Origin: Carpediemonas membranifera BICM
Taxonomy: Eukaryota; Protista; Fornicata
Length of the DNA stretch: 64,000 nucleotides
Assembly: GCA_019828565.1 (NCBI GenBank)
Contig: JAHDYR010000043.1
Location: 28,512 to 92,511 of the forward strand
Reading direction: 5' to 3'
Under the pieces are notes generated by a model. That model was not told the origin of the DNA. It made no database searches and saw only the letters and a program-made list of their open reading frames with translations. Below, piece by piece: positions 1 to 64,000 of this stretch. The position numbers and the translations under genes were made by a program. How positions within the stretch are numbered: position 1 is the stretch's first letter; each line of letters opens with the position of its first letter.

Positions 1-206
1 CCACACTAAGCAACATCTGTTTCTGCTCGTCTAGCTTCGTCATGAGCTGCATCCGTTTCGCTTCGATGCCGCCAATGGGAATTCCCACGATTACTCCAGT
101 TGGCGAGCACGTAACGCGAACAATACGTGCATTCTGCGGTGCGGATGCACAAATCCACTGGCATTTAGCCGGTTTCATTGTTACGCCAATTTGTCGGAAA
201 GCTTCG
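1..206 (-). pseudogene. Fragment of a non-LTR (CRE/R2-type) reverse transcriptase running off the left edge
   Basis: Minus-strand translation FEAFRQIGVTMKPAKCQWI...TGVIVGIPIGG resembles RT motifs 6-7 and aligns with GMRLNRSKCLV...VVVGAPVG of the element at 57527-61145. Not in the ORF track. Confidence 0.65.
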
Positions 207-273
207 AAGACAACGGGAAACAAGCTCAGTCCGGGGTCAGAATCCAAGCACCATAAATTTCTTTCTTTCTTTC
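207..273 (+). mobile_element. 67-bp 3' end of the LINE with (TTTC)n tail (LINE copy 5)
   Basis: Identical to 15901-15967. Confidence 0.9.
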
Positions 274-303
274 AAGTACTACCTCGATCTCGCCCCGCGA
301 AGC

Positions 304-616
304 TGGCGCTACATCGTCAGTAAGGTTACCTCGGGTAACGGGCCCGGAGCGGAGGGCGATGTGATAGCCTCACTCCGGGCAAAAGGTGTTTCGCCGGTCA
401 GGCGAGTCACGCAGTTTATGCGGACAGAATGGCGCAAAGTTCGGATCCGCCGGATCCGACGGCACGGTACCAGTTACGACTGGTATACTCCCTCTCCCTC
501 GGTAAGCGGAGAGGACTTCGCGTTTAACTTACACTAGCTTCCTCGTTAACATTGTGTAAATTAAGCGCCCCCCCGTTGGTTAATGAAAAGAATGTCATGA
601 GGCTAGGATAGCTAGC
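304..616 (+). mobile_element. YR-1: solo A-C-B remnant of a YR retrotransposon (same family as YR-5)
   Basis: 304-463 is near-identical to the 5' repeat at 22522-22682 and is followed directly by a hairpin module, a C-run and a B-type end (GCTAGgatagCTAGC). No ORFs. Confidence 0.8.
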
Positions 617-742
617 CTCTGGCGTTACATCGCGCTGACAGGTTACCTCGGGTAACGGGCCGTGAGCGGAGGGCAATGAGATCGCCTCGCTCCGGCATGG
701 TGATGCGCCGACCAGGCGAGCCGCGCAGTTTATGCGGGCAGA

Positions 743-1266
743 ATGGTAGAAAATTCGGAACATCCAGATCCGACGGCAACGAGGCTCAATAACCTAGAAG
801 CCTCAATCGCTACCATCTCGCAACAGCTTGCAAAGCTTAATCCGCCTCCTCCGCCGCCCGAGACCGAGCCGCCGAAGGAATCCCAAATTGATTTCTTCCC
901 TGAACAAGATGAAGCGGATATTGACCAAACACTGGCAGAGATGGATGCATACGGCGAGCTTCCGACAAAGAGACCACTTAAGGCGGAAGCAAAGTGGCTT
1001 CGCCGCGTGATGGTGATCGTCAACGCCCTCGACGACGAGCCGCTCAAAGCAAGACTCCTGGTGGAACTCCAAGCACGCCGTATCCTTCTGGACCTCAAGG
1101 ACGACAACTGGTCGGACGCAACCTGCGAACTGTTTCTCAGTTCAACACGTCCCAGACCAAAACCCCCCGTGCCATCTCCTACTGCGCAGCCAAAGCCAGA
1201 GCCAAGGGTAAGAGAAAGGACCAGCCCCAGAACAACGGGGGGTTTCACAAGAAGCACAAGAAGTAG
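743..1266 (+). pseudogene. YR-2 gag-like ORF (frameshift near 1135)
   Basis: LPTKRPLKAEAKWL...LDLKDDNWSD is shared with the first ORF of the other YR copies. Confidence 0.75.
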
Positions 1267-1295
1267 CCCTTGCCACAGATGTTCAGTTCCCGTCA

Positions 1296-3200
1296 ATGAA
1301 CAAAAAGTGGCCGGTGTGGGCAAGACTCGGTGCCTCCCCCGAGGTAGTAAGCTGGCTGCGGGATGGCGTCCCTATCCACCTCACCTCTGCGCCCCCTCCA
1401 CCAGAACCGCAAAGGCGAGTGGACCCCCGCATACTCCCGAAGATCGAAGAGCTAGTCGCCAAGGGCGTCCTCTCCCCGTGCCCGATAGACGAACTGCGTC
1501 ACAGCGCACCCCTGTTCGCGGTGTCGAAGGGCAAAGACGATGTCCGCCCCGTGCACGACCTCCGAGCCCTGAACGAGTTGACAGCAGAGCTGAGGGTGTT
1601 TCGTCTGTTCGGCATCAGACGGGCGGTCCGCAATCTGCACAAGAACGACTACATGATCAAGATAGACCTAGCATCGGGATACCACCAACTTGGCGTCGCC
1701 TCGCGAGACTCCCCCTCCTAGGCGTGGTCCTACCGGACGGCCGCGCAATCAGGTACAACACACTCGGCTTCGGATGGACAGCGGCGCCGTACGTGTTCCA
1801 GAGCACGACCACACAGCTTGCAAAGATCATCGCACACAGGTTCGGGGTGACCATCGCGGTCTATCTCGACGACTTCTTAGTGTCCCATGCCTCCCCATCG
1901 TACCTAGCTTCGGTCACCCCGCAGATCATCGACCTCATGCTATCGCTGGGGGCGATACCGGGCCTCAACAAGTGCGTCCTCACGCCGACCTAGCAGGTAG
2001 ACTACCTAGGTGTCCACATAGACACCGCAAGCGAGTCCCTAAGAATCTCAAAAGACAAGGCCGAGACCTACACGGCCACGATCGATAGCCAAGGCCCTCC
2101 GGGTCGGGTCCATCACAGCTTCAGACTGGCAGAAGCTCCTAGGCCGTCTGTCATTCTTCGCAGGGACCACACAGTTCGCCCGCCTCGCACTCAGACCACT
2201 CCAGGCCACCCCTACAACGGAGACCGTCCACCTCTCCAGCCAAATCCGCAGGCAGCTGGCGGCGTGGCAAGTCCTCCTCCGCGATCGCCCACCCAAGAGG
2301 TTCGCCGAAACAAGAGCGGACTGGGAAATACGCGATACGCTCCAGATTTCTGTCACCTCAGACGCATCAACGTCCGGCTGGGGAGCATGCCTGTTCAATG
2401 GGGAGAAGGGAGCGGCATCACAGGGTGCCTTCCCCCCTCATCTCAAGGGGGAACACATTGGCGTCAAGGAGCTCTTCGCGATCGCTCAGGCGATCAATCT
2501 CGTGCCCCAGCAGGAGTCACGCTCCTCTCTCACAGTCTTTGCCGACAACTCAGCTGCCATCAACTGGGTAAACAGACGGGGATCGCCGAACCTCCCCCAG
2601 CCGCACACCAGATCCTACAGGACATCTACAACACGGCAGAAACCAAGCGCCTCGACGTCCACTGCTTCCATATTGCCGGACACCTGAACGTCCAGGCGGA
2701 CAGGCTCTCCAGGTTCGCCAAGCTCGACTGGTCGTCACCCCGAGAAGTCTTGGAAACCATCATGCGCAAGTGGGGGCCGGTCGAGATCGACGTCACAGCA
2801 CGCCCCGACAAGGTTCTGGCCTTACCAGGCTTTGCAGAAATAGCCTGGTCAATCCACGACAACGGCTTCCAGATGGACTGGAGGGGAGTCAGGATTTATA
2901 TAGCTCCTCCTATAGCCCTTCTTGGAGTGACGTGTCGTCGCCTCCAGACAATACGCGCCTCGACCCAGACTGGGAACCCTCGACACTGGAGATCAGCGGC
3001 GATAGTCCTGTGCCCGGACCTCAACTCGCCCGAGGTCCGAGCCATCAAACGTTTGACACCCCTCAAGTTGTACCTCAGATTCCAGGCGAAACACCTCCTG
3101 CAGTCCGAGCTAGCCTGGACAGCGACAGACAAGGGCAAGATCCGCTTCGTGGCGCTTATCCTGAGGACCCGTTCCAAGCCCTCCTCGCTGACGACCGACT
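1296..3200 (+). pseudogene. YR-2 RT-RNase H-methyltransferase-like ORF, several frameshifts and a stop
   Basis: KIDLASGYHQ, LGFGWTAAP, YLDD, ADNSAA, HIAGHLNVQADRLSR, WGPVEIDVTA, YIAPP. Confidence 0.9.
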
Positions 3201-4074
3201 ATCACATTTCAGAAACGAATCGTCGCGCCGCACAGCAGCGGGCTGGGTCGCCAAATTCCTCCAATCCCGCAACGCGAGCCACTCACACGCGCAACAGCTC
3301 AAAGAGTTCCTTCTGACCGAGGGTACCACGTCGGGCCCACAGTCGATACACAGGAAAGGCTACTGGATTTGCGAGGCCGCCCCACTCGTGTCTGACTGGC
3401 GCCCCCCGACCGCTGCCAAGCAGATAATCGCCGCCGCCCGGAACGTCGCCTCTGTAGAAGGCCTGACCGGGGGTGCGAAGCCTGTCACGTCCGCGAGAGT
3501 CCGCAAGGTCATAGACAGACATCGGAAGTCACCCCAAGCCTTCCAGGCCGCCCTCTTTTCTGCTCTCTGCTTTATCACCGTGAGTAGAGGCGCAGAGATC
3601 TTTGGGCTCAGACGAAGAGACGTCGAGTTCGACGCTGATGGCAATGCCCTCCTTCTGTTCGCGAGAACTAAGACTGCCACAGGCGTCCGCAAGCTGGTAC
3701 CAAACCAATCGTGGGCCCGCTTTAACCCAGCAAGGGCCCTGAAGGCATGGGTCCCCACGGCAACGCGCCGCGACGACGACCTCATCTGGCGGGCGATCAC
3801 CTCAACCGGTGGTATTTCACTATCGAAGCCGCTACCGGCGTCAACCCTTCGCCACTGGATCCACCAGGCGTACGGCACCGACATTTCGTGGCACTCATTC
3901 CGCAAGGGCGCCACCACGGAGTTGGCGGTAGCCCACACGAGTACCGAAGTCCTCCTGTCCATGGGGACGTGGGCCTCCACGAAAAGCATGCTGAGATATA
4001 TGGGCAACGGGGTCCGCACACACCCGGGGGTCCAGGGACACCTGGCCTCCATCCTTCTCCAACCACCACTTTAA
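2770..4074 (+). CDS. YR-2 tyrosine recombinase, overlapping pol in another frame (true start uncertain)
   Basis: Catalytic set R (VSRGAEI), K (RTKT), HxxR (HSFRKG), W (GTW), Y (LRY). Confidence 0.9.
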   Translation: MGAGRDRRHSTPRQGSGLTRLCRNSLVNPRQRLPDGLEGSQDLYSSSYSPSWSDVSSPPDNTRLDPDWEPSTLEISGDSPVPGPQLARGPSHQTFDTPQVVPQIPGETPPAVRASLDSDRQGQDPLRGAYPEDPFQALLADDRLSHFRNESSRRTAAGWVAKFLQSRNASHSHAQQLKEFLLTEGTTSGPQSIHRKGYWICEAAPLVSDWRPPTAAKQIIAAARNVASVEGLTGGAKPVTSARVRKVIDRHRKSPQAFQAALFSALCFITVSRGAEIFGLRRRDVEFDADGNALLLFARTKTATGVRKLVPNQSWARFNPARALKAWVPTATRRDDDLIWRAITSTGGISLSKPLPASTLRHWIHQAYGTDISWHSFRKGATTELAVAHTSTEVLLSMGTWASTKSMLRYMGNGVRTHPGVQGHLASILLQPPL

Positions 4075-7000
4075 ATCTCTGACGGGAGCTATTGGCTGGG
4101 AGAGCTAGGTAGGGTGGGGCTGACACGCGTTACAACGGCAGATGTAAGCCACAACAGACATTCTTTGACGCGGTCTCTCGAGGAGACGGTCGGTTTGGGC
4201 TCGCAAGCGTGCCTGCAAGCCATTCCACTATGCTCGTTGCCGGTGGGATATCCCCGTTGGGTAGAGCAAGTATGTCTAGAGGCTAGGACAGCTAGCGGGG
4301 TTCTACACAGAACCGTGGGCGCCTGGGGTGTCGATGCCTCGGGCAGTTTATGTCAGTCGTGGCGCAGAAATTTGGATTTCGACACGCGAGCGCGATGTCA
4401 ACGCAACCGCCTCCAGATGAGAGAATTATGTCTCTTGAGACTAGAATGGAGCAATTGAGCGAGGAAAACAAGGAAACTAACAACCTGTTACGACTAGCAC
4501 TCCAGCGAATGGAAGATTCGGACAAGGCTCAGAAGAAGCATCCTGTTTCCATCAGAACTAGGAACCTACCTTCCAGATTCGGCCTCAGAGATGAGGCGGA
4601 GTTCTTATACGACACTTTGGAGGATATCCAAGAAGGCCGCATCTTGCGGACATGGATCAACTGCAACTCTCGCTAGCGGCGCGCATCAGATACCTCCGTC
4701 TCAAGGATGACAACTGGGACGAAGGCACTCCAACGAGGTTCCAGTCAAAGATCCGCACCCTCATCACCTCGGAGTCGGGCATCATCTCGCAGAATGCCAT
4801 CGAAGAGGCGGCAGCCGCCGCCATGGCAAAGGGTAGACGCCGTTCTTTTCGTCCAGCCGACAAGGACAAGCGGGCGCGAGCCCATTAACAATATCAACTA
4901 CCAAGACTGTACATACTATACATACCATGAACGCGAGATGGAACACATGGCGCCGCTTCGGCGCAGCAGAGAGAGTAGTCACCTGGCTGAGGGAGGGAGT
5001 CCCCATAGAGCTCACAGCGCGGCCGCCACCACCGGCCCCACAACGGCGCTTAGAGCCGCGACTCCCCGAAAATCAGACAGATGGTCCGGCAGGGCGTCAT
5101 CGCTCCGACCCCCATGAGACGCCTGTCACACAGCGCAACCTTGTTCTCGGTTCCCAAGGGGGACGACATACGGCCGTGTCACGACCTGCGTCAACTCAAC
5201 AGAGTAACGAGAGAGCGCCGCTCATTCCGCCTCTTCGGCTTGAAGAGAGCGATCAACATCCTCTCCAAACAGTATTGGATGGTGAGCGTGGACCTTACGG
5301 CGGGGTACAACCAGGTCGAGGTGAGAGAGGAGGACAGACGCCTGCCGGACGGGTCAGCATTCCAGTACAATCGTCTGGGGTTTGGCTGGAGAGCAGCGCC
5401 ATACTTTTTTCAGGCAATAACGTCGCAGCTGGCCAAGATCGTAGCGATGAGGTTCAAGATCAAGATCCTGGTCTACCTGGACGACTTCCTACTGGCCCAT
5501 CACAACAGAGACGAACTGCTCCGCATGATACCGGAGATACAGAAGGTCTTCGCTGCCCTGGGAGCAACAGTCAACGAGAGGAAGACCGATTGGATCCCAC
5601 GACAGGTTCTCACCTATCTGGGCATCACCCTCAACACCACCGCAATGACTGTGAGACTCCCAAAGGACAAGGCCCAGAAATACGCAGCCTTCTTGAGCGA
5701 TGCGACGCGCTCCTCCTCCAAGCCCAACGACGAGGAGACGTGGGCCAAGGTGCTCGGGCAACTCTCCTTCTTCGCGGCGACCGCTCATGGCTGGAGTCTC
5801 AAGCTACGCTACCTACAACAGGGGAGCCTGGACCAGCTCCGGCAGAACAACAGCCTAATCAAAGAGTGGCTGGAGGTCCTCCGAACCAGGCCCCGCAGAT
5901 CGTTCGCGGAGATGCGGGCCCTCTGGGGAGCTTCACCCAGTATAGACCTGGCAATCGCGACAGACGCCTCGCAACGAGGGTGGGGAGCGGTGTGGTTCCA
6001 GGACGAGGAAGGCCACACGCGCGACAAGGGAACCTTCCCGGATCACCTTCAAGAGCTCACATCAACGTCAAGGAGCTTTACGCGGTGGTGGAGGGTGTTC
6101 GCCTTATCAACTCCTCCTCCAAGCAGCGAGAATTAAGGGTATACACCGACAACACGGCAACGCGGGCGTGGGTGAACAAGGCTGGCTCCACGCGGGCACC
6201 CCGTCAGGCACTCGCCCTCCTCAACGAGCTGCAGGTGCTGGCAGACCACAAGAACCTAGTGGTCCACGCAGTCCATACCCCGGGCAAGGCCAACGTGATA
6301 GCAGACAGCCTATCGAGGCAGGAGATTCAGCCGGACGTAGCCTTCACTCCCCCGCACATCATAGAGCAGATCACCCTTTCATGGGGCCCTGTACAACACC
6401 TCTGGGAGGCCTCCGACATGGAACACCAGTGGGTCGGCCGGGTCCTTTTGGTCCCGACTACGTCTATACTTGGTCTCCTAACGCGCAAGCTGAATGCGAC
6501 TCAGACAGCGACTCGGACTTCATCCCATCCGAGGGCGATGACTTCAGCGATATTCCTCCTCATACCGAACCTGCAGTCCCCGGAAGTACGAGTGCTCCGG
6601 TCCTGGGCGAGCCACACACTCCCGTTCTCAGTGCCACTGAACCAGCTAGAACCAAGGAGGGAGGAGCTCTCCTGGATGGCACGACAGGACACTGTCAGAC
6701 TGCTGGCCCTCTGTCTCCCGACGACGCTCACGCATACCTCCTAGCCTCCAACCGCCTGGCCCACTTGCAACCATCAGGGGCCGCTACGGCAGCGGGGTGG
6801 GTAGCAAGGTTCCTTAGGGAGCGGGATGAGTCACAATCGCCAGCCTCCCAGTTACGTTCCTTCCTCCAGTCGGAGGCAGAACACTGTGGCCCAGAGAACG
6901 TCTCGAGAAAGGGGTTCTACATAGCGGAGCTCGCTCCGATGGTCTCTACGTGGGTACGCCCGGCAGAAATCATGCGAGTGGTCCGTGGAGTGGCCAAGAC

Positions 7001-7777
7001 GGCCTCCACGGCGGGTCTGACCGGTGGCTCAAGGGCAATCTCCAAGCCAGAGATGCGCTACCTCATCAGTATCCGGCTCAGAGACGCCGCGTCGTTCCAG
7101 CTAGCACTGTTCGGCACACTGGCCTACCTCACAGTCTCTCGAGGCAGAGAGATCTTCGACCTAAGAGTCAAGGATGTCACCTTTCAGCCAGACAAGTCGG
7201 TCTTGCTGTTCTTCGCACACACAAAGACTGATAGGGCCGTTCGGAAAGCCGTAGCTTACGTAACCATCGATGGATTTAACCCGGCGCGGGCCTTGCATTC
7301 CTGGCAGTCCACCAATGATTTCAGCAAAGTGGAAACACTTCGATCATGGATGGACAAGGACCAACAGGCCTGGCCTATATGGATAGGGCAGTGCCCCATG
7401 GAGCTCAGAAGGAGCGGCCTTGGCCTCCTGTCTGGACATTCAAGGGTTGCCATCAGGGCATACCGCTGGGCGCGAGTGGGAGCTCCACGCCCATACCAAG
7501 GAATCAAAGTGTCTTCATGGAACGTATGTTTACAAGGAAAAGGAAAACAACCGTCGAGGGCCGGTGCTAGCACCGGCGGCTACATGGTTTTGTCAAGACC
7601 ACAAGGAAGGAAGGGCAGCACAAAAGGGAAACAGGGGCCGTCGATAGAGGCTAAAAGGAGACTACGAACAAAGCAACAACCACTACACAGAAAGGCCCGG
7701 CTACTCAGAAAAGGGCGACGCATTTTTAGGACCGCGCCTTTTTGAAAGAATGGCCTATATAGTACGGAGCATGGACA

Positions 7778-10700
7778 ATGGGAGAAACTGGAAGGCCTGG
7801 ACGGAGACCTCACCCGGATATGTACATGTGGCCCGACTTTCGGACCCAAAAATTCCGACCCAGTTTATGGACTAGAAAAAGGGGAGAAATTTTGCACTCA
7901 ACAATGCAGGTAGAAATACCGACAAGGATCAGGGATTCCACGCAGAAGCAGTGGGAGGACATCAGGGAACTACTGGACAGCTTCCTCGCTGAAAGGAACG
8001 ATTCAAGGACTCTACTTCTTCGTAGAACAGGCAAGTTTACAGGAAAGTCGCTCAATGCGAACTCCAAAGGACGCAAGGAAGTAATCATGAACGCCAGACG
8101 CATCCTCTTCGCAACCGGCGTCACTGACAACAAGGACATCATTCTCAGAAACCCATGCGGCATCCACGGCCTCCGAGACCTTTTCTACATGCTCACAGAG
8201 GCGCTCAACCCCAGAGACGAGGAAGCTAAGGACATGGCACAGGCACTGGAGCCCAAGACGCTGAAAGCGGGCTTCACTGGCATGGCAAGATGGCCATCTG
8301 AGAAGGACATCGAGACGGCGATCCTCAAGCCGAAGGAAGATGGGCCCATCGAATGGAATGGAGACAGGGACAGCGTCAAGAAGGCCGAAGGGTCGTTCAT
8401 ACTGGTATCAGGGGCTCATGGAGACGAGGCCGTAGAAGGCGTGCCTTACGACAAGGTATGGGATCCGGCAAACCAAGGCCCGGTCACCAGAGTGGCCTAC
8501 GAGCAAGAGGACGGCAAGTACAGGGTCATCCTAGAGCTAAGCGACACGTCAGCATGGTCCATCAGCCGCTTCATGGAGGAGGCCAGGGACATCCTCAGGC
8601 TTCAGGCACCGGAGGCCCCGGCCATATGGCAGGCAGCATGGAACAAGTCAGGGATCTACCTGAAGGGCAGAACCAATATCCTGGGCGAAGGGGAGGAGAC
8701 CCCCCTTAGCAACGAGCCGCCGTTCCGGAAGGTGAGGCTGGAAGTGCTCAAGGCCACCTCGGTCCGCAGCAATAGGGACGAACATGCCGATCTGGACAGG
8801 TCGTCCGCTAGCACGGTCATCGACGGAGACGAGGAGCAACATGTCAAGGACAAGGAGGAACGACGCCAGCAGGCCACCATGCCCGGCAGGAGAAGCCTCG
8901 ACGACAGCCTCCTGGAAGTGAACAAGAACATGGCCGGGGCCAACCAAGGCAAGATCGACCAGGACGAGGAGGTCGACTCAAACAAGGACAGCAGCCAGCC
9001 GCCGAGGATGCCTAGAAAGGACAAGGAGAAACGACTGGTGATCGGAGCCATCGACTTCGAGTGCGCAGACCCTGGCGTCAAGAAGGCAGGGATCCCTGCC
9101 ATCCCGGTTGAGGGCGGGATCGTACTCTTTGACCTCAGCACTGGGGACATTCTTGGACACGGGCATGGCCTGTATTACCAGGACATACCGGCAGCAAGCA
9201 TGGACCAAGCGAGGTACACGGCATGGGCAGTGACGGGGCTGCCGCCGGCCACCTTCGTGGAGGTCGGGACGGGGCGGCCGCCGATCGAGTATGAGAAGCA
9301 CATACATACTTTCAGGGACTGGGCCAACCGCCTGGCGGCTCAGCTGGCAAGGATCGAAAGGTCGGAGGGTTGGAAGATAATCATGTATGCAAAGGGGGTG
9401 GAGATGGAAAGCTTCCTCCTCACGAACCCCACAAATGGACTGGAGCAAGGAACCAGGGAATTCTTCCAAGCTAGGCTGGTGGACGAGAAGAAGCTACCAG
9501 AGATCCTGGAGAACAACGGCAAGGAGGAGGCTGGCCAAAACCTCAGGGACAACCTCGACAAGGCCAACTACCTGGAAGCAGTAACAACATGGTCAAATGG
9601 ATGGCAGAACAGGAGCGAGCCCAAGGGAGTCTGTCCGTACCACAGACACACCGCGGGTTGCTACCACTGTGGGTTGGCGGATACAGTAGTCTTCACAGCC
9701 AGGATCAGGGCCCTATGCAAGGAGAGGATGAGCACCCCAGACGTCTACCACTACATGGGTAAGGCACTCGACAAGACCATGGAAGCAGTCGGGAAGGCGG
9801 AGCCGGGCATGGATATCATGGGAGGCCCGGAATTCGCGACAAGGAGGGACACCTTTGAGATCTTCGGCACGTACCCGATCGGGGACGCAAGGGACGTCAG
9901 CAGGGAAGTCGGCGACAGGATCCTCGTAGTCCCGGACAACGGACACCGCTTCGGCATCGGCTTCGGGTTCGGGGAGGTTCTGTTGGGCATGAAGGGCATC
10001 TTACTGGCCCCCCTCACAACCATGGACAACGAAGGTGTACTGGAGAGAAGCCCGCTATGGACCATCATGGAAAGAGCCACGGCTAACCAGCTCCGCATGG
10101 TACGCGTCAGGAAGGGCCTAGGGGCAGCAAGGGAGGAGGACATCATAACCATGGCCATGCTATACGATTGGTGGCCCTCGAAGGAGGCTACGGCTCATCA
10201 AGGAGTCTGGGGCTGCGACGACCTAGCAGAGAGCCTCAGGGACTATGAGAAGGTCATAGTCAACGTCAAGGCCCCCAGGAACAGGGGTAGGATCACCCTA
10301 GGGGCGAGCTTCATCCCGAGAGACTGGGGCATGGTCAGGGTCAGCGAGGCTGGGACCATCCTAAGCCGTATGCGCAAGGAAGGGGCCAGACTAGTCTCGG
10401 CAGCTATCCCGGACGAGCCCAGAGCCAACACAGTCAATGTCCCAGGCATCACGTATGTCCCCACCATCGACGGAAAGTCCGAACAGCCATACCAAAGTAG
10501 GTTCTTCGACAACGGCCTGGAGGAAAAGGCGAGGCGGATTAGCACCAGGATGGTGGGCAGGCACTTCGGCCAGGACGCGGATCAAGGACATCACGACCAG
10601 CATGGAGACAGGGAAGAGGACAGAAGGGTAGGACACGGAGCCGGCGGTAGAGCTGGTGTCAGAGCTGACGACAGAACCGGCGACAGAGCTGGTAACATGA

Positions 10701-10804
10701 ACAGGACCTCGGATCTTAACCACGGAGGAGACGACAGGGAGAGACAAGGACAACACGGGAACGCAGATGAGAGGCTCGTTCAGCGGGAACACCTGGGCCG
10801 GTAG
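7778..10804 (+). CDS. LINE ORF1, 1008 aa, with a central Maelstrom-type DEDDh/ECHC nuclease domain (~9032-9720)
   Basis: IDFE (D426,E428); PVEGGIVLFDLSTG (E445); AKGVEMESFL; CPYH...YHCGLAD (C619,H622,H630,C631,D635). Confidence 0.8.
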   Translation: MGETGRPGRRPHPDMYMWPDFRTQKFRPSLWTRKRGEILHSTMQVEIPTRIRDSTQKQWEDIRELLDSFLAERNDSRTLLLRRTGKFTGKSLNANSKGRKEVIMNARRILFATGVTDNKDIILRNPCGIHGLRDLFYMLTEALNPRDEEAKDMAQALEPKTLKAGFTGMARWPSEKDIETAILKPKEDGPIEWNGDRDSVKKAEGSFILVSGAHGDEAVEGVPYDKVWDPANQGPVTRVAYEQEDGKYRVILELSDTSAWSISRFMEEARDILRLQAPEAPAIWQAAWNKSGIYLKGRTNILGEGEETPLSNEPPFRKVRLEVLKATSVRSNRDEHADLDRSSASTVIDGDEEQHVKDKEERRQQATMPGRRSLDDSLLEVNKNMAGANQGKIDQDEEVDSNKDSSQPPRMPRKDKEKRLVIGAIDFECADPGVKKAGIPAIPVEGGIVLFDLSTGDILGHGHGLYYQDIPAASMDQARYTAWAVTGLPPATFVEVGTGRPPIEYEKHIHTFRDWANRLAAQLARIERSEGWKIIMYAKGVEMESFLLTNPTNGLEQGTREFFQARLVDEKKLPEILENNGKEEAGQNLRDNLDKANYLEAVTTWSNGWQNRSEPKGVCPYHRHTAGCYHCGLADTVVFTARIRALCKERMSTPDVYHYMGKALDKTMEAVGKAEPGMDIMGGPEFATRRDTFEIFGTYPIGDARDVSREVGDRILVVPDNGHRFGIGFGFGEVLLGMKGILLAPLTTMDNEGVLERSPLWTIMERATANQLRMVRVRKGLGAAREEDIITMAMLYDWWPSKEATAHQGVWGCDDLAESLRDYEKVIVNVKAPRNRGRITLGASFIPRDWGMVRVSEAGTILSRMRKEGARLVSAAIPDEPRANTVNVPGITYVPTIDGKSEQPYQSRFFDNGLEEKARRISTRMVGRHFGQDADQGHHDQHGDREEDRRVGHGAGGRAGVRADDRTGDRAGNMNRTSDLNHGGDDRERQGQHGNADERLVQREHLGR

Positions 10805-11282
10805 AGGCTCAGAGGGAGGCATGGACAACAGCAAGGATCACTCTTCCTCCACGACGCTCAAGCGCAAGGAGGGCAGCACGAGTAGGATCATGGACTCGGA
10901 CAGCGGAAAGAGAAGCAGGCACGAAGAGGACACGGACTGGGAGTCTGGAAGCAGACAGGCAACCGGCATGGACTCGGAGAAGCTGCGGCTCCGAAAGCAG
11001 TTGGCAGAGGCGCAACAAGAGATCTCAGCGCTCAAGGCTGCCCGACTCATGCAAGAGCAAGGCCACGGTAGGTTGGTGCTCTCCGGCGCCGCGACTAAGC
11101 CCAGCAAGGAGAAGCCCACGATCCCCCGGCACAAGCACAAGAAGGCTAAGAAGACCAAGGAGATCTCACCCATGGACCTGATGACCCAGTTCATCATGGT
11201 AATGCAGAGTCTACAAGGACAACAAGTGAGTCAGGCCGAGGACAGCTGCAGAGGCAGTGGGGAGTCCACGGAGGAGGAGTAA
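10767..11282 (+). CDS. Small LINE ORF with a coiled-coil segment and basic patch (separate ORF or frameshifted tail of ORF1)
   Basis: EKLRLRKQLAEAQQEISALKAARL heptads; RHKHKKAKKTK; lies between ORF1 and ORF2. Confidence 0.55.
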   Translation: MRGSFSGNTWAGRGSEGGMDNSKDHSSSTTLKRKEGSTSRIMDSDSGKRSRHEEDTDWESGSRQATGMDSEKLRLRKQLAEAQQEISALKAARLMQEQGHGRLVLSGAATKPSKEKPTIPRHKHKKAKKTKEISPMDLMTQFIMVMQSLQGQQVSQAEDSCRGSGESTEEE

Positions 11283-11614
11283 GGACATGGTAAAGCAGTA
11301 TTCTTTCAAGGAACAAGCAACATTTTCTTTATAATTCACAAGCCCTGGCTCCCACCCAGGGCCCGGCATTAGCTGAAATGCACTGCCGGTAGGCTGTAGC
11401 GGCAGCCAAAGGGGGGGTCACGTCATATCGTCCCCCTCCTAAGTACCCTGCCCGAAGAATGGAAGGTCACCAGGAGGTAACAAGGTTGGCCTGACAAGGG
11501 TCACCGAGACCGGCATCTAGGCCCCTTGTTAGGACAAGGATAGCAGGAGAGGAGCGGGAAGCTGGGGCTCCCAAATTCTGGGAATTCGCAGGATAAGGAA
11601 ACAGGACAAAGGCA

Positions 11615-14600
11615 ATGGTAACCTACAAGATACTTAGTCTGAACACAGAGGGACACATAGGAAGAGGAAAGGACTTCACGGCGTCTATGGCAACGGCGAT
11701 TCAGCTAAGGTTGAAGGACATAGAGGCAGTACTCATACAAGAGACATGGAGAACGGCGAATACGAGGGTTCATTGCTTCATGGACCTTGACTACGCACTA
11801 GCAGGGAGGGAGACGGAAGAGGACCTGGTCTTAGCCAACGAAAAACGAAAGGCGGATGTCAAAAGTCAGCACCGCATCAACCGACAACTAGGCATAGCAG
11901 GCAATGACGAACCTGCGCCAAGATGGAAGGGAACAAGGGAAGGCATCGGCACGATAGTGAGCCCACACGCAACTGCAAAGTGGGACATCGGCATATCGGA
12001 CAGCCTATCGGGAAGAGTGCAAGCCAGCATAATGAGAACCGGCAGGGACATACTAGTCATCAACGTGTATGGCCCCCCATCCGGCCACAGCAAGCAGGAG
12101 AAGGATGGATTCAGGGACACTATACAGAAGATCATGGACATGAAAGGGAGCATGGAGGCCATAATTATGGGAGACTGGAACATCGACCCAGGCCATGGAA
12201 AGATCCACCCGGTGGAAGGATATGATGGAGAAGCACAGGCTCAAAGCCATCATACCCAAGTCTGGGACGCTCACATCAGGAACATCAACCCCGGACTTTG
12301 CAGTGACAACACCAGGAATCCAGGGGGCGGAGATTGAGGTGGTAGAGTCTCAGAAGGTCGGGGTATGGGGCTCAGCACACAATGGAATCACACTAGCATG
12401 GAAGGAACAACGGTACTATGGCAGAAGAGGGCGAGACGTGGCTCTGGCCATACCCGAGGTGCACACCTGGCCCATGAAAAAGAAGAAGGGGCCAGTCACA
12501 GTCTCAAAGCTGAACAGGATCAAGAGCTCGGACCAATGGGAAGAGACTATAAGAGCATGCATGGGCGACCCAGTGAACAACAGGGGAGCAAAGGCAAGGG
12601 ACAAAGTGTTCGGGAACGGAGTGTGGAGCGAACTCCAGCGAACCCCATGGACAGAAATAGGCAACAGGACCAGGAAGGAAAGGATGAAAGAGGAGCTGGA
12701 GAAATACTGGGGAGAGCGCAGGGCCAAATGGGTGGCCGACCTCAGCAGAAGTGCAAAAGGGGGGTATAGGGCCTCAAGGGCCTCAGTGGAAGCTGCCATC
12801 AGAAGGTGGTGGTGTGATAACCAATACAAGGGAATGCCGGAGAGCCTCCTCAAGGACGGAGTGATAACCACGGACAAGGCGGCCATCAGCGAGATCCTCT
12901 TGCAACAGTATGCTAGAGTCAGCAGAGGCAGGGAACCCACCTGGAAGACATGGAGGGGCAGGGACGGAAATGAGTTCAAGGAAAGCGAGGTCAAAGCCGC
13001 AATCAAAAGGATCAGGAGGGACACCGCACCAGGGCCTGACCTCACATCTGGAGACATGCTGAGAGAGCTGGATGAGAAAGGCCTTAGGGAAGTGACGAGG
13101 CTCATCAACAGGGTCTACAGGGAGGGCGACGTACCCAAAGCATGGAAGTATGCCACAGTGTCGGCCATACACAAGACAGGGAAGCCAAGGGTCAAGCCGG
13201 AATCATATAGACCAATATCCTTGACACCACTGCTGTACAGGGTCTATGGTAGATTGCTCAAGATACGTCTGGAAGCAGCAACGAAAAGGTTCATACCAAG
13301 AGAACAGGCTGGTTTCCAGTCAGACAGGGACGTCATCCAGCAGATACAGTACATTGTGCAGCGGCACCAGGAGGGGGTGAGACCACGTCAATCTTTCTGG
13401 ACATCGAGAAGGCATATGACACGGTACCAAGGGACATTCTCATGGATAAGCTACAGGGTATGGGGGTGGAGGAGCACTTGATCAGGGCAATTCAAGGCAC
13501 AATAAAGGAAACCTGGATATCAGTCAAGGGGGCAAAGGCATGGGAAAGAACCAACAGGGGAGTTAAGCAAGGGTGCGTCCTGGCACCGACACTGTTTGTG
13601 CTGTTCATAGCTAACTGGCCCCACCTGGCCAGAAAGAAAATCAAGGGAGAACGGTACGACATCAGAGAACCGCCAAGGACCACGAGCCACCTCAGCGACC
13701 GACTACCGGCAGCACTTACCATGTTTGTGGATGACACTGCGGTCACAGGGAGCAAACCGGAGCATAGCCAGATGGTCGCCAACATAATGGTAGACATAAT
13801 CAGAGAGCATGAAATGAGGGTGAACGTCCAGAAGAATGTAATGATTAGCGTGGACAGAACAGCCCTAGTCAGGATCGAGGGGGTAACACTACTGCCAGAG
13901 AAGGAGGCGAGATACCTGGGATTATGGATCGCAAGTGGGAAGGACCCTATGTCGGCCTGCATAAGGCGGAAACAGGAGCAGAGCGAAAGGTACAAGAGAC
14001 TGGTGAGATGGGCAGGGTGGACCAGGGCAAACATGCCAGCACTAGCGAGCAGGCTACTACTGGAAATATATATATGGCCCAGGATCCTCTTCGGAGTCGA
14101 GGTGTGGGGGAACGCACCGGGAGGTAGAAGGATCTGGAATGACTGGCAGGGAATCATGGCAGGAACAGGACCGGGAGGGGGCGCAGCCATGAGGCTGATG
14201 AATGGATGGGTGGACCTCCAGGCACACATGGAATGGCTGGCAGTCAAAAGGATAGTCAACTACAGGGACCAGGATATACCAGTCAGAAACAGAGAATGGG
14301 GGCGAGGCACGGTTATGTGGGAAGCTAGGGAGAGAGTGCAGCATCTACTGGAGGGCACCAGAGAGGGAGCCCCCAAACCAGCGCTACTGGATTATGGCAT
14401 GGAAACGATCAGGAGGGGGTGGATGAAGCGGTGCAAAAGCCGTACGGCACTAGGACTAATGGAAATCATGGGGACAAGGAAATTAAGCAAGTGTCTGCAA
14501 GGTAAGCCTACGGTAGACCGAAAGGCTGGGAAGGGGCAAAGCAGGGCGGAATGGAAGAGAATTGTATCCATTGCAGCCAATGTCAGCCCATCCCCATCGT

Positions 14601-15055
14601 CGGCAGAGAGAGGGGAGGGCCCTATGAGAGCCATCACAGAGCTGGCCCAAGGCGCTGACCTAAAGAGAGAAATTAGCAGACTATGCCCCCTATGCTCGGA
14701 GGAGTCGGAGGTGAGCCTATTCTACAGGATCATTAGGGAAAAGCCAGGACCAGCAAGGAAGCAGGAAATGATCAGGGAGTGGGCAGAGGGCCAGAGGCTA
14801 GGATCGGCAGCGCACATAATCTGTGAATGCCCGGCAGTAGACAGGGGAGATGCTTGGACAAAGCTGTGGACAGCAGCGAAGCACAAAACTAAGGACTTGG
14901 AAGTAAGGCAGGGCCCCCAGGGCGAATGGTACCAGGAAAGACCCATCCTAGAATTACAGCAACTAATAATATGGGGCTCGGAGGACATTTGGGAAGGCCT
15001 CACGGCAGGACTACGGGAACTGGCAAAGGTTTACAACAGCTTCAAGGTGGAATAG
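11615..15055 (+). pseudogene. LINE ORF2: AP endonuclease + RT + C-terminal Cys/His knuckle, with two frameshifts (~12190, ~13375)
   Basis: SLNTEG, IQET, NVYGP, MGDWN, PDF, SAH; APGPD, YRPISL, QAGF, FLDIEKAYD, GVKQGCVLAP, FVDD; CPLC...HIICEC. Confidence 0.92.
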
Positions 15056-16425
15056 AAGCATGTCATGAACCCCTGACTCCAGGACCGGGAAGGGATGGAC
15101 AAGGAATCAGCCATGGACCACCCTCGCTGGGTGCTAAGCTCCTGGGATCAGTGAGGAAAGGCCCCACGTATCCCGGTAGCCAGGAACCAAAGCAAGGGAA
15201 GGAACGACTGCAAGGAAATAACAGGAAGGACAGACCAGAAATAAGAAAGAAAGGACATGCAACAAGGACAGAGCAAGGATAAGGTCAAGGAAATCCATAT
15301 TCATATGGTTGCACCACTCGTTGGGACCCCAAGGAAACTGCAGGGACTGGCCACGGGGGTCGGAGGGGCAAGGTGCCCCTGCCGCCCTTGTTAACGACAT
15401 GGGAAACCAGGGACATGTAGTGCAAGCGAAATGTTGTAAGGGGTAACAGGACAACCAGGCCCAGCGCCTGGGGGTACACCACCCATGCCCTGACCCACGC
15501 CACCTAACCAGGGTAGACAGCATGGACTTAGTCACTTTCCCCGCCTTCGGGTAGGCTTCCTAACAGAGTCGAGGGGGCATGGAATTGGGGAACCGGACAG
15601 ACGAGAGGGTGCCGTGGCTGAACGGCTCTACAAGGACTGCAGGGAAGCAAGGAGTGTCATAGTCAAGGTCCTGCAGGACGATCCTGCCTGTCAATGCCCC
15701 GAGGACAGACCCCCAGGCTCCCCGGATAGTTGCCGGACTTTCAGGGAGACAGGAAAGCATATTTGCACGGAGATGGCCGCAGGGCCTCTGGGGCGATTGG
15801 AATCGGCTTTCCGCGGAGACAGTAGCACCGAAAGCCCAAGGCAAACGCTGCTGACCAGTTTGCCACGGGAAATAGGCAGTACCCCGGGGCACTCAGCTCC
15901 AAGACAACGGGAAACAAGCTCAGTCCGGGGTCAGAATCCAAGCACCATAAATTTCTTTCTTTCTTTCCCTTGCATTCCTGGATAGTCGGCCTCGGCCTCA
16001 AGCCCGAACATCGGCTGTGGCGCAGGGTGAAGAGCACGAGCTCCCTAAGCGTCAAGAGAGACGCTTCAATTGACTACTTAAGACAACAGACACAGAACAT
16101 ATTCGGCCCGAAGACAGGGCTACACTCCTTCCGGAAGGGTGGGGCTTCCGAGCTGGCGTTGGGTGGAACGCCGCTCGAGGCGCTGCTTGCACTTGGTACC
16201 TGGAGGAGAGTGGAATCGATGAGAGCCTATATTGGCCCAGCCATCAGGACCAACACCGGATTCGCGGGGGAGTTGACGAAGAGCCTCCTCCGCCAGTAAA
16301 CATCTTGCGTTCCAGCAAGAACCTCCGAGGCGGTAATGGATTCCGCTGGGGGTATGCCTGCCCGAGGTCAGACAGGACGTGACTGGGCAGAGAGCACCTA
16401 TTACGGCAGTTGCGGTATAACCGTT

Positions 16426-19400
16426 GGGTAGTACCCCAGCTCATTGTCGCAAGGGCGACGGGACGTGGGCGAGGCCGGCAATCGCCGGATGCCCGCGTCA
16501 TTGGTCAAGATTGGTCGGCGCAGTTTATGCGGCCAGATGACGAACGATTCGCAGCCGGTGGCTGCGACGGCCGAGGAAGTGGCAGAACTGCGTACCACGG
16601 TGCAGGAGATGCAGAAAGCTCAGGAGAGATCCACCAAGATCCTCGAGAGGATGGCCGCCGCAAGCGCCGAATCTGAAGCGGATTTCCACGAGGAACTGGC
16701 GTTTGAAGAAGATGAACAAGACCCCATCATGGCTTCCCTTTCATACATTGAGGCCATGACCGAGCTGCCGAAGAAGCGCCCTCTTCTGGAGGAGGCGAAG
16801 TTCCTTCGGAAGGTTCAAACGATCCTCACCTCTTCTACAGACACGAAACTCCTCAAGCGTCTTTCCCCCCTCCTCTCCGCCCGGCGTAGAGCTCTGATGA
16901 TGAAGGATGAAGATTACAACGACGTCACAGTCACCTACTTTCAGAACCAGGTATGGAAGGCCATCGCGGACAAAGGAACCCTCGACGAGTCCCAGATCGA
17001 GTCCTTCGAGCTCAAGTCTAAGATTCACGGAGCCAAGCGAAAGGGCGACAAGTTTCAGCCTCCGGGAGGCGGGGGCCGAGGCGGCAGCTCTCGCGGTCGC
17101 AACCGGCAGTCAAACTAACCGAGAACCACCTCTTCCCATCGATAACTGGCGACGTGTGGCGACTCTGGGAGCGCTTCGGCGCCTCAGAGCACGTCGTCAG
17201 CCTACTCAGAGACGGCGTTCCAATATCACTGACCGCGCCTCCGTCGGCGGCCGCAGAAAGAAAGAAAGAAATTTATGGTGCTTGGATTCTGACCCCGGAC
17301 TGAGCTTGTTTCCCGTTGTCTTGGAGCTGAGTGCCCCGGGGTACTGCCTATTTCCCGTGGCAAACTGGTCAGCAGCGTTTGCCTTGGGCTTTCGGTGCTA
17401 CTGTCTCCGCGGAAAGCCGATTCCAATCGCCCCAGAGGCCCTGCGGCCATCTCCGTGCAAATATGCTTTCCTGTCTCCCTGAAAGTCCGGCAACTATCCG
17501 GGGAGCCTGGGGGTCTGTCCTCGGGGCATTGACAGGCAGGATCGTCCTGCAGAACCTTGACTATGACACTCCTTGCTTCCCTGCAGTCCTTGTAGAGCCG
17601 TTCAGCCACGGCACCCTCTCGTCTGTCCGGTTCCCCAATTCCATGCCCCCTCGACTCTGTTAAGAAGCCTACCCGAAGGCGGGGAAAGTGACTAAGTCCA
17701 TGCTGTCTACCCCGGTTAGGTGGCGTGGGTCAGGGCATGGGTGGTGTACCCCCAGGCGCTGGGCCTGGTTGTCCTGTTACCCCTTACAACATTTCGCTTG
17801 CACTACATGTCCTTGGTTTCCCATGTCGTTAACAAGGGCGGCAGGGGCACCTGTGCCCCTCCGACCCCCGTGGCCAGTCCCTGCAGTTTCCTTGGGGTCC
17901 CAACGAGTGGTGCAACCATATGAATATGGATTTCCTTGACCTTGTCCTTGCTCTGTCCTTGTCGCATGTCCTTTCTTCCATAATTCTGATCTGTCCTTCC
18001 CTGTTCTTTCCTTGCAATCGTTCCTTCCCTTGCTTTGGTTCCTGGCTAACGGGATACGTGGGGCCTTTTCTCACTGATCCCCGGAGCTTTGCGCCCAGCG
18101 AGGGTGGTCCATGGCTGCTTCCTTGTCCATCCCTTCCCGGTCCTGGAGTCAGGGGTTCATGACATGCTTCTATTCCACCTTGAAGCTGTTGTAAACCTTT
18201 GCCAGTTCCCGTAGTCCTGCCGTGAGGCCTTCCCAAATGTCCTCCGAGCCCCATATTATTAGTTGCTGTAATTCTAGGATGGGTCTTTCCTGGTACCATT
18301 CGCCCTGGGGGCCCTGCCTTACTTCCAAGTCCTTAGTTTTGTGCTTCGCTGCTGTCCACAGCTTTGTCCAAGCTTCTCCCCTGTCTACTGCCGGGCATTC
18401 ACAGATTATGTGCGCTGCCGATCCTAGCCTCTGGCCCTCTGCCCACTCCCTGATCATTTCCTGCTTCCTTGCTGGTCCTGGCTTTTTCCCTAATGATCCT
18501 GTAGAACAGGCTCACCTCCGACTCCTCCGAGCATAGGGGGCATAGTCTGCTAATTTCTCTCTTTAGGTCAGCGCCTTGGGCCAGCTCTGTGATGGCTCTC
18601 ATAGGGCCCTCCCCTCTCTCTGCCGACGATGGGGATGGGCTGACATTGGCTGCAATGGATACAATTCTCTTCCATTCCGCCCTGCTTTGCCCCTTCCCAG
18701 CCTTTCGGTCTACCGTAGGCTTACCTTGCAGACACTTGCTTAATTTCCTTGTCCCCATGATTTCCATTAGTCCTAGTGCCGTACGGCTTTTGCACCGCTT
18801 CATCCACCCCCTCCTGATCGTTTCCATGCCATAATCCAGTAGCGCTGGTTTGGGGGCTCCCTCTCTGGTGCCCTCCAGTAGATGCTGCACTCTCTCCCTA
18901 GCTTCCCACATAACCGTGCCTCGCCCCCATTCTCTGTTTCTGACTGGTATATCCTGGTCCCTGTAGTTGACTATCCTTTTGACTGCCAGCCATTCCATGT
19001 GTGCCTGGAGGTCCACCCATCCATTCATCAGCCTCATGGCTGCGCCCCCTCCCGGTCCTGTTCCTGCCATGATTCCCTGCCAGTCATTCCAGATCCTTCT
19101 ACCTCCCGGTGCGTTCCCCCACACCTCGACTCCGAAGAGGATCCTGGGCCATATATATATTTCCAGTAGTAGCCTGCTCGCTAGTGCTGGCATGTTTGCC
19201 CTGGTCCACCCTGCCCATCTCACCAGTCTCTTGTACCTTTCGCTCTGCTCCTGTTTCCGCCTTATGCAGGCCGACATAGGGTCCTTCCCACTTGCGATCC
19301 ATAATCCCAGGTATCTCGCCTCTCGGCGGCCGCACCACAGACGCGACTGGACCCACGTGTTCGGGCCAAGCTCCAACAGCTGTTGAACGAGGGCATTCTC

Positions 19401-22400
19401 CGCAGAACGACCCTGCAGTCCCTCCGCCATTCGGCCCCGATCTTCCCTGTTTCGAAAGGCTCGGACGACATCCGAGTAATACACGACCTCCGAGAACTCA
19501 ACACCGTGACGGAGGAGACCCGAGTCTTCCGCCTCTTCGGCATCAAACGTGCTTTGGCGACGCTCACGGCCGGGGACTGGATGACGAAGATCGACCTCCG
19601 CTCGGGGTACTCTCAAGTCCCAGTCAGGGAGCAGGACAGGACACTTCTGGGCGTGGTCACTCCGGAGGGCGAGGCATTCTGCTACACTGGACTCCCCTTC
19701 GGTTGAACCGCGGCTCCGTTCTACTTTCAGACAATAACCATCCAGGCCGCAAAGATCATCGCCAGGCGCCTCCAGATCCACGTTTGCGTGTATCTAGACG
19801 ACTTCCTCCTATCGTCTGCGCGCAAGGAGCACCTGGCATGGGCAACACACGAGGCCCTCGAGCTCATGCGCTCCCTCGGCCTCATTCCGGGGCTGGACAA
19901 GTGTATTCTTCAGCCTACACGCTGCTTGGAGTACCTCGGCCTCCTCATCAATACGGAAAACACTTCAGTGCGCCTTTCCAGCGACAAGGCGCGCAAGTAT
20001 CAGCAGACGTTGATATCCGCGTTGGAGAGCGACTCCATCAGCGCCGTCGACTACTCCAAGATCCTAGGGCGTCTCTCCTTCTTCGCTTCCGCAGCGCATG
20101 CAGCACAGCTCAAGCTGCGGCCGTTGCAAGCAAGACAGCCGAGAGGCAGAGTACCTTTGGATGCAGCCCTCAAGCAAGAGCTCGCCCAGTGGGTCTCACT
20201 GCTGCAGCAGCGCCCAGCCAAGTCATTTATCGAGCTCAGGGCCCTCTGGGACATGACAGGCTCCCTGGAGATGACAGTGGCGTCCGACGCATCCAGCTTC
20301 GGCTGGGGGCCAGAGTATACCTCGGAGAGAACAACAGATCGGCGCATGGGCACTTCCCCCCGCACATAGTGAACGCCCACATCTGCACAAAGGAGCTTTT
20401 CGCAGTCGTTCGGGGCATCGAACTCATCTCTCCACAGCCGCAGGTGCGCACCCTGACATTTTTCTGCGACAACTCGGCCGTAGTCTCGTGGGTCAACAAG
20501 GGCGGATCGACAAGAGCAGACCAGACAGTCATGAGCCTACTCCACGAGCTGCAACAACACCTCGACAGCAGAAACCTCGTGGCTCGATGTCTTCACATCG
20601 CAGGACACCTCAACGTGGAGCCGGACAGGCTGAGCCGGTTCATGAAGCTCGAGTGGTCGACCCCGCGTTCAGTCCTCGAGCGAATCCAGCGCAACTGGGG
20701 ACCAGTGCAGGTCGACGCGACCGCCGCTCCCACTCGCCGCTTGGCCCTCCCAGGATTCGCTCAGCACGGATGGACTCTCGCAGAACACGGCCTGTCTCGG
20801 GACTGGACGGGGATGAGAGTCTTCGCAGCTCCTCCAGTAGCGATGATTCCAGCGACATATCTGCATATTCGGACGATTCGGTCGCCGACCCAGACTGGAT
20901 CCCCTCAGACGTGGAGGTCAGCTGCGATAATAGTGACTCCGGACATCCCGTCACCAGAACTCCGCCGCTTGCTAGCCCTCTCATCAGTTCCCAAGATGTA
21001 CTTCAGAGTGAACCAAGATCTTCTGTCGGACTCCGAGCTGTCGCGGCTGGCCGAGAGGGGCAGGATAAGGCTCATCGCGATGATCATCAGGACTTCGAGT
21101 TCCTCCTCCACCACGACAGGCTCTCACATCTGAGCCTAGAGGCGTCACGCAGGGCAGTCGCGGGCTACCTCGTCAAGTTCAACGCGTCGAGAGACACCAC
21201 GCTATCACACGCGGCGCAGCTCAGGCAGCACCTCATGAGCGAAGCCAAGACCTCGGGGCCCGACACGATCGGCAAGAAGGGACACTGGATTTGCAAAGCG
21301 GCCCCACTGATCTGCGACTGGACCCCCCGCAGGACAGCAGCGAGATCATCCGATCAGTCCGCAACGTAGCATCCACCACCAGACTGACTGGCGGGGCTCG
21401 ACCGGTGACGAGCGACATAATCCGGTCGGGTTTCCGACGTTGGAAACAAGATCCGAAGACGTTCCAGGCGGTCTTGTTCGCCGCACTCTGCTTCCAAACT
21501 GTCAGCCGCGGCAAGGAAATCTTCACTCTGACGAGGGGAGACGTGACGTTCAGCCCAGAGGGCGACGCGACGCTGTTCATGGCACGCACCAAGACTACCA
21601 CAGCGGTGAAGAAGCTCGTGGTCAACGCCACCTTTGACTCATTCAACATCGCGAAGGCGCTCCAGCTTTGGGTCAACTTGGCCACGAAGCGCGACACGGA
21701 TTCACTATGGAGGAAGGTCAACGGAGACACGATCAGCAAGACAGAGGGGCTGTCAGAAGGCGCAATGAGGCGCTGGATCGCAGCAGTGTTTGGCGACTCC
21801 GTCACTTGGCACAGCTTCAGAAAGGGCGCGGCGACCGAGCTCGCCGTCGCCGGCACTCCTGAGCACGTGCTGATGGCACTGGGGAACTGGCGCTCCGCGA
21901 AGAGCCTGCTGGCGTACACCGGCAATGGCATCCGCCAGCACCCCGCGGTCCAGAGAGACATCGCCAGGTCTCTTTTGGGCAAGCCACTGTAAACATTCGA
22001 TGGGATGTTTATGGTGCAGGCTGTTGCGACCTCACGGGAGGTGACAGCTAGGAGTTAATGATATCTCCTCGGCCGGCGGGACAACCCCGTTGGATCTACG
22101 GAGTGTAGAGGGTCAGGTGGCCCGCGAGTCGGGCGGGTAGTACCCCAGCTCATTGTCGCAAGGGCGACGGGACGTGGGCGAGGCCGGCAATCGCCGGATG
22201 CCCGCGTCATTGGTCAAGATTGGTCGGCGCAGTTTATGCGGCCAGATGACGAACGATTCGCAGCCGGTGGCTGTAAGAACGCGCTCGGGAGAGCGTCCCT
22301 CGTCGGTACGCGAGGGAAACCCAAGACTTACTTAGGAGCCGAAGGCGCGTAAGTCTTCGAATATTGACGCGGCGAAACAGGGGTTTCTTGCGTAAATATT

Positions 22401-22490
22401 CTTTCCCCCGTTGGATCTACGGAGTGTAGAGGGTCAGGTGGCCCGTTGGATCTACGGAGTGTAGAGGGTCAGGTGGCCCGCGAGTCGGGC
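16426..22490 (+). mobile_element. YR-4: complete split-direct-repeat YR retrotransposon interrupted by LINE copy 2
   Basis: A1 16426-16564 = A2 22135-22273 (139 bp); B1 22085-22134, B2 ~22405-22490; gag 16537-17118; pol 17115-17255 + 19335-21133; YR to 21992. Confidence 0.93.
17256..19322 (-). mobile_element. LINE copy 2, 5'-truncated
   Basis: 12-bp TSD TCGGCGGCCGCA at 17244-17255 and 19323-19334; (GAAA)n on plus strand. Confidence 0.95.
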
Positions 22491-22521
22491 TGGAATGATT
22501 GTGTTATCTAGCCAGCAAGCC

Positions 22522-23565
22522 TGGCGCTACATCGTCAGTAAGGTTACCTCGGGTAACGGGCCCGGAGCGGAGGGCGATGCGATAGCCTCACTCCGGGCAA
22601 AAGGTGTTTCGCCGGTCAGGCGAGTCACGCAGTTTATGCGGACAGAATGGCGCAAGGTTCGGATCCGCCGGATCCGACGGCAACACGCTTAGATAAGCTA
22701 GAAGCTTCAATCAATTCCATGTCCGAAGCCCTGAACAGGCTTGCTCCTCCGCCTCCGCCAGAGAAAGAACCTGACGACGAAATGCTCGAAAGTTCCACCG
22801 TTGCTAGGTTCAATACCTCCGAATCGTTGGAGGAGGACACGATGGAGGACATAGATGCAACTCTGGCAGAGATGGACACCTTCTCGGAGTTACCAAGCAA
22901 GAGACCTCTCAAGGCAGAAGCGAAGTGGCTTCAACGCGTTGTCGTGATCAATAGTGCTCTCCCAGATTCCGCGACGAAACAACGTCTTCTTCTCGAACTA
23001 CAGGCTCGTAGAATGGTCCTAGACCTCAAAGATGATAACTGGTCCGATGCCACGACCGAGCTGTTTCAGGACCTCTTCAACAGCACAGAAAGCAAGAGCA
23101 GCCGCACCATCGCTTACTGCGCAGCGAAGGCCCGCTCTAAGGGCAGGCGTAAGGACACCAACGGTAACATGGGGGGTTTCACAAGAAGAAGAGAACATAA
23201 CAACCTCTGTTCATCAATTCCCGTCGATGAACGCGAGGTGGTGGTTATGGGAAAGGCTCGGCGCCTCGGACGAGGTGGTCGGCTGGCTCCGTCACGGCGT
23301 ACCTATCAAGCTAACAGGCACTCCCCCGCCACCCACGCCACAACGGCGCCTGGACCCACGGCTCACCCCAAAGCTCGACGAGATGGTCCGACTTGGCGTG
23401 ATCTCACCCTGTACCAGCGGGCAACTCCGGCACAGTGCCCCGCTCTTCGCGGTTGCAAAGGGCGAGCACGATGTCCGCCCGGTACACGACCTACGCGACC
23501 TCAACGCAATCACTGCGGAGACGCGGGTCTTCCGGCTCTTCGGCCTAAAACGAGCAGTGCGCAAC
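22522..23565 (+). mobile_element. YR-5: 3'-truncated YR retrotransposon (A1, gag from 22647, start of RT)
   Basis: Gag and RT N-terminus are homologous to YR-2; RT breaks at RAVRNL into unrelated sequence. Confidence 0.88.
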
Positions 23566-23688
23566 CTCGTCGAGGCGGGCAGTGTTCCGCGCATTGAGCG
23601 GCACGTCGTAGAGCCTGAGTGGTTGGTTCCTCAGCTCACGGATCCCTCCCTCGATTAAGTGATCGTTGCTGTTCTGCGTCATATCGAG

Positions 23689-23723
23689 CCTTACCTTACC
23701 TTGCCTTACCTTACCTTAGCTTA
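23689..23723 (-). repeat. (TAAGG)n pentanucleotide array
   Basis: Six CCTTA-type units (one CCTTG) plus GCTTA. Confidence 0.9.
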
Positions 23724-25624
23724 CGGGCCCTGCCCGTGTTAAACCTTGGCGGTTGACCCACGACTTCGCCGCGGTGTTGTCTGTGAACACCGTTAGATTG
23801 GCGTTGCCCCTCTGCGCAGGCACCATCAGGACTCCCTGCCAGATTGCGTACAGCTCCTTCACGCATATGTTGGAATCCTGAACATCCCGAGGGAAGTGTC
23901 CTTGCGCTGTTCGTGACGCGGCCCCTTGGTATAGCGATGCGCCCCAGCCCTGGCCTGATGCGTCTGTCGCAACCGTGACCTGCAGATCTCCCTGCATGCC
24001 CCAAAGGCTCCTTAGCTCTGCGAATGGCCTGGAGGGTCGCTGCCGCAGGACCTCGTCCCAGGGTTCGAGAAGCGCCCTTAGCTCTGTTGTGACTGTGATG
24101 TAATCCGAGGGCTTCACCGCCTGAAGAGGACGAAGCCTCAGCAGGGCGGCGTGGGCTGTGGAGGAGAAGAAGGCCAGCTTGCCTAGTAGATTGGCCCAGT
24201 CTCTCGCGCGTAGTCTGCCCTGGACCAGGGCCTCCTGAAGGTGCTGCCTGTAATGAGCGCTCTTGTCCTCTGATAGCCTCATGGAGTCTGTCGAAGTGTC
24301 TAGTACGACCCCAAGATACTCGATCGACCTTGTCGGGGTCAGCTGTGACTTCTTCAGGCTCGGGATGACTCCTAGCGACGCCATGAGCTCGATCACCCCC
24401 TGCGTCGCACGTGCTAGAACGTCCTTGGACTTGTGGGTGAGCAAGAAGTCGTCCAGGTATACCGACACTTGTACGCCGAACCGTCGGGCTATGATCTTTG
24501 CCAGTTGTACCGTCACGCTCTGAAAGAAGAACGGGGCGGCCTGCCATCCGAAGCTGAGACCTCTGTAGTAGTAAGCTTTGCCCTCTGGTGTGACGACACC
24601 CAGGAGCTTCGCGTCCTCCGGAACGACCCCTAATTGGTGTTAGCCCGACCGTAGATCTATCTTTGTCATGTAAGCGTTGTGTGTGAGTGTGCTGAGGGCC
24701 CGCTTGAGGCCGAATAGTCGGAATGTGCGTGCCTCCGATGAAACAGCATTGAGCTGGCGAAGGTCGTGCACGACACGGATGTTCTCTGCGCCCTTGGCGA
24801 CACAGAACAGTGGGGCGGAGTGACGCAGGTCCTGGAGCGTGCACTCCTCTAGAACTCCCTCCTGTAGCATCTCTGCGATCTTGTCGTTGATCCTCGGGTC
24901 CATGGTACGTTGTGGTTGTGGTGGCGGTGGCGGCTGAGTGACGGAGATGGGTACGCCGTGGTGCAAAAGGTCTACAACCTCCTGGCTTGCACCAAAGCGC
25001 TCCCAAAGCTCCCATTTGGCATTCATTGATGGAAATTTTTGTCTTAATCTCTCTTGTTCTTCTTGTTCTTGCCGCCACCCTGGCCCCTCTGGTAGCTGGG
25101 CGGGCCTGGAAAAAAGTCTCCTTCGACATTGCTGTAGTTTTCGTCCTTCATCTTCAGGATCCTGCGGCGAGCCTGAAGTTCAAGATCAATCCTCTTCCTG
25201 TCCTTCTTATCCATCCTAGAAGCCTGCAGCATGGCGGAAATTCTCCGAACGAACATCGCCTCCTCTCTTAGCGGGCCCTTTGAAGGAAGATCTGCCAGTC
25301 CGTCGATGTACCGGATAGTAGCGTCAAAGTTCTCGTCCTCTTCATCCTCAACCTCTTCGTTCTTCTTTTCCTCTGCTTCCTCGTGCTCGCTAGCAAGATC
25401 GAAGATCGGGGACTCGTTCTCCCTTTCTCTTCCTTTTGCAGCAGCCAACTGGCTGACAGTTCCAGCTAGCTTCTCAATCTGCTCTTTTAGTCCCGCGAAA
25501 TCCGATGCCGTCGGCGGAGCCGAAGTTTCTACCATTCTGCCTGCTTAAAGTGCACCCGCACAACGATTGATCGTCTCTTGCGGATGGCGTCACCCAAGGT
25601 GACATTAGAGCTGATGTAGCCCCA
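23724..25624 (-). mobile_element. YR-6: 3'-truncated YR retrotransposon (gag 25044-25535, RT-RNase H)
   Basis: YLDD, TDASGQGWG, KELYAI, TDN; ends at the TAAGG array. Confidence 0.9.
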
Positions 25625-26489
25625 TGACCGATACCCCCGTCACATGACGCTACACGGCCCTGAGACCCCCCAGAACCCAAGTACTACCTCGATCTCGCCC
25701 CGCGAAGCCTCGACTGCTGAGTACCACTCGAGCCCATTGGCACTCGGGGTGCTGAGACGCCCGAGAGGGCGCACGGAAACGTGCAGTTTATGGCATCAGA
25801 ATTTCGAATGCCCGAAGGCACATCGGGCACGTCCGCAGAACCTCCTGTATCCCAGGAAGAGTTCCGAAAGTTTACCAACAACGTAACTGCCACATTGGAG
25901 TTCATGAAAACGAAGATGGAGAACATCGAGGAAAGATCCATCCAGAGGGAGGTAGAACAAGAAGAGTACGAGCTAGAAACCGATGAGCAAGCAACCCAGG
26001 GAACCTTCCAAGGCCTTCCGTCCTTCTTGTTCGATTTGGAGCTCCCCAAGAGGTACGGGCCCCGCGACGAAGCCAAGTTCCTACGCGAGATCATGCGTCT
26101 CCTGACGACCGCGGACCCGCACTCACTCGACGTGAACGATCTACTGCTCCGTCTCCTGAGCCGGTTCAAGGTCCTTCTCCTCAAGGACGACTACGACGAC
26201 AACGTCTGTGACTACGCCACTGCAGCCCTGCGAGCCACGCCCCCGAAGTCTGAGATGGAGATCGAGACGATCCTCGCTAAGGCCAAGACTAAGGGCAAGC
26301 GTAAGCGTCGGAATTTTCAGGAGCAGGGCTCCAGCAGCGTCGGCCGCCGGGCCCGCTCCTAATATTCCCATCAACCCGTTCGCGATGGCGGGTGTGGGAA
26401 CAATTCAGGGTAGCTCCAGCAGTAGTAGCGCGGGTACGAGACGGAATCCCCGTCGAGATCACAGCGCCTCCACCACCGGCAGCCCCACA

Positions 26490-28005
26490 GAAAGAAAGAA
26501 AGAAAGAAATTTATGGTGCTTGGATTCTGACCCCGGACTGAGCTTGTTTCCCGTTGTCTTGGAGCTGAGTGCCCCGGGGTACTGCCTATTTCCCGTGGCA
26601 AACTGGTCAGCAGCGTTTGCCTTGGGCTTTCGGTGCTACTGTCTCCGCGGAAAGCCGATTCCAATCGCCCCAGAGGCCCTGCGGCCATCTCCGTGCAAAT
26701 ATGCTTTCCTGTCTCCCTGAAAGTCCGGCAACTATCCGGGGAGCCTGGGGGTCTGTCCTCGGGGCATTGACAGGCAGGATCGTCCTGCAGAACCTTGACT
26801 ATGACACTCCTTGCTTCCCTGCAGTCCTTGTAGAGCCGTTCAGCCACGGCACCCTCTCGTCTGTCCGGTTCCCCAATTCCATGCCCCCTCGACTCTGTTA
26901 AGAAGCCTACCCGAAGGCGGGGAAAGTGACTAAGTCCATGCTGTCTACCCCGGTTAGGTGGCGTGGGTCAGCGGCAGCCCCAGGCACTAGGCCTGGTTGT
27001 CCTGTTACCCCTTACAACATTTCGCTTGCACTACATGTCCTTGGTTTCCCATGTCGTTAACAAGGGCGGCAGGGGCACCTGTGCCCCTCCGACCCCCGTG
27101 GCCAGTCCCTGCAGTTTCCTTGGGGTCCCAACGAGTGGTGCAACCATATGAATATGGATTTCCTTGACCTTATCCTTGCTCTGTCCTTGTTGCATGTCCT
27201 TTCTTTCTTATTTCTGATCTGTCCTTCCCTGTTCTTTTCCTTGCAGTCGTTCCTTCCCTTGCTTTGGTTCCTGGCTACCGGGATACGTGGGGCCTTTCCT
27301 CACTGATCCCAGGAGCTTAGCACCAGCGAGGGTGGTCCATGGCTGATTCCTTGTCCATCCCTTCCCGGTCCTGGAGTCAGGGGTTCATGACATGCTTCTA
27401 TTCCACCTTGAAGCTGTTGTAAACCTTTGCCAGTTCCCGTAGTCCTGCCGTGAGGCCTTCCCAAATGTCCTCCGAGCCCCATATTATTAGTTGCTGTAAT
27501 TCTAGGATGGGTCTTTCCTGGTACCATTCGCCCTGGGGGCCCTGCCTTACTTCCAAGTCCTTAGTTTTGTGCTTCGCTGCTGTCCACAGCTTTGTCCAAG
27601 CTTCTCCCCTGTCTACTGCCGGGCATTCACAGATTATGTGCGCTGCCGATCCTAGCCTCTGGCCCTCTGCCCACTCCCCTGATCATTTCCTGCTTCCTTG
27701 CTGGTCCTGGCTTTTCCCTAATGATCCTGTAGAACAGGCTCACCTCCGACTCCTCCGAGCATAGGGGGCATAGTCTGCTAATTTCTCTCTTCAGGTCAGC
27801 GCCTTGGGCCAGCTCTGTGATGGCTCTCATAGGGCCCTCCCCTCTCTCTGCCGACGATGGGGATGGGCTGACATTGGCTGCAATGGATACAATTCTCTTC
27901 CATTCCGCCCTGCTTTGCCCCTTCCCAGCCTTTCGGTCTACCGTAGGCTTACCTTGCAGACACTTGCTTAATTTCCTTGTCCCCATGATTTCCATTAGTC
28001 CTAGT
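26490..28005 (-). mobile_element. LINE copy 3, 5'-truncated
   Basis: TSD CCGGCAGCCCCACA(GA) at 26476-26491 and 28006-28021. Confidence 0.95.
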
Positions 28006-29077
28006 CCGGCAGCCCCACAGAGGACCATCGACCCGAGGATACTTCCGAAGCTCGAATCAATGACACAACAAGGAATCATCGAGCCGACGCCCCTCAGTCA
28101 GCTCAAGCACAGCGCCCCGCTGTTTGCTGTCCCCAAGGGGGAAGACATAAGAGTGATCCACGACCTGAGGCGGCTGAACACGGTCACACGCGAACGCCGC
28201 TCCTTCCGTCTGTTCGGCATACGTCGTGCCATCAACACACTCTCCAGCCAGGCCTGGATGGCCAAGATAGACCTAAGATCCGGCTACTCACAGCTGGCCA
28301 TCAGAGACTCGGACAAACCGCTCCTGGGCATCGCTCTGCCCGACGGTCGGGCGTTCCAATACCGCACGCTAGGCTTCGGTTGGACCGCCGCGCCTTATTT
28401 CTTCCAGTCCGCTATGGTCCAGGTAGCAAAGGTCATCGCCCTCCGCCACAAGGTAATCGTCAACGTCTACCTCGACGACTTCTTACTGTCAGCCGACAGC
28501 AGAGACCACCTCAGCAAGGAAATACCCAAGATCATCAAGACGATGGAGGCACTGGGCCTCATCCCGTCGCTGGAGAAGTGCATCTTAACACCGTGCCAGT
28601 GCATAGAATTCCTTGGCCTGCTCCTGAACACCACGTCCAACACCATCCGTCTCCCCGCCGACAAGGCCAAGAGGTACGCAGAGGCCCTATCAGAAGCACT
28701 CGTCAAGAAGCGCATCCGCGCGAAAGACTGGGCGAAGATCGTAGGCAAGCTCTCCTTCTTCGCCACCTCTGCAAGACGGGCTACCCTGAAGCTCCGCACG
28801 CTCCCTTCTGCCACGGAGAACTGGGTCGACATCCACCCCTACACAGCAGACCTCAAGGAGTGGCTGCAGCTCCTGGCCGTCCGACCAACCCGCTCCTTCG
28901 CCGAGTTGAAGAACCTATGGTCTCAGGACCAGCAACTAGAGCTGATTATTTCCACAGATGCGTCGGGCACAGGCTGGGGAGCCCAGTGGACCAACACGTC
29001 CGCGAACTCCCACGGTTCTTTCAAGGGCGCACTGGCGGAACAATCTATCAACGTGAAGGAGCTCGCCGCAGTCCTCT

Positions 29078-30655
29078 TTGGCTCACGCATCATACCAGCA
29101 CAGGACTCAGAGCGCAATCTCACGGTCTTCTCAGACAACAGCTCGTGCGTCGCCTGGATCAACAAGGAGGGCAGCTCAAAGGCCCCCCGATGGCGCTACA
29201 GACACTCAGGATACTCTACAAGGAGATGGAACGCAAGAAGCTCCTCATACACGCTCGACACACCCCAGGCCACCTCAATCTCGCCGCAGACCGACTGTCA
29301 CGCGGGTTGTCCACCCCACCCCACGTGCTGGAGACAATTCTCGAGACTTGGGGCCCCGTCGACGTGGACGCTACAGCACACCCAGACCGCACTCTACGCC
29401 TCCCAGGGTTTACCATCGAACACTGGCCGGACGGCCTGTTCAGGGACTGGCGCGGACACCGCGTTTATGCCGCGCCACACCCGTCCCCGATGACCTTGGG
29501 ACGGACATGGCAGACCCTCCTACCGATCTTAACGACCCCGACTACATCCCCTCCGAACTCGTGGACCTCAGCATGCTTCCTCGTCGTGCCAGACATTACG
29601 AGCCCCGAACTCCAACAACTCAAGGCGCACGCGACATGCAAGATTCCCTTCTCAGTACCGAAAGACGACTTCGCATCAGAGGACCAACAACTCCTAGACC
29701 GTCTCTCCAGGCCAAACGGGACCATCCGCTTCATAGCTCTCGCCTTCAGGACACGTTCTCCAGAATCCTGCAGCACCCAATACTGTCTCACATGCGCCGA
29801 GACGAGTCCAAGCGCTCAGTAGCCGGATGGATTACAGCATTCCTTGAGTACCGCGACCCACACGAGGACGACACCGATGAGTACCGAGCCTTCCTGGAGG
29901 ACGAGGCCGAGTATAATGCACCAGCCACGGTCGATCGAAAGGGATACTGGATCGAGAAGGCCGCCCCACTCTTTTCCGACTGGACCCCCAGCACCTACTG
30001 TCCACAAATCAGAAGAGGCATAGCAGACAACGCCAACACCACCGGCATGACAGGCGGGTCAGCCCCAGTCACAAGGGAGGACATGATCAGGGCCATCAAG
30101 TCCAGGAACAGCGACATCGCGACGTACCAAGCGACACTATTCGCCGCGATTGCTTACCTGACCGTGAGCCGCGGAGCTGAAATCTTCAACCTGACGAGCG
30201 CTGACATCGTGTTCAAGGCAAACGGGGACGCCCAGCTGCTCCTTGGTCGCACAAAGACGCTTGCAAAGGTCACTAAGTCACTACCCAACACCCTACTAGG
30301 CCCATTCAACCCAGCGCTGGCCCTGAAGAGATGGGTACGAGGCTTGAACCTTCCACCGGACGCCTGCATCTGGCGCGCGATCACATCCTCATCGAAGGTC
30401 AGCCGTAAGACCCCGTGCACAATGCGACGTATGCGAGAGGAGCTACGCACAGTCTTCCACGACAACAGGATTGGCCTACACAGCTTCCGCAAGGGAGCGG
30501 CTTCCGAACTGGCACTAGCAGGCACACCGATAGAGACCTTACTCCAACTCGGAACCTGGGCTAACGGCAACTCTCTCCGGCCTTACATCGGGGAGGCTAT
30601 CCGCAACCACCCTCGTCAAACCCGACAAACTGCAAACACCCTGTTCCCATTCTAA
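29078..30655 (+). CDS. YR-7 tyrosine recombinase (true start downstream of ORF start)
   Basis: VSRGAEI, RTKT, HSFRKG, GTW, RPY. Confidence 0.88.
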   Translation: MAHASYQHRTQSAISRSSQTTARASPGSTRRAAQRPPDGATDTQDTLQGDGTQEAPHTRSTHPRPPQSRRRPTVTRVVHPTPRAGDNSRDLGPRRRGRYSTPRPHSTPPRVYHRTLAGRPVQGLARTPRLCRATPVPDDLGTDMADPPTDLNDPDYIPSELVDLSMLPRRARHYEPRTPTTQGARDMQDSLLSTERRLRIRGPTTPRPSLQAKRDHPLHSSRLQDTFSRILQHPILSHMRRDESKRSVAGWITAFLEYRDPHEDDTDEYRAFLEDEAEYNAPATVDRKGYWIEKAAPLFSDWTPSTYCPQIRRGIADNANTTGMTGGSAPVTREDMIRAIKSRNSDIATYQATLFAAIAYLTVSRGAEIFNLTSADIVFKANGDAQLLLGRTKTLAKVTKSLPNTLLGPFNPALALKRWVRGLNLPPDACIWRAITSSSKVSRKTPCTMRRMREELRTVFHDNRIGLHSFRKGAASELALAGTPIETLLQLGTWANGNSLRPYIGEAIRNHPRQTRQTANTLFPF

Positions 30656-31056
30656 CACCATAAACCATCGCACCGGAGGCCGTCAAGGAGACGCCCGGTC
30701 CAGCCGAAAGCAGCAAGGAGCTGCTGGCACTTGAGGCAGGCATGGAGCCGCCATACTCCACTGTAATTACTCTACTTACCTCAGATCTGCGGACGGTGTT
30801 CCCCTTTGGGAGTATGAGTTAGGTGGCTAGCCTAGTCTAGCGAGTACCACTCGAGCCCATTGGCACCCGGGGTGCTGAGACGCCCGAGAGGGCGCACGGA
30901 AACGTGCAGTTTATGGCATCAGAATTTCGAATGCCCGAAGGCACATCGGGCCTAAAGGAGCCCGAGAAGAATAAATCCTTTACCCCCCCCTTTGGGAGTA
31001 TGAGTTAGGTGGCTAGCCTAGTCTAGCACCCTCAATCTCAAGATCTAGTAAAAGGA

Positions 31057-31130
31057 TGCCCCCAGTGAGGCTCGAACTCACGACCTATAGCTTATGAGAC
31101 TATCGCTCGTACCGACTGAGCTATAGGGGC
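31057..31130 (-). tRNA. tRNA-Met(CAT), elongator type
   Basis: Full 74-nt cloverleaf GCCCCTA...CT CAT AA...TTCGAGC...TGGGGGCA, followed by TCCTTTT terminator; no encoded CCA. Confidence 0.96.
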
Positions 31131-31236
31131 TTTTGAGACGTCAGCTCCGGCGTGAGATAATGGAGCATGGGCGATGGATCTGCCTGATTCGATTTATTCG
31201 AGCCGAACGAATCGGGATCGAATCAATTACGGCCAG

Positions 31237-31668
31237 ATGGCTGAAGAAACCGAGAACAACACCGGGGACCGCACGCCTGAAGCAGAGAAGATCCCAGATC
31301 CGCAGAAGCGCATCAACGAACTAACAGGCGAGTTATTGACGCTTCGAGATTTAATGTCGCTGGAGTGGCGCCACCCGGACTCACTAGCCATGCGTAACGA
31401 GTCCGAATGGCTGCAGATGCTCTACAGGGACATCGTCCTCCACCCGAGCTGGACAACCGAGACGATCAAGCTTCAGCTAATGCTCCGTCATGAGCTTCTC
31501 CTCATTAAGGACATCAATGGCTTTCACTACGCCGACGCAGTCAAGGACTACGTCAGAGCCCGACGTTCCAGGATCCGTGATTCCGAGAGCCTCACCGTCC
31601 TCATCGCAGAGGCCCGCTCCAGTGCCAGAGTCGCCCCCAAGAGCGATAAGCGCCCCAGAAAAAACTAA
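31237..31668 (+). CDS. YR-8 gag-like protein
   Basis: ATG in the CAGATG context shared by the families; MRNESEWL...LLLIKD motif. Confidence 0.8.
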   Translation: MAEETENNTGDRTPEAEKIPDPQKRINELTGELLTLRDLMSLEWRHPDSLAMRNESEWLQMLYRDIVLHPSWTTETIKLQLMLRHELLLIKDINGFHYADAVKDYVRARRSRIRDSESLTVLIAEARSSARVAPKSDKRPRKN

Positions 31669-33629
31669 TTGTGCAAGACCATCAATCAACCGAACCACCA
31701 CTCCCCACAACCCGTCGAGCGGGTTCTCTCCGCCACTCAGTGGCCGCGTGGCGGCGCTTGGGAGCGCCATCCGACGTGGTCTCTTGGGTTGGCGACGGCA
31801 TACCCATCGAACTGACACAACAACCGAGCAATCCTCGAATATTCCATCTCCCAGAGAAGGACTTAGCCAAGCTCGATCCGCTGGTGCGCGAAATGCTCTC
31901 ATCGGGTGCCATACACCGCGTCTCATCACCACCGAAGCTCACATGTCCTCTCTTTCCAGTCCCGAAGGGTACAGACAAATGGAGAGCAGTCCACAACCTC
32001 ATACCGCTCAACAAGGTCTCCAAAGAGCGCCGTACGTTCCGCTTGTTCGGTGCCAAGAGAGCAGTTTTAAGCCTTGCGCCAGGAGACATGATGATGTCGC
32101 TAGATCTCCATGCAGGCTACCACCACGTGTCCATTCACCCATCATCGCAGTCCCTCCTAGGCTTTATTCACCGCGGCGTCCACTATCAGTTCACAGTCCT
32201 CCCATTCGGATGGTCCGCGGCGCCATTCTACTTCCAGAAGATCATGATTACCGTAGCGAAGATTATCAAGCGCCATTGCCGCGGTGTAGGAGTTGCCGTC
32301 TATCTGGACGACCTTCTATTCTTCGGGAAGAAGAAGGCCCTTCTGCGCGAGCGCCAGCGCCTCCTGGACATCATGAATCAGCTAGGCTTTATCATCAACC
32401 ACGACAAGTCAGTCCTAGAGCCCACCACAGTCCTGACATACCTCGGCATGCGCATCGACTCAGCTGCTCGGGTCATTTCCCTAGACTCGAAGAAGCGCAG
32501 CAGATACCGCCAATTGGTCGAGAGTGCGCTGATAGAAGGCAATATGAGCAACAAGAGGTGGCAATCCCTCATCGGGAAGCTATCCTTCGCATCTCTGTGC
32601 TTCCCCGACGGCCGCGCATGGCTGAGACCTCTTCAGACAGCCACCGAGACGGAGAAAGGCTTTACGAAAGCCGTCCTCAAGGCCCTATCGTACTGGAAGC
32701 AACTGCTGAGCAGCGAAGATCATCCTCCCCGCTCCTTCGACTCCCTGATCAGCATGTGGGGCGCAAGCCCGGCAATCGACATCCACATCCAGTCGGACGC
32801 CTCAGAAAAGGGCTTAGCTGCCATTATCAGGGACGGCTGCAAGCAGACGATCGTATCCTCCTCCGTCTCCCCCAACAGCCCGCTCCAGAACGAGTCCATT
32901 GCGGTGAAAGAGTTCTTTGCGGCGACGAACGCCGTGGAGACGCTCCTTCCACATCTAACGGACAGGGAGATCACCGTATTCATCGACAACAGCAACGCCT
33001 GCGCCTGGTTGAACAAGCAGGGATCAACGCGAGCCCCGCCGATGATCCAGGACGCTTGTCTCACCCTCTTTTCCCGCTTGGCCGCCTGCCAGATCACACT
33101 GAGAGCCCAGCACGTCAGCGGGCACCTCAATGTCTCCGCAGATGCTCTGTCGAGATACCAGCGACTGGAATGGCGGACACCACGAGGGATCCTCGCTGCC
33201 ATACTGGAGGAGTGGGGCCCTCTCGAGGTCGACGTGACTGGTGGGAGGGACAAGGAGTTACTACTTCCCGGCTTCGTCGAGCGTTCGCTCACGCTGGCCG
33301 AGAGCGGCATGAGCTCGGAGTGGCGCAGCAAGAGAGTCTTCGCAGCACCACCATACGCCCTTCTTCCAGCCGTAGCCAACCGACTGGCCCTCATTCGCGC
33401 CTCACCAGCCTCACATCCGAGGCATACCAAGTCTGCAGTGGTCGTGGTGATGCCCGACGTCCAGTCCGAGGCGGTACGCCGCATCAAGGGCCTCTCCCCC
33501 TTCAAGAGAACGTTCAGGGTCTACGCGGAGGACATGAAGGACTCAGAGCTCCAGAACATCCTCGTGGGGGAAAAGCCGCGGCTCCTCGCCGTCTTCGTGC
33601 CGACGACGCCGCTTTCAACGCAGTACTAG
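31665..33629 (+). CDS. YR-8 RT-RNase H-MT-like polyprotein, intact, in -1 frame to gag
   Basis: SLDLHAGYHH, LPFGWSAAP, YLDD, SDAS, IDN, ADALSR, WGPLEVDVT, FAAPPY; no N-terminal ATG. Confidence 0.92.
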   Translation, partial: LIVQDHQSTEPPLPTTRRAGSLRHSVAAWRRLGAPSDVVSWVGDGIPIELTQQPSNPRIFHLPEKDLAKLDPLVREMLSSGAIHRVSSPPKLTCPLFPVPKGTDKWRAVHNLIPLNKVSKERRTFRLFGAKRAVLSLAPGDMMMSLDLHAGYHHVSIHPSSQSLLGFIHRGVHYQFTVLPFGWSAAPFYFQKIMITVAKIIKRHCRGVGVAVYLDDLLFFGKKKALLRERQRLLDIMNQLGFIINHDKSVLEPTTVLTYLGMRIDSAARVISLDSKKRSRYRQLVESALIEGNMSNKRWQSLIGKLSFASLCFPDGRAWLRPLQTATETEKGFTKAVLKALSYWKQLLSSEDHPPRSFDSLISMWGASPAIDIHIQSDASEKGLAAIIRDGCKQTIVSSSVSPNSPLQNESIAVKEFFAATNAVETLLPHLTDREITVFIDNSNACAWLNKQGSTRAPPMIQDACLTLFSRLAACQITLRAQHVSGHLNVSADALSRYQRLEWRTPRGILAAILEEWGPLEVDVTGGRDKELLLPGFVERSLTLAESGMSSEWRSKRVFAAPPYALLPAVANRLALIRASPASHPRHTKSAVVVVMPDVQSEAVRRIKGLSPFKRTFRVYAEDMKDSELQNILVGEKPRLLAVFVPTTPLSTQY

Positions 33630-34509
33630 GTCTAGACGAGCTCAAAGGCTACGTGGCAACGACCAGGCGTGACACGGCGGGTGTCGTCTCCCAGTTCCTG
33701 ACCTTCCGAGAGGCCAACCCGGCATCGGACCGCGACACATTCCTGGCGTGGCTCGCTCGCGAGGCTGAGCTAGTAGGCCCAGACCGTCTGGCGCACCGGG
33801 GCTCGCTGGTGGTAAGGTTTGCACCCCTGGTATCAACGTGGGCACCCCCAGCTGCTCAAAAGGCATTCATCACCGAAGCGAAGCGCGCTACAGTCCCCAG
33901 GCCGCAACGCAAGGTCCCAGTGCGGGCTGCACGCATCCACCGCCTGATCCCCAAACTCGCCGGCCGCGACGAGGAGTTCCACCAAGCCTTCTTATTCGGC
34001 GTCGTTGCCTACGCAACAATGTCGAGGCGCAGTGAGATCCTACCCCTCACTCCTCGGGATATCAGGGTGAAAGCAGGACTCGGCGTCTCTATCACCATCG
34101 ACTCCACCAAGACAGGGCTTCGCGCAGTTAAGAAGTTCATCCCGTGGGTCGAAGGCGCGCTCAATCCGGCAGGGATGCTCATGGCTCACCTGCAGCGCTG
34201 GTGCCAGGACAGAGACGCCACCATCTGGAAGTCCCCCAACCTCGATGGGTCGAGGCTGGACCGAGGGCCGTTGCCCCCGCTATGCTCCAAGACAAGCTGA
34301 AGCAGGTCTTTGGAGACCCAGTTGGATCCCATAGCTTCCGTCGCGGGGCCGCAGCGGACGCTGTACTTCGCGGAATGCCCACTCCAGTGGTCATGGCCCT
34401 CGGTACTTGGAAGTCCGAGAGTTCCCTCCAGAGCTACATCGCCGAAGCGGTGCGGCTCGACCAGGAGACAGCTGTGACGAGGTGCGAATGGTTCGCGCAC
34501 CTCGAATAG
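33560..34509 (+). pseudogene. YR-8 tyrosine recombinase (one frameshift near 34275; start approximate)
   Basis: MSRRSEI, STKT, HSFRRG, GTW, QSY. Confidence 0.85.
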
Positions 34510-34808
34510 CAGTCGTCTCCTTCCTTTACTCGTACGGGTACGAGTGGTCCATAAAGATTGAATGGTCACCATCGGGATGGTGTAGGCGTGCGGGCGGGAA
34601 GCCCCAGGAGAATTCATAAGTGAATGTGAGTGTCTGCCTAGTCAGACGAGACGTCAGCTCCGGCGTGAGATAATGGAGCATGGGCGATGGATCTGCCTGA
34701 TTCGATTTATTCGAGCCGAACGAATCGGGATCGAATCAATTACGGCCAGATGGCTGAAGAAACCGAGAACAACACCGGGGACCGCAAATCGCAAAATCCC
34801 GAAAGCGC

Positions 34809-34883
34809 TCCAGCCGTAGCTCAGATGGTTAGGCCCCCAGCCTGAGAGACGGAGGGTCGCGGGTTCGATTCCAGTTGGGGTCA
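34809..34883 (+). promoter_or_regulatory. tRNA-derived Pol III promoter (A and B boxes) inside the C region of YR-8
   Basis: A box TAGCTCAGATGG 34817-34828; B box GGTTCGATTCC 34862-34872; stems degenerate. Confidence 0.7.
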
Positions 34884-35162
34884 GACATTCCACAAGCTCA
34901 GTGGAAACAAAACAAAAGGAGCAATAACGCGAGACGTACTCAGGTCCGGCGAGTTAACAGGACGTTGAGGGAAGAGCCGAAGCCAAAGTGGGCTAGGCAA
35001 TGAAGCCATGGAACCCGTGACCCAGGGGTCCTCTTGACACCACGACGTTTTACAGTCCGCGGGACCGCGGGCACAGGGAACATTACGCGACGAATCATGT
35101 AAATGTTCCGCCCCCCAGGAGAATTCATAAGTGAATGTGAGTGTCTGCCTAGTCAGACGGCA

Positions 35163-36919
35163 AGGCCAGCGGAGCCAAAACTTCGGCGCGAGAGGTCGAG
35201 GATGATTCGATACGATCTCAAAGACGGGATCGTGCGTCTCATAAGGGCGGTTCAGTTGTTCAAGAGCGAACTGAAACAGATGGGAGACGCCGCCCAAGAG
35301 ATCGCAGAGCTCAAAGCCACCGTTCAACAGCTTCAAGACGCATTTACTGCCGGCGGCAACGTCCGAGAGACAGTAGATCTGCTTCGGCAAGAGACCACCA
35401 TGACTTGGAAGCGTCCTGCTTCATCCACTATGCGCGAAGAGGCGGAGTTCCTCGAGGAGATCTACCGCAGCTTCAAGTTCAATCGAATCAGTGGCTTCGC
35501 CGTACTCGCTCGCATCTTCCTCCGTCACCGAGTCCTATGGGTGAAGGACCGCTACGGCTACCTAGCCGCCTCTGCTGTCTCCACCGCGGGCATGGCCGCC
35601 CTTGCCGAGCGCCACGAGATGAACGAGACGGAGATCGAGACTCTCGTCCTCCGCACCCTGTCCAAGATCCCCCGCCTGACCGAGAAGAACACCAAGCCCG
35701 GCACCGGACATGACGGCGGCAACCGGGGTTTTCACGGGAAGAAGCCGAAGCGCGCCGGCACGAAGAACTCAAACTAAGTCAAAAGAAACCACCCATCAAG
35801 GATCCTCGCCCCGGTCCACAGGTCCTAACTCCTCATCCAACCACAAATCCCACTACTCCTCAATCTCCTCCCCTGTCACCGACGCCTCCTCCTCCCCCGT
35901 CCACAGCACCTCCTCCCCCGTCAGTTCCACCATTTCCCTGCATCAACAGGCAGTGGCGCCTATGGAGGCACTTGGGCGCGCCATCAGAGGTGGTTACGTG
36001 GCTACGCGAGGGCGTCCCGATATCCCTAAGAGCGCACCCTCGTCATCCGCGCCTACCACCAACTCGCGCCAAGGACCGCAAGGCATTCCGCGACCACCTG
36101 AAAACCCTCCTGAGCCTGGGCGCGGCAAGCCCATGCCGGTCTCCCAGCTTGATCTCACCTATCTTCACTGTGCCGAAGACGCCACCAGAGACGCGTCTGA
36201 TCCACGACCTAAGGGCATTGAACGCAGTGTCAACGGAACATCGAACCTTTCGGCTGAAGGGAGTCAAGCAAGCGATGGCCCAGCTTCGCGAAGGAGACTA
36301 CATGGCACGCTTGGACCTAGTCAAGGGCTACTACCAGTTAGGGGTCAGGGCCTCGGACAGCCCGCTGCTGGGTTTCTTGGTCGACGGGAGACCCTATGCC
36401 TTCAACGTCCTACCCTTCGGCTGGGGCCCAGCGCCATTCTTCTTCCAAAGGGTGATGCTGACAGCAGCGCAGATCGTAGCACGGATGTTCCCAGGCATCA
36501 ACTTGACCATCTATCTCGACGACTGGCTCCTGTCCGGGGACAAGAAGACACTGACCGCTGCGATGCCCGGCATACTACAGCTCCTAGAGAACCTCGGCCT
36601 GGTCATCAACAGGAAGAAATCGCAGCTCTCACCCACGCAGCAGACCGACTTCCTTGGCTTCGTCATGGACTCTGGCCGGCGGGGGATCGCTCTGCAGGAC
36701 AGCAAGCGGCAGAAGTACCTCTCACGAGTCAGGGAGGCCTTGGCATCGGGGGCCTTCCTTCGGAGGGTGACGCTCGGCATTACGTAAGGTCGAGCGAGGT
36801 AATTTACTCCGGCTTACACAGAGATAGACCCGGGACGATGCGAGAACGCGACACAATAAATTACCTACCCCCCCCCTGTGGGAATGGACGGAGTCTACCG
36901 GATCGTCAGCCTGTCTGAC
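35163..36919 (+). mobile_element. YR-9: internally deleted YR retrotransposon (A1, gag 35280-35777, RT to ~36750, then C-B)
   Basis: RLDLVKGYYQ, LPFGWGPAP, YLDD; RT fused directly to hairpin module, C-run and B end; closest to YR-11. Confidence 0.88.
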
Positions 36920-36940
36920 TGGCAAGGCCAGCGGAGGCAT

Positions 36941-38016
36941 TAATGGGTATCAGCCCGCAAGGACTGAAGCGTATGGCACGCGCATACGACCGCGTGACAT
37001 CCCTGACCGCGTTCGCAGAGGCTCTCACAAGAACACGAAGGCTCTGCAAGTCCGCGATAGACGAGTACGACGCAGTCCACAGGAGGCGACAGCCGGCCCC
37101 GCAAGCGGCGTGCTGGAAACGGGGAGATTTATGCTTCGTCATACCCCCACGAAAGCCGAAGAAGCTGGCCCCTTTCTTACGAGGGCCGTTAAAGCTCACT
37201 GGGCCGGGTGAGAGCCCCAACACGTATCTCTTGAAGGACCTCGTCTCCGGGAGCGTGACGCTCATTCACCAGGAGCGGATGATCGCTGCCAAGGGCATAG
37301 ACGACCAGACGGCGCTTGCCATGGCTGCCACGGACCACGACGAGTACGAGGTCGAGGCCATCGTGGACCACGATCTGTCGTCGAAGCCACCGCAAATCCT
37401 TATCCGATGGAAGGGCTTTGAGCCCTCCGAGGACTCGTGGGAGCCGCTAAACGCGGCTAACCGCCAGCTCCGAGTGATCGACGAGTACCTCGCATCGCTA
37501 CCAGCAGAGGAGCGAAGGAAGCTGAGCAAGAAGCTCTGATTCCTGTTAAAGTAGTTCCATAATCACCAAACCCCAGTTGATGTTGCTTGTTGACACATTG
37601 CGGGATCATCCTCCCGGAAGGAAGCGAAACTGGGACAAAATTCCAAAGAAACCCCCAATCTCGAAGGAAAGGGGGAAGAGAAACAGGAACCATCGCTAAC
37701 GGAGCAGGATCGGAGAGGATACGACGCACTTAGCCATAGTTCTCTCAATCGGATAATTCTGAAAGGAGAAATGAACCCATCAAATCGAAAAGTGAGTCCA
37801 ACGGGACTCGAACCCACGAAGTTTAGGAAAATCGGCATGGGGATCACCTGGGTCGATCCTGAGATCTTGAGTCAATCATTTCATCTCTCCCCTAATACCG
37901 TTCTAATAACCCGCCTTCAGCTTGGGTGGGCAGTGTGCGTTAATTAGGGAAGTAATTTAGTGGGGACGACACCCATGTGTCGACTTTGACTTTTGTAAAA
38001 CTATTGTTCTCTCACA
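36941..38016 (+). mobile_element. Chromovirus-3: 3' fragment (integrase C-terminus + chromodomain 36943-37539, 3' UTR, probable 83-bp LTR 37934-38016)
   Basis: KLAPFLRGPLK (GPY/F-like), YEVEAIVDH...IRWKGFEPSEDSWEP; TG...CA segment resembling the chromovirus-1 LTR. Confidence 0.85.
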
Positions 38017-38253
38017 GCAGACACTCCGGTAGACTCTGTCTACACTCCCAGAGGGGGGGAAACGAATTTATAGTGCTCTCGCCCATGCTAGTGTAAGCTA
38101 AATTCGTCTCTCCGGGACCCTCTTACTTGTTGGCCTTGTTGGTTCATCAATAGATTATTTAATAGTCTTGAGTCGTCCAGCTCGACACATGGGTGTCGAG
38201 CTCTATTCTTTGTAAAGCTTTGTTCTCACGAACCCACAGTAACGTTACTTACA

Positions 38254-39106
38254 ATGACTGAGGACAAGGGTCCGTTATGTACTCAACCAGAGATTAATGC
38301 TCTGCTTTCGTTTAAGGAGAAACTCGATCGCCATGTCCGAACGGGCGGAAAACGCCGACTTATCAAGCGTTTGGGTCCGGCTGTCACCTCATACTGTGCA
38401 GCAGTTGGTATAGACGTAGCCAAGACATACAAGAGCGCGAAGCACAACACAGTGACGGGCGAGAAGCGTAAGAAACATGAGAGAGAGGACCTCGTTTTTC
38501 AGAGCGATTGCTAACGCAATTAAGCCCACTGATCCGATCCTAGAGCGCCGTCTTTTCCAGCTAACGACCCAGGGTATTGACGTGGGACGTCTCTCACTCT
38601 ATGCCGACAGATTCATCAGCCGCAAGGCCGTCTTGGCTCCCTCTTTCTCCGACGCCGTGATGCGCAGCATGTTCGTGAAGGGAATCCAGGACGAGGACCT
38701 CCGTAGGGAAGTCAAGGAGGCGGCTACAGGGCTTGACCTTAACAGCACCATCCAGGTCGCTCTCCAGACGTGCAAGCGTCTCCAAGAGGCTGCGATGATT
38801 ACTTCCAGGACCATCAAGTCCGATTCTCAGCCTCGAAACCGCCCTCCTAAGGACCAGCGCGCAAGCCATTCTCGAGGTCTGCGCCGACAGGGCGGCCCGC
38901 CTCACCCGGGTGAGCACCAGTCTCATGGCAAGCACCAGTACCGGGGAGCCCAGTCTGAAATGCAGAGAAGTCAGCAGACCGGCTCAAGCACCGATCATCA
39001 GAGCACCAGCCGTACCATCGTGTGCTACAACTGCGGCAAGTCCGGTCACACATCGCGCCAGTGTCGGAACCCGAAGACTGTCTGCAGCAAGTGCGGTAAG
39101 CAGGGA
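38254..39106 (+). pseudogene. Chromovirus-1 gag (frameshift near 38495; second CCHC knuckle split by the LINE)
   Basis: CYNCGKSGHTSRQC and CSKCGKQG|HQDKFC continuing at 43572. Confidence 0.88.
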
Positions 39107-42100
39107 AAGAAAGAAATTTATGGTGCTTGGATTCTGACCCCGGACTGAGCTTGTTTCCCGTTGTCTTGGAGCTGAGTGCCCCGGGGTACTGCCTATTTCC
39201 CGTGGCAAACTGGTCAGCAGCGTTTGCCTTGGGCTTTCGGTGCTACTGTCTCCGCGGAAAGCCGATTCCAATCGCCCCAGAGGCCCTGCGGCCATCTCCG
39301 TGCAAATATGCTTTCCTGTCTCCCTGAAAGTCCGGCAACTATCCGGGGAGCCTGGGGGTCTGTCCTCGGGGCATTGACAGGCAGGATCGTCCTGCAGAAC
39401 CTTGACTATGACACTCCTTGCTTCCCTGCAGTCCTTGTAGAGCCGTTCAGCCACGGCACCCTCTCGTCTGTCCGGTTCCCCAATTCCATGCCCCCTCGAC
39501 TCTGTTAAGAAGCCTACCCGAAGGCGGGGAAAGTGACTAAGTCCATGCTGTCTACCCCGGTTAGGTGGCGTGGGTCAGGGCATGGGTGGTGTACCCCCAG
39601 GCACTAGGCCTGGTTGTCCTGTTACCCCTTACAACATTTCGCTTGCACTACATGTCCTTGGTTTCCCATGTCGTTAACAAGGGCGGCAGGGGCACCTGTG
39701 CCCCTCCGACCCCCGTGGCCAGTCCCTGCAGTTTCCTTGGGGTCCCAACGAGTGGTGCAACCATATGAATATGGATTTCCTTGACCTTGTCCTTGCTCTG
39801 TCCTTGTCGCATGTCCTTTCTTCCATAATTCTGATCTGTCCTTCCCTGTTCTTTCCTTGCAATCGTTCCTTCCCTTGCTTTGGTTCCTGGCTAACGGGAT
39901 ACGTGGGGCCTTTTCTCACTGATCCCCGGAGCTTAGCACCCAGCGAGGGTGGTCCATGGCTGATTCCTTGTCCATCCCTTCCCGGTCCTGGAGTCAGGGG
40001 TTCATGACATGCTTCTATTCCACCTTGAAGCTGTTGTAAACCTTTGCCAGTTCCCGTAGTCCTGCCGTGAGGCCTTCCCAAATGTCCTCCGAGCCCCATA
40101 TTATTAGTTGCTGTAATTCTAGGATGGGTCTTTCCTGGTACCATTCGCCCTGGGGGCCCTGCCTTACTTCCAAGTCCTTAGTTTTGTGCTTCGCTGCTGT
40201 CCACAGCTTTGTCCAAGCTTCTCCCCTGTCTACTGCCGGGCATTCACAGATTATGTGCGCTGCCGATCCTAGCCTCTGGCCCTCTGCCCACTCCCTGATC
40301 ATTTCCTGCTTCCTTGCTGGTCCTGGCTTTTCCCTAATGATCCTGTAGAACAGGCTCACCTCCGACTCCTCCGAGCATAGGGGGCATAGTCTGCTGATTT
40401 CTCTCTTCAGGTCAGCGCCTTGGGCCAGCTCTGTGATGGCTCTCATAGGGCCCTCCCCTCTCTCTGCCGACGATGGGGATGGGCTGACATTGGCTGCAAT
40501 GGATACAATTCTCTTCCATTCCGCCCTGCTTTGCCCCTTCCCAGCCTTTCGGTCTACCGTAGGCTTACCTTGCAGACACTTGCTTAATTTCCTTGTCCCC
40601 ATGATTTCCATTAGTCCTAGTGCCGTACGGCTTTTGCACCGCTTCATCCACCCCCTCCTGATCGTTTCCATGCCATAATCCAGTAGCGCTGGTTTAGGGG
40701 CTCCCTCTCTGGTGCCCTCCAGTAGATGCTGCACTCTCTCCCTAGCTTCCCACATAACCGTGCCCCGCCCCCATTCTCTGTTTCTGACTGGTATATCCTG
40801 GTCCCTGTAGTTGACTATCCTTTTGACTGCCAGCCATTCCATGTGTGCCTGGAGGTCCACCCATCCATTCATCAGCCTCATGGCTGCGCCCCCTCCCGGT
40901 CCTGTTCCTGCCATGATTCCCTGCCAGTCATTCCAGATCCTTCTACCTCCCGGTGCGTTCCCCCACACCTCGACTCCGAAGAGGATCCTGGGCCATATAT
41001 ATATTTCCAGTAGTAGCCTGCTCGCTAGTGCTGGCATGTTTGCCCTGGTCCACCCTGCCCATCTCACCAGTCTCTTGTACCTTTCGCTCTGCTCCTGTTT
41101 CCGCCTTATGCAGGCCGACATAGGGTCCTTCCCACTTGCGATCCATAATCCCAGGTATCTCGCCTCCTTCTCTGGCAGTAGTGTTACCCCCTCGATCCTG
41201 ACTAGGGCTGTTCTGTCCACGCTAATCATTACATTCTTCTGGACGTTCACCCTCATTTCATGCTCTCTGATTATGTCTACCATTATGTTGGCGACCATCT
41301 GGCTATGCTCCGGTTTGCTCCCTGTGACCGCAGTGTCATCCACAAACATGGTAAGTGCTGCCGGTAGTCGGTCGCTGAGGTGGCTCGTGGTCCTTGGCGG
41401 TTCTCTGATGTCGTACCGTTCTCCCTTGATTTTCTTTCTGGCCAGGTGGGGCCAGTTAGCTATGAACAGCACAAACAGTGTCGGTGCCAGGACGCACCCT
41501 TGCTTAACTCCCCTGTTGGTTCTTTCCCATGCCTTTGCCCCCTTGACTGATATCCAGGTTTCCTTTATTGTGCCTTGAATTGCCCTGATCAAGTGCTCCT
41601 CCACCCCCATACCCTGTAGCTTATCCATGAGAATGTCCCTTGGTACCGTGTCATATGCCTTCTCGATGTCCAGAAAGATTGACGTGGTCTCACCCCCTCC
41701 TGGTGCCGCTGCACAATGTACTGTATCTGCTGGATGACGTCCCTGTCTGACTGGAAACCAGCCTGTTCTCTTGGTATGAACCTTTTCGTTGCTGCTTCCA
41801 GACGTATCTTGAGCAATCTACCATAGACCCTGTACAGCAGTGGTGTCAAGGATATTGGTCTATATGATTCCGGCTTGACCCTTGGCTTCCCTGTCTTGTG
41901 TATGGCCGACACTGTGGCATACTTCCATGCTTTGGGTACGTCGCCCTCCCTGTAGACCCTGTTGATGAGCCTCGTCACTTCCCTAAGGCCTTTCTCATCC
42001 AGCTCTCTCAGCATGTCTCCAGATGTGAGGTCAGGCCCTGGTGCGGTGTCCCTCCTGATCCTTTTTGATTGCGGCTTTGACCTCGCTTTCCTTGAACTCA

Positions 42101-43557
42101 TTTCCGTCCCTGCCCCTCCATGTCTTCCAGGTGGGTTCCCTGCCTCTGCTGACTCTAGCATACTGTTGCAAGAGGATCTCGCTGATGGCCGCCTTGTCCG
42201 TGGTTATCACTCCGTCCTTGAGGAGGCTCTCCGGCATTCCCTTGTATTGGTTGTCACACCACCACCTTCTGATGGCAGCTTCCACTGAGGCCCTTGAGGC
42301 CCTATACCCCCTTTTTGCACTTCTGCTGATGTCGGCCACCCATTTGGCCCTGCGCTCTCCCCAGTATTTCTCCAGCTCCTCTTTCATCCTTTCCTTCCTG
42401 GTCCTGTTGCCTATTTCTGTCCATGGGGTTCGCTGGAGTTCGCTCCACACTCCGTTCCCGAACACTTTGTCCCTTGCCTTTGCTCCCCTGTTGTTCACTG
42501 GGTCGCCCATGCATGCTCTTATAGTCTCTTCCCATTGGTCCGAGCTCTTGATCCTGTTCAGCTTTGAGACTGTGACTGGCCCCTCCTTCTTTTTCATGGG
42601 CCAGGTGTGCACCTCGGGTATGGCCAGAGCCACGTCTCGCTCACTTCTGCCATAGTACCGTTGTTCCTTCCATGCTAGTGTGATTCCATTGTGTGCTGAG
42701 CCCCATACCCCGACCTTCTGAGACTCTACCACCTCAATCTCCGCCCCCTGGATTCCTGGTGTTGTCACTGCAAAGTCCGGGGTTGATGTTCCTGATGTGA
42801 GCGTCCCAGACTTGGGTATGATGGCTTTGAGCCTGTGCTTCTCCATCATATCCTTCCACCGGGTGGATCTTTCCATGGCCTGGGTCGATGTTCCAGTCTC
42901 CCATAATTATGGCCTCCATGCTCCCTTTCATGTCCATGATCTTCTGTATAGTGTCCCTGAATCCATCCTTCTCCTGCTTGCTGTGGCCGGATGGAGGGCC
43001 ATACACGTTGATGACTAGTATGTCCCTGCCGGTTCTCATTATGCTGGCTTGCACTCTTCCCGATAGGCTGTCCGTTATGCCGATGTCCCACTTTGCAGTT
43101 GCGTGTGGGCTCACTATCGTGCCGATGCCTTCCCTTGTTCCCTTCCATCTTGGCGCAGGTTCGTCATTGCCTGCTATGCCTAGTTGTCGGTTGATGCGGT
43201 GCTGACTTTTGACATCCGCCTTTCGTTTTTCGTTGGCTAAGACCAGGTCCTCTTCCGTCTCCCTCCCTGCTAGTGCGTAGTCAAGGTCCATGAAGCAATG
43301 AACCCTCGTATTCGCCGTTCTCCATGTCTCTTGTATGAGTACTGCCTCTATGTCCTTCAACCTTAGCTGAATCGCCGTTGCCATAGACGCCGTGAAGTCC
43401 TTTCCTCTTCCTATGTGTCCCTCTGTGTTCAGACTAAGTATCTTGTAGGTTACCATTGCCTTTGTCCTGTTTCCTTATCCTGCGAATTCCCAGAATTTGG
43501 GAGCCCCAGCTTCCCGCTCCTCTCCTGCTATCCTTGTCCTAACAAGGGGCCTAGATG
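39105..43557 (-). mobile_element. LINE copy 4, truncated just upstream of ORF2 (ORF2 40015-43456, frameshifted)
   Basis: TSD GCGGTAAGCAGG(GA) at 39093-39106 and 43558-43571. Confidence 0.95.
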
Positions 43558-43571
43558 GCGGTAAGCAGGGA

Positions 43572-46268
43572 CATCAAGACAAGTTCTGTCGGGGTACTTC
43601 AGTAAACCCCCAGGCTTGTTCATCCTTTTCTCGTGCACCCGCTCATGTCCTGACATCGTTGAGTCAGACACACAGCAACGCGCTCCCGATAGTAACAGCA
43701 GAGGTTCCGGTCGGTAATGATCACAGTGTGCAATGGGAGCGTGTACTTTTCGACTGCGGGGCGGATATTTGCTTGGTGAACCCCCAGTCGGCAACCGCTG
43801 CTGAACTTATTCCGACGAAGCTCAGTCAACCTATCGTCATCAAGACTCCAGGGGGATCTATTGAGTCCGACGTTTGCTATGATCTCATAGATTCCCCTTC
43901 TCATGCATAAGTCACCTTTCACTCCAAAGGCACTGTCGACTACTGTCGCCGCATACGGAGTTGAATGCATCTACGACCTTCTATTGTCGTACCCAACGAT
44001 GGTTGAGTGGGGCATCCTGCCCAGTGTCGCGGAATCTCAAGCGAGCCGGGACTCTGACGATATGGAACCGTCCGTCCCCCCAATGGACGCGATGCAGTCC
44101 TACACTATGTCAACAGATTTTACAGCGATGCATGCGCGAATCATCGCCAAGTTCAGCCGTTGCTTCGAGGAGCGTGAGGGGTTTTCTGCCTTAGAGCCTT
44201 ATGACCTGATCTTGAAGGAGGACCGAGTAGTAGCGTCCAGGTCAAATTACATCCCTCACCAGAAGCAGGGTCTGTTTGATGAGCACGTCCGGGAGCTGTT
44301 AGCCAAGAAGTATATTGAGGCGAGTTTCTCTCCGTACTCGTCTCAGCTCTCCTCGTCCCGAAGGGCCGAGACAGAACTCGTATGGTTGTCGATTTCAGAA
44401 GGATTAACGACCTGACTGAGCCGTTTGATTACCCGATCCCAGAGGTTCAAGCGTGCCTCGCACGGTTGGCAGGAGCTAAGATCTTCGCCACGATTGACCT
44501 TTCGAAGGGTTATCATCAAGTCAAGTTGTCCGAAAGGTCGAGACAATACACTGCGTTCCAGACCCCACGAGGCAAGTTCCAGTATACGGGCATGCCGTTT
44601 GGATTGAAAAAACGCTGGGGCGCATTTCCAGTTTGCAATTGAACGGGGATTCCACGATCTACTTGGTACCGCGTGTATCATATATATTGACGACATTATA
44701 ATTTTCGGCCGCACAGAGCAAGAGTATTTGTCCAACTTGAACAAGGTGTTGGCGAGGGCCGAAGAGTTGAAACTCAGCCTCAACAAGGAGAAGTCACACT
44801 TTGGACTCGCAGAAGTCGAGTTCTTAGGCTGGGTGGTGTCGGGTACAGGATTTAGAATTGCGCCAGACCGCATTCGGGATGTTGAGACGCTGCGTGTCCC
44901 GAAGACGAAGAAGGCCGCTCAAGCCCTAATGGGATTCTTGAACTTCATGAGAGATTTTGTGCCAGGTTTTTCGAGGATCGTGCACCCTTTAGCTCAAGCC
45001 GCGTGTGGCAAGGCACCTCCCGACGGCAGCGATCAGGTCGAGGCTTTGGCGCAGGTCAAAGATCTGCTGTGTCAGGCTCCCGCCCTCGAACACTTCGATG
45101 TTACCCGTGAGCACGTCGTCATGACTGACGCGTCAGACCTTGGAATTGGCGGAGTGTTGCTACAAGACGGTAAGCCGGTGTCATACATGTCCAAGTCTTT
45201 CAACGATGTGCAGACGAGATGGAGCACAATTGAACAGGAGGCGTATGCAATCGTTTCCGCGTTGCAGAGGTGGCGCAGGTTCTTGTGTTGGACACCATTC
45301 ATTCAGATATGGCTTCGAGGTGGACCGAGCTCATTCCGCTGAAGACAACGAGAGCCGACGAAGCTGTCAGAGCATTTGCTGACCAGTGGATACTCAGGTA
45401 TGGAGTCCCTCGAGTCCTCCAAACAGACGGAGGCAAGCAGTTTGTCAACAAGCTGTTCAAGGACTTGTCCGTCCGAGTTGGCTTTTCAATCCATACAACC
45501 ACTCCATATCATCCACAGTCAAATGGAGTGGTCGAACGAGCGAACAGCAGAGTCGAGCGTATTCTGAGGGCGCGGCAGTACGAGCTGAGGTCGGAGCTGT
45601 GGTCGGAGTCGTTGCCAGTTGCACAGTACATTGTCAACGCGACACCACACTCAGCAACGCGTTTAACCCCAGCAGAGGTGATTTTTGGTAGTGATCTGCG
45701 CGTACCGGCCGACATGCTAATCGTCAAAGAACTGGGTGAGAAGGCGGTCAGCCAACCAGCGAGCAACGTAGCTGCTGCCAAACTCGCTCGAGAGCTCGCT
45801 GAAGCACGTATTAAGGCAATGCACGCTGACGCTCTCAGCAAGCTGCCCCCTCCTGAACCAATTACGTCTGAGTTTGTATTGGTCAAATACCCGAATGGGC
45901 CACCATCAAAGTTGGCTGCAGGGTGGCGAGGCCCCATGCAACTGATCCAGCCTATCATGAGGAATGACTTTCCTGTTGGTTACTGGGTTAGAGATGTCAA
46001 TACGAGGACCGAATTCCAGGTCGCGTCCGAGAGGGTCAGACCATTTTCAGGCGAGCTGTCCATGCAACATGCCCAAGAGCTAGCAGCAGTGACGATCGGC
46101 GAGTATGTCGTGGAGTCGATATACGAAGCAACGCATGAGCGCAGACTCAGCGATCGGCAGTTCCACGTCCGATGGGCAGGGTACGAGCCTTCGGAAGATA
46201 CGTGGGAGCCGTACCAGAACGTTAAGGGATGCGAAGCGTTGGATATATATCTGGGGAAGGCCGAATAA
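43572..46268 (+). pseudogene. Chromovirus-1 pol (protease, RT, RNase H, integrase core, chromodomain), frameshifted and deleted across the RNaseH/integrase junction
   Basis: LFDCGADICL, IDLSKGYHQ, MPFGL, YIDD, TDASDLGIG, QTDGG...PQSNGVVER, HVRWAGYEPSEDTWEP. Confidence 0.92.
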
Positions 46269-46293
46269 ATGGCCCCCAAGCATCAGAAACTGT

Positions 46294-47415
46294 TTATTCG
46301 CAAGTGTCACAACGGACGTTACCATCGAGGGCAACGTCGTCGGCGAGGTAAGACTCGTAAGACAGATGCTCAGTGAGGAACTGGGCAACGGCAGGGTGAG
46401 TCTGCATGCGCCGAGTAGCGATGGCAATGCTGCTCACATTGGGGCATTCCTCATAACTGACATGCAGGCGCAGAAGACCAGGGGCGTCAAAACGATAATG
46501 CCAAACACGCGAGACCGTGAAGGCTGCAGAAGTCATGTCTTGCAGAGTCAGCGACGGGGCGCGGTCAGCAGTAACCGGCATGAAGCCTGACAGAAGACTG
46601 AACTCCGCGTCGTCGAAGGAAGCGCCGCTACGCATGCGAGCGAAGTACTGACGAGCGAACTCAGCGCAATCAGCGCGGGTGAGGATACCGAGGGCCTCTC
46701 CCATGTGCAGCACAAAATATAGGTTGACATCGTGGCCGAGCATGACAGCACGGAAGACATGAGGACGCATGGTGACGATGCTGAGGCCAGAGCGATTCTC
46801 GATCTCTTGCTTGAGCGCGTTCGGCACATACGCGCGTTTGTCTCGAACAGCAGTGAGGTAGGCTGAAACGATGGCAGCATCAGTCGAATCGCGACGTATG
46901 GAGAGGTAAGCCGACATCGCCTGGAGTACGATAGCGTCACGGCAGAGATCAGCGCCGGCGTCATGCGAGTGCACTGCAGCGGAAGCGCGGGTGTAAGAGT
47001 GCAGCCGGTTGTCGGTGAGCAGCAGTAACTCAGTCCGGGGAGAGTTCCAGTAGTAGCTGACTGCCTGCCGGGTGACGAGTTCCACGTAGCCAGAGAGGGA
47101 TGGCGGGGTGTCGTCCGACTCGGAGTCAGACTCATTGTCGGTTGGGTCAGGAGAAGCCGGAAGGTAGCGTAGGTCGACGGCGTTAACGCTCTCGCTGTCA
47201 GATGCAGAACTGGTTACGGCGCCAGCAAGTTCCTCTGGGACATTAGGGACGTTTTGGCGCCTAGGAGCACGTCGCGGCTGGTAAGGGGTGAACAGCTCGA
47301 GGTAGGAACCAGTTTCAGAGATATGGCGACGGAGGAGACGGCAAAATTGCATTCTCGAAGTGTTAGTCGTAAGACGATTTAGAATAGTTTCCACAGCGGC
47401 GTCGAAATCCCCCAT
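46294..47415 (-). CDS. Antisense accessory ORF (373 aa) inside chromovirus-1, with possible degenerate C-terminal chromodomain
   Basis: Intact ATG-to-stop ORF tail-to-tail with pol and inside the LTRs; homologous to the frame at 63218-63970. Confidence 0.72.
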   Translation of the reverse strand: MGDFDAAVETILNRLTTNTSRMQFCRLLRRHISETGSYLELFTPYQPRRAPRRQNVPNVPEELAGAVTSSASDSESVNAVDLRYLPASPDPTDNESDSESDDTPPSLSGYVELVTRQAVSYYWNSPRTELLLLTDNRLHSYTRASAAVHSHDAGADLCRDAIVLQAMSAYLSIRRDSTDAAIVSAYLTAVRDKRAYVPNALKQEIENRSGLSIVTMRPHVFRAVMLGHDVNLYFVLHMGEALGILTRADCAEFARQYFARMRSGASFDDAEFSLLSGFMPVTADRAPSLTLQDMTSAAFTVSRVWHYRFDAPGLLRLHVSYEECPNVSSIAIATRRMQTHPAVAQFLTEHLSYESYLADDVALDGNVRCDTCE

Positions 47416-49645
47416 GAGCTGTGATCGTCTAGAAAGTCGACTTTCCAGAAAGCAAAAAATGCGAAATCGATGAAACGCAATGGTTACGCAACAATGCTGT
47501 TCAGAAGTGGAACATAGAGTTGTTTACATGGTGGAACTGATGTTGTTATTCAATATAGCCGCGTTTTCGGGATCCAAAAAGTGTTTCCGGCGGTGCAAAA
47601 CGAAAAAGTGCCATATCTCGCGAACGAGAAGGAATTGGAGCCTCTTAACCCGTTTTTTGAACGCCGTGTAAGATTAGGCGGAATGTAACCAACCTCTGGT
47701 AAGAATTGACATGGGGACATCGATGGCACCTAAAAGTGCGCCATTTGACCCTTTCAGAATCGTCGGGTATGTTTCAAAGACTTTCAAGAGGGGCAGGACC
47801 CCAGGTAAGGATACCCATAACATAGCGCGCTAATACAGTGGTACCACGCAAGATTTGATCAGATAATATTAGGTAATTTAGATTTGGTAGTGAGGTAAGC
47901 ATATCTCAGAAACGTGACTGGACATCACGCCGGGCATAAGACACAGGGTTTTTATAGCCAGTCTGGTCAACGGGTATCCGGTGAACTCGAAAGTCCCGAG
48001 CTCACAACGGTTCAGGCAATAGGGCTTAGTCCATTGCCAACTCCGGCTCCATGGCGAGTCCCCATGGAAGCGACGGTTACTGGAGCTTGTATCTGGGCAA
48101 TTCACCCGGACCAAGCACCTAGCACACCCTTCATAATAGTGTTGAGTTTTTTGATGCTCTACCGGAGCATGGGAGGGAAGTGTTGGTTCATCAATAGATT
48201 ATTTAATAGTCTTGAGTCGTCCAGCTCGACACATGGGTGTCGAGCTCTATTCTTTGTAAAGCTTTGTTCTCACGAACCCACAGCCTCGGCCAGAGTCCCG
48301 GAGTCACCCCGTCCTTCGGGGGATAGGCAGCCGTGGCTGCTGTGCGGTTCATCTGCATAGTATTCTTGCCTTTCTTCGAACTGGCCAGGATTGATCTGAC
48401 TCTGATTCGACCTAAGAGCCAGCATCAATAAGACCTCGACCGCTCAGCCGAAGATCGTCCGGTGCCTCCGCTCACCTTCAACGCGCTCCGCACGAGCCTA
48501 ACAGGCCACACAAACAAAACACAACAGGATGTTTAAAGCGGGCATCGGCGTTCTTCGGATGAGTGACGAGAATGAACTCGTCAAACGTAAAAGTGCTCGA
48601 GGACGCATGGTCCCCGAGCCGCCGCCGCCCACCGTGGGAGATCCAAGGGTGGATCCCCACCGGGTTGTGATTGGCGCGGCCACACCCGGACCACGCATGT
48701 CCGGACGCGACCGGGCCGTACGGTCAGTCTGACTGGGCAGACGGTCCGGTAGACTACGTCTATATCCCATAGGGGGGGGAGAAGAGTTTATTATCGATTG
48801 TGTGTTCTAGTGTAAGTAGTAAACTCCTCTCACCAGGGCCCGCTTACCTCGGCCGTGTTGGCCGGGACCCCGGAGTCACTCCCGTTCGGGAGGATAGCAG
48901 CCCACCGGCTGCGTCGCGGTTCATGCTTGCCATTCTTTGCTCTCTTTGTTGTAACGATGCGCTAATTTATTTCGACACACTGGTGTCGTCTCGGACCAAG
49001 TAGGACCAAGACGACACCCATAAAATATATAAATATTAATACGGTATTGCGACACTACCCCTCCCCCCCACCGAGAGTATTAAAGCCACTTTGCAAATTG
49101 TGTCAGAAACCCATCCGATGGTCGAGGATCTTCCTTCAGGGTGGAACCGGGTTCGACCCCCGGAGTCACCATATTTTTCATTGAATGGGTCTTAACCTGC
49201 ACGACCCAGCGATGAGTCGAAAAGAAGGAGGAGGCGAAGGACGGAAAAAAATGGAAAGGGTGTACTCGATATGCCCTTGCAGCGGCCTACCTCCACCTCC
49301 TGTCTGAGGTCTGAGTACCTCGTGTGGTGGCCGAAACACGAGTCGATGGCGAAAGAGTGAACGGGGAAGATGATCGCAACGAGAGCTGAACCCGAGGGAA
49401 ATGGGGAGATATATAAAGGTGATTGTACTGCTGTAGCACTAGGTTCTCACGGGCATTGGTTCCCCCGCAATGCGCAAAAATTTGGAATCAATCGACTATC
49501 GATTAACTGGGGAGGTTTGGACCGAAATTCCCCGCAAAAGAGGTGTAACAAGCATGTGTAGAGCGATATTGGGCGGAATAATTACTTCCTGGGGGGTAAT
49601 TGAGCATAATTGGCTGCTCGCCGATTGAGTTGCCTAATACTGCGG

Positions 49646-51295
49646 CTAGGACCGGGCCCGCCACCTGCGACGAATACGAGCCAGAGTCGGCTCTAGTGCA
49701 GGGTTCTCGCGCAAATATTGGTCTAGGGCCTCCAGCTGGTCGGTGTCTCTGGTAAAACTAATCCAAGAGTCTTCGCTCGGCTCGTAGCCCAGCCAGTGGA
49801 CTTTGAATTCGACCTTGGACCCCTTGTTTGAGACCCTGTGCTTGTAGACATTGTCGACCACGTACTCACCGCACTCGGCGGCAAGTCTAGCGATCAGGGC
49901 TTGCTCGTCCTCTGGCGTCTCGACAGGAATGAGTCGCTCATCGCTGACCAGGACCTCTGCCAGCGACACTAAGTCGCGAACCACGTGCGTAGCGGGCGAT
50001 TCGCCGGCTCGTACAACCTTCATCGGGCCCCGGAGGCTGGTGAGCAGCTTGGGAGCTCTGCCAACGTAGCGGAGGAGTGCGAAGGAGCCATCCGGGAAGC
50101 TCGGAGGTGTGTCGCTGTCCTCGCCGCTCTTGTTTCGTTCGCTATACCGTTGGAGATGAGCCTTGGCTTGCAGACGGCGGGTATTAAGGGCGTCGCGGAA
50201 CGCCTTCAGGCAATCGGCTTGGCCCGCCGACATTTCCTTAAATAGGGCCCACGCCCGCTCGTATTGCGCGACTGAAAACTGCTCGGAGTCGGATCCCGAA
50301 TTGCCTGTCACTAGGCGTAAGGGGGCTTGCCCCGTGGCCCGTGTTGGCCGTGTATTAATGATGTACTGCACTAAAGGGAGGAAAGGAACCCAGTCATAGT
50401 CCTGGCTGTCAAATAGTAAACCCCGCAACAGACGAAGGACTTTTCCATTCGTGCGTTCAACAATTCCGTTGGAGGCTGGGTGATGTGGGGTCGAGTAACG
50501 ATGCTTGAGGGAGAGGATCCGGTTGACTTCAGCGTCCACTTGGTTCCTAAATTCCGGTCCGCCATCAGTTTGAAGTAGCGCTGGTTTCCCAAATAGGGCC
50601 CAGACTTCTAGCATTGCTTGGGCTGTCTCGGCGGCCGTGGTTGATCTCACCGGCTTCAGTACCACGTATTTCGTGAAGACATCTGTGAAGACCAAGACGC
50701 CCTTGTACTCACCGCTAGCCCCCAGGGAGAGAGTGTCGACTTGGACGCATTCAAAGGGCGTGTACCGGTGTGTGCTGTTCTTCGCCGGGGGCGTTCGCTT
50801 GTGTGCGCGCAACTTCTGGCATGTCAAGCACTGCTTGACTACCCGCTTGGCGAGTGCCGAGACGTCGGGCCAAACATGACCCGCCTCCATCGCAAGAGTC
50901 GTAAGGCGTACTGCCTTGGGGTGGCCATTGGCGCCCTCATGCAGATCTTGAAGTATGCGCAGCTTCTCCTCCTCCGATGGTACGATCTCGGCACTGTTCA
51001 CAGTCTTAGTCGACGATTCTAGCCGTGAAAGAGCGTCGGCGACCACATTATGCTCGCCTGATATGTGGGCAATGTTGAAATTGAATTCTTGCAAAGCAAT
51101 CCGCCAGCGCATCACCTTGGGGGATACGAGGGAGCGGCGCATGAGGTACACAATATTCCGGTGGTCTGTGTGGATAGTGAGCGAGTTAACCATCTTGAGT
51201 AGAGGACTCAAGTCAGGCCGGGTGAGGGTATGAAGGATTGCGTACAGCTCCTTGTCGTAGGTGGCCCAGCGCCTCTGCGTCGCGTTAAATAATTT
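49646..51295 (-). pseudogene. Chromovirus-2 RNase H C-part, integrase, chromodomain (left arm)
   Basis: KELYAI, TDH, ADALSR, H...H...CLTC, QVD, QTDGG, NGIVER, HWLGYEPSEDSW. Confidence 0.92.
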
Positions 51296-51309
51296 CGACT
51301 GACGGTTCG

Positions 51310-52693
51310 ACTGACGGTTCCATTTCGACAACTAACCACTGTACTGAGGCTTGGTTACACCTCACGCTGGCGGGAGCCCCAACGCGGTTTAAGGCGAAGT
51401 TCGCAATCCTCAGTGGGGACCGCGAGAAAATCCTTATTGGCACCGACATTCTTCGTGTACTCGGGCTTCTCACGAAGGATTCCTTATTCCTCCAGCTCGT
51501 AGCCGAAAATCTGAGCAAGGAGGACGGGGACGACATTCCGCTGAGTTTGAACCAGTTAGACGTCTCGGAGGACGTTGGTGCTGTTGAAATTCCCGAATCC
51601 GCGAGCGCCACGCTCCGAAGCGAGGTACGAGCGCTACTTGCTGAGTATTCCACGTTGTTCGGCCCCATTCCGGCTCAAGGAGCCAAGGTTGAACCTATGC
51701 GGATCCGATTGAATGACCCGGACGCCCTGGTCCAGGAACGAGCCCGGAGACTATCAGGGGAACGACGCCTTCAGGTGCGGGAAGAAGTAACCCGCCTACG
51801 CCACCTTGGCATCACCAGGAACAGCGTCGGACCGTTCTCCTCCCCGATCGTGGTAGTGGATAAGAAGAACGGCGCCATACGCCTCTGTGTGGACTACACA
51901 AAGCTCAACATTCTCACCATTCGTGACCATTTTCCCCTTCCCGACTTGAAAACCTTCGTGCAGGAGGCGGCGGGGGCTCAATTCTTCGCCAGCTTGGACT
52001 TGACGTCCGGGTACCATCAGATGCCCCTCCACGAGGAAGACAGAGCTATGACGGCGTTTGTAACACCTGACGACTACGAGGAGTTCAACCGAGTCCCATT
52101 CGGGCTGACTAACGCTCCGAGTTATTTCCAGCGTACCATGCAATCCATCCTCGCCCCGGTACTCCACCGGGGGGTGCTGGTCTATATTGACGACATCTTA
52201 ATCTACGCCCAATCTGAGGAGGAACTTATAGCACGCTTAGAGCAAACCTTCCAGTTGCTGACAAAGTATGACCTTCGGCTTAGCCCGGCAAAATGTGTGA
52301 TCGGCGCGGAGGAGTTAGACATCGTGGGCTTCCACCTTTCCCGCGAGGGGAAGAGCATCGACAAGCGACGAATTGAAGCACTCACGTCGATAGAGGCTCC
52401 GAGCAATGTTTCAGGGGTCAGAACACTCTTAGGGATGTTTAATTACGTGATCGACTTCATCCCAGCCGCGGCGGACCTTGTGGACCCCCTCTATGAGCTG
52501 ATCAGGAACGCCGGTGAGCCATTCGTATGGGGACCACGCCAAGAGGAAGCCCTCGTGGCCCTGAGAGAGGCGGTAGCCCAAGAGACCGTCCTGGCTCAGC
52601 CTGATCCCAGCCTGCCATGGGACGTTCACACTGACGCAAGCGACCGGGGGCTTGGGGCCGTAATCACCCAGGAAGAGATTCAGCAAGAGAAGC
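51310..52693 (+). pseudogene. Chromovirus-2 protease C-half, RT, RNase H N-part
   Basis: ILIGTDIL, LCVDY, SLDLTSGYHQ, VPFGLTNAP, YIDD, TDASDRGLG. Confidence 0.92.
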
Positions 52694-53093
52694 GGTTCAA
52701 CCTTGGCTCCTTGAGCCGGAATGGGGCCGAACAACGTGGAATACTCAGCAAGTAGCGCTCGTACCTCGCTTCGGAGCGTGGCGCTCGCGGATTCGGGAAT
52801 TTCAACAGCACCAACGTCCTCCGAGACGTCTAACTGGTTCAAACTCAGCGGAATGTCGTCCCCGTCCTCCTTGCTCAGATTTTCGGCTACGAGCTGGAGG
52901 AATAAGGAATCCTTCGTGAGAAGCCCGAGTACACGAAGAATGTCGGTGCCAATAAGGATTTTCTCGCGGTCCCCACTGAGGATTGCGAACTTCGCCTTAA
53001 AGCGCGTTGGGGCTCCCGCCAGCGTGAGGTGTAACCAAGCCTCAGTACAGTGGTTAGTTGTCGAAATGGAACCGTCAGTCGAACCGTCAGTCG

Positions 53094-54743
53094 AAATTAT
53101 TTAACGCGACGCAGAGGCGCTGGGCCACCTACGACAAGGAGCTGTACGCAATCCTTCATACCCTCACCCGGCCTGACTTGAGTCCTCTACTCAAGATGGT
53201 TAACTCGCTCACTATCCACACAGACCACCGGAATATTGTGTACCTCATGCGCCGCTCCCTCGTATCCCCCAAGGTGATGCGCTGGCGGATTGCTTTGCAA
53301 GAATTCAATTTCAACATTGCCCACATATCAGGCGAGCATAATGTGGTCGCCGACGCTCTTTCACGGCTAGAATCGTCGACTAAGACTGTGAACAGTGCCG
53401 AGATCGTACCATCGGAGGAGGAGAAGCTGCGCATACTTCAAGATCTGCATGAGGGCGCCAATGGCCACCCCAAGGCAGTACGCCTTACGACTCTTGCGAT
53501 GGAGGCGGGTCATGTTTGGCCCGACGTCTCGGCACTCGCCAAGCGGGTAGTCAAGCAGTGCTTGACATGCCAGAAGTTGCGCGCACACAAGCGAACGCCC
53601 CCGGCGAAGAACAGCACACACCGGTACACGCCCTTTGAATGCGTCCAAGTCGACACTCTCTCCCTGGGGGCTAGCGGTGAGTACAAGGGCGTCTTGGTCT
53701 TCACAGATGTCTTCACGAAATACGTGGTACTGAAGCCGGTGAGATCAACCACGGCCGCCGAGACAGCCCAAGCAATGCTAGAAGTCTGGGCCCTATTTGG
53801 GAAACCAGCGCTACTTCAAACTGATGGCGGACCGGAATTTAGGAACCAAGTGGACGCTGAAGTCAACCGGATCCTCTCCCTCAAGCATCGTTACTCGACC
53901 CCACATCACCCAGCCTCCAACGGAATTGTTGAACGCACGAATGGAAAAGTCCTTCGTCTGTTGCGGGGTTTACTATTTGACAGCCAGGACTATGACTGGG
54001 TTCCTTTCCTCCCTTTAGTGCAGTACATCATTAATACACGGCCAACACGGGCCACGGGGCAAGCCCCCTTACGCCTAGTGACAGGCAATTCGGGATCCGA
54101 CTCCGAGCAGTTTTCAGTCGCGCAATACGAGCGGGCGTGGGCCCTATTTAAGGAAATGTCGGCGGGCCAAGCCGATTGCCTGAAGGCGTTCCGCGACGCC
54201 CTTAATACCCGCCGTCTGCAAGCCAAGGCTCATCTCCAACGGTATAGCGAACGAAACAAGAGCGGCGAGGACAGCGACACACCTCCGAGCTTCCCGGATG
54301 GCTCCTTCGCACTCCTCCGCTACGTTGGCAGAGCTCCCAAGCTGCTCACCAGCCTCCGGGGCCCGATGAAGGTTGTACGAGCCGGCGAATCGCCCGCTAC
54401 GCACGTGGTTCGCGACTTAGTGTCGCTGGCAGAGGTCCTGGTCAGCGATGAGCGACTCATTCCTGTCGAGACGCCAGAGGACGAGCAAGCCCTGATCGCT
54501 AGACTTGCCGCCGAGTGCGGTGAGTACGTGGTCGACAATGTCTACAAGCACAGGGTCTCAAACAAGGGGTCCAAGGTCGAATTCAAAGTCCACTGGCTGG
54601 GCTACGAGCCGAGCGAAGACTCTTGGATTAGTTTTACCAGAGACACCGACCAGCTGGAGGCCCTAGACCAATATTTGCGCGAGAACCCTGCACTAGAGCC
54701 GACTCTGGCTCGTATTCGTCGCAGGTGGCGGGCCCGGTCCTAG
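53094..54743 (+). pseudogene. Chromovirus-2 RNase H C-part, integrase, chromodomain (right arm)
   Basis: Same translation as the left arm. Confidence 0.92.
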
Positions 54744-55334
54744 CCGCAGTATTAGGCAACTCAATCGGCGAGCAGCCAATTATGCTCAATTACCCCCCAG
54801 GAAGTAATTATTCCGCCCAATATCGCTCTACACATGCTTGTTACACCTCTTTTGCGGGGAATTTCGGTCCAAACCTCCCCAGTTAATCGATAGTCGATTG
54901 ATTCCAAATTTTTGCGCATTGCGGGGGAACCAATGCCCGTGAGAACCTAGTGCTACAGCAGTACAATCACCTTTATATATCTCCCCATTTCCCTCGGGTT
55001 CAGCTCTCGTTGCGATCATCTTCCCCGTTCACTCTTTCGCCATCGACTCGTGTTTCGGCCACCACACGAGGTACTCAGACCTCAGACAGGAGGTGGAGGT
55101 AGGCCGCTGCAAGGGCATATCGAGTACACCCTTTCCATTTTTTTCCGTCCTTCGCCTCCTCCTTCTTTTCGACTCATCGCTGGGTCGTGCAGGTTAAGAC
55201 CCATTCAATGAAAAATATGGTGACTCCGGGGGTCGAACCCGGTTCCACCCTGAAGGAAGATCCTCGACCATCGGATGGGTTTCTGACACAATTTGCAAAG
55301 TGGCTTTAATACTCTCGGTGGGGGGGAGGGGTAG

Positions 55335-55439
55335 TGTCGCAATACCGTATTAATGTTTATATATTTTATGGGTGTCGTCTTGGTCCTACTTGGTCCGAGA
55401 CGACACCAGTGTGTCGAAATAAATTAGCGCATCGTTACA
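55335..55439 (+). repeat. Chromovirus-2 3' LTR (105 bp; mirror at 48950-49054)
   Basis: TGTCGC...GTTACA preceded by PPT GGGGGGGAGGGG; internal GGTGTCGTCT/AGACGACACC hairpin. Confidence 0.8.
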
Positions 55440-57329
55440 ACGAGCGAGGCATCTGTCATGACTGTCACCTCGAGCTGTTGCGACATACCCCAGAGATGGA
55501 GCAGCTCGCTGGTTGATCTCGTAGGAGAAGGTCTTTCCAAGCGGGTCTTCCACGCTATCAGTGCGTCCCGAGCATCGCCGTGGATCCGAGTTCGGTACTT
55601 GTGCTTGAGTGACTGGGCAGCGCGTTGAAGCGGCCTCAGCTGGGCCACGCCGTCTGGCCAGATCAACGACGCGAAGCTGAGGTTCCCCAGGAGCCTGGCA
55701 GCCGAGTGCTCCGTTAGCCCGGATGCCAGGGCTTCTATCACCCTCGATAGGTACTTCAGACGCTTGCTCTCGTCTAGCTTCAGCCCCTCGCGGAGTGAAT
55801 CGATCACGAAGCCAAGGAACGTCGTGGACTGCGTAGGAATGAGCTGGGACTTCTGTCTGTTGATTACCAGGCCCATATCCGTCAAGAGGCGGATGATCTT
55901 CGGCATTGCCTCCGTCAGGATCTCTTTGCGGCCCGAAAAGAGCCAGTCGTCCAGATAAATGGTTATGTTCACCCCCGGAAACCTCCTGGCCACGACTGCG
56001 CCCGCTTCTAGCATTATCCGTTGGAAGTGAAATGGCGCAGCTTTCCAGCCGAATGGGAGGACTCGAAACGCATACGGCCTGCCGTCCACAATGAAGCCTA
56101 GGAGAGTCCTGTCGGCGGGGCGGACCCCAACCTGATAATAACCCTTGGTTAAGTCTAATCTGGTGAGCCAGTCGCCCGGGCGAATCGTCGCGAGCGCCCT
56201 CTTGATCCCGTGCAATCTGAACGTCCTGTTCTCGGAGGAAACAGCATTCAGCGACCTGAGGTCGTGAATCAGTCTCGTCTCGGCGAGGGACTTCGGGATG
56301 GTGAAAATCGGAGAGACGAGCGTCGGTGATCGCATCGGCACTGCTGCTCCGAGGTGGAGGAGCGTCTGTAGATGGCGACGGAATTCTTTCCTGTCCTGCG
56401 ACCGCACTGGTGGGAGGCTCGGATGCCGCGGTCTGCTGAACAGGGAGATTGGTACGCCGTCGCGCAACCACGTGACCACTTCTGATGGCACGCCTAATGC
56501 CTTCCAGAGCCGCCACGTCTTGTTGATGCTCGGGAATGGACGTGTTTCCGCGCAATTGGTCTCTAGCGCTATCAGATGGCTCTGAGGGGATGGTAATGGG
56601 TGAGGGGACGTTGGAGGGGACGGTGGGGGAGAGGGAGGAGGCGATGGGGGAGGAGATTGAGGAGGACATGGATGAAGAGGAGGGAATGAATGATGATGAT
56701 GAATTTTGGACAGAGGGCGGTTTACCGATTGTTTGCCCTCTTGGGTTTCCTCGGCTTCCGAAAATCCTCGTCCTGTCTCGTTCGCTCCTTGAGGTGCGGG
56801 TTCTTCGCCAGAGTCTTAAACACAACCTCGCTGTCAATCTTCTCAGGGCCCATGTCGGGTTTCTCTGCGAGGGCCGCCGAGCCGGCAGTGGCGACCGAGA
56901 GACCAACGAGGTAACCATACCGGTCCTTACACCACAGAACACGGTGGCGGAGGTACAGGCGCGAGAGCAATCCATAGCCGTTCAGGCGTCCGAACTTGAA
57001 GCCTCGGAACTCAGCTTCCTCCTTCATTGACTGGGAAGCAGGGCGTTTCCAGGAAAGATTTGCCTCCTCCTGAAGCTGAGCCACGGTGGTTTTGAGCTTC
57101 CTCTCTTCGGTCTTGTCATCGAGCTGCTCCTTTAGCTTGTCCAAAGCTCCGGAGAGTTCTGCGATCTTGGCCGTCGCTTGCGTTAGCTCTTCTTGCTCAT
57201 TGGCGTTCATGCTTGCCATTCTTTGCTCTCTTTCCTGAACTGCGACGATTTGATCGGAATCAATTCGATCAGATTAACCTCGACCGCTCAGCCGAAGCGT
57301 GGGCGTGGCGCTCCGCTCACCTACCAAAA

Positions 57330-57403
57330 GCCCCTATAGCTCAGTCGGTACGAGCGATAGTCTCATAAGCTATAGGTCGTGAGTTCGAGCCTCACTGGGG
57401 GCA
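57330..57403 (+). tRNA. tRNA-Met(CAT), elongator type
   Basis: Identical to 31057-31130; TTTT terminator at 57407-57410. Confidence 0.96.
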
Positions 57404-57526
57404 TCCTTTTACTAGATCTTGAGATTGAGGGTAGCAGTCGAGGCTTCGCGGGGCGAGATCGAGGTAGTACTTGGGTTCTGGGGGGTCTCAGGGCCGTGTA
57501 GCGTCATGTGACGGGGGTATCGGTCA
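57392..57526 (+). repeat. 135-bp direct repeat (other copy 61146-61280) flanking the CRE-like element
   Basis: TCACTGGGGGCATCC...GGTATCGGTCA present on both sides. Confidence 0.93.
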
Positions 57527-60500
57527 ATTTTCAAAATGACGAGGTCATTTTCGGAGAACCGACATTTTGGGCAAAACTGTGTGGCAATGCGTGCAGAGGT
57601 GAAAGTAAGCGCATATTAGGAACGCATAATTTGCCAACATCCCGAATCGGGCGCTTTGGACATGCTTTCGCAGCACTAAGTACAGAACACAACATCAATA
57701 GCCGAAACTACAACGAATCAGCACGGAACACCTAATTAGAAGCAAAGACGCCAACATTAGCTTCCTGCAACCGAGATATGGCACCAACAGCTTGCTTGTT
57801 GAAGTCTGCAGCTACAAGTACGTTTCCTCTCCACAGCTTCCTCAGTATCGAGACCCGGACAGGGCGAAGGTCCACGTCGCGGCCGAGACCGAGTTGCTTG
57901 CTCAAGACGACCAACCAGTCGTGCTCGAGGACCACTCGGTGGCCGTTCGCCGCGTCCTTGCTCTCGGGCTCAGACTTGGCCAGCACCCGGCGGCCAGTCC
58001 ATCCCGTGGGGTGGATGACGCCGGGGATGACCTCGACATTCCAGTTCGAGTACCGGGCGTGCTTCGAGCGCGTAGCCCACCCGTGGTTGGGTGAGACCAC
58101 GATGTCGACCCCTACTGGTGCGCGATCACCCGTGCGGAACATCATGATGTCCATGCGGGCCTCGCCCTCCTTGTTGGGGTCCTTCGTGAGCTTGTGGTGC
58201 TGGTGTAGGCGCACTTCAGCCTGCGCCGGCACGTCGACCTCGCCTGCCCAGGCCTGAAGGGCCTTGCCGATCGGGTCGTGGCGGTGCTTGCTGGGGCCAC
58301 CTCCCCGCAGGCAGGGGCAGGACAGCATGTGCTCTACCGTGAGCTGCGGGGCGTGGGCTTCCCTCGTCGGGTCAATCCGGGACGTGTCCTCAGGGTCGAC
58401 CACAGAGCGAAGGTAGCAGAGGGGGCAGACCGAGCCGGCACGGGTGTCGAACGACGCCATGCCCATGTGGGCACGGGTCACGGCACGAAGCGTGAGGCCG
58501 TCGACGGACGGGTCAGTCTTATTCCCGAGAGGGTTGCACGAAAGGCTCTGGCGGACCAGGCACTCGGCAGGAGTCTCGACTTCGTAGCCGCCCGCACACA
58601 GACTGGCGAGGATAGAGTGTCGCACAAGCGAAACCAGTCTGCGTTGGGGGCCGGATGAAGAGAGCTCCCGGAAGAGCTTGTCGGTCACGGGCCAGTGGGC
58701 CTCAAGCAAGTGCCCAAAGTGCTTCTGGGCGTTCTGTGCCACACCCAGCGCGTGCGAAGGAAGGACCTTAGAGACCTCCAGCAGTTGCCGAGCGGCACCG
58801 ATGTGGGCGGCGTGCCACACCGTCGTCGGGAGCGTCGGGAGCGAGACCAAGTCCGCCGTCACGCACGTCAAGTGCGGCTGTGACCACCATGAAGGGCGGG
58901 GGAGCGGGGAGCCCGAGGATGGTGCTGATAGCAGGAGCGAGCACAGTGGCTTCGAACTGAGCGAAGTCCCTATAGAGCCGGCCAGAGTGGACAGTGGGAG
59001 ACACGCAACGGAAGAAGTGCGTCGGCACAGTCAGGACTGTGTATTTCAACAGTCCTAGGCAGGCGCTAGTGGCGTCGGCCCCGATGACGTTAGCCATCTC
59101 CGTGATCGACGCGACCTCCGCCTCCATTCTGGCAATCAGTCTCCGGCCCTCGTCCTGGATGAACGAACTAGTACCCACCGGGGCACCCACGACCACGAGG
59201 TTCTTGGCCCGTCGGACCCGTCGCTCGCTGGCGTTGGTGTCATTATCCGGCGCGTCCTTAGACATCACCAGGCACTTACTCCTGTTCAGCCTCATACCCG
59301 CGGACCCGCACTCAGACTCCGCGGCGTCGTACAGCTGGTTGACCTCCTGCCCAACCTCCGAGAGAGGCCTGTCTGTCAGGGCGTATACGTCGTCCTGGTA
59401 CCCGACGAGGCGCCAGCCGCTGAACGTAGACCGGAGTCGGGTGAGGATGGGTCGCATGCCCAACGAGAACAGAATGGGGGATAGGGGGTCGCCCTGGTGG
59501 ATCCCCTCCACGGATGGGATGACCGCGCCAGTTGTCGCGAAGAGCGACCCAGACTGATACATGGTCCGCACGTAGCCGGCGATGGCCGGGCAATACGCGT
59601 CAACCACCCTGGCGATGAACGAACGGGACATGGTCCCGTAGGCGTTCGAGAGATCCATGGCTGCGGTGACACCACCCTTGCCTCGGCAGTCACGGACCGC
59701 GTCGACGAGGGTTTCAAGCCCGCAGGCCTCCCCGATGCCGAATTGGTCCGGAAGGCACCCGTCTGCCCGAAGCCGGGCGCTCACGACCTTCGCCAGCAGC
59801 TTGCCTGCAAAGCGACGCAAGGTGTCGCCGATGGCGACAGGACGGATGTCACCGTTCTTCTTCGGAACCGGGACAAGGATGGCATGCGAAAGAATGCCGG
59901 TGTATGGACACCCACACATGATGTCCTGCACAAGGGGTAGCAAAGCCCTCGCGAACTCGCCCCCTAGAAGGTGGAAGGCCTTCTTGAGATGCAAGAAAGA
60001 GAGGCCTGAGGGCCCTGGCGCCGACTCGGTAGGTAGTGTCTTCAGAAGACGCTTGACCTGCTTAACCGACACCTCTGGTACGTACCTCAGGGGCGACGCG
60101 ACCGGGGTCACGTCACCGAACGCGTCCTCGACACGCTCCTCCTGCAACTCGCGGAGCCGAGCGTCTGTCTCAGGCTCGGTGAGAGTACACTTGTGCGCCC
60201 TCAGGGCAGCACTCGCCTTTCCCACGAACCCGCGGTTGTAGAGACTGAACGCTCGGAGGAGCTTGCTATCGGTTTGGCCCCCTGTGCTCTCGCGAGGCAC
60301 ATACAGACCCGTCGGCAGCTTCACGAGCTCGCGCAGAGCCGCGGCCTTCGCTTCGTCGCTCTCCGCGTCCCCAATCAAGACGAGCTGGTCCCGAAGCTCC
60401 CGGGCCCACGCCTTCTGACGATGCCGGGTCGGAAGGACCTTGCCGACAGTCAGGGCGACGACGGCGGACGGGAAACACTCGGGGATCGAGGTGGGCGGGG

Positions 60501-61145
60501 GGCGCGGTGGTGAAGGCGGAGGTTGAGCTGGCTCTAGGCCGCGAGGTGTGTCAGTGCGGGGCGACGGCTGGGCCTGTTGGGTCGGGGTTGGCGTCCCCGG
60601 GGCCGACGTAGCGCTCGCCTCGAGAGGGAGCGACACGGGGGCGGGGCGGGGAATATCGTCCGGCTGCGTGCCGGACTGGGTGGAGCCATCATCCTGAGCC
60701 CTCAGTGTAACCGGGATGGCCACTTCACGATCGGACTGGCGGATGGAACAGGCGTCCCGCATTGCGGCCGGGATCTTCGCCTGGCAAGCAGCCAGGTTAT
60801 TCATACCTGTGTTGGATGGCTTCGAGACGCTACTCGGGAACGCCTCATGAAGACGCATTGCGACGTCGCGCAATTTTGCGCATGAGAATCGGTTCTTGGC
60901 CCGGCTTGATGGCCCGATGGCGAGCTTCACGATGCCATCCGATGTGGATAAGCATTCGAAAACGAAGCCAATGGAGGACCACTCGTTCAATAGACCTCTG
61001 GGAACGCAATCCCGAAAGTCTCGTTGAATGCAGCGCAAGATGGGCAGAAGGCATCCTGGAGGACCAGGATCGCCTGATGATGGGTTTCTTGCTACAACGT
61101 CCCGCCTTTGAGGCAACGGGGCGCTCCGCAAGAGGTTTTCGTTCA
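57527..61145 (-). mobile_element. CRE-like non-LTR retrotransposon (RT + CCHC + restriction-like endonuclease); ORF 57732-61146 with one frameshift near 58870
   Basis: SAPGPSG, IRPVAIG, DLSNAY, GIHQGDPLSP, YQDD; CPLC...EHMLSC; RHD...E...RMDI...VDI...K. Confidence 0.9.
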
Positions 61146-61280
61146 TCACTGGGGGCATCCTTTTACTAGATCTTGAGATTGAGGGTAGCAGTCGAGGCTT
61201 CGCGGGGCGAGATCGAGGTAGTACTTGGGTTCTGGGGGGTCTCAGGGCCGTGTAGCGTCATGTGACGGGGGTATCGGTCA

Positions 61281-63182
61281 TGGGGCTACATCAGCTCTAA
61301 TGTCACCTTGGGTGACGCCATCCGCAAGAGACGATCAATCGTTGTGCGGGTGCACTTTAAGCAGGCAGAATGGTAGAAACTTCGGCTCCGCCGACGGCAT
61401 CGGATTTCGCGGGACTAAAAGAGCAGATTGAGAAGCTAGCTGGAACTGTCAGCCAGTTGGCTGCTGCAAAAGGAAGCGAAAGGGAGAACGAGTCCCCGAT
61501 CTTCGATCTTGCTAGCGAGCACGAGGAAGCAGAGGAAAAGAAGAACGAAGAGGTTGAGGATGAAGAGGACGAGAACTTTGACGCTACTATCCGGTACATC
61601 GACGGACTGGCAGATCTTCCTTCAAAGGGCCCGCTAAGAGAGGAGGCGATGTTCGTTCGGAGAATTTCCGCCATGCTGCAGGCTTCTAGGATGGATAAGA
61701 AGGACAGGAAGAGGATTGATCTTGAACTTCAGGCTCGCCGCAGGATCCTGAAGATGAAGGACGAAAACTACAGCAATGTCGAAGGAGACTTTTTTCCAGG
61801 CCCGCCCAGCTACCAGAGGGGCCAGGGTGGCGGCAAGAACAAGAAGAACAAGAGAGATTAAGACAAAAATTTCCATCAATGAATGCCAAATGGGAGCTTT
61901 GGGAGCGCTTTGGTGCAAGCCAGGAGGTTGTAGACCTTTTGCACCACGGCGTACCCATCTCCGTCACTCAGCCGCCACCGCCACCACAACCACAACGTAC
62001 CATGGACCCGAGGATCAACGACAAGATCGCAGAGATGCTACAGGAGGGAGTTCTAGAGGAGTGCACGCTCCAGGACCTGCGTCACTCCGCCCCACTGTTC
62101 TGTGTCGCCAAGGGCGCAGAGAACATCCGTGTCGTGCACGACCTTCGCCAGCTCAATGCTGTTTCATCGGAGGCACGCACATTCCGACTATTCGGCCTCA
62201 AGCGGGCCCTCAGCACACTCACACACAACGCTTACATGACAAAGATAGATCTACGGTCGGGCTAACACCAATTAGGGGGTCGTGCCGGAGGACGCGAAGC
62301 TCCTGGGTGTCGTCACACCAGAGGGCAAAGCTTACTACTACAGAGGTCTCAGCTTCGGATGGCAGGCCGCCCCGTTCTTCTTTCAGAGCGTGACGGTACA
62401 ACTGGCAAAGATCATAGCCCGACGGTTCGGCGTACAAGTGTCGGTATACCTGGACGACTTCTTGCTCACCCACAAGTCCAAGGACGTTCTAGCACGTGCG
62501 ACGCAGGGGGTGATCGAGCTCATGGCGTCGCTAGGAGTCATCCCGAGCCTGAAGAAGTCACAGCTGACCCCGACAAGGTCGATCGAGTATCTTGGGGTCG
62601 TACTAGACACTTCGACAGACTCCATGAGGCTATCAGAGGACAAGAGCGCTCATTACAGGCAGCACCTTCAGGAGGCCCTGGTCCAGGGCAGACTACGCGC
62701 GAGAGACTGGGCCAATCTACTAGGCAAGCTGGCCTTCTTCTCCTCCACAGCCCACGCCGCCCTGCTGAGGCTTCGTCCTCTTCAGGCGGTGAAGCCCTCG
62801 GATTACATCACAGTCACAACAGAGCTAAGGGCGCTTCTCGAACCCTGGGACGAGGTCCTGCGGCAGCGACCCTCCAGGCCATTCGCAGAGCTAAGGAGCC
62901 TTTGGGGCATGCAGGGAGATCTGCAGGTCACGGTTGCGACAGACGCATCAGGCCAGGGCTGGGGCGCATCGCTATACCAAGGGGCCGCGTCACGAACAGC
63001 GCAAGGACACTTCCCTCGGGATGTTCAGGATTCCAACATATGCGTGAAGGAGCTGTACGCAATCTGGCAGGGAGTCCTGATGGTGCCTGCGCAGAGGGGC
63101 AACGCCAATCTAACGGTGTTCACAGACAACACCGCGGCGAAGTCGTGGGTCAACCGCCAAGGTTTAACACGGGCAGGGCCCG
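61281..63182 (+). mobile_element. YR-12: 3'-truncated YR retrotransposon (gag 61370-61861; RT-RNase H from 61879, stop at 62263), duplicate of YR-6
   Basis: Starts TGGGGCTACATC like other A repeats (TGGCGCTACATC); YLDD, TDAS. Confidence 0.9.
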
Positions 63183-63217
63183 TAAGCTAAGGTAAGGTAA
63201 GGTAAGGTAAGGTAAGG
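63183..63217 (+). repeat. (TAAGG)6 array preceded by TAAGC
   Basis: Read directly. Confidence 0.92.
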
Positions 63218-63970
63218 CTCGATATGACGCAGAACAGCAACGATCACGTAATCGAGGGAGGGATCCGTGAGCTGAGGAACCAACCACTCAGGCTCTACGA
63301 CGTGCCGCTCAATGCGCGGAACACTGCCCGCCTCGACGAGCGCGTAATAATCTGCGACGAACTGAGTCGCGTCTCTGGTATTCAGGCGATCGCGCGTGCG
63401 GACCTGAGCCGTCATCCACACACAGTATACGGACAGGTGGCAACCGATTAGCACCAGACGCTTCAGACAGGCTGAGGCAACGGACCGCTGATACTGCTGA
63501 CCAGCCGATGCGAAGCTGGCCGCACTGACGTCAAGGAGAGCGGTGACAGCGTCAACAAGGTCGTGGGAGAATGCGCCGCCATTATCGCCAGCAGAGGCCA
63601 GCAAGGCTCGACCCAGCTCAACGTCGTTGCCACGCAGGGCGAGATGTGTCCGGAGGTGGCGACCGACGATGGCGTCACGCACAAACTCACGCAGGAGGCC
63701 AAGCGAGCGAAGGAGGTGGCGATCGCTGGAGTCGCTCCCACCGCTAAAGACCTTTCCGTCACGGAGACGCGACAGGGCGCCGTGGAGGGTCAGCTCAAAA
63801 CAGTTACTGACGAGCGTGCTGGCCTGGTTCAGGACGGCCTGGAATCTGGTAGCCCGTTCGTCGAGGCCAGCCCGCGGCCGGGTGGCAGGTACAATCCGTG
63901 CCGTGAGCCTGGCCGCACGGACTGGCCGGTCATGAGTGCGGCGTTCGGCGGATCGACGGGATTCGACGGA
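63218..63970 (-). pseudogene. Second member of the chromovirus antisense accessory-ORF family, cut at the TAAGG array
   Basis: Frame open from ~63970; FVRDAIVGRHLRTHLALR and KRLVLIG...DATQFVADYYALVEAG align with LCRDAIVLQAMSAYLSIR and RAVMLG...DCAEFARQYFARMRSG. Confidence 0.62.
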
Positions 63971-64000
63971 TCACGGACGGACCGATCGACCGGACGGACT

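Follow-up and report, generated by a model that had tools for sequence, protein, structure and literature searches.

We found that the unique noncoding C segment of a group of tyrosine-recombinase (YR) retrotransposons in Carpediemonas membranifera is made up entirely of a conserved, covarying, and structured cis module of three hairpins (H1, H2, and H3), a conclusion that is supported by folding and by partner-permutation tests across families; this hairpin structure is new for the element class. Judged from the letters of the module and their match to host signals, the C segment has, in our estimation, an even chance of being a structured mini-intron followed by a poly(A)-signal hairpin, with the element RNA ending near a terminal run of C residues (the C-run). 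The DNA under study (the window) is a 64,000-nt stretch of contig JAHDYR010000043.1 (forward strand, positions 28,512 to 92,511), and unprefixed coordinates below refer to it.

Organization of the Elements and Their C Segments

The window consists of stacked retroelements around two tRNA-Met genes. Direct reading of the elements gave the split-direct-repeat layout A1-ORFs-CCCC/B1-A2-C-Cn/B2, and the repeat order A1 ... B1-A2 ... B2 was met in the families F5 (16426-22490), F12 (25706-31040), and F13 (31135-35158). In the full F5 element, A1 (16426-16564), which contains the ATG of ORF1, is followed by the ORFs, CCCC plus B1, A2, C, the C-run, and B2. The element ORFs carry RVT_1 (4e-20 and 1e-8) and Phage_integrase (5e-9 and 7e-8) domains; therefore, by repeat layout and domain content, these are PAT/Ngaro-type split-direct-repeat YR retrotransposons. 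What the original prediction had called the C region is the entire unique stretch bounded by A2, the internal repeat, and B2, the terminal one, and it holds nothing but the H1-H2-H3 module, with H1 beginning 1-6 nt past the end of A2 and H3 stopping 0-3 pyrimidines before the C-run. The YR1 module at 464-575 sits in a short solo A-C-B unit, and because B1 was present within 1.5 kb upstream in just 3 of the 16 YR1 copies examined, most copies are such solo units. All three hairpins and the C-run were found at the four sites where they had been predicted (in YR1, F2, F3, and F4), and a fifth instance was recognized in F5 (22274-22409). The further claim that some families retain at least the terminal stem and C-run also held: two additional families, F12 (30948-30991) and F13 (35077-35116), have only these. 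The sites are as follows.

464..574, + strand: YR1 C segment; A at 294-463, B2 at 575-616; about 20 near-identical copies genome-wide
467-486, 491-514, and 520-568, + strand: YR1 hairpins H1, H2 (GTAAG 502-506 in the loop), and H3
528-537, 556-561, and 568-574, + strand: YR1 box CTTACACTAG within H3, RTAAAY core GTAAAT, and C-run
22274..22409, + strand: F5 C segment of the full element; B1 at about 22085-22133 after CCCC, A2 at 22135-22273; 12 copies
22281-22296, 22297-22316, and 22359-22401, + strand: F5 hairpins H1, H2 (GTACG 22306-22310 in the loop), and H3
22323-22357, + strand: F5 box hairpin; CTTAC 22327-22331 paired to GTAAG 22349-22353
22392-22397 and 22405-22409, + strand: F5 GTAAAT and C-run
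36753..36876, + strand: F2 C segment; 13 copies
36753-36767, 36771-36796, and 36797-36866, + strand: F2 hairpins H1, H2 (GTAAG 36784-36788), and H3
36813-36821, 36856-36861, and 36868-36876, + strand: F2 box CTTACACAG, ATAAAT, and C9 run
38053..38135, - strand: F3 C segment, 3' part; GTAAG 38122-38126, box 38088-38097, H3 38056-38113
38066-38071 and 38053-38059, - strand: F3 ATAAAT and C-run
48283..48330, - strand: F3 C segment, 5' part (H1 and the H2 5' arm); an LTR element lies between both parts
48772..48894, - strand: F4 C segment; H1 48876-48894, H2 48833-48873 (GTAAG 48843-48847), H3 48779-48831
48807-48816, 48786-48791, and 48772-48779, - strand: F4 box, ATAAAC, and C-run
30948..30991, + strand: F12 minimal C segment; stem TAAAGGA/TCCTTTA and C8 run; at least 17 copies at 97-100% identity
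35077..35116, + strand: F13 terminal stem and C6 run; GTAAAT 35099-35104

The two parts of the F3 segment result from a 10-kb LTR retrotransposon (38137-48283) that splits the H2 loop a few bases before GTAAG; this insertion has 103-bp LTRs (38137-38239 and 48181-48283), TG...CA ends, and a 4-bp target duplication (AGGC), and an uninterrupted F3 copy elsewhere in the genome confirms the joined form. In F12, the C segment is only 31 nt long and lacks H1, H2, GTAAG, and CTTAC, with ATAAAT (30971-30976) at the border of loop and arm, and in F13 the terminal stem and C6 run form the end of a 320-nt C segment without splice-like boxes.

Several other features of these elements were recorded. The right end of F5 (22410-22490) is a partial tandem duplication of B, in which the first 35 nt are present twice and the second copy is complete. 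Within repeat A, about 10 nt upstream of the ORF1 ATG, most YR families have a conserved GCAGTTTATG-type motif (in the window at 410-440, 730-745, 16515-16535, 22215-22235, and 25785-25800), which could be a shared start-site or leader element. One F11 copy (L049 431-504) terminates about 70 nt from a tRNA gene. A part of the F13 C segment (34807-34883) gave no tRNA call by ARAGORN and scored below the Rfam gathering threshold for tRNA.

Families, Folding, and Covariation

Genome-wide searches covered 24,237,836 bases in 69 contigs, with a GC content of 0.53-0.60. Pattern searches identified at least 12 module-bearing families (YR1, F2/F2b, F3, F4, F5, F6, F7, F8, F9, F10, and F11), a collection that was partly assembled with patterns requiring the boxes described below and whose members all come from one genome and share ancestry. 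The composite pattern matched the genome 69 times, compared with a single match in the reversed control, and CTTACACNAG occurred three times in the window against 0.29 expected. When metagenomes were scanned with the pattern for relatives outside this genome, the 14 matches obtained were chance-like, none having an H2/H3 context.

Minimum free energy (MFE) folding produced all three hairpins in nearly every one of the 12 families, the exception being F10, with z values from -1.3 to -3.8; per-family shuffle tests were individually significant in only about half of the families. In scripted counts on arms that had been chosen as the best helices, the H2 arms were paired with their own partner in 72 of 72 cases, against a fraction of 0.58 after partners were permuted among lineages, and the H3 outer arm in 41 of 42, against 0.62. 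For neither helix did any of the 20,000 permutations match the observed pairing (0/20000). These results confirmed the earlier observation that stem sequences differ while pairing is kept, the arms being complementary only to the partner of their own family. MAFFT misaligned the whole modules, and an alignment of the H3 part matched the boxes and the TAAA core, not the 5' arms; in the H3 alignment of 14 families, TTAC, TAAA, and the C-run were the sole invariant columns. H3 with the C-run is the only part common to all 14 families.

Splice-Like Signals in H2 and H3

The loop of H2 carries GTAAG in 11 of the 12 families and GTACG in F5 (22306-22310), which contradicts the statement in the original prediction that GTAAG is always present; host introns begin with GTAAGT or GTAAGA, and the base preceding the element motif is G in 8 of the 12 families. 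A CTTAC-type box was found in all 12 module-bearing families: [CT]TTAC, a variable NN(N) (AC, TT, AT, CC, or GC), and an invariant CAG or TAG. A search for families lacking the AG, run without that requirement, found none, one decayed copy only. The box is located in the loop of H3 or at the end of its 5' arm. GTAAG in the H2 loop is best read as a putative 5' splice site, and [C/T]TTAC-N2-3-YAG as a putative branch point fused to the 3' splice site.

Read in this way, the putative introns of YR1, F2, F3, F4, F10, and F11 would be 36-45 nt long. In F6-F9, with the acceptor placed at the second box, they would be 66-72 nt long and contain an internal stem of 6-9 bp between the first box and GTAAGTC, which leaves 32-33 nt single-stranded. 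Wherever an intron is predicted, one arm of each of two hairpins would fall within it, the 3' one for H2 and the 5' one for H3. In C. membranifera introns, the branch point lies immediately next to the 3' end (PMC1201135), and the long introns of diplomonads and Trichomonas carry an internal stem leaving a short effective length (PMC6679479). A host intron in the assembly itself (locus L038) is 33 nt long (GTAAGT...AGCTTACATTAG), contains an in-frame TAG, and lies between two open frames; it was validated by homology, as the exon translations, searched and compared separately and never joined, matched adjoining stretches (residues 138-214 and 216-318) of a homologue 547 aa long. Its signals (GTAAGT...CTTACATTAG) are of the same kinds as the element boxes, in a host comparison set that is small; further host intron candidates are 31-32 nt long. 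The L038 gene itself (C54:1405900-1406500) belongs to a large family (83 library matches, the best 73% identical; no Pfam match on the two short exon pieces) and looks like a dihydropyrimidine or dihydroorotate dehydrogenase.

Some observations point against a splice reading. With the nearer 3' splice candidate, F5-F9 would have introns of 27-30 nt, shorter than any validated host intron, and F5 and one F7 copy have no second box. In addition, every element box has T at its third position (YTTAC), whereas two ORF-flanked but unvalidated host candidates read CTAAC, and this constancy leaves room for selection on complementarity to GTAAG. An ab initio scan for host introns over 120 kb was noisy in this GC-rich genome, its stricter version yielding the two plausible CTAAC introns. 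Genome-wide, GTAAG...CTTACNNNAG was not enriched, the forward count being lower than that of the reversed control; host introns are thus too rare for a signal to emerge. No intron interrupts the carbamate kinase gene in this assembly, and a supposed intron of INO1 (L037) failed validation because the upstream ATG is out of frame.

Short palindromes of the type (GGTAA)n-(TTACC)n were encountered at 19 genome sites compared with none in the reversed control, including L011 (C32:139066-139088), L032 (C39:159706-159736), and L036. At least two coincide precisely with the junctions of internal deletions in retroelements, among them a YR1 copy and an LTR element, and some have the form of an entire mini-intron of 31 nt.

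A Candidate Poly(A) Signal and the C-Run

The 3' arm of H3 contains RTAAAY in 12 of the 14 families, at a constant 5-7 nt ahead of the C-run. The same letters are enriched in the host: in 120 kb (C1:100001-220000), the top 5-mers after the stops of long ORFs were TAAAT (8.8-fold), TAAAC, GTAAA, and ATAAA (all four 6- to 9-fold). RTAAAY was present in 16 of 67 host flanks, with about 2.5 expected, mostly 10-30 nt past the stop, and TAAAY in 16 of the 37 that follow ORFs with 400 or more codons, with 5.5% expected; ATAAAC follows the carbamate kinase gene. RTAAAY, which is near the poly(A) signal types of Giardia and Trichomonas, is a candidate poly(A) signal of this organism, and the core of the H3 3' arm is best read as a putative copy of it. 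We also noted that TAAAC and TAAAT often include the stop codon itself, RTAAAY being enriched 0-30 nt after stops. No motif of the RTAAAY type precedes B1, and in F12, which has no intron signals, ATAAAT lies at the loop/arm border and not in the stem.

Host genes show no C-run past the poly(A) motif; thus, the C-run needs an element-specific role. B1 was preceded by exactly four C in nine of nine cases (three copies each of YR1 and F11, and F12, F5, and F13). B2 was preceded by 5-11 C, a count that varies among otherwise near-identical copies and comes from a nanopore-based assembly in which homopolymer lengths may be unreliable. An LTR-type polypurine tract, which the original prediction had read on the antisense strand, does not fit: the sense strand is a pyrimidine run, and the antisense G-run would lie 3' of repeat B, not 5'.

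Alternative Explanations for the Module

Three other explanations were weighed. In the first, the hairpins act in single-stranded DNA, where folded cDNA hairpins beside the B/A crossover site would serve second-strand priming or recombinase recognition, and the splice-like letters are incidental. Integron attC sites and the attachment site of phage CTX are recombination sites that act as folded single-stranded DNA. DNA hairpins would produce arm covariation just as well, and the only part shared by the 14 families, H3 and the C-run, lies 40-50 nt from the recombination junction. The antisense strand also folds about as stably as the sense strand, which was the more stable in only 7 of the 12 families, and DIRS-1 is amplified via a linear single-stranded cDNA (PMC7192593). 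On the sense strand, the MFE helices contain 45 G-U pairs against 4 A-C mismatches, a count that speaks for RNA but is biased in that direction by the sense-strand folding itself. A role in DNA gives no account of why the unpaired letters match a host 5' splice site, a branch/YAG motif, and a poly(A) motif, in this order, on the sense strand, and at host-like spacing, and we consider it unlikely.

A second explanation is a packaging or RT-recognition signal, in which U1/U2 snRNPs or proteins of the element occupy the splice-like letters but no productive splicing follows. It draws on the same structural evidence as the mini-intron reading, and it would agree with the finding that spliced genomic copies of YR1, F2, and F11 were absent when the genome was searched with exon-junction patterns (five matches to the F11 junction with three mismatches belonged to an unrelated repeat and were not spliced copies). 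A 5' splice site in a hairpin loop also resembles HIV-1 SL2, and U1 binding at the major splice donor of HIV-1 controls nearby polyadenylation. However, a 5' splice site, a branch point, and YAG at the spacing of host introns exceed what U1 binding needs, as does the internal stem by which the long forms are shortened to 32-33 nt, and F12 and F13 do without splice-like signals. This explanation, too, seems to us improbable.

The third is the model of the original prediction, in which the GUAAG loop of H2 and the CUUAC box of H3 form a pseudoknot or kissing complex for RT loading, self-priming, or ribozyme action. The two pentamers are exact complements in 10 of the 12 families, and the TTTAC box of F11 still permits a G-U pair; every box keeps YTTAC, whereas the two host candidates from a search that demanded no branch motif, both unvalidated, read CTAAC. 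GTAAG:CTTAC pairing is used locally in the 6- to 9-bp hairpins of F5-F9, with one compensatory change from G-C to A-T in F6b, and the priming of DIRS-type reverse transcription is unknown (PMC7192593). Although the pentamers are complementary in sequence, pairing between them is not supported. In F5, a family of 12 young and near-identical copies, GTACG faces an unchanged CTTAC without compensatory change, a central mismatch in a helix of 5 bp that flanking bases extend in none of the families, and the second GTAAG copy of F9 reads ATAAG. In many families, the last G of GTAAG forms the first pair of the H2 stem (loop NGGTAA), which leaves 4 nt free. The box is moreover already paired in half of the families: in YR1, H3 does enclose it as predicted (528-537) and pairs it within the stem, whereas in F5-F9 it lies outside H3 in a hairpin of its own with a second GTAAGTC. 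The pseudoknot also leaves the invariant YAG and the RTAAAY core unaccounted for, and F12 (at least 17 copies) and F13 are intact families without either box. The ribozyme version is not supported by Rfam, which returned only tRNA, both at gathering thresholds for the window and at E<=1 for the 12 loci. Long-range pairing is, in our view, quite improbable; the complementarity of GTAAG and CTTAC follows from the splice-signal consensus of the organism, and the same caution applies to similar finds in this genome. Overall, the original interpretation was partly supported.

None of the three accounts for the combined agreement with three host signals in order, strand, and spacing.

A Proposed Mechanism

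Under the mini-intron reading, we infer splicing and poly(A)-site use to proceed as follows. The folded H2 and H3 would tie the intron to exon sequence and bury the poly(A) signal, so that splicing would be disfavored and unspliced genomic RNA kept. Splicing, when it occurred, would remove the H2 3' arm and the H3 5' arm and free the poly(A) signal, and the resulting mRNA would be without the hairpins; such an mRNA would be unable to present them, which would explain the absence of spliced genomic copies of YR1, F2, and F11. The element RNA would end at or just after the C-run and leave B2 untranscribed, B2 would be rebuilt from B1 as a template that starts with the same CCCC, and the rebuilt junction would acquire a C-run of variable length. 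H3 and the C-run, which may have an RT-related role, would then be the universal core, and H1, H2, and the intron an accessory layer with which F12 and F13 dispense.

A bolder proposal is that the hairpins, splice signals, and poly(A) signal work together as a single RNA switch linking retrotransposition to the host spliceosome. The choice between mRNA and a template whose missing B2 is copied from B1 would depend on the making of a 3' end at the C-run, combined with either a transient GUAAG:CUUAC pairing or an intermediate made by the spliceosome (a cleaved 5' exon or lariat). We regard this switch as quite unlikely. If true, it would be the first defined cis mechanism by which split-direct-repeat YR elements start and finish reverse transcription; tyrosine-recombinase retrotransposons have, to our knowledge, had no cis-acting RNA element assigned to them so far. 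Even for DIRS-1, the primer and the transcript ends are open (PMC7192593). The split direct repeat would gain a concrete function if element transcripts indeed stop at the C-run, B1 then being the template for an untranscribed B2. The whole unique noncoding segment of at least 12 young families now offers a testable anatomy: a putative 5' splice site in a loop, a putative branch point and acceptor, a buried candidate poly(A) motif, and a C-run junction whose length is constant at B1 but varies at B2.

Comparison with Known Systems

Like the polypurine tract of LTR elements, the C-run is a homopolymer-rich tract that immediately precedes the 5' edge of the downstream repeat, and it is found at both B1 and B2. 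It differs in being pyrimidine on the RNA-sense strand, in having its antisense purines on the wrong side of B, and in being part of the repeat (CCCC at B1).

Penelope-like elements have genomic copies that retain a spliceosomal-type intron, and the genomic copies of the YR elements likewise keep their putative intron of this type. We know of no conserved hairpin wrapping of Penelope-like element introns, nor of their coupling to a poly(A) signal. In HIV-1, the SL2 loop contains the major splice donor, and the poly(A) hairpin encloses AAUAAA. The likeness is that of a retroelement RNA in which a hairpin loop presents a splice donor and a stem embeds a poly(A) signal, and in which folding can choose between processing and genomic RNA; HIV-1 is, however, of another element class and unrelated in sequence, and the YR signals stand at the 3' end, between A2 and B2, with the putative acceptor about 40 nt away.

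For the intron signals, the closest likeness is to the short introns of metamonads (Giardia, Spironucleus, Trichomonas, and the carbamate kinase introns of C. membranifera). These have the same extended GTA-type 5' splice site, the same merging of branch point and 3' splice site, with only a few nucleotides left before the AG (PMC1201135, PMC6679479), and the same uniform short length, which an internal stem restores in long introns (PMC6679479). Unlike them, the putative intron of the elements lies in a noncoding retrotransposon tail, and its ends are tied to the exons by the covarying H2 and H3.

DIRS-1 is likewise a tyrosine-recombinase retrotransposon. Descriptions of it are not known to include an intron or a poly(A) hairpin, and a 3' hairpin noted by Poulter and Goodwin was suggested as a primer, the real primer being unknown (PMC7192593). 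Nearly all of the right repeat is absent from its transcript, and an internal template serves to restore the ends that are lost (PMC7192593). DIRS-1 does so with inverted repeats and an ICR, whereas the elements described here have split direct repeats, in which B1-A2 would be the internal template.

Follow-up and report, generated by a model that had tools for sequence, protein, structure and literature searches.

Tyrosine recombinase retrotransposons probably integrate at fixed positions beside the tRNA genes of Carpediemonas membranifera

The window under study, a 64,000-nucleotide stretch of contig C44 of Carpediemonas membranifera, harbours two copies of a tRNA-Met(CAT) gene, the first on the minus strand at 31057..31130 and the second on the plus strand at 57330..57403. 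Both were identified by ARAGORN and by Rfam (RF00005, 66.1 bits for the first copy); an ARAGORN run including the intron search was dropped because it produced spurious 600-nt 'tRNAs' and lost real ones. The two loci form a single inverted duplication in which 2.15 kb are 100% identical, and tyrosine recombinase (YR) retrotransposons lie directly beside both.

Downstream of the first copy resides YR-7 (25719..31027, plus strand), which is antisense to the tRNA gene, the 3' ends of the two facing each other. Its boundaries are given by an empty site, a 23-mer with exactly two exact matches, at 57421..57443 and 61175..61197 (both minus strand), where none would be expected by chance. The insertion point is located between 57432 and 57433, and in the filled copy the left half of the site stops at 25718 and the right half begins at 31028, so that the insert comprises positions 25719–31027, or 5309 bp. 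This exact comparison of empty and filled sites bears out the original prediction that YR-7 was inserted precisely at this point, 29 nt from the tRNA 3' end and without a base gained or lost; on the evidence of this one pair of sites, the element has no target-site duplication. The 29-nt spacer (31028..31056) is native 3' sequence, identical to 57404–57432 and also common to the tRNA-Met paralogs on contig C16. The empty site is indeed present twice, as had been stated, but its copies are not independent: a ~129-bp duplication (57392–57520 = 61146–61274), which begins inside the tRNA-Met 3' end and includes the second copy of the site, brackets a 3.6-kb CRE-like RT element (57521..61145, minus strand), and the two copies therefore represent one locus split by this insertion.

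The sequence past the insertion point (57433..57520, minus strand) is repeat-like and recurs at 61187–61274 and 25631–25718. We infer that it may be what is left of the 3' terminus of an older downstream-clade element in antisense orientation, and the left flank of the YR-7 site may be repeat-derived. A reading of the +29 boundary as the 5' end of a sense-oriented element, 'Z', is ruled out since tRNA-Met paralogs have this flank in common as far as +32 and +42, and since comparison with the A starts at 304 and 621 suggests an A-type start of Z near 61281.

YR-7 opens with repeat A1 (25719..25829, its end approximate), which forms a direct repeat (D13) with 30842–30951, and a gag-like ORF (25781–26362, from the ORF list) starts inside it. 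The RT/RNase H frame (28012..29493) matches PF00078 with E = 4e-20, and residues 344–504 of the tyrosine recombinase frame (29078..30655) match PF00589 above cut-off (E = 4.8e-9, 36.6 bits). The element closes with a 3' repeat block (30801..31027) made up of B1 (~30801–30841), A2 (30842–30951), a short C and B2 (~30984–31027); all of these features are on the plus strand. YR-7 is composite and carries a nested 5'-truncated copy of another element, a non-LTR-like (LINE) fragment on the minus strand (26491..28005) that forms inverted repeats (I10–I13) with 14449–15967 and is bracketed by a 15-bp duplication (26476–26490 and 28006–28020). The RT frame has four further copies in the genome, all of them 100% identical, and a protein-database search with the RT as query returned four proteins.

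On the opposite side of the same tRNA gene only 4 nt (31131..31134) separate the tRNA 5' end from the 5' end of YR-8 (31135..35158, plus strand), an upstream-clade YR retrotransposon of 4024 bp. Its repeats are A1 (31135–31273), B1 (to 34647), A2 (34648–34786) and B2 (to 35158), and its ORFs encode a gag-like protein (31174–31668), RT/RNase H with a weak Dam signal (31671–33629) and the YR (to ~34509). An older upstream-clade element, YR-9a (35159..36919, plus strand), begins 0 nt past the end of YR-8 B2 and has been pushed outward, and the 5' start of a further YR-9-type element (36921..36933, plus strand), earlier recorded as a 'stub', follows 1 nt behind it, in agreement with the stack that had been proposed behind YR-8. 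Next to the second tRNA-Met copy lies YR-11 (55442..57325, minus strand), likewise of the upstream clade, which is truncated distally at an inverted repeat ending at 55441; its family is also found 4 nt upstream of a tRNA-Phe gene (L009). YR-8 and YR-11 are both oriented away from their tRNA genes as predicted, but the gaps of 5 bp and ~7 bp originally assigned to them have to be revised to 4 nt each, with YR-8 starting at 31135 and YR-11 ending at 57325. A candidate 'tRNA-like module' in YR-8 (34807–34883) was rejected, since a search with the Rfam tRNA model at E = 10 still failed to return it.

Split direct repeats in the arrangement A1...B1-A2-B2 are found in YR-7, YR-8 and four other families, and copies ending in 0, 1 or 2 A-C-B units also occur. 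RT (PF00078) is detected in YR-7 and YR-8, RNase H (PF17917) additionally in YR-8 at 28.5 bits, above the cut-off, and none of the ORFs scanned yielded an integrase domain. Matches to PF05869 (Dam) are weak and without exception below the 28.1-bit cut-off, with 21.9 bits for YR-8 and 25 and 23 bits for the relatives P0001 and P0002, and none was detected in the YR-7 profile search; the sub-threshold signal speaks, if only weakly, against placing YR-8 in the Ngaro group. The designation 'PAT-like' fits this layout, in which split direct repeats accompany RT-RNase H, a weak Dam-type methyltransferase signal and then YR; it rests on the layout and not on a tree with reference PAT elements.

The upstream arrangement recurs throughout the genome. 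When 24 tRNA genes were selected blind, on Rfam score only, 16 proved to have the 5' end of a YR element 1–4 nt upstream (2 nt, n=6; 3 nt, n=4; 4 nt, n=4; 1 nt, n=2), the probability of which by chance is ~2e-59. Among 22 identical A repeats of YR-8, 14 abut tRNA genes, four lie 1–2 nt behind another upstream element, three are internal A2 repeats, which have no preceding tRNA, and one is elsewhere. Counted as 5' ends, 14/19 are at a tRNA, and 18/19 are either at a tRNA or stacked 1–2 nt behind another upstream element. The single off-target copy (L033) lies just ahead of an ORF, 6 nt from its start codon; no RNA gene was found nearby and no Rfam family was identified there. A second upstream family has 27 candidate 5' ends, of which 16 directly adjoin the 5' end of an A-box-bearing tRNA, compared with 0 matches for a control pattern, and the tRNA genes concerned span at least 11 types. 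Had all tRNA-adjacent copies descended from one duplicated locus, the original prediction would have been refuted; instead, YR-8 alone occupies 14 tRNA genes with 11 anticodons on 12 contigs, and the second family another set of 16. Copies of a single tRNA carry different YR families. Gap bases and flanks vary in sequence across 30 or more upstream loci, and because the bases in the gap change from one locus to the next, no conserved target sequence can be made out. The upstream lineages place their 5' end (repeat A1) 1–4 nt before the first mature tRNA base and are oriented away from the gene.

Two further families, the YR-7-type and the 'ccaca'-type, end +15 to +50 past tRNA genes. B ends were found 15–45 nt after the end of a B-box-bearing tRNA in seven YR-7-type and nine 'ccaca'-type cases, with 0 control matches. 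Twelve of the 39 copies of the 'ccaca' family directly adjoin a known tRNA and another 13 point at one within 12 kb, several of them at a spacing of about one or two element lengths. These families constitute a separate downstream lineage whose 3' end (repeat B) lies ~15–50 nt past the tRNA 3' end, just beyond the T-run. Paralogous tRNA-Met, Gly, Lys, Asn and Thr genes have in common only the tRNA and 17–42 nt of 3' flank, beyond which different elements follow at different offsets; four tRNA-Thr loci have the same downstream CRE-like element. Several downstream insertions are located in, or at the end of, the B repeat of an older element, for example where remnants of 13 nt persist in L002 and at C16:733982, and YR-7, too, adjoins a B-like stretch, which argues that sequence-directed recombination contributes at least to secondary insertions. 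Because the list of tRNAs is incomplete, with 63 of 497 candidates scored at first and 78 tRNAs listed later, 6/12 YR-7 ends, 14/39 'ccaca' copies and 11/27 5' ends of the second upstream family are unplaced.

Measured against this incomplete list of 78 tRNAs, 50 of 82 RT matches lie within 12 kb of a tRNA gene, 48 of them antisense versus two sense (p = 2e-12), and every directly adjacent element is antisense to its tRNA. Together with the placement of nearly all YR-8 5' ends, this removes the second possible refutation, namely that most copies lie far from tRNA genes. In a tree of RT sequences the six downstream elements all group in a single clade (support 100/97), and the 14 upstream elements are without exception distributed over three other clades; the side of insertion follows RT phylogeny, consistent with the separate upstream and downstream subgroups that had been envisaged. 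The spacers between stacked upstream elements measure 0, 1, 1, 1 and 2 nt and no bases are repeated at the stack junctions, from which it follows that successive insertions occurred within the 3–4-nt gap and not always at the end of the resident element; invariable insertion at a resident terminus is thereby ruled out for the upstream clade. Each new upstream copy lands in the few bases between the tRNA and the resident copy, older copies are pushed outward, and such landings build oriented stacks around most tRNA genes.

We consider it very likely that PAT-like YR retrotransposons of C. membranifera integrate beside tRNA genes in a fixed position and orientation. How this is achieved can only be inferred. 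The elements would integrate as a DNA circle joined B-to-A, the Pol III pre-initiation complex would position the recombinase or some other protein of the element, and the target DNA sequence would not be the guide. Upstream lineages might dock at TFIIIB or the transcription start and the downstream lineage at the downstream edge of TFIIIC or the terminator, such that sister lineages would use the start side and the terminator side, each with fixed polarity. Tethering to Pol III factors is proposed by analogy with Ty3 and the TRE elements, in the absence of any protein-contact data. The complete scheme, in which homology-free circle integration is combined with a Pol III-complex contact that sets the position to a few bases and with two docking points in sister lineages, strikes us as somewhat probable and no more than that. 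An extension of the target to all Pol III genes is unsupported, since five 5S rRNA genes, which belong to a constant ~9.55-kb repeat on C23, were found without a YR neighbour; U6 yielded a single sub-threshold match only, and these other Pol III genes give no support either way. In a cross-species test the contigs of the relative P0001 (54% identical) end at repeats and contain no tRNA.

Among the competing explanations, sequence-directed (att-like) recombination at a sequence in or beside tRNA genes, in the manner of phage integrases, or at resident YR ends, with the tRNA association being secondary, survives best, unlikely as we judge it to be. It would account for a number of individual junctions: the sequence on the left of the YR-7 site is similar to the YR-7 B end and the A1/A2 repeat (D13) extends 14 nt into this flank, newer downstream elements are found 13–14 nt inside older B ends, YR-8 and YR-9 directly touch, and one insertion inside a B-like end (window positions 273–303) is far from any tRNA. 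The upstream loci are difficult to reconcile with it, however, given that their gaps and flanks differ as described, that tRNA 5' ends differ between isotypes, and that stacked elements are usually 1–2 nt and not 0 nt apart, so that the resident end is not the crossover point; downstream insertions at Gly, Lys and Met paralogs, too, are in native flank at differing offsets. Random integration followed by selection, whereby only tRNA-adjacent insertions would be harmless enough to last, cannot explain why insertions fall in a 1–4-nt window, why they are strictly antisense (48:2) or why the side depends on the clade, and we regard it as very improbable even though the genome is compact and the YR copies, whose A repeats are 100% identical, are very young, which means that purging could be fast. 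Least credible of all is an artefact of one or a few duplicated tRNA-plus-element loci or of tRNA genes carried as element cargo, which can invoke the inverted duplication of the window's tRNA-Met loci and the CRE-like element shared by the four tRNA-Thr loci but is already contradicted by the isotype spread and the differing gap bases, one family abutting 11 or more anticodons on many contigs, and has against it also the different families at copies of one tRNA and the internal A2 repeats that no tRNA precedes.

The targeting of tRNA genes is a textbook case of retrotransposon safe harbours in compact genomes. To our knowledge it has so far been known for LTR elements (Ty1, Ty3, DGLT-A, Skipper-2) and non-LTR elements (TRE, NLTR), and the only well-studied YR element that we are aware of, DIRS-1, is self-targeting; no account of YR retrotransposons that target tRNA genes came up in a literature search. 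The lineage described here targets tRNA genes as well, but the spacing is tighter, the polarity is strict and no duplication is made. It is present at roughly two thirds of the blind-sampled tRNA genes, and it widens the convergence on Pol III targeting to a further enzyme chemistry and to the metamonads. If the complete scheme outlined above is correct, this would be a fourth, independent retrotransposon order with tRNA genes as its safe harbour, and DNA would be inserted beside them in a break-free and duplication-free manner. The young, 100%-identical copies provide a natural system for target choice by a tyrosine recombinase without sequence homology, and since the element end replaces all sequence more than 1–4 nt upstream of the tRNA, the question arises as to how Pol III initiation tolerates or uses it.

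Ty3 employs a DDE integrase, generates a 5-bp duplication and inserts ~12–15 bp before the mature tRNA end. In Saccharomyces cerevisiae this Ty3/gypsy LTR element is directed to 1–4 bp from the transcription start by contact between integrase and TFIIIB (summarised in PMC5006619, PMC5911963). The Carpediemonas upstream elements resemble it in hitting the upstream edge of Pol III genes almost to the nucleotide, but they use a tyrosine recombinase, make no duplication, lie 1–4 nt from the mature end and are strictly antisense. The Dictyostelium elements TRE5 and TRE3 represent two phylogenetic subgroups on opposite sides of the gene, ~50 bp upstream and ~100 bp downstream, and NLTR-A of D. purpureum inserts 2–6 bp upstream of the mature tRNA start (PMC5006619). 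NLTR-A is the closest positional precedent for the upstream elements; all three differ from them in relying on target-primed reverse transcription without a recombinase, and TRE5 and TRE3 are also farther from the tRNA. The dictyostelid LTR elements DGLT-A and Skipper-2 insert 13–33 bp upstream and 7–136 bp downstream (PMC5006619); they share the targeting of tRNA flanks, which arose in them independently, and differ in their LTRs, integrase chemistry and distances.

DIRS-1 of Dictyostelium discoideum has inverted terminal repeats and targets its own centromeric copies, not tRNA genes (PMC5006619). It belongs to the same order of elements as those of Carpediemonas, with RT/RNase H, a tyrosine recombinase and a presumed circular intermediate, and its insertion into its own copies is paralleled by some downstream-clade copies. 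The split direct repeats A1...B1-A2-B2 are the same in PAT (Panagrellus), kangaroo (Volvox) and Ngaro, in which gag is followed by RT/RH, with a methyltransferase in PAT-like elements, and then by YR; none of the three is known to have tRNA-gene specificity, and a search of the literature revealed no such case. The tyrosine integrases of phages and ICEs likewise combine this type of recombinase with a tRNA gene as target; the attB site at which they recombine is a specific sequence within the 3' portion of a single tRNA gene. The Carpediemonas sites, in contrast, have no evident shared core sequence, lie outside the gene and involve many isotypes.

The assembly searched comprises 24.2 Mb in 69 contigs, and the window (C44:28512-92511) consists almost entirely of transposable elements, together with two tRNA-Met(CAT) genes at 31057-31130 (minus strand) and 57330-57403 (plus strand). 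The downstream-clade tyrosine-recombinase (YR) retrotransposon YR-7 occupies 25719-31027 (5309 bp), leaving 29 nt between it and the 3' end of the tRNA, and carries RVT_1 and Phage_integrase domains within the split-repeat layout A1...B1-A2-B2, in which A1 is the 5' end and B2 the 3' end. The left half of the filled site runs up to 25718 and the right half resumes at 31028, boundaries that match the empty site and bear out the original observation that YR-7 sits exactly at the caret, the insertion point, with no base gained or lost. The 23-base empty site was correctly said to occur twice: it has exactly two matches (57421-57443 and 61175-61197, minus strand; chance expectation none). These are not independent, however, as 57392-57520 equals 61146-61274 and a 3.6-kb RT-bearing element (57521-61145) splits a single locus. 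The 5.3-kb insert is likewise real but not pristine, since 26491-28005 is a 5'-truncated copy of the element ending at 15967. This nested copy (26476-28020 including flanks, antisense; source element 11509-15967, (TTTC)n-ended) lies between a 15-bp target duplication and divides the gag-like ORF of YR-7 from its RT frame.

The two tRNA-Met loci are an inverted duplication (23566-25718 is the reverse complement of 61187-63340, 100% identity) that later diverged by YR-7, by the CRE-like RT element at 57521-61145 and by the upstream elements, YR-8 at one locus versus YR-11 at the other. The tRNA-proximal ends lie at 31135 (YR-8) and 57325 (YR-11), and both elements point away from their own tRNA as had been described, although the reported distances of 5 and about 7 bp have to be replaced by 4 nt in each case. 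Within YR-8, a 936-codon open frame (31490-34300) with the recombinase in its C-terminal part spans the entire 652-codon RT frame (31671-33629) in another phase. Between the A2 and B2 repeats of the same element, 34807-34883 contains A-box-like and B-box-like motifs, for which the Rfam tRNA model gives no report, even at E = 10. YR-11 is cut short at 55441 by a perfect 2.7-kb inverted repeat (48948-51695 and 52694-55441) whose arms are separated by 998 bp.

A whole-genome tRNA listing with Rfam gave 63 scored genes, and flanks of ±4.9 kb were taken around the 20 best-scoring ones, blind to transposons; these loci contain 24 tRNAs. A YR 5' end lies 1-4 nt before the first tRNA base in 16 of the 24 (2 nt in six, 3 nt in four, 4 nt in four and 1 nt in two), an outcome with a chance of ~2e-59 assuming at most ~1100 genomic YR copies. 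The upstream elements represent at least six families, with A1/A2 identities of 98-100%. With the tRNA set forward, all adjacent elements in this sample are antisense; upstream, the RT is found at about -500 to -1900 and the YR at -2500 to -3900, and downstream the YR at +220 to +880 and the RT at +1640 to +2040. Sixteen loci have no second tRNA on the downstream side, and among these a YR 3' end falls within about +20 to +50 in eight and a CRE-like element at +36 in four. One locus (L003) has no element on either side; at another (L001), YR coding matches are absent and the downstream flank holds nothing more than short YR-like motifs. Unoccupied tRNA 3' flanks have in common a short motif, CCTTAAACTGC in form, at about +22 to +35 (L003, L024, L025, L042), weaker in L018, L029 and the tRNA-Thr loci; it may belong to the tRNA genes as a native downstream signal, or serve the downstream clade as a landmark. 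At L041 an unidentified repeat, present in 13 copies among the fetched loci and not a characterised YR family, starts at +26 after tRNA-Ala(agc) (C6:11625).

Tests centred on the elements point the same way. There are 22 copies of the YR-8 A repeat, with 100% identity throughout. Three are internal A2 repeats; 14 begin at a distance of 2-4 nt from a tRNA (Phe, Lys twice, Gly-ccc, Gly-gcc three times, Asp, Arg, Met, Val twice, Thr and Glu); and in four cases the copy follows the B end of another upstream element after 1-2 nt. The sole 5' end off both tRNA and stack (L033 1100-1500) precedes the start codon (ATG) of a minus-strand ORF by 6 nt, and no Rfam family was found there. A second upstream family is represented by 37 A copies, ten of them A2 repeats or tandem partners; its end joined to a generic A box yields 16 junctions at no fewer than 11 tRNA types, including Ser/Leu-type, and the control pattern none. 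Downstream, patterns linking the B box to an element B end gave no control matches for either family and recovered seven junctions of the YR-7 family (gaps of about 15-44 nt; Asn, Val, Arg, Met twice and two others) and nine of the second downstream family, 'ccaca'. When the 39 'ccaca' copies were set against 78 known tRNAs, allowing 0, 1 or 2 terminal 237-nt A-C-B units, 12 directly adjoined a tRNA and a further 13 pointed at one no more than 12 kb away, several at about one or two element lengths. A known tRNA is found within 12 kb for 50 of the 82 RT matches, 48 of these 50 being antisense and 2 sense (p = 2e-12). Because the tRNA list is incomplete (seven of the 14 YR-8-adjoining tRNAs are absent from the 63), the fractions from these element-centred tests are lower bounds. 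Position-specific tRNA targeting, originally inferred, is supported genome-wide.

The proposed division into upstream and downstream subgroups also holds in an IQ-TREE tree of 32 RT domains, drawn from fetched loci only. All six downstream elements form one clade (support 100/97) without an upstream member, and all 14 upstream elements fall into three others (98/100, 85/96 and 98/93); rows without an assignable side are present in both groups.

Elements were rightly described as stacked behind YR-8: the order is tRNA, 4 nt, YR-8, 0 nt, YR-9a, 1 nt, YR-9b, and in other stacks the next upstream element follows the tRNA-proximal B2 end after 1 nt (L014, L005, L012) or 2 nt (L008). Spacers of 0-2 nt imply that newcomers land within 3-5 bases beside the tRNA, displacing older copies outward. 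Recombination at the terminus of the resident element is the alternative, but the stacking fits better with a ruler set by the tRNA. On the downstream side, paralogs share their native 3' flank as far as +29, +32 and +42 for tRNA-Met, +17 or +38 for Gly-gcc, +22 for Lys-ctt and +36 for Thr, and several newer elements are placed 13-14 nt within an older B end. A 13-nt remnant of such an end plus 1 nt separates native flank from newer element at L002 (+28 to +41) and at C16:734085-734098, and its recurrence in two unrelated loci is a hint that B is cleaved at a fixed offset. Past the YR-7 site, the sequence from 57433 on looks like a B end and is inferred to be, possibly, the remnant of an older one. 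One downstream family ends variously in B, B-A-C-B or B-A-C-B-A-C-B (L004 5009-5504; L006 4856-4877; L008 4604-4861; window 304-617), and a solo 314-bp A-C-B unit exists; the terminal A-C-B may behave as a separate mini-circle integrating in tandem.

The CRE-like element of the window (minus strand) has a ~129-bp flanking duplication that begins 12 nt inside the tRNA-Met 3' end, and downstream of four tRNA-Thr(agt) genes (L013, L015, L016, L017) related elements begin at a distance of exactly 36 nt. Such elements may be a third lineage associated with tRNAs, of non-LTR type, or else reflect duplication of a single locus. The five 5S rRNA genes found, in a constant ~9.55-kb repeat (C23:8851-47168) and probably inside the rDNA unit, are without YR neighbours, and a U6 search returned one weak match; consequently the data do not justify calling all Pol III genes targets.

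The position and polarity of the elements, their clade specificity and their independence from flanking sequence are shown, and duplications are absent at the stack junctions and at the single empty site. The DNA intermediate is inferred, by analogy with DIRS-type elements, to be a circle joined B|A; integration by the YR is likewise an inference, with the Pol III complex presumably setting the position, near the start site for the upstream clades and on the terminator side for the downstream clade. From sequence analysis alone, the targeting of tRNA genes could hardly be made more secure, and the tether to the Pol III complex is a well-motivated inference. The original observation is confirmed, with four corrections.

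The elements combine split direct repeats with RT-RNase H, a Dam signal below threshold and, after it, YR, a layout that fits PAT-like elements, and membership of PAT versus Ngaro is unsettled in the absence of a reference tree. GCA_002919055.1 and four SRA runs (L044-L048) contain a relative, 54% identical in RT, that has its domains in the order gag, RT/RH/Dam, YR and lies on contigs of 2.8-4 kb ending at the repeats. Full-text searches turned up no account of YR, DIRS-like, PAT-like or Ngaro elements that target tRNAs, nor any Carpediemonas transposon study covering tRNA targeting by YR elements; a 2026 preprint links Dam domains in Carpediemonadida to DIRS-like elements and does not mention tRNAs. 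The Pol III-gene targeters treated in reviews are LTR and non-LTR elements, DIRS-1 being self-targeting (PMC5006619; PMC5911963). The nearest positional precedent is NLTR-A, a non-LTR element of D. purpureum that inserts 2-6 bp upstream, and a split into two phylogenetic subgroups, one on each side of the tRNA, is most nearly matched by TRE5/TRE3 (PMC5006619). DIRS-1 recombines with itself and, likewise, the downstream clade, at least, can also recombine into the B-like ends of resident copies.
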